Made by a program: the position numbers and the translations under genes. A DNA stretch of 64,000 nt, taken from contig CM041465.1 of NCBI GenBank assembly GCA_023213395.1, forward strand, positions 81,103,741 to 81,167,740, written 5' to 3'. A model generated the notes under the pieces. That model searched no databases. It saw nothing but the letters and a program-made list of their open reading frames with translations, and had not been told where the DNA came from. Each line of letters starts with the position of its first letter. Position 1 is the stretch's first letter. Source of the DNA: Cycas panzhihuaensis (Eukaryota; Plantae; Cycadophyta). This document shows, one piece after another, positions 1-64,000 of the stretch.

Positions 1-2027
1 AATTGGTACTTGATGTTATGTTCTTTGCAAAAATTGGTAAATTGATTTGATATATAAAGCATCTTAATTGTAGTGTTAATTTTATTTTTAGCTTTGCCTT
101 TGAATTCCTTGAATTTTTCAAAGGCTTCAAATTTGTTCTTTAAAAGGTAGATCCCAACTTTTTGAGAATAATCATCAATAAATATGATGAAATATAAATT
201 TCCATTATGAGAAGGCTTAGACATAAGTCCACAAATATCTGAGTGAACTAAGCCCAAAGTTGATTTCTAAGTTTTCCTTGAATTAAATGATTCCTTATAT
301 TATTTTCCAACTAGATAAGCTTAATAGAAGCTCTTATATTATTTGATCTTGGGTGGTCCATGTACCCTCTAAAAGATAAACATGAGCTTATGACTCTGCA
401 TATTTATATGACTAAGTCATTAATGTCATAACTAATCCTTGGTATATTTATAAGTATGTTACTCCTTAGTATGTAAAGGTTCAAGTTGTATATGAGAAGA
501 TTCAACTTACATGTTAATAGGTGGGTCTTCTATAATAATTTTCTTTCCTTTATCTACCAAAGTAGGATGCATAATGATACTTAGATTATGATTTTGTATA
601 AAGAAAGTACAATAACATCAAGCTTGTATAGACCATTATCATCATGTCCTATAACCACTACTTATCTAGTTAAGTGATCTAAAATAATGGAAGTTTCCTA
701 GGTGAAACGTACATCAGATTTCTACTTATCAATTTAGCTAACAAAAGGTAGGCTTTATTTTAAACTAGGTACATATAGGATATTATTGATATAGTGACCT
801 ATGTTTGAATCAGTTAAGGCTATGGGTGCTTTCTCAATCTTAGCCACATCATATATAATATCATCACCAAACATTATTGTATATGCTTGAATAAGTTTGG
901 TGTCTTTCAAGAGTTATTTAGTGCATGTCATATGATGAATATTATTAGAATCTATCAACTAGGAGTTGTCTAAATGGTTAAAAGTAAGAGAAACATAGAA
1001 TAGGTTCTCAATATTAGCTTGGGTATTGGCCACATGGTCTTCTTGCTATAAACTTTCATTGCGACCCTAATTATGATTCCTTGGTTGATTTTAGTTCTAT
1101 TATTTCCTATTTTATTGACCACATATATTGTTGTGATATTGGTTTTGACCTTGACTGACCTCCTTGTTATCCAAGGTTTGTCTATAAAAGCTATAGATTA
1201 TATTATCTCTTTCTATAAATAATGATGAAATTTCTAAGATTGCCATAGTAGAGGCAAGTAATATTCTCTTTTCTCTATTAGTTTCTAGTCTATTATGGTT
1301 GTTGATTCAAATTTAAAGAACTAAATCACTAGGTAAGAGGTTGTTGAATAGGCTATTTGCTCCCTTAATTTCTAGTTCTGAATGTGAGAGTAGTGTTAGA
1401 AGAAGATGTTGTTACTTATCAATTTAGGATATCTTCCTCCTTTAACAATAGCTCTTATAGGGTATCAAAGCCCATGGTAGTAAAGTCATTTGATAAATGT
1501 GATAAGAAAATATTGTACATGGTAAGAAGGACATTGAAAATATTGAAAATAAGGTCATTTTTTAAAGGAGTATCTCAAAGAGTGGTAAGTTGGTTCCTGA
1601 TGGCTTTAACTTCATTTATATATAAAGGGATCAATCTAGTAAAAGGTACAGAATATAAGTGTGCTTTTAGCATGATTACTCTTGAGTCATCCTTTTTCTT
1701 ATAAAGTGAATATATAATGTTCCATGGCTTATGACATATGCTTGTTATTTTAATATTTTAGTCTATATTATCCTTTCTAGCTAAGTATAGAAAAGATGGA
1801 TTAAGATTATTTTTAGCTCTAAAAGTAATAAGGGCAATAGAGTTTAGAGGGGTCATGTTATTAGGATTATTTAGGTTAGGTGTGGGAGTAAGCTTAGGTA
1901 TGTTACCTAATACATAAGCCTAAAACTCATTTATGATCAAAAGGTACTTGACTTATTTTTTCCAAGCTAAAACATAATTATTGCCAAATAGTTTAATTAT
2001 ATTTAAAATAAGCATTTTTGTTGCCAT
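1..2027 (-). pseudogene. Ty1/copia gag-pol 5' part (gag, zinc knuckle, protease, GAG-pre-integrase, integrase N-part); continues beyond window start
   Basis: Minus-strand translation: MATKMLILNIIKLFGNNY..WKK from ATG at 2027; protease-like LIDS at ~950; integrase LVHSDICGLMSKPSHNGNLYFIIFIDDYSQK at ~160-255. Many stops. Confidence 0.9.
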
Positions 2028-2052
2028 TGTGTACTATATACCTAGTTGACTA

Positions 2053-2468
2053 TGAGACGTATCTTCTCATAAGTGCTTCTTGAAATAATAGAAAAATAGC
2101 AGTCATAACCACTTCGTTCTATCCAATATGGTAAACAAATTAATAGAGAATCTCATAATAATACAAGAGCACCAAATGATCACCAAAATAGAGAGTACCA
2201 CAGCATAATCTTTATAAAAAGTTATATCAAGCTAACCATCATTTATAATCTATGACCCTTACATAGACAAAAGAGGGTCTTCTACATGCAATCCTATTTG
2301 TGGCCTAAGTGGCCTTACATTCTATTAGATGGCATATTGGCCTTACATACCATTGGCTAGCTTATCAGCTCATGTACAAATTTCCATAATTAACCTTATC
2401 TCTTAACCTCATAATAGCTCTCTGTATAATAGTGTTTTATATAACATAGTGATATGAGTTATGTAACA
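2053..2468 (-). repeat. 3' LTR of chromovirus
   Basis: Direct repeat of 8357..8772 (tgagac.tatcttctcataagtgc...gagttatg.aa(c/t)a); preceded on the minus strand by PPT caggtgaggggacc (2469-2482). Confidence 0.95.
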
Positions 2469-2479
2469 GGTCCCCTCAC

Positions 2480-5400
2480 CTGAGATATTGAGTCCTTGAG
2501 GCATATGAGATGTAGGTGTTTTCTGATAAAACCATTGGATTCCCAAGTTGCTTCATCTAAGTTACAGCTTGGCCATAGTATTAAATATTTTGAAATGGAC
2601 TGATTTTAGAGACAGTATTGTCTACTAGCCAATATACATTCTAGAGGTATGGATAAGGTTTTCTCTTCATCTATAATTAGAAGGGTTATCTACGTTACAT
2701 AGGTTTTTCTTAGACACTTTCGAAGATAGGATACGTGAAAAATATTATGGATGTTGGTGGTGTGGTGAAGGTCAAGAGTATATGCAACTTCATCAATACG
2801 TTTAAGGACTTTATAAGGGCCATAATATCGAGGGCTAAGTTTGTGGTTCTTATGATAGCAAAGGGATTATAACTTATGAGGTTGGATATGAAGGAATACA
2901 AGATTACCAATATTGAAGGAGCGACCAAAGCGGTGGCGATCAACTAATTATTTCATTTCATTTCGGGCCATGGATAGATTTTGTTTAAGGGTATGGAGAA
3001 TTTGGTCCATATGTTACTATTTTTATTATACTACTACCATGTGGAGGTTAGTACCCAAGGTGTGGTCGGATGGTATGGGATACCCATAGAGAGCCAAAAA
3101 TGAGGACATTCCAATAACTAAATGGTGTGAGGAGTTGTACCAATACTCAACTAGGGTTAACCATGATGTCCATTTATATGGGTGGTAAGATACAAAGCAA
3201 TGTACATAGGTCTTTAGAGTTTTGTTAAGGACCTTAGATTAGCCATCTGTTTATGGATGGTATGCCGAACTCATATTGAATGATGTTCTTGATACATGAA
3301 ATAGCTCTTACCAGAAGGAACTAGTGAATTTAGGGTTGTGGTCACATATGATAATGGATGGAAAACTATGCAAACAAAATATTATCTTGAGGTAAATGTT
3401 AGAAATATGTAGATCCTTATAGGCTGTGCGGATAAGTAGGAAGTGGGTATATTTTATCAACCTATCTATGACTACTAAAATAGAGTCAGATCTGGCAGAT
3501 AGTGGTAAGCTTGTCATAAAGTCCATGGCAATATATTGTTATTTACCTTGTGGGATATACAATGATTGAAGGAGGCCTGGTTGGGGTTTTGTATTGGATT
3601 TGTTACATTGGCATGTGCTGTATTTAGAGATAAAAACAAGGATGGTGGATTTCATTTCTAGCTAAAAGAAATCAAAACATATCCTACGATAAGTTTTATC
3701 TAAACCAAAATAACCACCAAGAGGGGAAGAATGATATTATGATAAAATTCACAGAATAAAAGCTAAGTGGGGGTGTACGAATATATGATTTTGGTATAAG
3801 AGAAGATTATTATAGATGGACCAATCCTTATGAGTGTGCACCTTATCAACTGAGTGTGAGAAATCTGGTTGGGATTGGTTAGTTGTGACTCAGTCATATA
3901 TCTATGTCAATTATGGGAAAGAAATGACATAAATGGTAGGGTCCTTAGTGTGATAAATATTATTGTCAAGTGTAGGTGAGAGCATCTACCACGATGTTAT
4001 ATTTTCTCTTTTTATATGTGATTATAAAGTCAAAAACTTGGAGGCGATTGACCCATTTAGCCTGCTCTTCTTAGAGGACTAGTTGATCTAGTAAGTGACA
4101 AAGACTATGATGATCACTAAGGATAGTAAATTTAGAACCAAGTAGATACTATCATTATTTTTCAATAGCATGGAGGATGGCCCACATTTATTTTTGATAG
4201 GTAGATAGTCTACACTTATGAGTTTTCAACTTTCAAAGGCGATGGGGTGGAAGTCATGTATTAAGGTTGCACCCTATCCAAACCTGGAGGCATCGTATTC
4301 TAATTGAAAAGGTTGAGTAAAGTTAGGAGATGCCAAAATTAGGGTGGTTGTCATAACCTCCTTTAGATGGAGGAAAGTCTCATTAGATGAGGGAGACCAT
4401 TGGAAAGAATCCTTCTGAAGTAAGTGGGTGGTTAGTGTGGCATAATTTTGAACGAATCAATGATAGAATCTACTAAGCCCTAGGAAAGCTCGCAATTAGG
4501 TCAAGGTTTTTGGGGTTGGCCAATTGGTGATGACAAAAATTTTATCAAGATCCACCCAAACCACTATAAATGATATAATATGACCAAGGTATTGTAGTTT
4601 AGATTTCCTAAATCCACATTTAGAGAGTTTAGCATATAATTTATTCTTAGCTAGGACTTGAAGGACTATTTCTAGATGTGAGATGTGAGCAGGTATATTT
4701 GAGCTATAGATAAGAATATCATCGAAGAAGATGATGAAAAGTTTTCATAGGTATAGAGAAAAGATCTTATTCATAAGGGCTTGTAAGGTAGCCAGATCAT
4801 TATATAGGCTAAAGGGCATGACCTAGAACTCAAAGTGGCCATGGTAGGTTCGAAAAGCTATTTTATATTGATTCTCTAGTAAGACAGGGATTTGGTAATA
4901 TCCTAACTATAAATCAAATTTAGTAAAAATTGTAGCACTATGGATCTCATCTAACATGTCATTGATTCGTAGCATGGAGAACTTGTTTTTTATGGTGATT
5001 TTATTGAGTGTACGATAGTCAACACAAAGTCTGAAAGAGCCATCCCTTTTGTGAACTAAAATAATGGGTGTCTCATATGGGATTTTACTAGGTTAAATGG
5101 TGCCCATGTCCAACAATTCCATCATAATTCTTTTAATTTTATTTTTCTAGAAATAGGAGTTCATATATGGTTGAAGGCTAATCAGGTCATGTGAATTTTA
5201 TAACTCAATAGTATGATAACAACCTTGATCAGGTGAGGGGCTGGCAGGTAGTGGAGTAAATACAAAATGGTATCGGTCCAATACTTATTGGATATTAGGG
5301 TGAATACCCAAAGGGGCCTAGATATGGTTGAGATGAACGATGTATCCTATGTTACTGTTGAGTTGTCAACACATTTGAATGGGTGAGATTACTTTGTTTG

Positions 5401-6995
5401 GGGGGGCTTACATCCCATAAAGTTTATGTAAGGGGCCCATGTTATCTTTGAACATAATAAATGGAACTGTGGGTAAGTTATTGGTGTTATAAGTTCCTAG
5501 ATCCTGGAGCCATTGTATGCTAAGAATTACATCTGACCCACCTATGGATAGGGCATAAACATCACAGACAAGGGTATATGAGCCAATGTGAACTGTGAGG
5601 TTTTTTATTGTTTCTACACAATGAAGGGTGTGATGATTAGGTAAGGAGTAGATAAAGCATGTTTTAGGTTCTATGTAAAGATTCAACCATCAAGTAATAG
5701 AGATATTGATGAAATTTCATGATGCACCACCATCTATCAAAATGATAATTGAGGGTTTTTTAAGTATTCCTTTAACTTAGAGTTATTTAGGATATGTAGT
5801 GGAGGTAACAGCTGATAAGAAAACTTTAGGTTTGAGATTTAGAGGCAACTCATTAGTAGGGTAGTCCTGGGGTTCATCATCATAGTCGAGCTTGATCTCA
5901 GGGTCATCTTCTAAAGATAAGTTAGGGTCAATTATAAAGACCATCTTCCTGGCTTTGTAGATTTGACTATAACTAGAGGCCCATTTTTTGAAACATTGCA
6001 TACACAAATTGGCTTCCTAACAATATTATGCCTCTATTAGAGTGATGTGTATGGACTTTAAAGATGGTTCATTAGTGCATCGCTTGAGAGATGTAGATGG
6101 TATGTCATCTAGTTATGGGCATGATCATTGGTAATAAGTTAGATGTGGTCTTTGGGACCAGCCAATACTACTTTGTTAGGATCGTGAAAGCTAGGTGGAG
6201 TCTCATCTAAATGGAGGAGGCCTTTCTGTGGTAAACTCTGCATCTACTGCTTTAGCTATATTAATTACATCTTTTAGAATAGATAGGGAGACCATCTTCA
6301 GGCATATTTAGATATGTTCTTTCAGCCCAGATACAAATATATCTATCTTTGTATGTTTATCAAGTTGTTGATTAACCATATTACATAGAGATTGGAACTC
6401 ATTAGTGTATACTTTAACAGAGGATACTTGTTTCAATCATGTCATTTATGTGAAAAATGATTAGTTGTAAGTGCCTTCATACTCCTTAAAAAAGAAGGTA
6501 GAGAAGTGTACCCAAGATAGGCTAGAAAGGTACTCTCGTTTCCACCATCAGAACTAATGTTATGTCCTCCCCATTTAAATATATGGAAGAAAATATAAGT
6601 TGTTCATTTACTAACATTGTATTGAGTGTAAAGAAAGACTCTAGTTTACTAATCTAACTTCGTGGGCTATCCTTATTGAGATCCAAATTAAATATAGGTT
6701 TGTTGATCTTATGATGAAATGGTTGCTACTGATATGGAGGAATAGTCATGGTTTACTGTTGTATGGGGCTAACTAGTGGCCAAGGAGAGAAGTTGCTCAA
6801 CCTCTGAAGTACATGTTAGAAATTAGAGCGAGATGTTAGGGTTGACATGTTTTTGTAAAATTCTATCCATATGGCAACTACTTCATTTTTAACCTCCTTG
6901 TACATGTGGTCTAAATATTGCTTGATTTTTTCTAGAATGTTGAAGACTTGGGTCTCAAGTGCTGAGATTTTATCACTATTACTTTGAGAAACCAT
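2480..6995 (-). pseudogene. Chromovirus gag-pol with C-terminal chromodomain
   Basis: MVSQSNSDKISALETQ start at 6995; protease ILIDGGAS*NFIN ~5705-5745; RT FIIFFDDILIYS ~4705-4740; integrase MDFMTSLP..ILVVIDRL (ORF 3308..3526); chromodomain ILASR..KYLILW..DEATWE ~2540-2645. Confidence 0.92.
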
Positions 6996-8340
6996 GAAGA
7001 AAGGGAAAAAAGAGGCAAGAATAGGTAGAAAGAAGGGGGTTGAATGAAGTGAAAAAGATCAAGAAAGAACAAAACGTAAGAATTAGGGAGTTTTTAAGGG
7101 GAAGAGAAGGGGATAAATAGGAAGATTGTGGGGTGTCTATAGCCTATTGAACCCCAAATTTTACATAAGCAAGATATCAGGTTCTCTTGAACAAGTGTGA
7201 AAAAATCATTCAAATGGGGTATATGAGCTTATGGGGGGCATTAGAGGTAGTGGGACCTACTAGTGACTAGGTACTGAAAAACATGAAAATTACTAGTATA
7301 TACTAACTTAGTGTAAACTAACTAGTACAATGTGTTAATTAAAATGAGGTATATAGTTGTAAGGGATTTTTTTTTTTTGTTATGAACTTACACTATGAAG
7401 CATGACTAAGTTAAAATTTTTTCCTTTTTTGTTCTTCTTCTTTCTTCTTGCTTTGTTTTTTTCTTTTTTAATTTTTTCCTTTTCTTTCTTTTCTTTTCTT
7501 CTTCTTTTCTTTTCTGTAATGAGTCTAACTATGCTGGCAGGCTCTAAGTTTAGGTAGTAAGAGGATTTTTTTTTTTTTTCCAAAATATTAAGTGACTTAC
7601 AGTCTGAACTTGAAAGTGGAATATGTATATTAGAGTATCCTACCAACTACTAGACAAGGTATGCTTGGTCTTATAGGCCTACCAATAAACTATAAAAGTT
7701 CAGGGCAGGTAGCTTTGTGGCGTTAACTAGTAACCACTATACTACAGGACTTCAACAATCAATAGTTTACTTATGCTAAGAAGGAATTGGGACCTACAAG
7801 GGTCCTCCTATATACTCGAAGCTATATGGAGGCACAATTCCATAGCCAAGTTCTATGTAGTGCTTGGTTTAGGAGTGTTATCTCCAGTTCTTCATGCAAG
7901 GGGCAGAAGAGCCACGATACACTTAGCCAGAACGATAGATCCCTGTGATATTTAAAGACCCCCAATATAGAGCCTCTACCGAACTACTTGGGTAGTGACC
8001 CAACAGTATTATCTACCCAAGAAAAAGTGGTGGGAGGGAGAAAGAGTAGCTGCCTAATGATGTTTGCTACCCTTGAGATATAATTCAATGCAAAAATTAA
8101 AATACAAAAAGAAAATTAAAACTAGATGAAAAATAAAAGGATAAAGTACTGATATTACCTAGAGGAAAAAAATTCCCCTTTTATCCCAACTCTTAGATTG
8201 TCCTAGTACCATTCCTTAATCTCTATGGAGAGAGTACTAAGTGAAGGTCTTTCCTCAATCTCTACTAGGGTAAAGAGAGTACTCGGTTTGACAAGAAAAA
8301 AGAAATCTAATTTTTCAGGAAGCTTACCATAATCGCAATG

Positions 8341-8354
8341 TGGCTCTGATACCA
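8341..8354 (-). promoter_or_regulatory. Primer binding site, tRNA-iMet
   Basis: Minus strand TGGTATCAGAGCCA, 2 nt from the 5' LTR. Confidence 0.95.
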
Positions 8355-8356
8355 CT

Positions 8357-8772
8357 TGAGACTTATCTTCTCATAAGTGCTCCTTGAGATGGCAAAAAAA
8401 TGACAATCGTAACCACTTTGTTCTATCTAATAGGGAAAATAAATTAATAGAGAAACTCACAATAATGTAAGAGCACCAAATGATCATCAAAATAGAGAGT
8501 ACCACAATACAATCTTTATAAAAAGTTACATCAAGCTAACCATCATTTATAATATATGAACCTTGTATAAACAGAAGAGTATCTTTCACATGCAATCTTA
8601 TTGGTGGCCTAAGTAGCCTTACATTCTATCAGACGACATAGCATCCTTGCATACCATTGGCTAACTTATCAACTCATACACGAAGTTCCATAATTAACCT
8701 TAACTCTTTACCTCCTGATAGCTCTCTATATAATAGTGTTTTACATAACTTAGAGAGATGAGTTATGCAATA
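8357..8772 (-). repeat. 5' LTR of chromovirus
   Basis: Repeat of 2053..2468, adjacent to the PBS, flanked by TSD GACTA. Confidence 0.95.
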
Positions 8773-10470
8773 GACTACTAAGATAGAATGTTAAATTTTA
8801 CTATCTCCAAGGAAGCCCTTGGTTGATATTATGTCTAGTAGTACCTTCCCATAAATAGTAGTTTAGGGACTCTACATACATCAGTATGTGAGTAAGTTAA
8901 GCTTGATATACCTTAGTACATAAGTGTAGAATGCTCAGTCACCTTCCTAACAATGTGGATGCACTTGCAATGGCTTTATTTCAAATGATAAATCTAGCAC
9001 AGGACTAAAACTAAGGCAATCACCCTTTCTAGGTCTAGCATGGTCTCTGAATACCAAAATAACAAGTTTCATACCTCAATATATCACTCGATACACTTGA
9101 TAATAAGTTATCCTTTAGCCTACTTATCTAGATAAATATAACTCATGTATGTAAGAATGATTACTTTAGGGATCCTAACTATTCCCCTTATAGGATTAAT
9201 AGTCTTGTAATTTAATTTGGAATTATCTTAATTAATATTTCAAATTCAAATTCCTTTTATGTGGTCTTGTTTAAAATATAATGAAGAAATTTTCAATGAA
9301 TTTATTAAATGAGATAATTTAAAGTATCAAAATTGAATAAATAAATGACAAAAGAAGGGCATAGAGTACTCAGTAATGAAGGGGCCACTACTTAAAGGTA
9401 AAAGATAGGCCTTCCCTAAACTAGAAATGCACTTTAATTTATAGTATAAACTAAAGTACTTTGAGTTAGGATTTTGATGGTTTAGATGACCTAAAAAATA
9501 AACACCTAATTATAAAGATATCATGAAGATTGTGTAGGGGCCTTCTTATTAATAAAAAATTGAACTAGGATGAGTATTCAACCCCTTTGATGAGTTAGCC
9601 CTTGGTCACCAAGGCACTATATATGACCACCTACTAATGGAAAAGGGGCTTTTTGGACTCTAATGGAAATCTCAATATAACTTTATTAAGAAAAAAATTG
9701 GAAAAATATATATTACCCAAAGTCGAAACTAATATACATGCTTATAATTTAATAGGTAATCAATCTACTCAGGCAAGCTTGCAAATAGTTGATTATTATG
9801 CTTTAAATCAAGAAGAAAGTGAGATTAATCTTAATCAAGATTAATAGAGGTTACTTTACATAGGATGTAAGGATAATCACTTTGTAATTTCTGATGTCAG
9901 AAGTAACATATTAAAGTAGGTAGAGAAAAGCTTTTTCTTTTCACATCTACAAACTTGTACAGATCTTGACCTTTACATAGGGGATTTAGAGCAAGTTATA
10001 ACATAGGGTAGTTTCTTCTTGGACACTTGACAGAGTCACATAGCTCATAGAACCCTCATGCAATTACACAATGAAAGTGGACTTAAAATAATCATATGTG
10101 TATACACCATATTTTTGGCTCATGACTCAAATCACCATACATAGGTGGTCACACGGATAGGGTTTCCATGAATGACCATAAATGGATTAAGATAAATATT
10201 ATTTAGGCATAGACCATAAACTCCATAGTAGTGTGCATAGGTAGGGAACTGTGTAGGTAGGGTTTTAATGGTGTGAGATGAAACCATTCAAATAGACTCA
10301 AATGATCTTAAACAAAGTTAAATGCATCTTATGTATACATAGAATTGGATTGAATGAACTTCAAACGTGGTTTTGATTTTATAAATGGTATTAAATGGAA
10401 TGTAATAATCTGCTTAAATAATGTTAAACTTGTGGTATAGTTTTACTAACTAATCCTTTTTCTTTTACCT

Positions 10471-11088
10471 CGGCTCTGATACTAAATTTCAAAGTTAGAA
10501 TTAATCTAACCAAGGAAAATTTATCTTAACAAGATATTTATTCTCTTAACCAATGTGTAATAAACTCATCAATATATAAAACATATTAAGCACATATTAA
10601 ATAAACACAAATTATAAATAGAGAATTAAAAATTAGCTCTAATCTAAAGGAATAATTATATCAAATTAATTGATGAATGATATATAACTCTATCATAGTT
10701 TAAAATCTCACAAAAAACCTTCTTCTCTTTTTCTTTTCATAAGTGTAGGTATGGATTTAATTTATAGAGAGTTTAATGTCTATCACTTTATATTAGATGG
10801 ATGTGGATTGGACCTTATATACTTTCACATGATTGGATCTCATATTATATAAGTCTCATTGGACAATTATGAGGTTTAAAGTTAGGTGTTGACTATCAAC
10901 TAGGAATTACAATATTAAGTCATAACTTAAGATATAATTGTACTTCATATAAGTAAATTGACTAACTTTACAAAAGAGTATATGAAGGAGTCATTATATT
11001 TTAATAATAATAATCACCTCTACCATGTTGTTATACTCTATAATTATATAAGTATCCAATGATTATTATGTCTATATAATTTTTTACA
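10471..11088 (-). repeat. Degenerate tRNA-iMet PBS (10471-10484) and probable 5' LTR of the first copia
   Basis: Minus strand TAGTATCAGAGCCG next to an AT-rich LTR-like segment. No partner LTR in the window, so the right boundary and assignment are tentative. Confidence 0.55.
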
Positions 11089-11762
11089 TTTCTTTGATAA
11101 CTATGAATTTAAATGACAATGGAGTGTACTTACTCTCATTCATTATTATCAAAATAGTGCTGGTGACAACATGATATGGAGAATTAACTAGAAATAATCA
11201 AGCACTTATCTCAAAATACCATGAAGTTATCCTTGTATTATTTATCCATTTTCACCATGAATTATATTATTTTCCACCTCAATACTTTTAATTATTAGGT
11301 CTACATTATAATTTTTTCTTATATTTTTTAAATTCTAATTCATATTGTTGTAATTTGTAATAGGGATCCTATAGACCCTCATCTCTTGTCAACTTCCTCC
11401 CCTTCCTAGTCAAGTCAAATTATTCAAATTTCATAAATAAATGTTATGTGTTTTTTTTCTTTAATATTTGAGCTTCACTAACCTATGGTGAATATGTAGT
11501 TATATGTTAATTATTTCCATGTATACACTCCAGGAGCTATGTGGTGAGTTATTCAATAGAGAAGATTTCTAATTTTTTTATAGTAGGGCCATCCACAGGA
11601 GTAAAGAAAAAGATGGATTTATTATGTTAATAATCAGTGTTAATTCGATAGGAGTAAGGGGGATTAGAGAGGTGAGAGTTAATGTTGTATTAGAATTTGA
11701 GGTTGGTATCATAGAAGTAAGTGGGGTTAATGGTCTAGGTGTAGGTAGTCTAGAACATAACT

Positions 11763-12117
11763 TGAAGTGATCCTAAATTAGATCTACTTCCAAAAATACA
11801 AAAAGAAAATTAAAATAGAAGTTGAATAGGTAAATTTACTTGGGTACTCATGTCAAATAAAATTGTGATTAAACTAAAAATAAAACTTACAAAATGAATT
11901 AGAGGTCTCCCCTCTTTATAGGTGCCAATATGTCTCCCTATTAAAAAAAATAACTTCAATAATAATATTAATAATAAAATAGTAACTTCCTAATATAAAA
12001 ACTAACTTTATATTAATTTAAAAGTATCACTCACTAATAATAATAACAACAACAATAATAGTAATAATAACATAACTTTTAATACTAACTTCTCCTTAAT
12101 GGAATAAGATTACTACA
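11763..12117 (-). repeat. 3' LTR of element X
   Basis: ~350-bp repeat of 59929..60268; termini tgaagtgatcc...gattactaca form an imperfect inverted repeat. Confidence 0.88.
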
Positions 12118-12415
12118 ATTCATTATTTCTTCAAAGAATACTTTACCCATAAAGTATTTATAATTTAATTACTTGAAAGCTTAGAGTATATATGTCCTTG
12201 TGCATATATCTTCGATCCCCTACCTACTAGGGCTTCAATATCATAGGCTTTAAATTCTCTATTATCTCATCATCTCAAATTAAAACATATATATCCTCTT
12301 CTTATTTATGATATTACTTTATTTGGAATTATTTATATAGGTGGCTCTCTCATCAATTGATCCTCAAATTTACATGCTCTAGGGTCATGCATCCTGGTTG
12401 TATATTGTATATATA

Positions 12416-15400
12416 TATATTTGATATGGTTTAAAATAAATGTGGGGATTAAAAGGAGACCCCAACCCATATACAGAGTCTGCTAGAGTGGCTACAAAAA
12501 TTTACTGTGATAAGCTCACGGTCTAGCTAACCATAATATGCAATATCATCTAGAACTAGAGCACCACAGATCCAATCTAATTAGACCCACAATTTCCTTA
12601 GGAATATCAACCCTCCAGAGCTCAGATCTTCTATGCTAAATCCCCATTTAGTAAGTTGATCATCGATCCTATTTCCATCCCTATAGGTATGGTTCATCTA
12701 GATATTGTTTATCCCACTTAGCATAATCTTTGCATCTTCAATCATCACCTAGCGCTTCCAGCTAGGCTTTGCTTCCCCTCTAAGAAAATTAATCATAATC
12801 TTTGAATCCCCATCCACTATAATTCTCAGACTCCCCAAGCTAAATACCAAGTCCACAACTCTATGTATAGCTTAGATTTTTGCCTTATGATTGGTCTGGA
12901 TGCTGTAATATTTAGTAAAGGACCAAAAAATCTTCCCTTCAATGTCTCTGCAAACCCCTCCCCCCAGCTTCCCCAAGGTTACTTTTTGACGCACCATAAA
13001 AATTTATCTTAAGTTATCAGGTGGGGGAGGGCTCCAGTTGCCGTGTATTGCCTCCTTCAAATTCATATTGATATTTTCAATGCCCGAATTTACTAGGATT
13101 TTCCTGTCCTCAAGGGACATAAAGGCCTCTTCTTTAACTTTCAAAGTCTCTTTCAAAGTTGCCATAATAATCCTAAAAGGATTGGATTCACTCATTATTT
13201 TATCCTAAAAGATGTTCCTATTTCTTTCTTTCCATATATTCTACAAAAGCGTGGGGAGGGACAATAACCACAAGGAGCGCAGCATCATGCACTTGAAGGG
13301 GCACTCCCAAGCCTTAGTAAGGTTCTTGACTGTTCTAGGGAGAACCCAAGAAACCCCAAAAGAATTCCATAAGATCGCCCACACCTCCTTGGAATAGGGG
13401 CAATGCAAAAGCATATGATCTAAGGTCTCCTCCTCCCATAAATATAAAGTGCATCTATTAGCCAGTTGGAAACCCCTCTTCCTGAGGTTCTCTAATATTA
13501 AAATATTATTCTTAAGATAGAGCCACCAAAAGATGGCTATCTTAGGAAGGAGTCCTAGCTTCCACACTCCACCGAGGAGCTTATTTTCAGTTATACCTTT
13601 TTCCATCATTAGGAAAGGATAACCAGCTTTAACTATGTATGTTCTAGAGGGCGAACTAGGCTAGACCATGGTGTCACCTTTAGGGAATCTAGGAATATAA
13701 ATATCATTTAACTCCTTCTTTAGTTTGTCAATATACTGCTCAGCCTCCTCAGTGTAGGACAGATCTTCAAAGCTCTTTCATTTCTTCTCGCCCTCCCTAC
13801 TCTCCCAATAGGCTATAACCTTCTTTCCATAATGGATTTCACTAACCTACTAAAGAGGGGAAGGGCTGGCCTCTTGTTTAGCTAAGATTGAGTGTGCTAA
13901 TTGTCATCCTAGAAATTGATAGTTTTTCCATCCCTTAGGCTCCATTGAACCCCCTTCACTAGCATTTTCTTTGCATACACTGAAATCCTCTAGATGGCTG
14001 ACCCTTGAATCCTAAGACTAGTGTTTAGATACTAGTTATCCTTAAGGTATCTGCCAGCCATGATCTTGCACCAAATCCTGTTTTCCTTGATAGTAAGACA
14101 CCACACCAGGTTAGCTACTAGTGCTTTGTTAAAACAAGCTGGGTCCTTAACATTTAGGCCCCCTGCCCATTTAGGGAAGCATGCTTTCTCCTAAGATACT
14201 AGATGAATTCTCTCCCTGTCCTCAACCCCAGACCATAGAAATATTTTCTAAATAGATTCAAGGGTGCTTATGACCTTCCTAAGGCACCTGAATAAGGACA
14301 TCATATAGGTAGGGATGCTCTGTAGCAAAGCCACTAACAATTGAAGTTTCCTTGCTTGGCTTAGTAGATCCCCTTTCTAGCCAGTTAACTTCCTTTGGAT
14401 CCTACTGATGATTGGGTTTTAAAGGACCTTCTCCATTTTGCCATAAAATAAGGGCATCCCTAGGTATAGAGTAGGAAACAACTTGATCTACATTTCTAGG
14501 ACCTTGCTTATGGCCCTTTCAGTCTTTTCTAGAGTATTCAGAAAAAAGATGTTACTCTTATGCAGGTTTATCTTTTGATTCATTACAGCCTCTAGTCTTT
14601 CTAATTGATTTTTTAATGTTCTAGCTTCCTTTATAGCTACCTTACATAGCATAATGTTGTCATCCACAAAGTGATGATGAACAATATTATCTAGCCCCGG
14701 CATGATTTTTAGGCCCTCAATCTTTCCAGATGACCTAGCTTCCTCTAAGGACCTTCTAATGAGCTTAGCCAAAATAATGAATATATAAGGAGCCAAGGGG
14801 TCCTCTTGTCTTAAGCCTTTGTACCCTAGGAAAAAAGCTAAAGAGGAACCATTTATGATCATAGAAAATCTAGGATTTGAGATGCAACTCTTGATCCAAG
14901 ATATCTAATGATCTTTGAATCTAAATGATCTAATACAGTGTAACAAACATCCCCATGAGACTCTGTCATAGGCTTTTGACAAGCCAATCTTAACAAACAT
15001 CCCAAGGTCTTTCCTTTGGATTGTCAAATGGACAGTTTCATAAACTGTGATTATCCCATCTAGGATTTGTCTACCCTTCATGAACCCATTCCAATTCTAG
15101 TCTATTATCATTGGGAGAAAATCTTTTAGCCTGTTCACAAGGATCCTTGCTAAGATCTTATATTTACATTGCATAGACTGATAGGCCTATAATCTTCAAT
15201 TCTCCTAGTATCTTCTTTCTTCAGAATCAGGACCAGGAATGTGGCTTGCCATTCTCTATGGATCCTCCTATTCACATGGAATTCTTTGACAGCTTCATAA
15301 AGGTTGTCCTTTACGATGTCCCAATATTCTTGATAAAAGTTGGGAGGGAACCCATCTGACCTAGGGGATTTTTCCTTCTTCATTCTAAAAACAACATTCC

Positions 15401-17041
15401 TCACCTCTTCCAATGAGAAGAGATCTTCTAAAACTCTATTTATATCACTTCTGACTAGGTTTAGAATCAAAGTTAGAACCTCTCTTTTGATTATTTTATC
15501 AACACAGCCTGGTTCCTTATAGAGTTCCAAAAAGTACTCCACAGTAACTTCCTTAATGGCCTCTTGATATGATATTGTCTCCCCATAATTGTTAATCAAA
15601 GATTTAATCTGATTACTGGCTCTATGTTTTATGATTGTCATATGGAAGAATTTTGTATTTCTATTTCCCTCAGCATGCCACAAAGCTCTCAACTTTTATT
15701 TCTAGAAGATTTCCTCCTTCGACAGAACACCCTCAAGTTTAGATAGAAGCCTCCTTTCTTCTTGATGTAGAGGGATGGATCTCCCTTACTCTTGAATTTA
15801 CTCCTCTAGAGATTTTAACTACTCCAGGGTTTAATCCTTCTTTATGAATATATCTCTATGGATGTTCTTGTTTTAGACCTTAATCTCGTGCTTCACCCAA
15901 TTTAGTTTCTTTGAGAACCTCCACATCACGCACCCATCCACAGAGGTCTTCCACCATTCCTCCATCAACTCTCAGAGGCCCGGGTCCTTTGTCCATATAA
16001 GCTCAAACCATAAAGAGGGGCTCATTCGACCTTTGTTCTCATCAAATCCCAGTAATAGCAAGGCATGATCTGACACGGTCTTCGATAGGGCTTCCAGACT
16101 GATATTACTATGCTAGCTAGCCTAGGCATAGTTAACGACAACAATATCCAATATGAACTAGATGTGATTAGATCTCAGTCTATTATTAGACCATATGAAT
16201 CTATTCCCCCTTAGAGGAATATCCATTATCCTAGCTTTCTACATAAAGTCCCCCAAGTCCTCCATGCTTCTTGTCCACTCTACATGGCCCCCTTTCTTCT
16301 TATAAGGAGAAAGGGCTATGTTGAAGTTGCCAGTAATCACCTAGGGGCTCGCCCACTGCTTTTGGGCCTTTAGAATCCTATTCCATAGTCACTTCCTCCT
16401 ATCCTGTGTCAAGGGGGCCTATACATTAGTGATAAGCCACTTGCGATTAGAGTTTATACTTATCATCCAATAAGATATAAAGTGGTCCTCAGTGATATAC
16501 TCCTCATTAGCCCAACTTCTAGGGTTCCACATGGTACTCAGCCTGCCAAACCCTCTAATCCCATCTAGGGTGATCCACTCAGCTCCTTTCCATATTTTAT
16601 TCTTAACCATAGCTCTGTTCTCAACTAGCAGTTTCATTTCCTAAATCATCAAAATATCTAACTTCATTATACTCTGTAAGTCTTCGATCATTCTATATTT
16701 AGATGGGACATTAATACCACGTATATTCCAGGAGGCAATCTTCATAATTACTACCCGCCCCTCTAGGGCCTTCCTTATTTCTTACTCCTTCTTTTAGACC
16801 CCTATGATTGGCCTCCATCCTTAAGGCTTCGTTGTGTACCCTGATCTATTTGAAACGCTGCCTCTCTCACCCACAACACCTTAGATGATGGCCTTCTATG
16901 CCTTTTCTCACTGTGAACATTAGGACCTTTAGTAGGGTCTAGCTCCTTAGCTCCTTCCTATCCCTAACTCCTTTGTCTCTTATCTTCCAAACCTTCTCCA
17001 TCTCCCCCTCTGGTGAGAGGCTTCCTTCCTTATCATTTCCT
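12416..17041 (-). mobile_element. 5'-truncated plant L1-clade LINE with RNase H
   Basis: ORF2 EN-RT-zf-RNase H plus the tail of ORF1; candidate 13-bp TSD TATTG(T/G)ATATATA at 12403-12415 and 17042-17054. Confidence 0.92.
12560..16745 (-). pseudogene. L1 ORF2 (APE endonuclease, reverse transcriptase, zf-RVT, RNase H)
   Basis: MKIASWNIRGIN at 16745; EGNRNTKFFH, KSPRSDGFPPNFYQ, DYRPISLCN (15150..15692); GLRQEDPLAPY, HHFVDD (14488..14862); ETLDHMLLHCPY (13241..13609); RNase H KLNFYGASKSNLG..DGDSK..HTYRDGN (~12600-13010). Confidence 0.93.
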
Positions 17042-17814
17042 TATTGGATATATACATTTTGAAGTCCAATAGCATCTATGGGGGTCTGGTTGCATATTGC
17101 ATTGACTTGTAGTTATCCTTAAGAAAACATTGAGAGATTACAAGGAAAAGGTAAAGAATATAGAAAATATATTAGGAAGGCAGATTTTATAAATAAGGGG
17201 TAGGAATGTAAAGGTAGGATTGCATGTAAGGAATATAGAATGTAAGGGCTAAATTATATAAGGGGAGGTATATACAAGTATATATTAAGGATAAGGAATT
17301 AAAATACATAAGACATAGAGGATATAGATTAGTTATTTTATGGGAAATACTAGGGAGAAGCATACATGGGGAGTTAAATGGGGTATGCAATATATGAAGG
17401 ATAAGTTCGATAAGAGATTAAAAAAATAGATTTGTGGGTGATAAAGATGTCATTATATATAATAAAGGTTAAATAAATCTAGATCTACTACTGAATTTGG
17501 TATTTGATTAGGATAAGGAAAATAAGTAGAGAATAAGGATTAGACATTTCTTATGAGAAAAGTATTTTAATAATGGTATGTGAAGATTATTTATAGAGTA
17601 ATTCAAAGGATTAGGGGGGAATAATATAGGGTATTGAGAAGGTTGATGGTAATGAGGATTGAGGTGTAGATAAAAAAAAAAAGGTAATGCTTTATAAAGG
17701 GATTGTATAATAATAAAATTAAAGGTTAAAACCAGTTAAGAGGGGGTCATAAGATGAGGAATATAGGGGTGATAATAAAGAGACTTCTTAGGGAATAGGA
17801 TATGAAAGGGTATC

Positions 17815-20439
17815 TAGAATCACACCTTTAGGGGGATCACTAAATTTTGGAGAAATCATGCCAACACAAGTGACAATTTCGTGGTCAAGGGATCTACAAG
17901 AGCGAGAGAGAGAGATTACCTACAAAGGGTATTCATGTGTTAGAATGTAGGTTTAAGAACTTGCAAATGGCACACAAACTCTCTTCCATGTAATGCCTCC
18001 TTGATTCAGAGTTGGGGCGAAAGAGGAATCTCCCCGGTTGACTGGGTAACCTCTACAAGGGCCCTCATATCTTGGATGTCTAAGGAAGGGAGGTAAAGGT
18101 GATGGCATACCTCTTCTTGTGAAGAGGGGAATGGGTGAAACAAGCCCTAATAGAAAGTAGAAAAGACTCACGTCTAGGCTTAGGATGGCTAGAAGCATGA
18201 GTAAATGAAGGAGGAGTTGGGTTAATGAACTAAGTTTGAGTTAAAAGGCAAAGCCAAAGGAGGATTTTCTAATAGTAAGGAAGGATGACCTTGAGAGGAG
18301 GTATTCTGAAGGCACCACACCTAAAATGGGGTTAGGCGTGGGAGACAAATAAAGTATGTTATTCCTACATTTACTGCCATTATGTAGTAGGGTAATGTGG
18401 GGTGTAGGTTATCATTATTTATGTTTGTTTCTTATAAATATAATAAATGAACTTAAAAAAAAAATAATGCACTCTCTTTCTCTTTCTTAAGTGTTAGCCT
18501 CACTCTCTTTATCCTTGATGATCAAGGGAAGAAAAAGGGCAAGCAAACCGCTAAGGAAAATAGAATGAATGAGAGATGTAACCCTACCTAATGGTATGCA
18601 AATAGGAAATGATGTGCCAATGGATGAGTGCATAACCCACCTTTACTAAACCCTAGTGTGAATGAGGGTTTAGGTGAAGGGGGAACACAAGTGAGTGTGT
18701 GACCAAAAGAAGTGGCATCTATTAGTGTGAGTTAGTTAGTTCTTGGTATGTAATCTAAATGAAACAGGCAATAGCAACTAATAGAATGCAAATAGTACAA
18801 TCCTTTCATCTTTCTTTTCATTTGTAGGGTATAAAAGAGAGGGGAGAGAGAGGTGAGAGTAGGAAAAAAAAAGTAAGAGAATATACCCAGGAACCAAACG
18901 GTTGGTGTAGCATCTTCCTTACTTCTTTCACGATCCAACCTCTCCTCCTCGGCGTGCCTTAATGTGAGGGGCATACTAAAAGGGGCATTGACAAGAGGGG
19001 GGCTTCCTTACCTTCCCCCAAAACTTAAATGTAAAAGAAATCAAAAGAAAGGATAAATACTTCTATAGATTTTTGAAGCACAAAATAACAAGGAAAGGAG
19101 GTCATACCTACAATAGAGACCTCTGTTTGCTCCAAAGCACGAGAAACCTACATAACACAAGTTTGCCCTTTCCCAAGGGGCACTAGATACATATAGAAGA
19201 AAGCACATGCAAGGAAATGTATATGTATGTGTATATCTCCTTTTAGAAAAGGAAAAGGATAAAATGATAAGCTTACCAAATATCTATCAAATGGTAAAAA
19301 TATATGATGTTAATATTATTCTTGCTTTATATGTAAACAAGTTATATGGGAAATAGGGGATAGAAAGGGAAGAATACGAATAGCTATCCCTCCTAACTAA
19401 ATGCTCCATACGTTTCCCAAGCACCCAAGCTAATAGCTAAGAGGACCAAGGCTACTCAATAATAGGTCTAAGACAGACTTTTGCAAGTGAAGAAAATGGG
19501 AGCAAGAAAACTGTAAATGTCGCAAAAGTTACAAGCATAACTTTTCCAAGTTTATGCAAGAACAAGCCTTAAAGTGGAAAGGGTGTGGAACAAGAGATAA
19601 AAAACAAGCTATATATGATCTTTAGTGGCTGGTTGTAGGCATAGCATAATGATGCCTATGTTGTAATTAGAAAAATTTTCCACCTCAATAGTTTCCCAGG
19701 TAAATAAGGAAGGTATCAAGGAGGGAAAGGGAAGGAGAGAAGAGGGTTGCCCTTGAGGAGAAGGCGTGTGGGTGCAGAACCTTTCCTAAGACTTGTTTCA
19801 CTCTCCTGTGAACCTCTTTCCCTACTATCACCTTGAGAAGACCAAAAAAGAACTTGTGGGAGGAAGTATACAAGCAAGAAAGAAGGAGGGATTACCTCCT
19901 GATACAACAAAAAAGAAGGGAATAGACTTTTCACATAAAGAGACTAATAGAGGAATGTTTATGCTATAAAAGGAACAAGAAAAAATAGATCTTAGAGTAC
20001 CTCGTAAGGGTAGAACTGTGGCAGATCTACTAGGCAAACTATATGACAAAGAGAGATTCCTTAGGGGGTTGCTAGAAAACCCCTTCAATATAGTAGAAAA
20101 GGAGTGAAACTCAAGATAAAGATGAAGCCTAGAGCTTAGTGGGATGCTTTGAGCATGACTCTGCCTTAGCCATCACTACTACAGATCTGCAGTGTACGCT
20201 TCCTGAGCTGTAAGAGCTGGTAGCTAAAAGGTGGAGTGAGTACAACTAAGTTAAGACCTATTTCAGAGCTTGTGGAGAAGAGAGGAGAGAAAAATGAGTG
20301 AGAAGAGGGAGAAATGAAGTGAATTTTAGGATTTTAGACCCAACCCTATCCCAACGAGCAATTAGGGTTTGCCTTAGGCAGGAAATAATCTACTGCCATG
20401 TGGTAATTTTCCATTTAATACCAAATTACCATGGCCAGA
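17815..20439 (-). repeat. 3' LTR of C, distal part (split by element A)
   Basis: Aligns with 47934..50538. Confidence 0.95.
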
Positions 20440-23400
20440 TGTTTCCCAGCTACTGGGAATGGGTATGGATGAGTCAACTCAGGTAGGTAGAGGTACGTTT
20501 CTATCCTTTGCCTTGGTCAAATATAAAAAGGTAAGTTGAAGTGTCTCTTTGTTTTTATTGCATGATTGACTGGTTCATTTACATAGCCATTATACATCTA
20601 TTGCTTGATCATGCTACATGATATCATTTCAACCTATGACGATCTAGGGATATGGATCCCATGGCACTCCACAACCCTCCTCCACATCTCCATATTATCC
20701 CAAGTACTAATCAGCCCTTGTGGCCTAATCACCATCCCATTGACATGCCTCAACCTCTGGCACCTTACTTAGGCATGGTGGGCATTTCCTCATTTGCTTA
20801 GCAACTTTTTAGGAGATTCTTGCCTTTGGTACTCCACCTAGCATAGGTCTCTTTGATCCCTTGACTATCTCCTACCACCTGGACAAAGTGTCATGTCCTT
20901 TAGGCCTGAAGCATCCCTTTTTTCTTGAGCTTCCAGACTTCCTTTTGTTGTTTCTCTATCGTACCATGATAAAGATCGTAATACCATCGTAAACATCACA
21001 GTACCATGAAGTTTATTGCAGGGTGGCTATCATTATTTACTTTTTAAAGTCTGTCGTGGATAATTTTGCATTTATTACAAAATTTCCATATGGTAGAGAC
21101 ATATTCCTAGCCTAAGTTGAACCCTAATTGCTCGATTAAGCTAGGGTTAGGTTTAAAACCTAGAAAAGCCCTTATTTTTTCCTCTTCCACTAAAAAAAAC
21201 TCTCTCTCTCACTCATTCTTTACAGCTTCCTGTAGAAATGGCCTACACATAGCTGACACATCAACCTTCCAACCTGAGATTAGCCCCCTATGGCTCTAGA
21301 TCTATAGTAGAAGGCCTACAATAAGGCTGCCCTAAGAAAGGGCATAGTACAAGCTTGCCACCAAGCACATATATCCCTCTTTAGTCTAGTCTCATCTTCA
21401 AATTGTAGCTTCCATAGTGTTTCACCTATAATTCCTATAGGGCTGGCCTTCTTTCCTCTTTTCTCAAGTAGATCTGCCCTTAATCTACCTATAGCAGGTA
21501 TTCCTTCCCCTTTATTTTATTTTTCTTCCTTCAAATTGTTAGAAAGTGGTTTGAATATCTTAAATAACACCCATTTCTTCTAACTTTCTTGTTGCACATA
21601 GGAGGTAAACCCTCTTTTTCTTGACTATTCATCATTCCTTCCAACTCTTCTCTAGTTTCTCCAAGGAGGCAGTGAGGAAGAGGTCACAAAGGGAAAGTGA
21701 AAGGTATAAAGGTAGGTTCTGTTCCCAGCAAGCCTTCTCCTCAAGGGCAGCCCCCTTCCCCCCCTTTCTCTTTCTTCTTCGTGCTTCCCTTGGGTTTCCA
21801 AAGGGCTTCTAGAAGAGGGGTCACCACTAGTAGCAGTATATAAAGCCTATTGCTGCACTTGGTCTCAGCTTTGCAGGCCTTACATGAGAAAGAATCGCAT
21901 CCTCAAATCAAACCCTACCCATCATTTGGTGTTAGGTTAGTTAGAGGTTGCAAAAGTTGCACTTTGTAACTTTTGTAACATTGACAACATTTATAGCTTT
22001 GCATTAACCTATCACTCATACATCAAGGTTTTGTTAGACAATCCTTGCCTGCTATATTTATGCTTGGGTAGTGTGAAGAGTTGTAGTCTTAGAGGTTTAG
22101 ACAATCTAAGGCTAACCGCCCCCATCCTCCTTCTTGTATTTTTTGCATGAAAGGAAGTTGAAAGTTGGTTTTAGATGCAAAAGTCTATTTTGGTTAAGAT
22201 AACTTGCATTCTGTTATTTTATATATTGCATATATATATACACATTATGTCCTAGCAACCCTATGGGAAGGGTGAATATTACTTGGTTCTAGATTCCCCT
22301 TTCGCCATGCATGGAGAAGGAGAAAGATGCTTCCACCCAGGTACATCCTTGTCTTCCTTCTTGGTATTTCACTTGAGTCTTTTTCATAGCTTTCTCTTCC
22401 TTTTTTCTTTCTATTTTTTCCTTTCAATTTAAGGAAGCTAAGGAAGCCCCCCTATCCTCATTCACCAGCATCACCACATCACGCTGTCCACATTTAGGAA
22501 TAGTAATAGGAAGGTGAATGTGACAAAGGGGATAATGCTCCTCCAACTACACCGTTTTTTGTGTATGCTCCTCACTCCCTTTTTGTCCTACTCCTCTTGC
22601 TTTGTTTTGTTCATCCACATGCATTACATATGAAGGAAAAGGGAAAAGAAAGAGAACTTGCATACATTACCTACACACATTTAGTTTGCTTACCTATTTA
22701 AAAAGTGCACTAGATAGGGGCCATACTCATTGCATACTTATTTGTTACACATTATTCTTAGCCTTGCATTCCTTGCATGCACCTTATATCACTTATGATT
22801 ACTTTGCTAGTTCCTCATCCTTTTTGCATTTGAAAATTAAGGAGAGCGAGGACATACATGAGTGGGTAAATGAGTGTTTTATTTTCTGTTTATAATTGTT
22901 CCTTTCCTTCTTCCCAGAAAGAACCCCTTCTTTGTACAAGAATACAACACCATATTGATAACCTCATTGTCACCCACATTGCATAGCCACCGGCATATAG
23001 AAGAGTTGAAACTCTCTCCACCATCGTTTCATGTCCTTAAGGTCATCTTAGGCATAGTGCCCTAAGGACAATCCTCCTTCAAGGCCACTTCCTTTTTTAA
23101 TCTTTGTTGTACTTATCGTAGCTAGGAAACCTTAGCACAACCTTTAGGTTAGTCACACACTCATAGATTGGTCATCTCGCCATTCTGCTTCAAGTGTGCA
23201 TCACCCTTGCTGCTTGCCTAGGCCCACTTCTTTTACACCCCATACTTTACATGAGGAGCCATCCCCTCGCTTATCTTCTCCTCCCTCCTTCAGCCATCCA
23301 AGGGTGGGAGGGCCCATCTTTCGAGGTTACTCGGGAGCCCCAGGATATCCCTCATGTCTTTCACCTCCCAACTGAGGTAGAGTTACTTTGAAGGGAGTTT

Positions 23401-23538
23401 GTGCGTAATTTACGTGTCTTGAACTTGCATTTCAATGCACAGATGCCTTTTGTGGGTGATCTCCTTAACTTTCCAGATAGATCTTTACTTTAGAACCTCT
23501 TCATTAGTTGACTCGATTTTAACCAAGTGTGGTTACTA
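20440..23538 (+). repeat. 5' LTR of A (~3.1 kb)
   Basis: Direct repeat of 35321..38428; starts TGTTTCC; followed by the PBS. Confidence 0.95.
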
Positions 23539-23539
23539 T

Positions 23540-23557
23540 TGGCGACCATATTGGGGA
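23540..23557 (+). promoter_or_regulatory. PBS, tRNA-Arg-like (Tat/Ogre type)
   Basis: TGGCGACCATATTGGGGA immediately after the LTR; homologous degenerate copy in C at 47915-47932 (minus). Confidence 0.8.
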
Positions 23558-23905
23558 TCGCCAGTAAGGGATTAATCCTCTCTCCTTTCATGTTGGTCCT
23601 ACTACCTTCCTAGTAGCTCTTTTTGGTTTGTTGGGCAGCCCCCATTACTCACACCCCATTATACCTCTTGCTTCTTCTTCCAACCTACAAATGAAACTTG
23701 TATGCAACGATTCTCATGTCGCTTGTGAGGCCTCCCTCCTTTGTTGGAAGACCCTTCTTATCACTCCCTCCTTTCATCAGATTTTAATTCCATTATAGAA
23801 GGACTTCCTTCAGGTTGGGCATATCATGCCTATATATTCGAATCTCATGAGCATACTACCTCTTTCCAAGGGCCCACCTGAGAGGGTAAGGAACCTATCC
23901 TTTAT

Positions 23906-26900
23906 TTGGGTGACCAAGAACACCTACAAGTTCACCACCTCTCTACTCATGAAGTAGAGGTCTCTTCTCCTCTAAAGTTCCATCACCCTAGTGGTGATTC
24001 TCATGAGGATCACCCCATGGGGTCTTCCTCATATGAGGTTCCCTCTGCCTCTTATAATCAAGCGGATACTCCTGTTATGGATGTTTTCGAAGCCTTTACC
24101 TAATGCTTCCAAGCCGCTCGCCTCCAACCACATCCCAAGTGGTTCGAGAGCATCTTGCGAAGTATTATGCTTACTTTCTTTACATCCACCTTACCTCATC
24201 CATCTCGCTCAACTCCTCTACCTATGATGAGTTCATCTTTTGCCTCATCTTCCTCCTCTCATGGTCTATGCTCCTTGAGGACCAACCAAGGTATGTCCTC
24301 TTCCCAACTTGGGTTGAGCATGCCCCCTTCTAGTTAAATAATTTCACCTCAACTAACTATAGTTTATCCATACCTATTAGATCTAGGGCACTCATATATT
24401 CCCTTACTTCTAGCCATGTGAAGTCCACCCCCACACACTCCCAAGTTTAACCTAGGGATTCTTCCCTTTACGTACCTCCAGGTTATATCTCTTAACCATG
24501 GGGGCATGACAAGGGAAACTCCCTTCCAGGTTATGGGATGGACCTTTTGCACCCATATGGGGTTGCACCACCCACAAGCAGCCCATATAGGTAAAACTCG
24601 GTCCTACGCCCCTCCTTTCCATCCTCCTATGTCACACCTCATGTTGCACCTATGCAAGGAGGGCAAGCTCCCTCCCAAGGCACCTTCTCTCAAGTTCCTT
24701 TCTAATAAGGGGTGTTTCCTTGAGGGGGGATACGTCCCTCATCCCCATCTGCTCCTATGTATATTTCTTTGAATGTGAGACTAGTGTCTTATCACCAAAT
24801 GGGAGAAGGCCAATATCCCCTTTCGAATCAAATTCCCCAAGGAGGATTTGGGCAACCTTGTTTACCTCCTCTTCCATCTCTCGTTGATCCTATGGTCCAG
24901 TCAAGGGTACGCCCCTTTATGGACTATAGATTGACACCTCTATCTATTAGGGCACTAAGGACTAACTTACTGCCTCACTCTCTTGAGGTTCCCAAATTTA
25001 ACGGAACTTCATCACAAGACCCAATAGAGCATGTCTACAGATTTTCTATGGCATACATTGATTACTAGGCTTATGACTATATCCTTATGAAACTCTTCCC
25101 ATGATCCCTTCAAGGTAATGCCCTCAAGTGGTTCTATCACCTGCCAGCATATTCTATCTTTTCATTCCAACAACTGGTTGATAAATTCATCAATTATTTT
25201 GACATAGCCTATCCTTTCGAGAGCAGAATGAAAGCCATCTTGTCTCTTAAACAGGGTCACAATGAGATGAATCATGACTTTGTGAGACACTTTTATGACC
25301 TTCTTCACTCCACAAAGGCAACTCTACCCCAGGAGTTGAAGAGGAATCTTTTTGTGAATGCTCTTTGCCTAGAAGTCCACGTTGAAGTCCTTACAATGGG
25401 GGCAACGACATGTGATTCCATCATAGCCAAGTGCTTGGTGCTTGAGGCCATTGAGATCCAAGTGGGTCTCAAGAAGCTCCTCAATCCCTCACAACGGCGT
25501 GAGGCACCTCCACCACCCCATGAGACTAAAGTCCAACAACCTACCAGGTCTTCTTCCCACCTAATGGAGAAGACCTTGGATCCTCTCACTTCTGCTATAT
25601 ATTCCTTTGAATGTACCATGAAGGAGCTCAAACTCTAGGCCCCTTCATCCACCACCTCTTATAAACCAGTTCACCACGCCTCTCAAGCCACTCCCCCCAA
25701 GGGTGGTAAAACTCAATCTTCTCAAATGAGGAAGTTTGATTTCTCCCTAGAGAAGAAATGGCATTCCATCCATGGGGAATGTTTCTATGAAGATTCATAG
25801 TGACGGGCCCAACACCCAAGAGTCACTCTGCAATATGATTCTTCTTCCAAATAGGCATTTAGGCTAAACCTAGACTAACCCATTCATAAGGATCCTTTCC
25901 TCAAACATGGGGAATGTGATCATAATAACTAACAAAAAGGTAGCCGAAATAGAGAGAGGTCCCTAAACCCTCGCCCTTCGCAAGCTAAAGGGAAGGGTAT
26001 AAGGAACTCATCCTCTTCTTCTAGCTCTGCCAACCATCGCACTCCTTTGCCCTCTCAGTCCTAAAACAAGGGAAAGAGAGTTATTCTGATGATCGAGACT
26101 ATACCATTATATGCCTTAACTCGGTCTCAAGTGGTTAAAGAGGCGAACGATGTCTCTTCTTCCACACCTCACCTTGATCACCTTCCATAAGTCCTCGCAC
26201 TCCCCAAGACTATTCCTGTGTGCCCCGGTCATTACAAATTTTGAAGGGCTCTTCTCCAACCTATTGTGAAGGGGAAGACTTTCTTCATTATTGATGAGCT
26301 TCATACTGTGGCCGCGGGGATGTCCATAATGGACGTCTTGAGGAGTTGCCCTAAACAACATACACTTCTCTTGGAAGCCTTGGGATTGGGTGACATGTTT
26401 ATTCACACCTTGGGCGTCACTCTAAGTCATGAACCTATCATCTCTTTTGACCTTAAGGACCTGCTTCAACCAGTGAAAGGGAATTCCAATAGCACTACCC
26501 CTTCACCATAATTATTAACACTCCTAACTACACTATTTGAAGAACTGTTGTGGACAATAGTTCTTTCGTTAATGCCATGCCCTTACGCATCATGCAAGAG
26601 CTTGGTATATTAGCCCTAGAGCCAGTTCCATGGTGGTATCAAGGCTACGATGGTAGTGAAAAGATGCCCCCTGGGATTGGTATCCATACCTGTCACACTC
26701 GAGGACAAGACTATCCTTACTGACATTATAATTCTCGATGTTGATGTCAACTACAACCTTTTGTTGGGATGCTTATGGCTTGACCAAATAGGAGCTATGT
26801 GCTCATCTCATTGGGGACAACTTAAATTCGTCTATGAAGGGTGAATGAAGGTTGTCTCTCAAGAGCCTTCTCCAACCAACCAATCTCACCAACCCCATCA

Positions 26901-29900
26901 AGCAGCTTGCGATAAGGCAAAGGGTGATAAGGGTCTGTCTGCCCATGCTTCTGCTTGCTCTATCGATATTCCTAGCCCATCTAGCTTAGAAGAAGGTCCC
27001 TCCTCTTCTTCCTCAAATCTCATTCGCTTTACCCCTATTGGTTTAGGGAGCTATGGATATCTCATCGTTCTTAGTGACAATGAGTCCAACGGCGAGGATA
27101 AGGACCTTCCTCATCCCATATCCCTCCTAAACATGAGTAGGGGGCACTCTATACATTCTAGGTCTAGACCTGAACCTTCTCCCATTAGGGAGACCAGCTT
27201 TCCTCTTAGGTCGTATGTCATTGCTCCTCCCAATCATACAATCCCTTATATCACTCTGTCTTCCACTTCATTACCCTCTATAGACAATGAAGCGAGAGAG
27301 CTTCTTGTTGCTTCTCACAAGAGGACCCCTTTTGACTCCTCCAAAGAGTCCCTTGGATATATTGAGTGGTGCGTTGACTACTACGGTCCTACTACTCCTT
27401 CTACTCCTCCCTTCTCATCCCCTTGATGCATGGTCATCTATAGGGTGGACTATTTTGAGGATGACGAGGCCTTGCTCGAGCACCTAGCGGGCTTTACACC
27501 TAATCTCCCTTCTAATCACCAAAAAGTCTTAGCTATTAGGTCATCTGTTACTGACCCAAACCCATCTCCTATTCTGCCCTCTTTTGTTGATCGAGCCCCC
27601 CTTCACTTCGAGGAAAGGAACGTTATGTGCATGGGGGCAACCAAGGACATAGTCCTTGCCCCAGGCAAGGTCATAAAGGTGGGAGTGAAATGCTCTCCTA
27701 ATGAAATAAGGTAATACACCCTTCTGTTCTAAGAAAATTGAGATGTCTTTGTATGGGATTATTCTGATATGAAGGGAATAGACCTTTCTATCATGACCTA
27801 CAATCTTACTACCATCCTGGGTGCTCACCTCGTGTGTCAGAAACAACACCCTCTTCATCCCAAACTTTTAGCTACCATTGAGATAGAAGTTAAAAAACTC
27901 CTAAATATGGGGTTAGTAACTTCTATCGACTACCTCAAGTGGGTGTCTAACATTATCCCCATCACCGAAAAGAATGGGATAATTAGGATATATGTTGATT
28001 TCTGAGATATCAACAACGTATGTCCTAAGGACAACTTCCCACTCCCCTTCATCGATCAAATCATTGATCGAACCATTAGTTTTAAAGTCATGTCTTTAAT
28101 GGACAGCTTATCAAGCTATAACCAAATCTATATTTCTCTCGAAGACCATCACAAGATGGACTACCCCTTGGGGCACTTTTTCCTATAAAGCGATGCCCTT
28201 TAGGCTAAAGAACGTAGGCATCACTTATCAAAGGGTGATGCAATTCATCTTTCATGACTTTATCAATAAAACCTTAGAGGTTTTCATGGATGATATGATC
28301 AGTCTCTCACGCATTAAGGCCTGCCATCCTTCCGATTTACGGGCCATCTTTACATGCTGTCATAAATACCATGTAAGCTTGAACCCTCTCAAATGCGTAT
28401 TTACTGTAACAGTGGGCAAACTCCTCTGTTTCCTTGTCTCAAAGCAAGGAATCTAAATTGACCCCAATAAAGTCAAGGCCATCCTTGACATGTCACCTCT
28501 TCAGACCCAACGATAAATTAAGTCATTCTTGGGTAGGCTCAATTTCCTTAGGCATTTCTTAGCAGATTTTTCCATGAATACAAAACCACTTACCAACCTG
28601 TTAAAGAAGGGGGCCCTATTTGTTTGGTCTTCAAAGGCCCGATAAGCCTTTGAGGAGTTTAAGAAAGCTCTCACTTCTGCTTTAACCCTAGCACCTCCTC
28701 TCTTCGACAGGCCCTTCATTCTCTACACTTCGACTATCGACAAATCCTTGGGCACCATGCTAACCCAAGAGAATAACTTGAGAGCCAAAAGAGCTATTTA
28801 CTTCATTAGTCATACTCTCATGGCTACTGAACTTAATTACTCACCTATCAAGAAGGAGTGCCTCTCCTTGGTGCATGCCACTAAGAAGTTTAGGCATTAC
28901 TTACTTGGGAATACTACTTGTATAATCGTCCACTCTGATCCCCTAAGATACTTGCTAACCCAATCTGACTTGATAGGTAGGACTGGTATGTAGGCCATCC
29001 TCCTTTAGGAATTTGACCTCCAAATCATTAACAGGAAGTCAAAGAAAGGGATGGTCATTACTGAATAACTCACTGACACCCCTATCCCAAACCCTCTTGA
29101 TGTTCCTGTTGATAATTCGTTGCTTAACAAGCCCATTTTGGCTATTTAGGATTCTTCCCATTATCCACTTGCTGAAAGTGAGTGGTAGGGGAACATTGTG
29201 CAATACCTCACCTAGTAGTAGTATCATCCCGAAGCTAGCGACAAAGTTAGGTCATATATTCAAGCTATTGCCAAGTAGTACTTGCTCATGGGTGAGGTAT
29301 TGTGGAAGAGATCCTTTGATAAGATCCTTCTCTATTGCATCAACCTCGACAAAGCAGACTAAATACTTCGTAATTGCCATAGTGTCATTTGCAGGGGTCA
29401 TTTTGGAGGCCAATCTATGGCCCAAAGGATCCTTCACATGGGGTATTATTAGTCATCCCTCTTTAAGGATGCCTATGCTTATGCCTTATGATGTCATCAG
29501 TGCTAAGAGCATGCTAACATCACCCACTTGCCTTCAAGGCCCTTTATCCTATCATATCCCCATGGCCCTTCTCCTAATAGTGGTTAGACCTTATTAGAGC
29601 CATATCTCCACTTTCTTCATCGCAGCATAAGTTCATCTTAACTACGACAAAATACTTTACTAAATAGGATGAATCGGTCCCTTTGTCTTCTATCCCTAGT
29701 AAGATGATAGCTGCCTTCATCTACCAACATATTATTTGTCATTTCGGAGTCCCTGACGTCCTGATTACAGACAATGGAACTTGTTTCTATAATAAGGAGA
29801 TGGACAAACTTTATGAGAAATTCAAAATTTCTCACAAGACCTCCTCCCCTTATTAGCCTTAATCCAATGGCCAAGTTAAGTCATTTAATAAAACCCTTAT

Positions 29901-30425
29901 AAACATCCTAAAGAAAAATGTTGCCCAATCTAAAAAAGATTGATATCTTCAGCTCCCTTCCACCCTATGGTCATATCACATATCTATCTGCACAGCCATG
30001 GGAATGATCCCATTTTCCCTAGTGTATGAAACAAAGGTGGTTCTCCAATTAGAAGTTGAGATCCCTTCCTTGTGAGTTTCCCTTCAGGGTCTTATTGATG
30101 AGGAGCACTCTGTTAAGCTCATCTCTTAGACCTTAAGGCCTTAGATGAGAGACACTTGATTGCTTACCAAGTGAACCTTACTTCTAAGGCTAAGGTGCAG
30201 AGGACGTATGATAAACACCTTCATCCATGCCCTTTACATCCTGGGGACCATGTCCTCAAATTGGAATATCTCCATGATCGCTTATCTAAGTTTGGACCTA
30301 AAGGGATTGGCCCCTTCGTCATTCTCAAGAGCCTTGACAATGACACTTATAGGATCACAACCTTGAAGGGTCTTGAGTTCGAGAAAGTAGTCAATAAAAA
30401 GTTCCTAAAGAAATTTTACGTATGA
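23906..30425 (+). pseudogene. Tat gag-pol (long N-extension, gag, PR, RT, RNase H, integrase)
   Basis: gag EVPKFNG..DPIEHV, SLQGNALKWFYHLP (~24985-25145); protease VVDNSS ~26548, YNLLLGCLWL; RT MPFRLKNVGITYQR, FMDDMI; RH ELNYSPIKKECLSLVHATKKFRHYL; INT H-H-C-C ~29375-29505, ITDNGTCF, KFLKKFYV stop 30425. Start approximate. Confidence 0.95.
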
Positions 30426-31149
30426 TTATCTCTATTGATACATAGATTAGGCACACCTATTTCTATTTTTCACGCTATGAAATAAGCCTAAACTATCATC
30501 CTAAGTGTGTCTCCATTCCCCCTAATCATAGGCGGAATGGTGGATTGAGATGACTCTCCTACTCTTTCTAGGTTCCTCCTATGGCACATTTTGGTTTCCC
30601 TTCCTTGGGGGACTTTCCCTCCTAATTGGGTATGTGGTCCTTATCGCTCCTAAGCCTGGATGCATTCCCTAACTAAGATGGCATGATTGAGTATCGTTAC
30701 TCCCTCTTCTGTTAGCACTTCCTTTGCATATCCTACTATGCTCCTATGATGGATGTATACGACTCCCCATCTCCTAGCACCACATATACTTATCGCCTAC
30801 ACTCGTGGTGATCATGTGTGCCCGCTAAGAGTATGACCCTGTATGGAAGGAAGTATGCATGCATAACTCAAATAATCCTGTAACACAAATCATGTAACAA
30901 TCAACTCCAAATTAAAATTATCATGATCTATAACTCCTCATGCAACTGTGCACCCATACACACATATACACAAACACATAAATAAAAGAAAATGTAACAC
31001 AATACATCATCATATATCATCACATACCATCATACACCAAATGGGATGCCAATGGCCCCATCTATATATATCAAAATCATAATGTGTCATATCATACAAA
31101 GGGTATAGTACATCATTAGCAGGAAGCTGGATCCTTGTAGGGAGGAGTA

Positions 31150-33126
31150 TAATTATGTGGTAACATATAGTGACTCCTTGGAGGTCTAGTGCTTTCCTAA
31201 TCAAAACCAAATACACCATGCTCTCTAGTGCTCCTATCCTCATGGCATATCACCTCCTAGTCGATGCAATCCTTCCCCAGGGGACCACTTACCTCCTAGA
31301 CTCCTCTTGCACCTCTAGGACCTCCCTACCTTGCTCCCCTTATCTCAAGGCCTCCTCAGGGTCATCACCATCATGTGGGTATGAATCTTGCTCTATGACG
31401 ACCTTGATGCCACCTGGTCCATCAGCTGATCATATCTTCCTTGGATACGATCCCTCTCTTCCTCTACCTATCAGAGCCTCTCCTCTACTCCTCAGAGTCA
31501 CTCCTCTATTACGAAGACTCTAATACAACTCTCTCCATCTCCATCTGCTCTAGAACCTTGAGCCTAAAGCACCTGGACTTGACCACGTAGGGTATCCCTC
31601 TCCGCATAGGTCCTATCCAGTTGTCCCACCCTCACCTGGTACTCATGGGACTCAACTACCTAGATGTCCCTAGTCCTGATCAACAGGGAAAATTATGCTG
31701 TGTGTGCCCCCGCCGATCATAGCTCCTCTCCTGCCTGGATGGGAGGTTGCCCCTCCACATAGGCCTCAGAGAATATCTCTCAGACTATCACCTTGATCAA
31801 CCTCCCCATCCCCGTTACTCCTTCTAAGTTAAACGTAACACATATTGATCCAAATATCCATATGCATATCAAACCCTTAAAAGTAAATTAAAAGTAAACT
31901 AGCCAAATGCCTGGTAGTCAAAGGATGGGTGGAATGGGTAGTGTCTCACCTCCTGGGACAACTAGCTCCTTGACTCTGGTGACTATCACCTCCTTAGGAC
32001 TTCCCTCAGTTACTGGTACCTCCTCCTCCTTAGATACCACCTTGCCAACTGCCTGGCCTGTTGGGGTATCTCCTCCTCCTTCTACTGCTACCTCTACTAC
32101 TGCTACCACCACCCAAGCTCTCCCGACCACCCTCAGTCTTCAAACCAGTGTGCGGGGTGGCCTGCCTCTCCTTGCATCTCCTAGAGGCCCTGCCTCACCT
32201 CCTGCGGTCCATAATAGACCTGCCTCAGTACCAGTTACTCATAATGGGCATGCCCCATTACCCCCATCATCATCATCATTGTCATCGCCACCTCTATGAC
32301 CACCTCTTGCTCCTCATGCTCTACTTGCCTCATCATCACTATCCCACCTCACCTCTCTATATAGATCTACCATATAGTCTGCCATGGTGAGGAGGTCCAG
32401 TGAAGTTGCCTCCATCAAACATTAGACATATGCCTAATCCTTGGTCCCTCTAAATCAAGTCTACCACTTGTGTACCATAGGAGCCCATGTTGAGATAGGA
32501 TGTGGTCCTCTTGCTACTGCTACGACTCCAAAGTGATCCAAAAACCAACATTGCAGTAGCATACTATAGGAGAATCCTCCTCTCCCCATCACTCTAATAG
32601 CACCTAGCTGGGCGATCATGTTCACTGCTATCAGGATGGCCTAATCCATCCTCTCCCTAGCCTCACATCTCCCGACCATCTCCATCTAGCTGCTGGGGAT
32701 ATCTTTATAGTTCAGTTTCTAGGAAATGTGGAACAAAATAGCTAATGTGATCAACTTTCTCACCCAAGAAATATGTGACATAACCATGCTCTACACTGGT
32801 AACCCACGCCTCTCCCACCTATCCTAACTCATGAAGAATGTGGCTACCTCCCTATGCACAACATCGCTACTAGGTAATGCCTCTAGTGATGCTAGTGATT
32901 CTCTTGCTGGTATGCTGAGGATCCTTTGTATGTCCCCTAGTGTGATGGTAATGTCCCCTACTTGGGGGAGGTAGAATACATACCGCCTACAATCCCAATG
33001 GGTAATGATGTCTACCAGAAGATGCTTGTTAGATGCGTACTGTAGTGTCATGATGACCTTCAACAAGACACATCTCCTTATGATCTGCTGATCCCCCCAA
33101 GTCAACATCTTAATGAAACTCATCAT
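31150..33126 (-). pseudogene. Antisense Plant Mobile Domain (PMD / aminotransferase-like, MAIN/MAIL-related) gene of A, two exons, coiled-coil C-terminus
   Basis: LLVDIITHWDCRRYVFYLPQVGDITITLGDIQRILSIP matches the PMD motif W...tF.lp.Ge.titL.Dv..ilglP; downstream GFSYSMLLQCWFLDHF matches LLQ.W..eh; intron 31821..31910. 3' end approximate. Confidence 0.85.
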
Positions 33127-34408
33127 AGTAACCCTGATGTTTTCTTAATTATCCACTACAATAATTGCCTACAAAACACTCAACAACTAATCAAAATACC
33201 TCTACATCTATTTATCCATCCTCAAGATGCCTCTTCCCCCCATTCCTAGTTGAATTTGGTACCTCTTTGGTCCACTTTTCTTATTTTTTTACTTATGAGT
33301 CTCTACCCTGTGTCAAACTTTACAGCACTGCAGAGTTTGACCAGGTCCCCGCTAAGATTTCAACATGTTCTTAGTGTCCCCATGACAAACTCTACAGCAT
33401 CATAAATTTCACTGCGAGGCCAACCATACCCCTCATATAATGGGGTGTTATGCCCAAAAATCCCAAAAAGGTTTACCCAAGTGAGCTGTACTCAGGCCCA
33501 TTGGGACTAGGACTACCTAATGCGCTAATTCTCCCTCTCTTTGGACCCAAATCAGGCTCCAAAGGATCCCAATTCACCCTTAAGGGGCCAATAATCACCT
33601 AGTAAAAATATAAAATGACATTCATTTCAAACAACAAAACGAGGTGGCTATGGGATGATCTACTCATCGGATCTGGTCTCACCACCATCATTTCGCATCC
33701 CTAGTCCTAACGGGTGTCTCATCACCTCAATCCAATGGCTTGATCTCCCTCTGCATGCCTCTGATGTTGGGCAACACTCTACTACATAAGGAAAAGGGCT
33801 CCATATCGATCGTGAGTCCATGAAAATGAATTCTATTTTTGCTAAGTTTTCCTTATATAGGTGTGGGCCCTGAAGGGTACCTCCTCCTTTTGTCCTATCA
33901 TGACATCCCTTGGGACTGTCTCTTTCCCCTCGTTACCTTCGCCTCCATGGCCCTCTTTTCTTCTTTTCCCTTCAGGCACATTTCTAGTGAGCCCTTGAGT
34001 TTATAGGAGGCCCTTTCTACCTCAATTTTTATGCCATTTCTAAACATGCATGTGTTTATACTCATTTGGGTCATTTCGTCATCTTGAACCTAGTTTCACT
34101 GCCCATTTATACCTTTGGGGCTCCCAAAGGAAGCGCCCTCCCTATTCGAGATCGTACCTCACTTCCTTCAACAACCATTGGGACCCTAGAGGGGCCCTTT
34201 CACCACCGTTTCCTTCTCATCTATCGGGTTAGTATCCTCATCCTTAGGTAGCCTCATCCTTGGGTCCTCCTGCCCCTTATGGCCTCTATCCATAGTAACT
34301 TGAGTTCCTCACAACTATTTTATACTGTTGAGTCTTTTTTTTTGCTCATTAACCTTGCCATCACTCTTTTTCCTCTTTCGCCCTATTGAGATCTCTATCC
34401 CTTCCACC

Positions 34409-34831
34409 ATGGCTCTATTCATCTTCACCAATTGTGGGAGTCGTGGTAACCCTGGTCCTTCTACTACCACATGGATCCTCCGTGACCCCTCTGGATATGA
34501 CTACATGTGTTTTAGAATCTTCCTCCTCGAAGCCACCAATAACGAAGTTGAGTACATAATTGTTATTGAGGCTCTTACCGATGTGCTCTACTTCTACCAT
34601 GGACCCATCATCCTCTTTTGCGACTCTTAGGTTATGGTGTTCCATCTCACCCAAGTCTATTAGGTGTGTTACCAATGCCTGAGGGCCTTCACCTTGACTG
34701 TTAGGTCTCTTTCGGCATATTTCTCTTTCGTTGACATCTGACACATTCCTTAGGATTGCAACGCTGAGACAAATAGCCTTGTTTGTCTCATCCTTGAGTA
34801 TCGTCTCCCTCTCCTTGATGATTCCCCTTAA
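34409..34831 (+). pseudogene. Free-standing archaeal-type RNase H (aRH) ORF in the 3' region of A
   Basis: ccaccATGG start; MALFIFTNCGSRGNPGP..ATNNEVEY..EAL..FCDS..HIP*DCNAETNSL; 140 codons in one frame with internal stops. Confidence 0.9.
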
Positions 34832-35310
34832 GAAAGTTGTTTGGTCACCTAGGTGTCCAAGTTTTTAGCCATCCCTTCTTCTATATTATGATTCGCTTGT
34901 ACCTCTGAAAGATGGCCACTAATGAGGTTAAACTATGGTGACCACTAGGTTTATTTCTTCACCCCACTATTCGTGTTGCTCCTGGTATGGAACTTTGACT
35001 ACTCTAATCTTACCTTGTATATATTTTCCACAGTATCTATTTGATGATCACCACAATTGCTACCATTGGTTGATTTACATCCATGCGATAGGGGCCATGC
35101 ACCCTCATCTCTTTCACTACCTATCGACCCTAAGGCAATACGTAGGCAACCCCTACATCGTCTCTCCTTCATCTTCACACCCACGTGTTCTGCCATGACA
35201 CTGTCCATCACCCTTAGCTCATACCATTATTATATTTATATATATTACTAATATTTTGTTGCCAACATTCACCATCACATTATGCTTCCGAGCAGTGAGG
35301 CTCTACTGCC

Positions 35311-35320
35311 AAGGGGGTAG
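35311..35320 (+). promoter_or_regulatory. Polypurine tract of A
   Basis: AAGGGGGTAG directly before the TG of the 3' LTR; the same motif is at 39053-39062 (minus) in C. Confidence 0.9.
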
Positions 35321-38300
35321 TGTTTCCTAGCTATCAAGAATGGGTATGGACGAGTCGACTTAGGTAGGTACATGTACGCTTCTATCCTTTACCTTGGTCA
35401 ATTCTAGAAAGGTAAGTTGAAGCATCTCTTTATTTTTATTGCATGATTGGCTAGTTTATTTGCATGACTATTATGCATTCGTTGCTTGATCATGCTGCAT
35501 GATATTGTTTCGGCCTATCACGATCTAGGGATATGGATCCCATGGAACTCCACAACCCTCCTCCATGTCTCCATATTGTCCCAAGTACTAATCAGCCCCT
35601 GTGGCCTAATAGCTATCTAATTGACACACCTCAACCTTTAGCACCTTGCCTAGGCATGGTGGGCATTTCCTTATTTGTTTACCAACTTTTTGGGAGCTTC
35701 TTATCTTTGGTACTCCACTTAGCATAGGTCTCTTTGATACTGTGACTGTCTCCTTCTACCTAGACAGAGTGTCACACCCCTTAGGCCTGAAGCATCCCCC
35801 TTTTCTTGAGATTCTCAACTTCCTTTTGTTGTTTCTTTACAGCACCATGACAAAGATCATAGTATTGCTGCAAACTTCGTGGTACCACAAAGTTTACTGT
35901 GGGGCTATTGTCTTTCTCTATTTTTTAAAATATGTTGTGGCTAATTTCATATTTATTATGAAATTACCACATGGTAGAGACATATTCCCAACCCAAGCTA
36001 AACCCTAATCACTTGATTGAGCTAGGGTTGGCTTTAAAACCCAAAAACACCCTCATTTCTTCCTCTTCCACTCTAAGAAAAAACTCTCTCTCTTACTTAT
36101 TCTTCAAAGCTTCCTGTATAAATGCCCTACAAACAACTGACACATCAAATTTCTAGCCTGAGATCAACCCCCTACGTCTCTAGATCCATAGCAGTAAGCT
36201 GGCAATAAGGTTATCCCAAGGAAGGACACCCTACAAGCTCACCACCAAGCATAGATATCCCTCTTTAGTCTAGTCTCATCTTTAGATTATAGCCTCTATA
36301 GGGTTTCACCTATAAACCCTATAGGGTTGGCCTTCTTTCCTCTTTTCTCAAGTAGATCTACCATTGATCTACCTACAATAGGTATTCCTTCCCCTCTATT
36401 TTATTTTTCTTCCTTCAAACTGTTGGAAAGTGGTTTGAATATCTTATGTAAACCCTATTTCTCCCAGCTTTCTTGCTGCACATAGGAGGTAAACCCTCCT
36501 TTACTTGACTATTTATCATTCCTTCCATATCTTCTTTGGTTTCTTCAAGGAGGCAGCGAGGAAGAGGTCACAAAGGGAGAGTGAAAGGAGCAAAGGCGAG
36601 TTCCATACCTAGCATCCCTTCTCCTCAAGAACAACCCCCTTCTCTCCCTTTCTCTTTCTTCTTCGTGCTTCCCTTGGGTTTCCAAAGGGCTTCCAGAAGA
36701 GGGATCACCACTGGTAGCAGTGTATGAAGCCTATTATTGTGCTTGCTCTCATCTTTGCAGGCCTTGCATGAGTAAGAATCATAGCCCTATATTAAAACGT
36801 ACCCATCATTTAGTGTTAGGTTAGTTAGAGGTTACAAAAGTTACACTCCACAACTTTTACAACATCGACAATATTTATAACTTTGTAGCAACCTATCACT
36901 CATATGTCAAGTTTTTGTTACACCATCCTTGCTTGCTATATTTGTGCTTGGGTAGCATGGAGAGTTGTAGTCTTGGAGGGTTAGCCATTTCGAGGCTAAC
37001 TGTCCCTATCCTACTTCTTGTCTTTTTTGCATGAAAGGAAGTTGAAAGTTGGTTTTAGATGCAAAAGTATCTTTTGGTTAATATAACTTACATTGTGTTA
37101 TTTTATATATTGCATATACATATATACCTTGTATCCTAGTAGCCCCATGGGAAGGGCAAACATTACTTCATTCCAAGTTCCCCATTCACCACATGTGGAG
37201 AAGGAGAAAGATGCTTCTACCCAGGTACATCCTTGTCTTCCTTCTTAGTATTTCACTTGAGTCTTTTGCATAGCTTTCTCTTCCTTTTTCCTTTTTGTTT
37301 TGCCCTTTCAATTTGGGGAAGGTAGGGAAGCCCTCCCTATCCTCATTTGTCGGCATCACCACATCATGATGTCCATATTTGGGAATAGTAAGAGGAAGGC
37401 AAACATGACAAAGGGGATAGTGCTCCTCCAACTGCATGATTTTCTAGGTACGCTCCTCACTCCTTTTTTGTCCTACTCCTCTTGCTTTGTTTTGTTCATC
37501 CACATTCATTACACATGAAGGAAAAGGGAAAAGAAAGAGAACTTGCATACATTATCTCCACATATTTAGTTTGCTTGCCTATTTGAAATGTTCACTAGAT
37601 AGAGGCCATACCCGTTGTGTACTTATTTGTTACACATTCTTCTTACGCTTGTATTCCTTGCATGCACCATATATCACTTATGATTACTTTGCTAGTTCCT
37701 CGCCCTTTTTGCATTTAAAAATTAAGGAGAGTGAGGACATGCATGAGTGGATAAATGAGTGTTTTATTTTCTATTTATGATTATTCCTTTCCTTCTTCCC
37801 AGAAAGAACCCCTTCTTTGTACAAGAATATAACACCATATTCACAACCTTATCATCACCTACATTGTGTAGCCACTCGTATGTGAAAGAGTTGAAACTCT
37901 CTCCACCATCATTTCATGTCCTTAAGGTCATCTTAGGCATAGTACCCTAATGACAATCCTCCTTCAAGGCTACTTCCTTTTTTGATCTTTATTATACTTA
38001 TCATAGCTAGGTAACCTTTAGGTTGGTCCCACACTTATAGATTGGTCATCTCACTATTCCGCTCTGAATGTGCATCACCCTTACTACTTTCCTGAGCCTA
38101 CTTCTTTTACACCCCATATTCTACGTGAGTAGCCATCCCTTCACTTATCTTCTCCTCCCTCCTTCGACCATCTAAGGGTGGGAGGGCCCATCTTTCGAGG
38201 TTACTCAGGAAATCGAGGATATCCCTCATCTCTTTCACCACCCAATTAAGGTAGAGTTACTTTGAAGGGAGTTTGTGTGCCATTTATGGGTCCTAAACCT

Positions 38301-38428
38301 ATGTTTTGACATATGTATGCCCTTTGTGGGTGATCTTTACTTACCAAACAGATCTTTACTTTAGGACCTCTTAGTTGATTGAGTCAATCTTAACCAAGTA
38401 TGGTTACTCCCCCAGAGGTACGATTCCA
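35321..38428 (+). repeat. 3' LTR of A
   Basis: TG...GATTCCA; repeat of 20440..23538. Confidence 0.95.
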
Positions 38429-38433
38429 CTAGA

Positions 38434-39052
38434 TAAAAGAAGACTTGTGGACAGTTACCCCATAACAAACTTCACAGTACTGCAAAGTTTGTAGCGGTAC
38501 CATAGAGTTTACAATGATGCAGATAAAACTAAGGAAAAAGAAGAAAGGGGGGAGCCTAGAGGCTCCCAAAAAGTAGGGAATCCTAGACCCTAGGAAGTAT
38601 GCTACAGTATGAAGGTGGAAATGAGGGGTCACAAAACATAGAGGGACCATAGAAAGTAGGAAACAATGGTCAAGGACTTCCAAAAAGGGAGATAAATAGC
38701 TCATGTGGGTGACAACCAGACATAGATGAGGTGCTAGGGGTTATGCCACACTAATGAAGCGATGTGCAATAGACATTGGGAGCCGAAAATAATTGGAGAT
38801 GCCATGAACACATGGCAGAGGGTTTTGGAGTGCTATGGGATATGTATCCCTAGTCGTCATAGTCTAAAAATCATTAAAAGGCAACATAAACATGTAAGTA
38901 ATGCTGGCAAATCATATAGTAAATCAATCATGATGTAATGTGCATGATGAGCCTCAATCAGCCATTTCTAAAATTGGTGAAAGGGAAGATAGAAGCATAC
39001 ATGGACTTACCTAAGTCAAGTCGCCATGTCCATTCTCGATAGCTAAGAAACA
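38434..39052 (-). repeat. 3' LTR of C, proximal part
   Basis: Aligns with 50539..51157; preceded on the minus strand by the PPT. Confidence 0.93.
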
Positions 39053-39546
39053 CTACCCCCTTGGCAGCAGAGCCTCGCTGCTTAGAAGTGTGATATGATG
39101 GCAAATGTTGGCAAAATAAATGTTATTAATATACAACAGATATAGTGGTGTCATCATCTAAGGGTGGTGCCAAGTGTCATGGTAGAATGTGTTTATAGGA
39201 AAGAGAGCAGGACAACATAGGGGATGCCTATGCATCATCTTGAAGTCTAATAAGAGAGAAGGTGGATGAGGGAGATGCCCCCATCATACATATGTAGGAT
39301 GACTGGTGGTGACAATCATGAACATGGTTGACCAAATGTTATGAATGAAAGTTATGTCTATATGAAAGTCAAAATGATGAGGAACTTCATGCCAAGGTGG
39401 TACAAAGGATAGAGTAAAGAGAACAAACCTGATAGTCACCATAGTTTATCCTCATTATCAGCTGGCATTTAGAGGTGTGAACAGATCGCAAGATGGAGGA
39501 TGGGACAAACCCAGAACTGGGGTGCTTGGGCCACCCAATAGGTTCC

Positions 39547-39945
39547 TCAAGAGGGATTGTTAAGGAGAGGGAGACGACGCTCGAGGATGAGATAGACAAG
39601 GCTGTCCACCTTAGCGTTTTGGTCTCAGGGAATGTGTTGGATGTCTATAGAAGATAAATGAGACAAGACTCTCAAGTATGGCTAATGTACCTGGTAAACT
39701 TAGGTAAGATGCAACATGACGACTTGAGAGTTGCAAAGCAGGACGATGGGACTATGATAGAAATGGAGTGCATTGGTAAGGGCTTCAATAACATATGTGT
39801 AGTTAGCTTCGTTATTGGTGGCCTCAAGGAGGAAGACTTCAGAATATATATAATCATACTTAGAGGGGTTATTGAGGACCCATGCAGTAGAAAAAGGGCT
39901 TGGATTACTACGACTTCCTCCATTGGTGAAGATAAGCAATGTCAT
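39547..39945 (-). pseudogene. Free-standing archaeal-type RNase H ORF of C
   Basis: MTLLIFTNGGSRSNPSP..ATNNEANY..EAL..LCNS..HIP*DQNAKVDSL; orthologous to 34409..34831. Confidence 0.9.
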
Positions 39946-41212
39946 AATGAGAAGATGAGAGTTTCTATCGAGCGACAAGGGAAGAATAATGACGACGGGG
40001 TCGATGAGTAAAGGGAAGGAATAGGAGGTAATGATAGGACTACAAAGCACTTGGAAGGCTATGAGTAAGGGCCATGAAGGACATGAGATTCTTGAAAAGA
40101 GGCTACCTAGTGGCAAGGAGATTGACCCGATTGAAAGGAAGGAAATGGCAGCAGAAAGAGCCCCTTTAGGGCCCCAAGGGTCACTAAAAGGATTAAGGCG
40201 AGGTCCAGAATAAGGGAGGCGCTTCCTTTGGGAGGTCAAAAGGGTTGAACTGGTAGAAACAATGGATCCAAGGTGGAAAACTAAGCCAAAGGAGTATAAA
40301 CATGAGTATGTTTTGGAGTGGTACAAAAATCAAGACAAAAGGGGTCTATGAGAGGCTAAAGGGGTTATCATAAATGTGCCAAAGAGGCTTGAAATGGGGG
40401 CCACAGAGATAGAATATGGGACAAAGCTAGAAGAAAAAGGTAATAAGGATAAGGAGATGGTCATGAGGGCTATCATAGTAAAAAGAAAAGAGGAGATGCC
40501 CCTTAGGGCCTTTGCATATATAAAGGAAGGAAGGTGAAAATGGAGTTCAATTTCATAGGCTTGTGATTGATCTAGAGCCCTTCCTCTACATGGTGCAATG
40601 TCATCCAATTTTAGAGGCATGCAGTAGGAGATCTGACTGTTGGATCAAGGAGCGGAGATAACTGACATGACCAGGATTACGAGATGGTGATGGCTAGGCC
40701 AGACCTAGTAAGTGGATCACCCCCTACCCATTCCATTTCGTTGTTTGAAATTTGATAGTTTTTAAGTTTTTTGAGCTAGTTTCTGGCCCTTAAGGGTGAT
40801 TTGGGATCCTCTAGAGCCCGATTAGGGCCCAAAGAGGGGGAGGACTAGGGCATTAAGTAGCCTCGGTCTCAGTGGGTCCAGCCTTGGCCCCCCTGGATAA
40901 AAGAATTTGGGATTTTTAGGCATCCCCTCTTATTTATGGGGGGTATCAAGGTCCCCACGATAAAGATTATAGTTACATAAGGTTTGATGTGGGGCCACTG
41001 AGAAAATGCTAAAATCTCAATGGGGACCATGTCAAACTCCAGAGTACTGTAGAGTTTAATACAGGGTAGAGGTAGAGTAGAGGAAAAAAGAAGAAAGAGA
41101 GGCCCGAGAGGATGGTTAGCTTGTCATGATATGGAGTACATTAGGACTAATTTTTTGGGTGGCTTTACAGGTAGTCATCATAGTGGACAAATGCGAGAAC
41201 ATTAGGGTAGCG

Positions 41213-43150
41213 ATGATGAGCTTTATAGAGATGATGTCATGAGGTGACAGGCAGACATTGGGACACTGCGATTTACTGAAGATCATTAGGACCCCATAGT
41301 ATGCATCTAATCAATACCTCTTAGTAGATATAGTTTTCCATTGGGACCATAGGTGGTATGTTTTCCATCTTCCCTAAGTAGGGGATATCACTATCACACC
41401 ATGAGACATCAAGAGGATCCTGGGAGTACCAGTGGGAGGAACACTAGCACCGCTGGGTACATTGCCCAACATAGATGCTACTCACATGAAGGTGGCTACA
41501 TACTTCACTAGCTAGGGCAGGAGGGATCGATGAGGGGTGTCAGTGTAGACCATGGTGATGTCACAAATTCCTTAAGTGAGGAAGCTTATCACATTAGGCA
41601 TTCTATTCTAGATTTCCTAGAAATAGAATTATAGGGACATATCAGGTGGGTGGATAGACACTATTAGGAGATGCAAGGTTAGGGAGAGACTAGACTGGGC
41701 CACCTTGATAGCGGTGAATATGATCGCACAACTAGACACTATTTAGGTGGTAGGGAGAGGAGGATTCTCATATTTCACACTATTACAGTGTTGGTTCTTC
41801 GATCATTTTGGGGTAGTAGCATCACTAGGAGGGCCTCACCCTATCTTGGCATGAGTGCCCATGGTGCACATGTGGCATACTTAGTTTAAAGGGACTGAGG
41901 ACTAGGTCAAAGTCAAGTAATTAGTGGAGCCAATGTCGTTGGACCTCCTCAGTCTAGTAGACTACATTGAGGACCTATATAGAGGAGTGCATTGGGACAA
42001 CGACGACGAGGCAAGAGGGTTAGGCGGTGGTCCTGGAGAGGGTGGAGATGACAATAGAGATGATAAGGTAGGTCCATCAAGAGCAACAAGAGAAGCGACA
42101 GGTCCTTAAAGAGTTGTAAGAGGAGCAATAGGTCCTTCGAGAGCTGTAGGAGGAGGTAAGCCACCCCACACATCAGTGCATAGATTCAAGGTGGTAGGTA
42201 GAGCTCTGGCAACAGTAGCGACAGAGGGAGGAGGATATGCCCCAACAAGCTAGGAGGTAGGTAAGGTGGTACCAAAGGCTGAGGAGGAGGTACCAGTAGT
42301 CGAGGGAGGCCCCATGGAGGAGGTGGTGATTCAAGTTAAGGAGATGGCTATCCCAAGAGGTGAGACATTACCCTTTCCTAACATTTTTTGGCTACTAGGT
42401 GCTTATATAGTTTGCATGATTTGATTTTGAGGTTTTGATATATGTATATATAAACTAACACATGGTGTATGATTTGATAGGAGTAGTAGAGATGGCAAGG
42501 TTGCTTGAGGTGGTAGTTCAGGAGATATTCTCCCAAACCTATGCAGAGGGGTAACCTCCCATCCAGGTTAGAGAGAAGCCTTGATTGGTAGGGGCATGTA
42601 CAGTGACATTTACCCCATTAATCAGAGCTAAGGATATATAGGTAGCAGAGTATTAGGCATACCAGGCGAGGGCTAGACAACTACAAGGGAAGCAGGATGG
42701 GATATATGTGGAGAGGGACTAGGCAATCATAGAGAGAGACATCTTACGAGGCTAGGTCTAAGCACTAGAGACTTAGGGAGGAGGAACAGTAGGCAGTGAT
42801 GTAGAGAGTCACATCAGGATAACTGTGCTAGAGGAGAGGCTATGAGGAGTAGAGGGAGAGAGGGATCGTATCCAAATGTGATGCGATCAACTGGTGGAGC
42901 AAATGGCTGCAAGGTCATCATGGAGTAGGACTTAAACTCACACTATAATGACGACCTTAAGGAGACCCAAGATGAGGGGAGCTAGGTAGGGAACTCACCG
43001 CGGTGATAGAGGAGCCTATGAGGCATGTCATCTCCTAGGGAGGGGTCACATTGGCTAGGAGATGATACCCCTTGAGAGCAGGGATGCTGAGGAGTGGGAT
43101 GTATGATTAGTTTTGATTGGGAAAGCATTGGACCTCTAGGGAGTCACCAT
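41213..43150 (+). pseudogene. Antisense PMD gene of C, two exons
   Basis: MMSFIEMM..LLVDIVFHWDHRWYVFHLP*VGDITITP*DIKRILGVP; LLQCWFFDHF ~41780-41810; GT-AG intron 42399..42480; coiled-coil exon 2. 3' end approximate. Confidence 0.85.
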
Positions 43151-43234
43151 ATATTGTCAAATGATTGTACTCCTCTCTACAAGGATTCCAACTTCCCTAA
43201 GATGATGTATTATATTATTTTGTATGATATGATT

Positions 43235-43375
<141 letters not shown>

Positions 43376-44099
43376 GGCCTATTAGCACCCCATTTGATCC
43401 ATGATGATGATGTTATGATGTTGTATTTGTTGTTTATTTATTTATATATTTATGTATATGTAGACATGGGTGCATAGGTGCATGAGAGGCTATGCATCAT
43501 GATGATTTTAGTTGATTATTATATGGTTTTTATTATTAGATCATTTGGGTGGTGCTTATACATCCTTTTATGCAAGACCACACTTGTAGCAGGCACACAC
43601 GACCACCATGAGTGTAGGTGATAGACACGTGTGAGGCTAGGAGATGGAGGGCCATGTATGTTTGTCAAAGAAGCATAGTAGATATGCAAAGGAAGCAAAA
43701 ACAGGGAGACAGTATGGGTACTCAAGCATGCGGTCCTAGTTGGGGTGCGTTTTCATGCTTGAGAGTGACAGAAGCAAACACATCCAATTAGAAGGAAAGG
43801 TTTCCTACAGGAAGGAAACAAAAGATGCCATAGAAGGACTTATAAAGACAAGAAAGCCATCCTAAGTTGCCACTCCACTTGTGGTTAGGAGGAATGAAGT
43901 TACACTTAGAGTGGTAGTTTAGGCTCATTTTAGAGTGAGAAAGGAGAAGTTAGTATGCTTAGTCTACTCAGGAGTATGGAAGGTCACACGAGGCATGGAG
44001 GTCAGTGATGAAGGTTAGACCCAGCGTGGCTAGGTCTATAGGTAAAACAAATATGGTCAGAGCTAGATGGATGCAATGGTCTTGACGTATGATAGATTA

Positions 44100-47000
44100 C
44101 ATAGTGAAGCTACATCTGGGTAGGACAATCTCTAGTTCTCGATAAGGAACTAGAGCATGAAGAAGAAGCACCTCTATGAGTGGCTCGTCAATATGGACAC
44201 CTACATGAAGTTGCATAGGGAGGGCAAAAAGGGGAAAGAAATGGATAGTTTGGAACCAGTGGATTGAGAGCTAATGTAGAATAAAGAGAAGATGGAATAT
44301 CTGATCAAGACATCTCCCTAGGTGTGCATGAAACTGGGGTGACACATCGAGGAGGGGGCTCATGGCCCTCGTTACCTAACTCAGAGTCACCTATGAGAGC
44401 TAGGTAACCATAGCTACCTACACTAATAGGGAAAAACCTAAGTATATTTGGATCATGATGAGGCATGGGTTCCTCTTGATGAAGGTCAGTTTCCTGAAAA
44501 AGGGTCCACCAGAAGGGATAACCTCCTCAAGATCACTATCTTCATTATCGAAGATAGTCTGGCAGGCTGCGTGAGAAGTGTGAGATAATAGAGGCTCACG
44601 TGTGACAACTTTAACTCGTCCTTCATGGACAAACTTAAGTTACCCCTAATGTGAGGAGTAGATTACTTCTATTTGGTGGACCCATGGTCAGCCCAACAGG
44701 AGGTTGTACTCTACATCAATATCAAGTACAATAACATCTACAAAAATGGTCTTCCCTCCTAAGGTGAGCGAAAGAGAGATTGTCCTCAAGGGGGACTTCT
44801 CAATTCTATCATATCCTTAGTATTTCCAAGGGATAGACTCGAGAGCTAATATGCCTAGCTCCTTAAGCATGTGCAGAGGCATAACATTAACTAAGGAACC
44901 ATTATCTACGATGGTCCTTTTTATGATAAAATTAGGGGTGTCGACAAAAATGATAAATAGGTAATGCAAAAGCTTCTCACATTTACTGGGAGGTGGGAGA
45001 TCTCAAGGATCGAATGAGATGATAGGTAGTCCATGGGAGGTGATGCCTATAGCATGGATGGAAGCATCTTATTGGCTAAGAGCTTCAAGAAGAAGAGCAC
45101 ATTACTTAGGATAGCTTCTTAAGACGTTCATCCTGGACATCCCTACACCCACAGTGTGAAGATCGTCAATGATGGATAAGGGCTTCCCCTTCACAGTAGG
45201 TTGGGGAAGCACCTTTTGAATATCGTAATGACCAGGCTATATGGGAATAGTCTTGGGAAGCAAAGGGATCTCTGGAGGAGGGATCTCCAGAGGGGGGTCA
45301 AGATAAAGAGTAGAAGAAGAATAACCCATTGCTTCTTTGGCTACTTGGGACTAGATCAAGGCATATAAGGCTATACTCTCAAGCATTTAGATAACTCTCT
45401 TTTCCTTGTTTTAAGATCGAGAAGGGAAAGGAGTTTGATGGTTATTAGGGCAACTAGAAGAAGAGGAAGAGATCCTTACACCCTTCCCTTTGACTTGTGT
45501 AAGGGGAGGGTTGGGAGATCTTCCTCTATTTTGGTTGTCTTCTTGTTAAGTGTTGTGATCATGTTCCCCATGTTTGGGGGAAGGATCATTATGGATGGGT
45601 TGGTCTAGATTGGGCCTAGATGCCTATTTAGAGGAAGAGTCACATTATAGGGCAGCCTTAGGGTGTTGGGCCCTACATTGTGAGTCTTCATGAAGGTATT
45701 CCCTATGAACAGAATACTACTTCTTCTCTAAGGAAGAATCCATCTTCCTTGTTTGAGAAGGTTAGGTATTACCATCCTTGGGAGGTGCATCTTGAGAAGT
45801 TTAGTGAACAAGTTTGTGGGAAGTCAACAATAAAGGGGCTCAGAGTTTAATCTCCTTAATCATTCGTTTGAAGGAATGTATAGTAGAAGTTAAGGGGTCT
45901 AAGGTCTTCTCCGTCGAATGAGATAAAGACCTAGGAGGTTGTCAGATTTTGGTATCGTGAGGTGGAGGAGATACCTCATGCCATTGTGAGGACTTAAGAG
46001 GCTTCTTGAGACCCACCTAGATCTCAATAGCCTCAAGAGCTAAGAACTTAGCTATGACAGAGTCGTATGTTGTTGCCCCCATCTTGAGGACTTAAACATA
46101 GACTTCAAAGTAAAGGGTATTGATAAAAAGATCTCTCTTTAACTCCTTAGGCAAGGTTTCCTTCATGGAGTGGAGAAGATTATGGAAACATCTCATAAAG
46201 TCATGATTCATCTCATCATGACCTTATCTAGGAGACAGGAGAACCTTCATTTTGCTCTCAAAGGGATGAGCTATGTCAAAATAATTGATGAATTCATCAA
46301 CGAGTTGTTGGAATGAGTGGATAGAGTATGTTGGAAGGTGATAGAACCATTTGAGGATATCACCTTGGAGAGAGCATGGAAAAAGTTTTATTAGGATATG
46401 GTTGTATGCCCAATAATCGATGCACACCATGGAAAAACTTCTAACGTGCTCTATTGGGTTTTGCGAAGAGGTCTTATCAAATTTGGGCACCTCTAGAGGG
46501 TGAGGCAGTAAGTTAGTTCTTAGTGCCTTGATGGATAGAGAGGTTGATCTATAATCTATAAAGGGGAATTCCCTTGATTAGACCATAGGATCAATAAAAG
46601 ATGGAGGAGGAGGTGGGCAAGGTTACCTGAATCCTCCTTGGGAGACTTGGTTTGGAAGGGCATACACACTTCCTCCCATTTGATAGGAGGGAACAAATCC
46701 TTCATTTGAAAGATTGAAAGAGGAATGGATGAGTATGAGGGACCCATCCACCCTTAAGGGTATGTCCCTTGTTGAAAGGGGACTTGAGTGGGGTGTCTTG
46801 GGAGGGGCCTTACCCTCCTTGCAAAGGTACCACATAAGAAGTAATGTAAGAAGATGGAATAGAAGGGTGTGGAACTAGATTTTGCTCATCTGGGATGCCT
46901 CTAGGTGGTGTGATACCATACAGATGCAAAGGATCCACTCTATAAATAGGAAGAGGATTCCCTTTACCATGCCCCCATGGTTAGGAAGTATATCCCAGGG

Positions 47001-47650
47001 GCATGTAAAGGAAAGGATCCCCAAGTTGATCTTGGGAATGCATGGGTTTGGTCCCATGTGGTTAGAAGTCGGGGGATACATGAGTCACCTAGATCTAATG
47101 GGAGGCAGGTAGACTACGATCGATTAGGGCATAGTTGTTCGGCTAGACGGAGGCATACTCAACCCATGTTGGGAAGAGGATATACCTTGGGTGGTCCCTA
47201 AGGAACATGGACCATAAGGAGAAGAAGGCATAATGAGGGATGCCCTCGTTGCAGGTAAGGGAGTCAAACGAGATGGACGAGGTAGTGTAGATGTGGAGGA
47301 AGGAAGTGCTATGCTTCATAGAATATTATCCAATTACTTAGGATGTGATTAGAGGCTAGCGGCTTGGAAGCACTAGTTAAGGGCTTCCACCACATCTGCA
47401 GGACGGGTATCCAGCTGATTGTATAAGGTTAATGGGTCCTCATATGAGGCAGACCCCATGGGGTGGTCCTCATAAGGATCACCACCAGGGTGATGATGCT
47501 CCAAGGGAGAAGATACTTACACCTCATGAGTGGAGAGGTGGTGGACTTGCGAGTGCTCTTGGTCACTCGGGTAGAAGATAGGGTCCTCACCCTCTTGGGT
47601 GGGCCCTTGGAAAGAAGTGGATGGTTGGTGGGATTTAGAGACATAGGCAT
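44100..47650 (-). pseudogene. gag-protease of C (RT, RNase H and integrase absent)
   Basis: PKFDKTSSQNPIEHV..SLQGDILKWFYHLP (46224..46490); protease IVDNGS ~44895-44912; YNLLLG ~44700. By ~43940 the sequence is already homologous to A's post-integrase 30470 region. Confidence 0.9.
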
Positions 47651-47933
47651 GATATGCCTAATCTAAAGGAAATCTTTCCATGGTCGAATAAGAATCAGAT
47701 GATGGAAGCAAATAGTAGAGAAAGTCTTTCAATGAAGGAGGGAGGCCTCGTAAACGATGAGATAGTCATCACATACAAGTCTCTCCTAAAGGTTGGAAGA
47801 AAAAGAGATGGTATGATGACAAGAATTAGGGACTATCTAATGAATCAAGGAGATCTACTGAAAGAAAGGTAGTACTAACAAATCAGGGAGAGGATAGATC
47901 CCCTTACTGGTGGGTCCCTAGTATGGTTTCCAG

Positions 47934-50900
47934 TGGAATTGCACCTCTGGGGGGGGTCACTAAGTTTGGAAGAGATCATGCCAACACAAGTGGTAATTTC
48001 ATGGCAAAGGGATGTACAAGAGTGAGATAGAGAGATCACCCACAAAGGGCGCCCATGCATCAAAACATAGGTTCAAGGACCCACAAATGGTATACAAACT
48101 CCCTTCTAGATAACACCTTCTCGATTCGAAGTTAAAGGCAAAAGAAGGATCTCCCCGGTTGACCGGCTAACCTCTAAAGGGTCCCTCCCATCCTGGATGG
48201 CTAAGGAAGGGAGGAAAAGGTGATGGAACACCTCTTCTTATTAAGAGGGGAATGGGTGAAACAGGCCCTAATGGAAAGTAGAAAAGACTCACGCATAAGC
48301 TTAGGATGGCTAGAAGCATGAGTAAACAAAGGGGGAGTTGGGTTGATGAACTAAGTTTGAGCTAAAAGGCAAAGCCAAAGGAGGCTTTGCTAATAACAAG
48401 GAAAGATTACCTTGAGAGGAGGTACTCTCAAGGTGCCATGCCTAAAATAGGTTTTGGCGTGGGAAACAAATAAAGTATGTTATTCCTATATTTGTTATTA
48501 TTATGTAGTAGGGTAATGTGGGGTGAAGGTTATAGTTGTTTATGTTTATTTCTTATAAATGTAAGAAATGAACTTAAAAAAAAAATAATGCACTCTTTCT
48601 CTTTCCTAAGTATTAGTCTCATTCTCTTTATCCTTTATGATCAAGGGAAGAAAAAGGGCAAGCAAACCACTAAAGAAAAAATAACAAATGAGAGACGATA
48701 TGTAAAGAGGAAATGGCGTGCCACTGGATGAGTGTATAACCCACCTTACCTAAACCCTAGTGTGAATAAGGGTATAGGCAAAGGGGGAAAACAAGTGAGT
48801 GTGTGACTAGAAGAAGTGGCATCTATTGGTGTGAGTTAGCTAGTTCTCACTATGTAATCTAAATTAAATAGGCAATAGCAACCAATAGAATATAAATAGT
48901 ACAATCCTTTCATATTTCTTTTCATTTTAGGGCATAAAAGAGGGGGGAGAGAGAGGTGAGAGTAGGAAAAACAAGGTATGGGAACATACATGAGAAACAA
49001 GCCATTGGTGTAGTGTCTCCCTTACTTCTTTCAGGATCCAAGCTCTCCTCCTCGACATGCCTTGATGTAAATGACATAGTGAAAGAGGCGTCGACAAGAG
49101 GGGGCCTTCCTTACCTTCCCCAAAACTTAAATATGAAAGAAATAGAAAGAAAGGGTAAATACTTCTAAAGATTTTTGAAGCACAAAACTAATAAGTAAAG
49201 GAGGTCATACTTGTAATGGATGCCTCTATTTGCTCCAAAACATGAGAAACCTACACAACACAAGTTTGCCCTTTCCCAAGGGGTGCTAGATACATATGGA
49301 AGCAAGCACATGTAAGGAAATGTATATGTATGTGTATATCTCCTTTTCAAAAAGGAAAAGGATGAAATGATAAGCATACCAAATATCTATCAAATGAAAA
49401 AAATAGATGATATTAATATTGTTCTCACTTAGCATATAAATAAGTTATATGGGAAATAGGGGATAAAAAGGGAAGAAAACAGATAGCCTCAAAATGGTTA
49501 TCCCTCCCAACTAAATTCTCCACACGTTCCCTAAGCACCTAAGCTAATAGCTAAGAGGACAAAGACTACTTAATAATAGGTGCAAGATAGATTTTTGTAA
49601 GTGAAGAAAATGGTAGTAAGAAAGTTGTAAAAACTGTAAATGTCACAAAAGTCATAGGCGTAACTCTTCTAAGTTTATGTAAGAATAAACCCTAAAGTAG
49701 AAAGGGTATGGAACAAGAGCTAAAAAATAAGCTCAGGCATAGCATAGGGCTACCTACACTACAATCAATAGAAGTTTCTACCCCAATAGTTTCCTAGGTA
49801 AACAAGGAAGGTATGGAGGAGGGAAAGGGAAGGAGAGAAGGGGGCTATCCTTGAGGAGAAGGTGTGCGGGTTTGGAACCCTATCTAGGTCTCCTTTCACT
49901 CTCCTATGAACCTGTTTCCATGCTACCACCTTGAGAAGACCCAAAAAGAACTTGTGGGAGGAAGTTTGTAAGCAAGCAAGAAGGAGGGATTGCCTCCCAA
50001 TACAACATAAAAGAAGGGAATGGACTTTTTGCATGAAGAGACTAGTAGAGGAATGTTTATGCTATAGAAGGAACAAGAAAAAATAGATCTAAAAGTACTT
50101 GTCAAGGGTAGACCTATGGTAGATCTACTAGGTAAACCATGTGAGAAAGAGAGTTCCCTTAGAGGGTTGCTGGAAAACCCCTACAATATAGTGGAAAAGG
50201 AGTGAAACCTGGGAGAAAGATAAAGCCTAGAGCTTGGTGGGATGATTAGACCATGACTTTGCCTTAGCCAGTACTACTACAAATCTACAATCTACATTTC
50301 CTAAACTGTAAGAGCTAGTAGCTAGCAGGTGGAGTGAGTACAACTGAGTTGAGACCTATTTCAAAGATTGTGGAGAAGAGAGGAGAGAAAAATGAGTGAG
50401 AAGAGGGAGAAATGAAGTGAATTTTAGGTTTTTAAACCCAACCCTAGCATAGCAAGTGATTAGGGTTCACCCTAAGTGAGAAACAGTTCATTGTCACATG
50501 GCAATTTTGCATTTAATGTGAAATTACCATGGCTAGATAAAAAAAGGATTATGTACAGTCACCCTATGGAAAACTTTGTGGTATCACGAAGTTTGTAGCA
50601 GTACCACAGAGTTTACAGTAGTGCGAAAAAAACTAAGGCAAAAAGAGGAAGGAAGGAACTTGGAGGCTCCCAAAAAGGGGGGGATCCTAGACCCTAGGGA
50701 GCATGCTGCAGTACCAAGATGGCAATGAGGGGTCATTTAACATAGAGGGACCACAACAAGTAAGAAACAATGGTTAAGGACTCCTAGAAAGGGAGACAAA
50801 CAACTCATGAGGGTAACAATTGGACCTAGGCGAGGTGCTAAGGGTTATGCCACATTAATGAAGCAATGTGTAATGGGCTATAGGAGCTAAAAATTCTTGG

Positions 50901-51157
50901 GGACTCCATGGAGATATGGTGGAGGGTTGTGGAGTGCCATAGGATGTGTATCCCTAGTTATCACAGGCTTAACAGTGTTAAAATACAACATAAATGGGTA
51001 AACAGTGTAGAGTGATCATATAGTCAATCAATTAGGATGCAATGTGCATGATGAGCCTCAATCAACCATTTCTAAAACTAGTGAAAAGGAAGATAGAAGT
51101 ATACTTGAACTTACTTGAGTCTAGTCACCCATGTCTTTTCCCCATAGCTGATAAATA
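47934..51157 (-). repeat. 5' LTR of C (~3.2 kb)
   Basis: Repeat of 17815..20439 + 38434..39052; adjacent to the PBS; TSD GTATC follows. Confidence 0.95.
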
Positions 51158-51599
51158 GTATCTTAACTAGAATAGGAATTTCACCTATAAGGAATAGGGG
51201 AGTTAGGGCTTCATGTCCTAATTCATTTATAGCATTCTACAAGATAAGATAGAGGCATGGAGTTTGTAAGGCTATAAATTTAGGAAACTAAGATGAGTAA
51301 GGAAGCTTCTAAACGAAATAGGTAAATGCAAGATAGAAGTGAAAATTAAATCAAGTACCTTTTTAGAATCATCTTACATCTCAAGTCCTTTCTCTAGTGA
51401 CTTATTGATAGGCATTTCCTTACTTGATTTATATAGGTCATTTATGGCTTCATCTTGCTACTCATGGATAGGTTTCTTATTGGATTGTTATTTAATTTGA
51501 TCACCTAATTATTCATGTGTACTACTTGTCTTTTCTTGATGTGACTTATTTATAGGCTCCTCACTAAATTAGTTTCTCACTTGATTAGCTCTTTATGTT

Positions 51600-52080
51600 A
51601 GTTTCCTTCAATGATCTCTCATACTATTTGGAAGAGCTAAGCTTTCCCAATGCTCACTTCCGATGTCTTCCTCTACATACTTATATTTGAAGTTTATAAG
51701 TTCTTTATATATATAGTTTTCATAATGTTTAGTCCATCTTTTAATCCTTTCATCAAACTTGATGAGAAAATTTATTGAGAAATAATCCCAATCAGGGAAA
51801 TATAAAAGTTTACCCAAAGCCTACTCTTGAGATTGTCCACCTATATATTCCTAAATATATAAAGAAAATACCCTTCTTCCCATGTAGGGACAAGATTAAA
51901 GTCCTTTTCAACCTTATCCAACCAATCTATTAGTTGTATTCCTCCATCTTTGATAAAAATTAATATGCTTACTATATTTATTATAGGACTTCATTATTAA
52001 ATATCAACTTCTAATGGAATATATGATATCAAATAAGAACCAAAATACATCATCTAATAGCCTATTTTGAAGTTCTTTGA
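51600..52080 (-). pseudogene. Possible gag remnant of element X
   Basis: LIDWLDKVEKDF..RLW.. followed by DWDYFSINFLIKF resembles the Ty3 gag W..W..F..F pattern; weak. Confidence 0.45.
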
Positions 52081-52322
52081 ATTAGTATTCTAACACTTTA
52101 GATGAAATTGAATTTTGATAATTATAATAGAAGTTATGGGCCTTTTAAGGTGGGTCATATTTAGGGTTTTTAAAGAGTACAATAACACCTCTTACTAAAA
52201 TACTAATAACTTTTTCCTCTAATATCTAATCAATCTAAAACCACTTCTAACATAAAGTAGATGTCAAGATGCATAGATTCAAAAAATAATTTAAGGTCAA
52301 TCAGATACCTATAGCTAAATTT

Positions 52323-55300
52323 TATGAGATTATCTTTAGGATCTAATATCTACATGCATTCAATAATAACACTTAACAAAGCAAAGGAAATATCAAATAA
52401 TAGAGTAAATAAGAACAAATGTAATAGACAAATGGCTATGGACAAATTTATTGCACCGTGTAGCTCTATTTTCATAGAGCTTCTACATCAATCGAATTCT
52501 AATATATAAATATGATGTATGGAGCTTAATTTATAAGCTTTTCATAAGTATTTTATATCAATCTTATTGGCCAACATGTTGGCAAGGGTGGAAAACCTGA
52601 TACATCTTTATAATATAATTAAATTACATTAATTGATCACTTATGATATAAAAATATACATATAATACATATGTATGCAAATATTTACAATGTAATGAAG
52701 TGTTATTACAAGCTTTAATGCCCTCATTTAATGATAACTTCATTATATTTAATGTTGAGGTCATGTCAAAACCATTCAAACTTTGGTTTGTCAAGTGCTT
52801 TAGTGAAGATGTCTACAACCTAGTCCATAGTTGCTTAATAAACGAGATCTACTTCCTTGTTTTGAACATACTCACAGATAAAGTGATGGTGGACCTATAT
52901 GTGCTTGGTTCTAGCATGAAAAACTAGATTCTTTGTCATCTTTAACAAACTTTAGTTATCATAATAAAGAATAGTGAGAGCCATTTATTGAAGTATAAGC
53001 TCAACGAGAATCCTTTTAAGCTAAATTAACTCTATAGTGGCATGGATAACTAATTTGTATTCAACTTCAGTGGAGGAAAGGGTAACATTTGGATGCTTCT
53101 TATAAATCCAAGAGATTATAGTTAAGTCCATGTCAAAATAGTATCCTAAAGTTAAGTGGTGTATATCTTAGCAACATGCCCAGTCAGCATCTTATATCCT
53201 TTCAGGATAAGAGATTTAGTTTGGATGTAGTTAAGTCAAAATTAATATGTACCACAAATGTATATGAGAATCCTAATTGTGGCTTTCTAGTGGGATTCTT
53301 TGGGCTTTGACATGTACTTAAAATAGATCCTAACTATATAAGAGATATCCAAGTGAGTGTGGGTAAGATAGATAAGACTCCCAACTAACTACCAATATAA
53401 GGTGGGATCAAATGGTTTTCCTTGCTCATCCAAGTTTAGCTTGGTTCTTGTTTCCATAGGAATTGCTACTGGCTTATAAGTTATTATCCTAGAATATTAC
53501 AAGAGTTCATTATAATATTTTGATTGAAATAGGAAGATATAACATGGTTCCTGCAAAACTTTAATTCCAAAGAAATAATGGAATAACCTAAGATCTGTCA
53601 TCCTAAAGTTGCTTTTTATTTTAGACTGTAGTCAAGCTATAACTTTAGTATCATTATATTTGATTACTAAATCATCTACATAAAGAACAATGATGGTGAT
53701 TAAGTTTTCTCTAATCCAAATGTATAAGTATGGGTCAGAGGTTGAATGATGGAATCTATGATAAGTGAGAAAAGCATTAATCTTTATATATCAGGTACAT
53801 GGTGCCTTCTTTAGTCCATATAAACCTTTCTTAAGCTTATAAACTAAGTGTTCTTTACCTAGAATAACATAGGTAGGAGGGTGTTTTAAGAAAACCTCAT
53901 CTGTGAGCTCTCCATTAAGGAAAGCACTCTTCACATCCATTTCATAAACTGTCTAGTTGAATTAGGTTGTAAGTGACATTATCAAATGGAATGTGGTCAT
54001 GTTAGCTATTAATGCAAAGGTTTCATCGTAGTCCACCCCTTCCTGTTATTTGAAACCTTTTGCAACAAGATGAGCTTTATGACACTCGATTATGCCATCT
54101 ACATAGAACTTGGTTTTATATAGCTATATACAATCAATTACCTTTTTTCTAGGTGGCACTTCTATCAGCTCCTAAGTTTTATTTTTGAGGATGGAGTTCA
54201 TCTCTTCATCCATGGCTAGTTTTTTCATTTGATCTTTGACTACCTCCCCAAACATGAAAGGCTTAGGGGTTTCTAAGACACATGGCATTAGGGTCAACTT
54301 ACTGGAGAGTCTCATATTTAACGTCCATTTAGTAGTTATAAGAGAAGGAGGAACATCCTTTAATAATTATTGAACTCACTTGGGAGGTGGCTAAACATTG
54401 GTGCCTTCCACCTAAAGTTCATTAATTAAAATATATGGCATGGAGTTGCTTGCATCTAATGTAGTCATCAAAGCTACTAAGGTTGAAGATGAACCTAGTA
54501 TATAGGAAGATGTAGGTACTAATAGCTCTAAAATAAGTGCAAGAGGCACTTGAGGTACACGAACATCATCTTCTACTATATACTGAAGCTTTAAAGGGTC
54601 CAGGTCTTGAGTATATTTAGTAAAAATAACATCTCAAGTGGTGTAGTCTTGGTTTCCAATAATGTCAAATACCTTGTAGGCTTTATAACTAGGTACATAG
54701 CTAAGGAATATGCACTTAAGGCTCTTGTTATCTAGCTTCTTTCTATTTTCCTTTGGAATAAGTTTATATACCATACATCTAAATGCTTTGAAATATGCAA
54801 CTATTTGTTTAAGTCATGTCTAAGCCTCCTTAAGAGTGATATTCCTGACAAGGATAATGGGACTTCTATTTATAAGATATACAACTATTGTGATGGCATC
54901 AATCTAAAATCTTATACCAAAGTTTACACCACTTAACATAGTTTTATCTTTATTCACCAATGTTTGGTTTATTCTCTTAGCTACACCATTTTGTTGAGGT
55001 GTGCAAAATGCTGAGAACTAGTGTTTGATTCCATGTTATTTATAGAAATTGGTAAATTGATTTGAGATTAGTCCCTTCCATTGTCTACTCTAAATACTTA
55101 TGCCACTTTCATTTTTCTACCTCAGTCTTAAAATCCTTGAATTTGTCAAGGGCTTTATCATTATTCCTCAAAAAATATACCCACACTTTCCTAGAATAGT
55201 CATCTATAAAAGTCATAAAAAACAAACTACCATTCAGAGATTGAACTGACATAGGCCCACAAATGTTTGAGTGGATCAATTCCAATGGTTCAGAGGCTCT

Positions 55301-58300
55301 CCATATATTCTTATAAGGAAAATTTTCTCTTTATTATTTTCCCACTAGGTATGTCTTACGAATATATCTATTTCTCTTAATCTTGGGAAGTGCATATATC
55401 ATATGAAGCCTAAACATGAGATTTAAGCTTTGTATGTTTAGGAGACCAAGGCATTGATGTCATAGTTGGGGTTTAGTATTATTTGATATGGATTCCTTAT
55501 TTATATTGGAGCATTCACCTATACCATGATATCCTTACCCTTGTTAAGTTAGGTACTTTGAGCCATTGGACATGATTATGTTAGTGGATTAGTGGGTAAG
55601 GGAACACCATCAAGCTTATATAAGCCATCATCTTTATTTCTTATTGCTGTAAGTTGTCCAATTGCATGATTAGTAGTGGTGTAGATGCCATAACTAAAGA
55701 GGACATCTAGAGTTTTCTTATCAATTTGGTTAACAGAAAGCAAAATTATTTTCATACCTAGAACTAGGAATATATTATTGATGTGATACCTTATTTTAGA
55801 GTCTTCTACAACTATTAGGGCCATTCCAATTTTAATCCTATCGTATATCAAATTATATCCATATGTGAATGTTTATGTATTAATTGGATAGGTTTCCTCC
55901 AACATATCTTCTGTGCCAATTTTATGGCAAATGGAACCTAAGTTAAGTAGCCAAGAGTTATCACCATGTTGAGATGATAATGATACAAGGAATTAGTTTT
56001 AAGAGGAGGTATCTTGAGTATCTACCACATTACCTCTGTATTGAGTGTTGAGGATGGTCCTTTAATTCTTGAGTGGGAACCACTACTTATTCTTCTCATA
56101 TTGATTCTAATTTGGTCTTAGATTCTAATTTTATTGATAGAATTAGCCTAGTTTCTAATATGATGGCTCTTCTTGTAGATAGATAGGTCCTTCTTATTGG
56201 AAATAATAGGATCCTTATTGAATAATGAGGCCTTGTTGTTATAGATAATGGCCTCGTTGTTAAGGAGTGGGGCCTCCTTATTATAGATAAGGGGTTCCTT
56301 GTTGAGGGCATGGTCCTCCTTATTGATAACTAATTTCACCTTATTGGTAGTTAGGTGCTCCGTATTGATAATATGGGGCTCCTTGTTGGAAGTTATATCT
56401 ATATGGTTGCCCCCCTTAATTTTATAATATTTAAAGGTCAACTTATCTTCTACTATATTCAACAACTAAATAGCCATTTTTCCCAAAGTACCAGTAGGCG
56501 ACATTTGGTCTACACTGTTAAGTTCTTTATGATTAAGGCTATGAAAGTTGGCGGTGCTTATAAGGCTATTCAACTTGGTGGGAAGTGCTAACTTGATATG
56601 ATGCTATTAAGTTAGTTGTTGACTTGTCTCTTATGAGATATCTAAGGAGTCAAATTATTGAGTAATATTTTATAGCTAACTTGGTTGCTAAGTTGGTTGT
56701 TGTGTAGTCTTACCCCTCTCTAAATTTCAAGCTATAAATGCAAGGGTTGAGTCATAGGTAAATATTACTACTTGTTGATTAAGAATGTTTTATTATTTTG
56801 ATAAGAGTCTCTCAAATGTGATAAAGTCTATTTTAGTGTAATTATCATGGAGTTTAGAACTAAAACCATTATATTTAATAGGGAGAATATTAAAGATGTT
56901 GGATATTAAGTCATGGTCTGATGGAGGTTCCCCAAGGATTATTAGTTGATTTCTAATTATCTTGACTTTATTTAGATGAGAAATAATATTTCTAGTAAAG
57001 GGTATAACAAATAGATGTATTTTAAGAGTTAAATATCTTGACTTATCTTTCCTCTTATAGAGAGCACATAGGATGGTTTAAGTTTTGTGAGAGGTTTAAG
57101 TTATTTCTATGTTTTGATCTAGTTGGTCCTCTACCACTAAGTAGAGGAAAGACAAGACTATATTATCTTTAGCTTTAAAGTTAGCTAAGACAATTAGATT
57201 GGGTGGAATTATAATGCTAGAATCATTAGGATCTTAGGTAGATCTAGGTAAAGGGATATCACCATTGACATAACTCTAATAGTCATTTATGATGAGAAGG
57301 TTTTTCACTTATTTCTTCTAAGATAAAAAATTATTTAAGCTATTGAGTTTAGTTGTATTTGATAGAAGTATTTAAGCTACTAGTTTTAAGTTTTATGTGC
57401 TTGTGTCCTATCTACCTAAGGGCTACTATTCTAGAATTCTATATTTGTGGGTCTTTAAGGAAGCTCACTATTGTTATCTTATCTAGCGGTGCCTACCCAT
57501 AAGTAGTAACTAGGGACCCTATATATTAGTACATGAGCTCAAGGCTCTATATACCTTAGTATATGGGCCACTAAGAAGGTCAAAGACCCCCCAATTTATG
57601 GATCCACTTGTGTCGAACTTATGCCCTAGTAATAGACCTAACTGAGAACTACAACTAAGGCACTCACCTCCTATGGGTCTTACTTGGTCTCCAAATACCA
57701 GAAAAAAGTTTTTCACCTCAACTTACCACTTAATACAACTTATAACTAATGGTTTCCTTAGTAAATTAGAGAAATACTAAAGGTATGTGTGGAGTGGTAA
57801 CCTTAGGGGTCCTAATCGTTCTCCTTACAAGGCTAGTATAGTTTTCTTATAGATTTAGGATTATCTTTATTAATCTTTTAAGTTAAATATGGATTTTAAT
57901 GTGGTCTTTCATATAAACAAGGTTTATTTTAATAAGGGAAGCTAAAAAATGAAAGGAAATATAAGAAATTGAAAGGAAATATAGGGTTTACAGAGTTTTT
58001 TGATGAACTTACTCTAAGAAGATCCACCTTAATCCTTCAAGAAGAATAACTATAATAACCAAACCACAAACACTTATTAACTCAAAAAATTAGATTAGAA
58101 AAACGTATTAATATGTATACCGATAGCATATAACATCATAAAATCTTTTGCAAAGCATAATGTAAGCCTTCAAATGATGAAACAAGGATTAAGATTGCTC
58201 AAATAAATAATTCAACTTGAGAAGCTTGGAACTCCTACAAAATAGACTTAATTAGGCAAGAAATGACTTTAGACTATAGCTCCCTAAATTGCCTTTCCAA

Positions 58301-59683
58301 TAGTTTAGACAACAACTAAATCAGACTCTCTATTAAAAAGTTATATTGAAAATAATTGAAAGTACCTTTATGGCAAAGAATTTGAATGGGGACGGGTTAA
58401 ATCCCATTTGTTCATTGGCCCTTGATCACAGAATGAGTACATATAATCATAGGTTGGACTTCTAAGGGGCTAGGTAGACTTGAAACTTTATCAAAAAATA
58501 ATCTATAATCTTTGAATTATGACCCTCTTATGCTAAAAGTATAGTTATATTAAGTGATATATAATAAAAAAGTAAGCCCTTGTATGTAGATTTCAACTAA
58601 GAATTAAATATACCTTGATTAATCTTAATCTTCATGAATGATAAAGTTAAAAAAATTAAAATTTAAATATGTTTGAGGTCATTTGACTTCCATGACCTAC
58701 ACACATGTCTCCATGATGAACATATGTAAATAAGGTCATGAATCTCCTTACAGAATCTCTAAATTCAATTATAATCTTATTTAAAAGCTGTGGAACCCTT
58801 TTTGAGATAGATTTGGGGCTATTTTAGAGTGAAATAAGGTCAAATAGGGTCACATGAACTCATAGAGGCTGTATGACTACTTGGGACTAAAAACTTACAA
58901 ATAATCATTGAAAATTCCATGTAGATACTTGGAACAATAACTTAACACCTCAAGAGGATTACTTAAAATTAATAGATCTTCATTTGAGAGTGAGATATAC
59001 ATGACACAAATGGATTAGATTTGAAACAAGGGCCAAACAGAGATGTTTTGACTAAAAATAGATCTATGAGTCATGAGAATTGCTATGGGCTTGCTACACT
59101 ACAAATACAAGCTATTATAGGTTGATAATCACCTATAATAACTTTATATTGACTGATAGTTTCTTAATATTTTGAAAAAAATTTAAACTTGGTGTGGATG
59201 GGGTGTCATTATTGGTAAATAAACCTTCATTTCTGATATATTTCTTAGAAAATCGTAAAGAAAACATGTAATAGCTCTAATACCATATGAGATTATCTTT
59301 AAGATCTAATATCTATATTCATTTAATAATAATAGTTAACAAAGCAATGAAAATATCAAATAATAGAGCAAATTAGAGAAACTGTAGTGGACAAATAGCT
59401 ATGAGTAAATTTGTTACACCATGTGGCTCTATTCCAGCAAAACTTCCATATCAATCAAATTCTAATATATAAATGTAATATGTGGAGCTTAATTTATAAT
59501 CATTCCATAGGTATTTTACATCAATGTTATTGGTTGATGTATCAGCAAGGATGGCAGACCAGATACATCTTTATAATATAATTAAATTACACTAAGGGAT
59601 CACTTGTGATACATAAATATACATATAATATATATGTATGTAAACATTTAAAATATAATGAATGGTCATTGCAAGTTTTAACA
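52323..59683 (-). mobile_element. Element D: complete degenerate Ty1/copia, 7.4 kb
   Basis: 398-bp LTRs 52323..52720 and 59286..59683; TSD AATTT (52318-52322 and 59684-59688); PBS TGGTATTAGAGC at 59274-59285. Confidence 0.95.
52730..57380 (-). pseudogene. Copia gag-pol of D
   Basis: Integrase LELIHSNICGPM..FMTFIDDYSRK ~55190-55285, PQQNGVAKR ~54975-55000; RT MDVKSAFLNGEL ~53905-53940, VLYVDDL ~53670-53690; RNase H ARTKHI, DIFTKAL ~52795-52915. Confidence 0.93.
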
Positions 59684-59928
59684 AATTTATAGCTATTTGA
59701 AGTTGTAGTAGTAAATTTTAGATCCTAAAGATAGCGACAAACATTAGACCAAAAGTAAATTCCCTATAATTTTTATAATTTCATTATAAAATTCGTGATA
59801 TGACCACTTCAAACTTTTAGAGTAGGCTTATTTGACTCAAATTTGTAATTACTTTTTTGAAATTCTTCCATTTATAATTTTAAAAATGTAGATCCTTAAT
59901 ATGTAAAAAATGAAACTTTGATACCACT

Positions 59929-60268
59929 TAAAGTGGTCCTAAATTGGATCTACGTCTAAAAATACAAAAAGAAAACTGAAATAAAAGTTGAATAGGTAAA
60001 TTTTCCTAGGCACCAAGTTCTAAATAAGATTAGGATTAAACAAAAAATAAAATTTATAGAATGAGTTAGGGGTCTCCATATTTATAGGTACCAATATGGC
60101 TCCTTATTAAAAGAAATAATTTCAATCAAGTAAAAATAATAAAATACTGACTTCCTAATATAAAAACTAACTTCATGTTAATTTAAAAATATCACTCCTT
60201 AATAATAATAATAATAATAATATCAACTTCTAATACCAACTTCTCCTTAATATAATAGGATCACTACA
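59929..60268 (-). repeat. 5' LTR of element X
   Basis: Repeat of 11763..12117; ends ggatcactaca; PBS adjacent at 59916-59926. Confidence 0.88.
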
Positions 60269-60689
60269 TAACCAATGTAGTCTTCTAAGACTTATAGATA
60301 AATGAATTCCTTTCCTATATGCTTGAAGATTTGGGTGCCAAATTATGAAAAAGGTTTTAAATGGCATAGAAATTAGGAACTCAAACTTGAAATATATACT
60401 TTAAATAGAATAATTATAATTTTGAATAAAGAAAGATGAAGGTTTATAAGTATAGTCATAAAACTATCACAGATATTTAATGATATGAATGTCTGCATAA
60501 GCTAGCCTAAAGAAATTACATATGAAAATATATCAAAGATTTAAATAAAGGGTTCTCACATATTGATAATAAATAATTTAAATAAATAATCTATTAATAT
60601 ATTACCTTGGCATGAGAGATAAGATTCTTCAAAAGTTATATTTCACATTAATTATCATGGAATAATAATATAGGATCAATTTTCTTAAC

Positions 60690-62200
60690 TTTAAAATGGA
60701 AAAGAAGTCTTCTTAGCCAATTTACTTTGGAGGTAGCTATAACCACCACCTTGTATTAAGCTTTTATTAATGATAAATAAGTTGTATCTTATTTCTTACT
60801 ATATCAAGGGATCACACCGGAATTGAGAATAGACACATACCCTAATGTAGATTTCTTATCATCTATATTATTAGCCCAATCTAAGTCGATGAAACATTAT
60901 AATTTAAGCTCATCAAATATTTAGTATATGAGTTAAAAATTGATATTGCCTATGATATATCTCAAGATATATTTTTTTGCTTTTTGATAAGAAATAGATG
61001 GAGTACTTATAAATTGAGATATAACTCCAACAACATAATGATTACTAGAACTAATAGTACTTAAGCAGATGAGACTATCTACCAATTACCTATATAATAT
61101 TCCATTAATAACTTTACCATCATCTTCCATGGTTATTTTGAGACCAAGATCCATCATTTCAAATGCTTTATGAAGTTCTTTATTTATAGATTTAATTTTT
61201 GAAGTGTCACTTCCTATGATGATAAAATCATAAACAAGGACTATGCATATTTCATCATCCTTATTATTCACATGAAACCTATGATCATGTTCTCATTTAG
61301 TAAATAAATTATCATTAGTGCATGAATACCATGCTCTTGATGCTTGATTAAGCCCATAAGAAGTTTTCCTTAGTTTGTAGATAAGATGCTCTTTTTTGAC
61401 TTATATAAAGCCTTTGAGCTAATCCAAATATACCTCTTCATTAAGAATGCCATTGAGGAAGTAGTCTTTATATCCATATGATGTAATTTCTAACTAAAAT
61501 AATATATAGTGTAAATCAACATTCAAATGGTGGTCAACTTTGTTATAATTGCAAAGGTTTCTTCAAAATCCACATATATAGCTTATGTATATCCTTTGAC
61601 CACAAGTCAATCTTTATACTTGTCAATTTCACTATAAAATTGATACTTTGTTCTTAGTTTATAACTTGGCTACTAAGTGGAACTAAAAAATATTTCTCTA
61701 TGTTGTTTTTCTACTAAACAACTTGCACAAGTCTTGTTACATTTTAAAATAAAAGATAAATCACCATGTACCATGTTCAACTTTCTCAATAATTAAAGTC
61801 TATAGTAGTTCAAATGATCAAAATACTTATCCCATTGACCATCAAAAGAACTATTAGCAATTAATCCACCCTTATTCATTCTAGAAAATTTATACATTTT
61901 ATTCTCTTAGACACCTTGTATAATTATATTAACATCATTTTTAATAATACATTTGGTTTTGTTAAATACACCCTTCAAGTTAATTGTTGTCACATGACTT
62001 ATAGAAAGTAAGATGAACTTTGCGTAATGTACATAAATCATATTACTAATTTAAAAAATAGAAGATTATTTACAAATGGTGGTTGCACCTTGCCTAACAA
62101 CCATTTTCTAAGAATAAAGTAAAATTCTTAAATATAAAACTTGAGTCTCATTCTTTATCTCATACCTGTCTATTAGGGTTTTCTCTACTCTATGTAAAAA
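60690..62200 (-). pseudogene. Highly decayed copia pol remnant (RNase H, RT, GAG-pre-integrase; integrase core missing)
   Basis: YKLRKTSYGLNQASRAWY ~61325-61380; FEMMDLG ~61140-61160; FIDLDWAN..DKKST ~60845-60895; CASCLVEKQH ~61700-61730. Confidence 0.8.
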
Positions 62201-62555
62201 CTTTTCCCCTTGAAGATGGATGATGATCTCATTAGAAATAGATAATTTAATTGTGTATATGCTCTTCTACCCTAGCACCTTTAATCTAAGATTCACAAGA
62301 ATTTATAAGTAAAAGAGAGACACAATGGAGTTAGAGTACAAAAACCAAGCCTTTATTACTAGGGGCTCAGCATCTAGTCCTCTCATAACCAAATATAGGC
62401 CAAGAGAGTGTATAAAAGCCACATCTAGATGGCACACTCATTCTTATAATAGTTGATACTTATATCTCCTAAACTTATAGTTATAACTGCTTATTATAAC
62501 TATTTAATCACTAACCAATATCATTTTACAATTTATATTTTAACTACTTTCTACT

Positions 62556-62870
62556 CTAGTTGCACCAACTACTACCCTAGTTACACCTATCGCTACCCTG
62601 GTTGCACTAGATGGTTTCTTGGTCACACATGCTAGTAGCCTAGTTGCACCACCAGTAGCTTGATTGCACCTACTGGTTGCCTGGTCACACTTGTTGGTAA
62701 CTTGACCACACCATTGGGTGCTTAGTCATATCTGCTAGTAACCTGGTCACACCTACTGGTAACATGGTTGCACCAATGGTTGCCTAGTCATATCTACTAG
62801 TAACCTAATCACACTTGTTGGTAACTTGATCATATTGTTGCTACTTCCAGTTTAACCTACTACTATCGAT
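62556..62870. repeat. Degenerate ~21-bp tandem array (~14 units), probably inside an LTR
   Basis: Units such as ctagttgcaccaactactacc, ctagttacacctatcgctacc, ctggtcacacctactggtaac. Confidence 0.85.
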
Positions 62871-63049
62871 TAGACCCATTATTACTGATAGTTACATTTG
62901 TTGTTTGGCCAACAATGTAACATTCATCTTTTGGCCATACACATCTTCGCTATGGCCACTTAAAAGAGTGATTTCACTCATTCCAAAATTCAAAAAAAGT
63001 TTGTTACCCTTTCCTATTTTTCCGTTTCACAAAAAATTTAGAACTTTTA

Positions 63050-64000
63050 TTTCACTTATTCTTTAGTTGAGCTTCTCTTATTTTTTCTTTCTTCCTTTTG
63101 ATGAATTCCATATCTAGTTTAGCAATTTTTGGTGGTAATCTTAACCCATTTTGCTTCAAGAATTCACATAGTAATACCACATCCCTCAACACATCTAGGT
63201 GTGAAATTGTTGCCATTTCATTTGAGTGTAACTTCTCTATCTCCCAGGCTAACTCTATGTTCATCTTCTGAGAGAATTCTAATGCTGATCAATAATTTCT
63301 CATTTCCTACCATAGCTTTATACTACACTCTAATTTCGCATAAGATTTGAGAATCCATACTCCTAACCAATGGATTACGAGCTATAAATATTCTACAATC
63401 TATTGATCAAATTCTTCTTTAAACTACTATAGTACAAACTTTAGTCCCTTCCTCTAGTAACTATTGATTCCAAACTCTAGTAGCTTATTCTCTACTATTC
63501 TCTTCCTCTTGTTTTTTCTTTTCTACTCTAACCTATTCCTTTTTATTTTCTTCCTCTCCCTTTGGGAGTTCTTCCTTCTTTTCTTCTTCCTCCACCTGTG
63601 GAACTTCTCCCTTCTATTCTCCTTCCTCTGCCTATGGGACTTCTCCCTTCTTTTCTTTTGAAATTACTTCTTCTTTTATTTTAATTACTTTCTTTCTACT
63701 ATTTTTAATTGGTATTGTTTTCATACCCAACCTTGTACATTGTTATGAATTCCTATCTATGTTTCATCATTTGTAAAGGTGCTAGTCCAATAAGCTAGAG
63801 GTGTCTGCTCCTCTTCTAGTTTGGCCATCTCTAGCTCAGGAACAAACCCTACAATAACATAACATGATAGAAGGTTACTTATTTCACTATCTCCTAGACT
63901 ATCTATAGGCTTTTGATAAGTCAATTTACTACAACATTGGCCTAATTATACCACTTTCCTTTTACCACCTGATTAATCATGCTCCTTAAATTTACTGGTA
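63050..64000 (-). pseudogene. Unidentified charged/coiled-coil ORF remnant with ~33-bp repeats, probably an accessory ORF of another LTR element
   Basis: ORF 63052..63264 is K/E-rich; three ~33-bp units at ~63545-63660 encode EE..R.EVP-like repeats; no diagnostic domain recognised. Confidence 0.35.

Follow-up and report, generated by a model that had tools for sequence, protein, structure and literature searches.

An antisense two-exon PMD gene and a solo archaeal-type RNase H in decayed Tat-type retrotransposons of Cycas panzhihuaensis

Introduction

The closest described relatives of the locus reported here are the post-integrase Tat retrotransposons (TatIII, structure #3), in which an archaeal-type RNase H (aRH) is encoded in a solo ORF beyond pol (Biryukov & Ustyantsev 2023). 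This separate ORF has been described in Pinaceae, Cycas and Ginkgo; all other Tat structures have aRH inside pol, as a domain used in reverse transcription, and the native RNase H (RH) is degraded in all aRH-bearing Tat elements (PMC10508981). A "post-integrase" structure with a solo aRH is also described in a further report, and in 2026 it is debated whether the post-integrase aRH is part of pol or a separate ORF (PMC13468544). Members of TatIII have the aRH after the integrase (INT), a 5-bp target site duplication, a tRNA-Arg PBS (64% of TatIII) and a length of ~14.7 kb (PMC6317226 and its supplement 5). Gymnosperm lineage III has an extra antisense ORF with a PMD domain at its 3′ end (Ustyantsev 2015, PMC4408406), and the same study notes PMD in MULEs as well as an archaeal-type RNase H in plant non-LTR elements. 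An explicit statement that integrase, antisense PMD and aRH follow in this order was not found in the literature on post-integrase Tat.

Here we describe a segment of a 64,000-nt stretch of Cycas panzhihuaensis DNA (the window) lying between the integrase and the 3′ LTR of a Tat-type element. It likely represents the accessory region at the 3′ end of a post-integrase Tat element (REXdb TatIII; structure #3), seen in two old, inactivated copies with two once-functional genes, a sense solo aRH and an antisense two-exon PMD gene. The first-pass annotation of the window knew of no description of this combination as a system, but the element kind is already published, and so are both of its peculiarities, the solo aRH beyond pol (PMC10508981, PMC13468544) and the antisense PMD in the same gymnosperm Tat lineage (PMC4408406).

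Results

Two nested Tat elements

The window contains a complete but decayed element (A) inserted into a second element (C), and the principal features of element A outside the two accessory genes are as follows.

20440–38428, plus strand: element A, a Tat-type Ty3/gypsy LTR retrotransposon of 17,989 nt, complete though decayed (self-blastn)
20440–23537, plus strand: 5′ LTR of A (self-blastn), ~20 nt short at its 3′ end relative to the 3′ LTR
30117–30425, plus strand: C-terminal end of the integrase and pol stop, with an SH3_Tf2-1 match reaching profile position 63 of 64
30426–31345, no strand: non-coding stretch from the pol stop to the 3′ end of the PMD gene, with no codon periodicity
34832–35320, plus strand: non-coding tail ending in the polypurine tract that adjoins the 3′ LTR
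35321–38428, plus strand: 3′ LTR of A (self-blastn, flank comparison)

Pfam searches with stop-free pieces of element A identified Retrotrans_gag, RVP_2 (weak), RVT_1, RT_RNaseH_2 (2.8e-25), rve and SH3_Tf2-1 one after another, which is the Ty3/gypsy order gag-PR-RT-RH-INT. By eye, the native RH looks degenerate in this one decayed copy, and a phmmer comparison of the native RH piece with solved structures gave no match. The stop codon of the integrase ORF (30423–30425) directly follows a complete SH3-like domain. The PBS-like region directly after the 5′ LTR of A begins TGGCGACC, which may correspond to tRNA-Arg, and that of C begins TGGAAACC; a purine run ending ...AAGGGGGTAG lies directly upstream of the A 3′ LTR start (35321). 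By its architecture, element A probably belongs to TatIII, or Tat H–I.

Comparison of the flanks with the intact LTR of C places the insertion site of A in the 3′ LTR of C. The target duplication is of 5 bp with one mismatch (CCAGA and CTAGA), and the empty site is visible in the other C LTR. Both elements are old, with LTR-LTR K2P distances of 0.175 for A and 0.188 for C. Element C lacks RT and integrase, and an origin from spliced RNA was considered and rejected; its homology to A ends near A position 27145 and restarts at 30443, with ~350 unrelated nt in C and no clean splice-like junction. The accessory module, whose repetition in C the first-pass annotation had noticed, is collinear in A and C at ~67% identity and has the same gene order, and PMD and aRH therefore belong to the element rather than being juxtaposed by chance. 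The three parts of the module in element C are:

39523–39945, minus strand: aRH ORF of C, with 3 internal stops
39946–41212, no strand: spacer of C, between the aRH and the PMD ATG
41213–42975 (end approximate), plus strand: PMD gene of C (exon 1, 41213–42359; intron, 42360–42480; exon 2 from 42481)

The antisense PMD gene

In element A the PMD gene occupies the minus strand and consists of three segments.

31950–33126, minus strand: PMD exon 1, starting at ATG 33126, with the PMD domain and an acidic/Gly-rich linker; 12 in-frame stops
31821–31949, minus strand: PMD intron, 129 nt, GT..AG, 64% A+T
31346–31820, minus strand: PMD exon 2, a charged, probably coiled-coil tail with same-frame homology between A and C; end approximate

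The two exons were searched separately and joined only to count in-frame stops, of which there are 23 in A and 29 in C. Because the stops break the frame, long pieces cannot be scored against Pfam PF10536, and the match is limited to an N-terminal piece of 106 aa that aligns with profile positions 8–53 of 347 (E=0.0076; 15.9 bits versus a gathering score of 34.9). Two non-overlapping pieces were placed among PMD clusters in the ESM Atlas on language-model features (0.94 and 0.92). A search for protein homologues with the PMD piece, limited by shared words and length, returned no scored match.

The intron has GT-AG ends at homologous sites in the two elements, with an identical donor context (GAG|GTGAGA), and a second donor candidate lies in phase 39 nt downstream. 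Removal of the C intron (121 nt) restores the PMD frame in C, and the earlier description of the gene as antisense and spliced is thus borne out. The intron is also richer in A+T (64–69%) than the exons (49–53%), and indels of 2, 4 and 2 nt between A and C are confined to it.

The solo archaeal-type RNase H

The second gene lies on the plus strand of element A near its 3′ LTR.

34409–34831, plus strand: solo aRH ORF of A, starting at ATG 34409; 140 codons with 4 internal stops

It begins 3,983 nt past the pol stop, and its frame is open for 73 codons only. Against the Pfam RNase H profiles (RVT_3 PF13456, RNase_H PF00075), pieces from the window reach 16.9 bits (gathering 21.6) and 19.4 bits (gathering 25.8). 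The domains proposed at first pass are thus matched weakly in both genes, PF10536 included, and always below the gathering scores. Profile comparison with solved structures gives 4h8k/3u3g at E=1.7e-7 and Halobacterium RNase H1 4e19 at 7.7e-6. The first Asp of the catalytic DEDD is Asn in both A and C, and further positions are lost in each copy; in A the first and fourth acid positions are both Asn.

Six related aRH fragments (P0001–P0006) are all on short Logan/ENA contigs, and P0001–P0003 and P0005 retain the catalytic Asp. P0005, the closest of the relatives that are intact, stands alone as a protein of 142 aa; it matches RVT_3 at 62 bits, above gathering, and solved structures of archaeal-type RNase H with an E of about 1e-18. 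P0002 also passes gathering, at 22 bits. A metagenome scan with the aRH alignment gave no match. The aRH copies of A and C are pseudogenes of an active family, and both copies of both accessory genes are dead, given the LTR divergence, the in-frame stops and the lost RNase H catalytic residues.

A Met at one alignment column is shared by A, C and four of the related fragments (six family members), and the peptide upstream of it is unconserved between A and C. The RNase H thus stands apart from pol, as was first claimed, and a conserved ATG of its own marks its start. Since in two diverged elements a whole antisense PMD gene with an intron separates the integrase from aRH, and since this aRH start is conserved, a contiguous pol-aRH frame is excluded for this family.

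Past coding constraint

All eight exon indels between A and C are multiples of 3, those in PMD exon 1 being of 9, 9, 15 and 3 nt. Differences per codon position in PMD exon 1 are 0.27/0.22/0.44, a third-position excess with p=1.4e-7, and excesses are also seen in PMD exon 2 (p=0.048) and aRH (p=0.017). No third-position excess between A and C was found in the spacer or the post-integrase stretch. This comparison shows past coding constraint on both genes, which were presumably functional in active ancestors.

The spacer between the divergent genes

The two start codons are separated by a non-coding spacer that contains a palindrome.

33127–34408, no strand: spacer between the divergent start codons, 1,282 nt, non-coding
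33313–33340, no strand: palindrome of 28 nt, ~190 nt upstream of the PMD ATG

The coordinates given in the first-pass annotation all hold: the integrase stop at 30425, the two start codons, the ~1.3-kb spacer, and the repetition of the whole module in C. The head-to-head layout with a spacer of 1.27–1.28 kb is common to A and C, and the spacers are ~65% identical with few indels. Hidden coding in the spacer was considered and rejected, codon periodicity being absent (p=0.40). The palindrome recurs in the spacer of C and in the U3 of each of the four LTRs, and a pattern derived from it is found in these six places only, with 9 strand-wise matches versus 0.05 expected by chance. No conserved TATA-like element was found upstream of aRH when A and C were compared. 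A sigma-70 promoter scan was set aside as irrelevant for a plant.

Expression and function of the two genes

We infer how the genes were expressed and what they did as follows. The aRH, whose ORF lies just upstream of the polypurine tract, would have its translation start at its own ATG, would thus be made as a separate polypeptide, and would supply the catalytic RNase H that removes the RNA template in reverse transcription; such an enzyme would be needed because the native RH beside RT is degenerate in the clade. Its messenger would most likely be a subgenomic RNA made by splicing of the LTR-driven sense transcript, with an internal promoter as the second possibility. The leader contains candidate sense-strand donors, and candidate acceptors lie before aRH; these are only compatible with splicing. 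Contigs from one sequencing run (which may be neither RNA nor a source of this stretch) are 80–95% alike and cluster on PMD, aRH and LTR; the joints in them all have non-canonical ends and look like copy-to-copy indels.

The PMD intron is antisense to the genomic RNA, and it would therefore survive retrotransposition and splice only from an antisense transcript. It follows that the PMD gene must have its own promoter and transcription unit. The promoter is probably in the 1.28-kb spacer, which holds the palindrome common to the LTR U3, and modulation of host silencing is our leading guess for the role of PMD in the element.

The first-pass annotation went further and saw in PMD and aRH a two-gene unit with a single internal bidirectional promoter in the spacer, acting independently of the LTR transcript and possibly coupling chromatin modulation with R-loop removal. 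The head-to-head layout and spacer length kept in two diverged elements, the palindrome shared with U3, the aRH's own conserved ATG and the retention of the cassette in the RT/integrase-less element C are what such a unit would leave behind. Nevertheless we regard it as unlikely, since a conserved TATA-like element is missing upstream of aRH, a sense-strand aRH adjoining the polypurine tract is what is expected of a replication enzyme on the LTR transcript, and its counterparts in all other Tat structures are reverse-transcription domains within pol (PMC10508981). The narrower proposal, that the spacer is an LTR-independent bidirectional promoter for both genes using a palindromic factor site common to the LTR U3, seems to us slightly less probable again, and R-loop removal and chromatin coupling by the aRH/PMD pair are not supported.

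The aRH could instead have been fused to the integrase, with a ~4-kb sense-RNA intron containing the whole antisense PMD gene spliced out and aRH forming the Pol C-terminus. This arrangement would agree with the position of aRH at the very C-terminus of Pol in Ustyantsev 2015 and with the splicing of an intron within the coding region of Ogre elements (PMC6317226), and in A an AG that follows a run rich in pyrimidines precedes the aRH ATG by 18 nt and is in phase. The candidate acceptor is, however, at another position and phase in C, the integrase stop falls right behind the complete SH3-like domain, the aRH Met is kept in six family members downstream of an unconserved peptide, and later papers describe aRH as a separate ORF (PMC10508981, PMC13468544); we consider the fusion improbable. 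That the cassette is foreign transposon debris which landed in the 3′ region, its PMD from a MULE or Ogre piece and its RNase H from a LINE, has in its favor only the known occurrence of these domains in MULEs and plant non-LTR elements (PMC4408406) and can be dismissed almost entirely. Over all 4.9 kb the two elements run collinear at uniform identity, with no boundaries marked by internal repeats or target sites; coding constraint along the A–C divergence is seen in both genes, and both are reported for this lineage.

Discussion

An LTR-driven, separately translated aRH beside an independently transcribed PMD gene is the reading that we prefer. For the most part these observations confirm published knowledge on decayed copies, and they add a little to the debate on the status of the post-integrase aRH, as a part of pol or as an ORF of its own. 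Were the bidirectional spacer promoter real, it would answer the published question of how Tat uses an RNase H encoded outside pol, and it would explain why the cassette is retained in derivatives without RT and integrase. How an enzyme of reverse transcription can work from a separate ORF might be learned from young copies that are expressed.

The known systems resemble the locus to different degrees. Among solved structures, those that best match the aRH profile and P0005 are Halobacterium RNase H1 (4e19), LC9-RNase H1 (3u3g/4h8k) and the Rv2228c N-domain (3hst); these archaeal-type RNases H1 are cellular enzymes, whereas the A and C copies carry stops and have lost catalytic residues. Arabidopsis MAIN and MAIL1 have the PMD domain family in common with the element gene, a likeness at the domain level only; both belong to the host and function together with PP7L in silencing. 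The angiosperm elements Ogre (TatIV/V) and Retand (TatVI) are like A in belonging to the Tat clade, in their degenerate native RH and in the presence of aRH, and 57% of Ogre elements have an antisense 3′ extra ORF with PMD, as A does; unlike in A, their aRH lies between RH and INT inside pol, and Retand has Transposase_28 in place of PMD.

Among post-integrase Tat elements (TatIII, Neumann 2019; lineage III, Ustyantsev 2015; structure #3 or Tat H and Tat I, Biryukov & Ustyantsev 2023) there are some departures. The PMD intron and charged tail exon of A and C were not found in the published descriptions. Ustyantsev 2015 assigns a coiled coil to later lineages, and here there is a probable one in the tail encoded by PMD exon 2; the same study places aRH at the very C-terminus of Pol, compared with a separation of ~4 kb here. 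At 18.0 kb, element A slightly exceeds the range of sizes published for TatIII. In other respects the post-integrase elements and those described here are alike, with the same Ty3/gypsy order and a separate aRH ORF downstream of the integrase, and also an antisense 3′ PMD ORF, a 5-bp target duplication, very long LTRs, the same size class and, in A, what may be the same PBS start.

Nested Tat elements and their gene content

Two nested elements were found in the window by self-comparison, a complete but decayed Tat-type Ty3/gypsy retrotransposon (element A) and a relative that holds its insertion (element C). Their main features are:

20440-23537 and 35321-38428 (+): LTRs of element A
47936-51155 (-): intact LTR of element C
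17817-20439 and 38429-39050 (-): other LTR of element C, split by the insertion of A
31950-33126 and 31346-31820 (-): exons 1 and 2 of the A PMD gene, with an intron at 31821-31949
34409-34831 (+): archaeal-type RNase H (aRH) frame of A
41213-~42975 (+) and 39523-39945 (-): PMD gene and aRH frame of C
2053-2469 / 8357-8773, 52323-52718 / 59286-59681 and 11760-12117 / 59926-60268: direct repeat pairs (81-85% identity) outside both Tat elements, probably LTRs or fragments of further old retrotransposons

The empty insertion site of A is readable in the intact LTR of C, and there is a 5-bp target duplication (CCAGA/CTAGA). Pfam matches to stop-free pieces of A follow the Ty3/gypsy order of gag, protease (weak), RT, RT-linked native RNase H (2.8e-25), integrase core and a Tf2-1-type SH3 domain. 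Element C (39051-47935) keeps gag-PR, the PMD gene and aRH, and is without RT, native RNase H and integrase. The two are homologous through gag-PR as far as about A 27145 / C 44315 and again from A 30443 / C 43966, with ~350 nt at the C junction that have no counterpart in A. From A 30443 to the polypurine tract the elements are collinear at ~67% identity, and the accessory module is indeed repeated in C, as the first-pass annotation had proposed.

The 5′ LTR of A (23518-23545) is ~20 nt short relative to the end of the 3′ LTR (38400-38428, ...CCCCCAGAGGTACGATTCCA), so that a PBS-like TGGCGACC directly adjoins it; homologues of the missing bases are present in the 5′ LTR of C. Just past the 3′ end of the PMD gene, C has a long (TA)n microsatellite (43160-43380) corresponding to a few bases in A (31077-31083).

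A spliced antisense PMD gene

The first-pass annotation placed a spliced antisense PMD gene (ATG 33126) back-to-back with an RNase H ORF (ATG 34409) across ~1.3 kb. Both starts hold, and the spacer is 1,282 nt. Pfam matches to both domains were obtained, albeit weakly; the first 106 residues of the PMD frame match Pfam PMD (profile positions 8-53) with E=0.0076, below gathering, and the Pfam RNase H matches are weak and on pieces. In the ESM Atlas, two non-overlapping pieces of the PMD frame are placed with PMD clusters (0.94, 28/30 hits; 0.92, 22/30), and a word-based protein search with a PMD piece, limited by shared words and length, gave no scored match.

Comparison of A with C points to past coding constraint. 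Differences per codon position in exon 1 are 0.27, 0.22 and 0.44 (p=1.4e-7), exon 2 has the same third-position trend (p=0.048), and each of the eight exon indels has a length divisible by three (9, 9, 15, 3, 12, 21, 3 and 21 nt). Beyond ~31346 this ceases to hold, and we place the end of the gene there for this reason. The indels within the gene that are not multiples of three (2, 4 and 2 nt) are confined to an A+T-rich segment of 121-129 nt, which has an identical donor context (GAG|GTGAGA) and an AG end in both elements; in C the two exons occupy different frames, and excision of the segment brings them back into one, in accord with the splicing claimed earlier. Another candidate donor, in phase, is found 39 nt farther downstream; it has GT in C only, which leaves some doubt about the choice of donor. 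The tail encoded by exon 2 is charged, rich in Glu, Arg, Leu and Gln and, by eye, looks like a coiled coil. The exons were searched separately and joined solely for a local stop count.

An acidic, Gly-rich low-complexity linker in mid exon 1 (31950-32330, -) takes all of the in-frame indels and has no codon periodicity; its reverse strand yields spurious Ser/Thr/Pro-rich ORFs (31898-32296 and 32034-32387). Related contigs of run X1 skip 32042-32326 in this region.

The archaeal-type RNase H

The aRH is a 140-codon plus-strand frame. A profile built from two sequences finds the archaeal type among solved structures (4h8k/3u3g, E=1.7e-7; Halobacterium 4e19, 7.7e-6; Rv2228c, 8.8e-4), whereas E. 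coli-type RNase HI reaches merely 0.06-0.5. A search of 1.84 billion representatives returned 426 relatives, the nearest being short fragments; a metagenome scan with the aRH alignment gave no match. One relative, P0005, is an intact stand-alone 142-aa protein; it clears the RVT_3 threshold with 62 bits, and its matches to those same structures reach ~1e-18. This nearest intact relative is a complete ORF on an ENA contig of only 563 nt, which might be a transcript. The third-position trend between A and C resembles that of PMD exon 1 (p=0.017).

Open frames antisense to aRH (34418-34864, -, 149 aa; 39658-40008, +, 117 aa) exceed the surviving sense frames in length. They have no Pfam match and form a codon-aligned mirror frame; in all likelihood the sense coding sequence gives rise to them as a by-product.

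Past function and decay

In a sliding test codon periodicity is restricted to the two PMD exons and aRH, with none in the spacer or the post-integrase stretch; this pattern indicates that both were real genes in ancestors of A and C. Both copies are dead. In-frame stops number 23 (A) and 29 (C) in the PMD frame, and aRH contains four and three internal stops, respectively. At the position of the first catalytic Asp, aRH has Asn in both copies and Asp in relatives, and further catalytic positions are gone in each copy. Several stops occupy the same codons in independent copies, consistent with deamination of methylated cytosines. The relative P0001 (73 aa) ends at the same codon as copy A, after the Asp-Ser motif, and that codon therefore became a stop in separate copies. 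K2P distances between LTR pairs are 0.175 (A) and 0.188 (C), with transitions to transversions at ~3:1. At the usual slow conifer rate (2.2e-9 per site per year) this amounts to tens of millions of years, against several million if angiosperm rates apply.

A palindrome common to the spacer and LTRs

Each element has a 28-nt palindrome (AAAC-N8-AC-N5-AGTTT) in its spacer, ~190 nt upstream of the PMD start codon, and every one of the four LTR copies carries it ~550 nt in:

33313-33340 and 41032-41059: spacers of A and C
20989-21016 and 35870-35897: LTRs of A
38465-38492 and 50569-50596: LTRs of C

The derived pattern occurs at only these six places in the window (0.05 expected by chance), and the A spacer and C LTR versions differ at 5/28 positions. 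It is plausibly a regulatory or factor-binding site shared by the LTR promoter region and the spacer. As a sequence motif it would fit an internal promoter for the PMD gene and is no sign of bidirectionality. The bidirectional promoter and the R-loop removal that the first-pass annotation suggested are hypothetical.

Proposed expression

The PMD gene would have to be transcribed antisense, since its intron is removable from antisense RNA only, and for the same reason the intron would survive retrotransposition. We regard aRH as the RNase H that the element uses in reverse transcription, presumably produced as a separate protein, because the native RNase H is catalytically degenerate in the clade; it is described as degraded in all aRH-bearing Tat elements (PMC10508981), and in A its first catalytic Asp position is Ser (by eye, in one decayed copy).

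The aRH lies in sense orientation 490 nt ahead of the 3′ LTR with its own start codon. We put at about even the chance that its mRNA arises from the LTR transcript by splicing, as a subgenomic form; the donor and acceptor candidates that exist are compatible with this and go no further. Transcription from an internal promoter is possible, if doubtful. Production by splice fusion to integrase is improbable: the SH3 match extends to the profile end directly ahead of the integrase stop (30423-30425), the aRH Met occupies one alignment column across A, C, P0001, P0002, P0003 and P0006, and conservation does not extend to the peptide upstream of it.

Comparison with published Tat elements

The defining features of TatIII are an aRH placed after integrase, a TSD of 5 bp, a PBS that in most cases is for tRNA-Arg, and a median size of 14.7 kb (Neumann et al. 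2019, PMC6317226). Gymnosperm Tat lineage III was described with its aRNH lying downstream of integrase and with an extra antisense ORF for PMD at its 3′ end (Ustyantsev et al. 2015, PMC4408406). Structure #3, found in Pinaceae, Cycas and Ginkgo, has its aRH outside pol, in an ORF of its own, and the authors ask how the domain can work from there (Biryukov & Ustyantsev 2023, PMC10508981). The layout has been named "post-integrase" with a "solo aRH", and reports conflict on whether the latter belongs to pol (Prokopeva et al. 2026, PMC13468544). The text of these papers, figures aside, gives no explicit gene order of integrase, antisense PMD and aRH, and does not mention the PMD intron or tail exon. 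The first-pass annotation knew of no description of the combination as a system, but both genes and the detached aRH are already published for this lineage (PMC4408406, PMC10508981, PMC13468544); the observation is real, in dead copies, and of a known kind.
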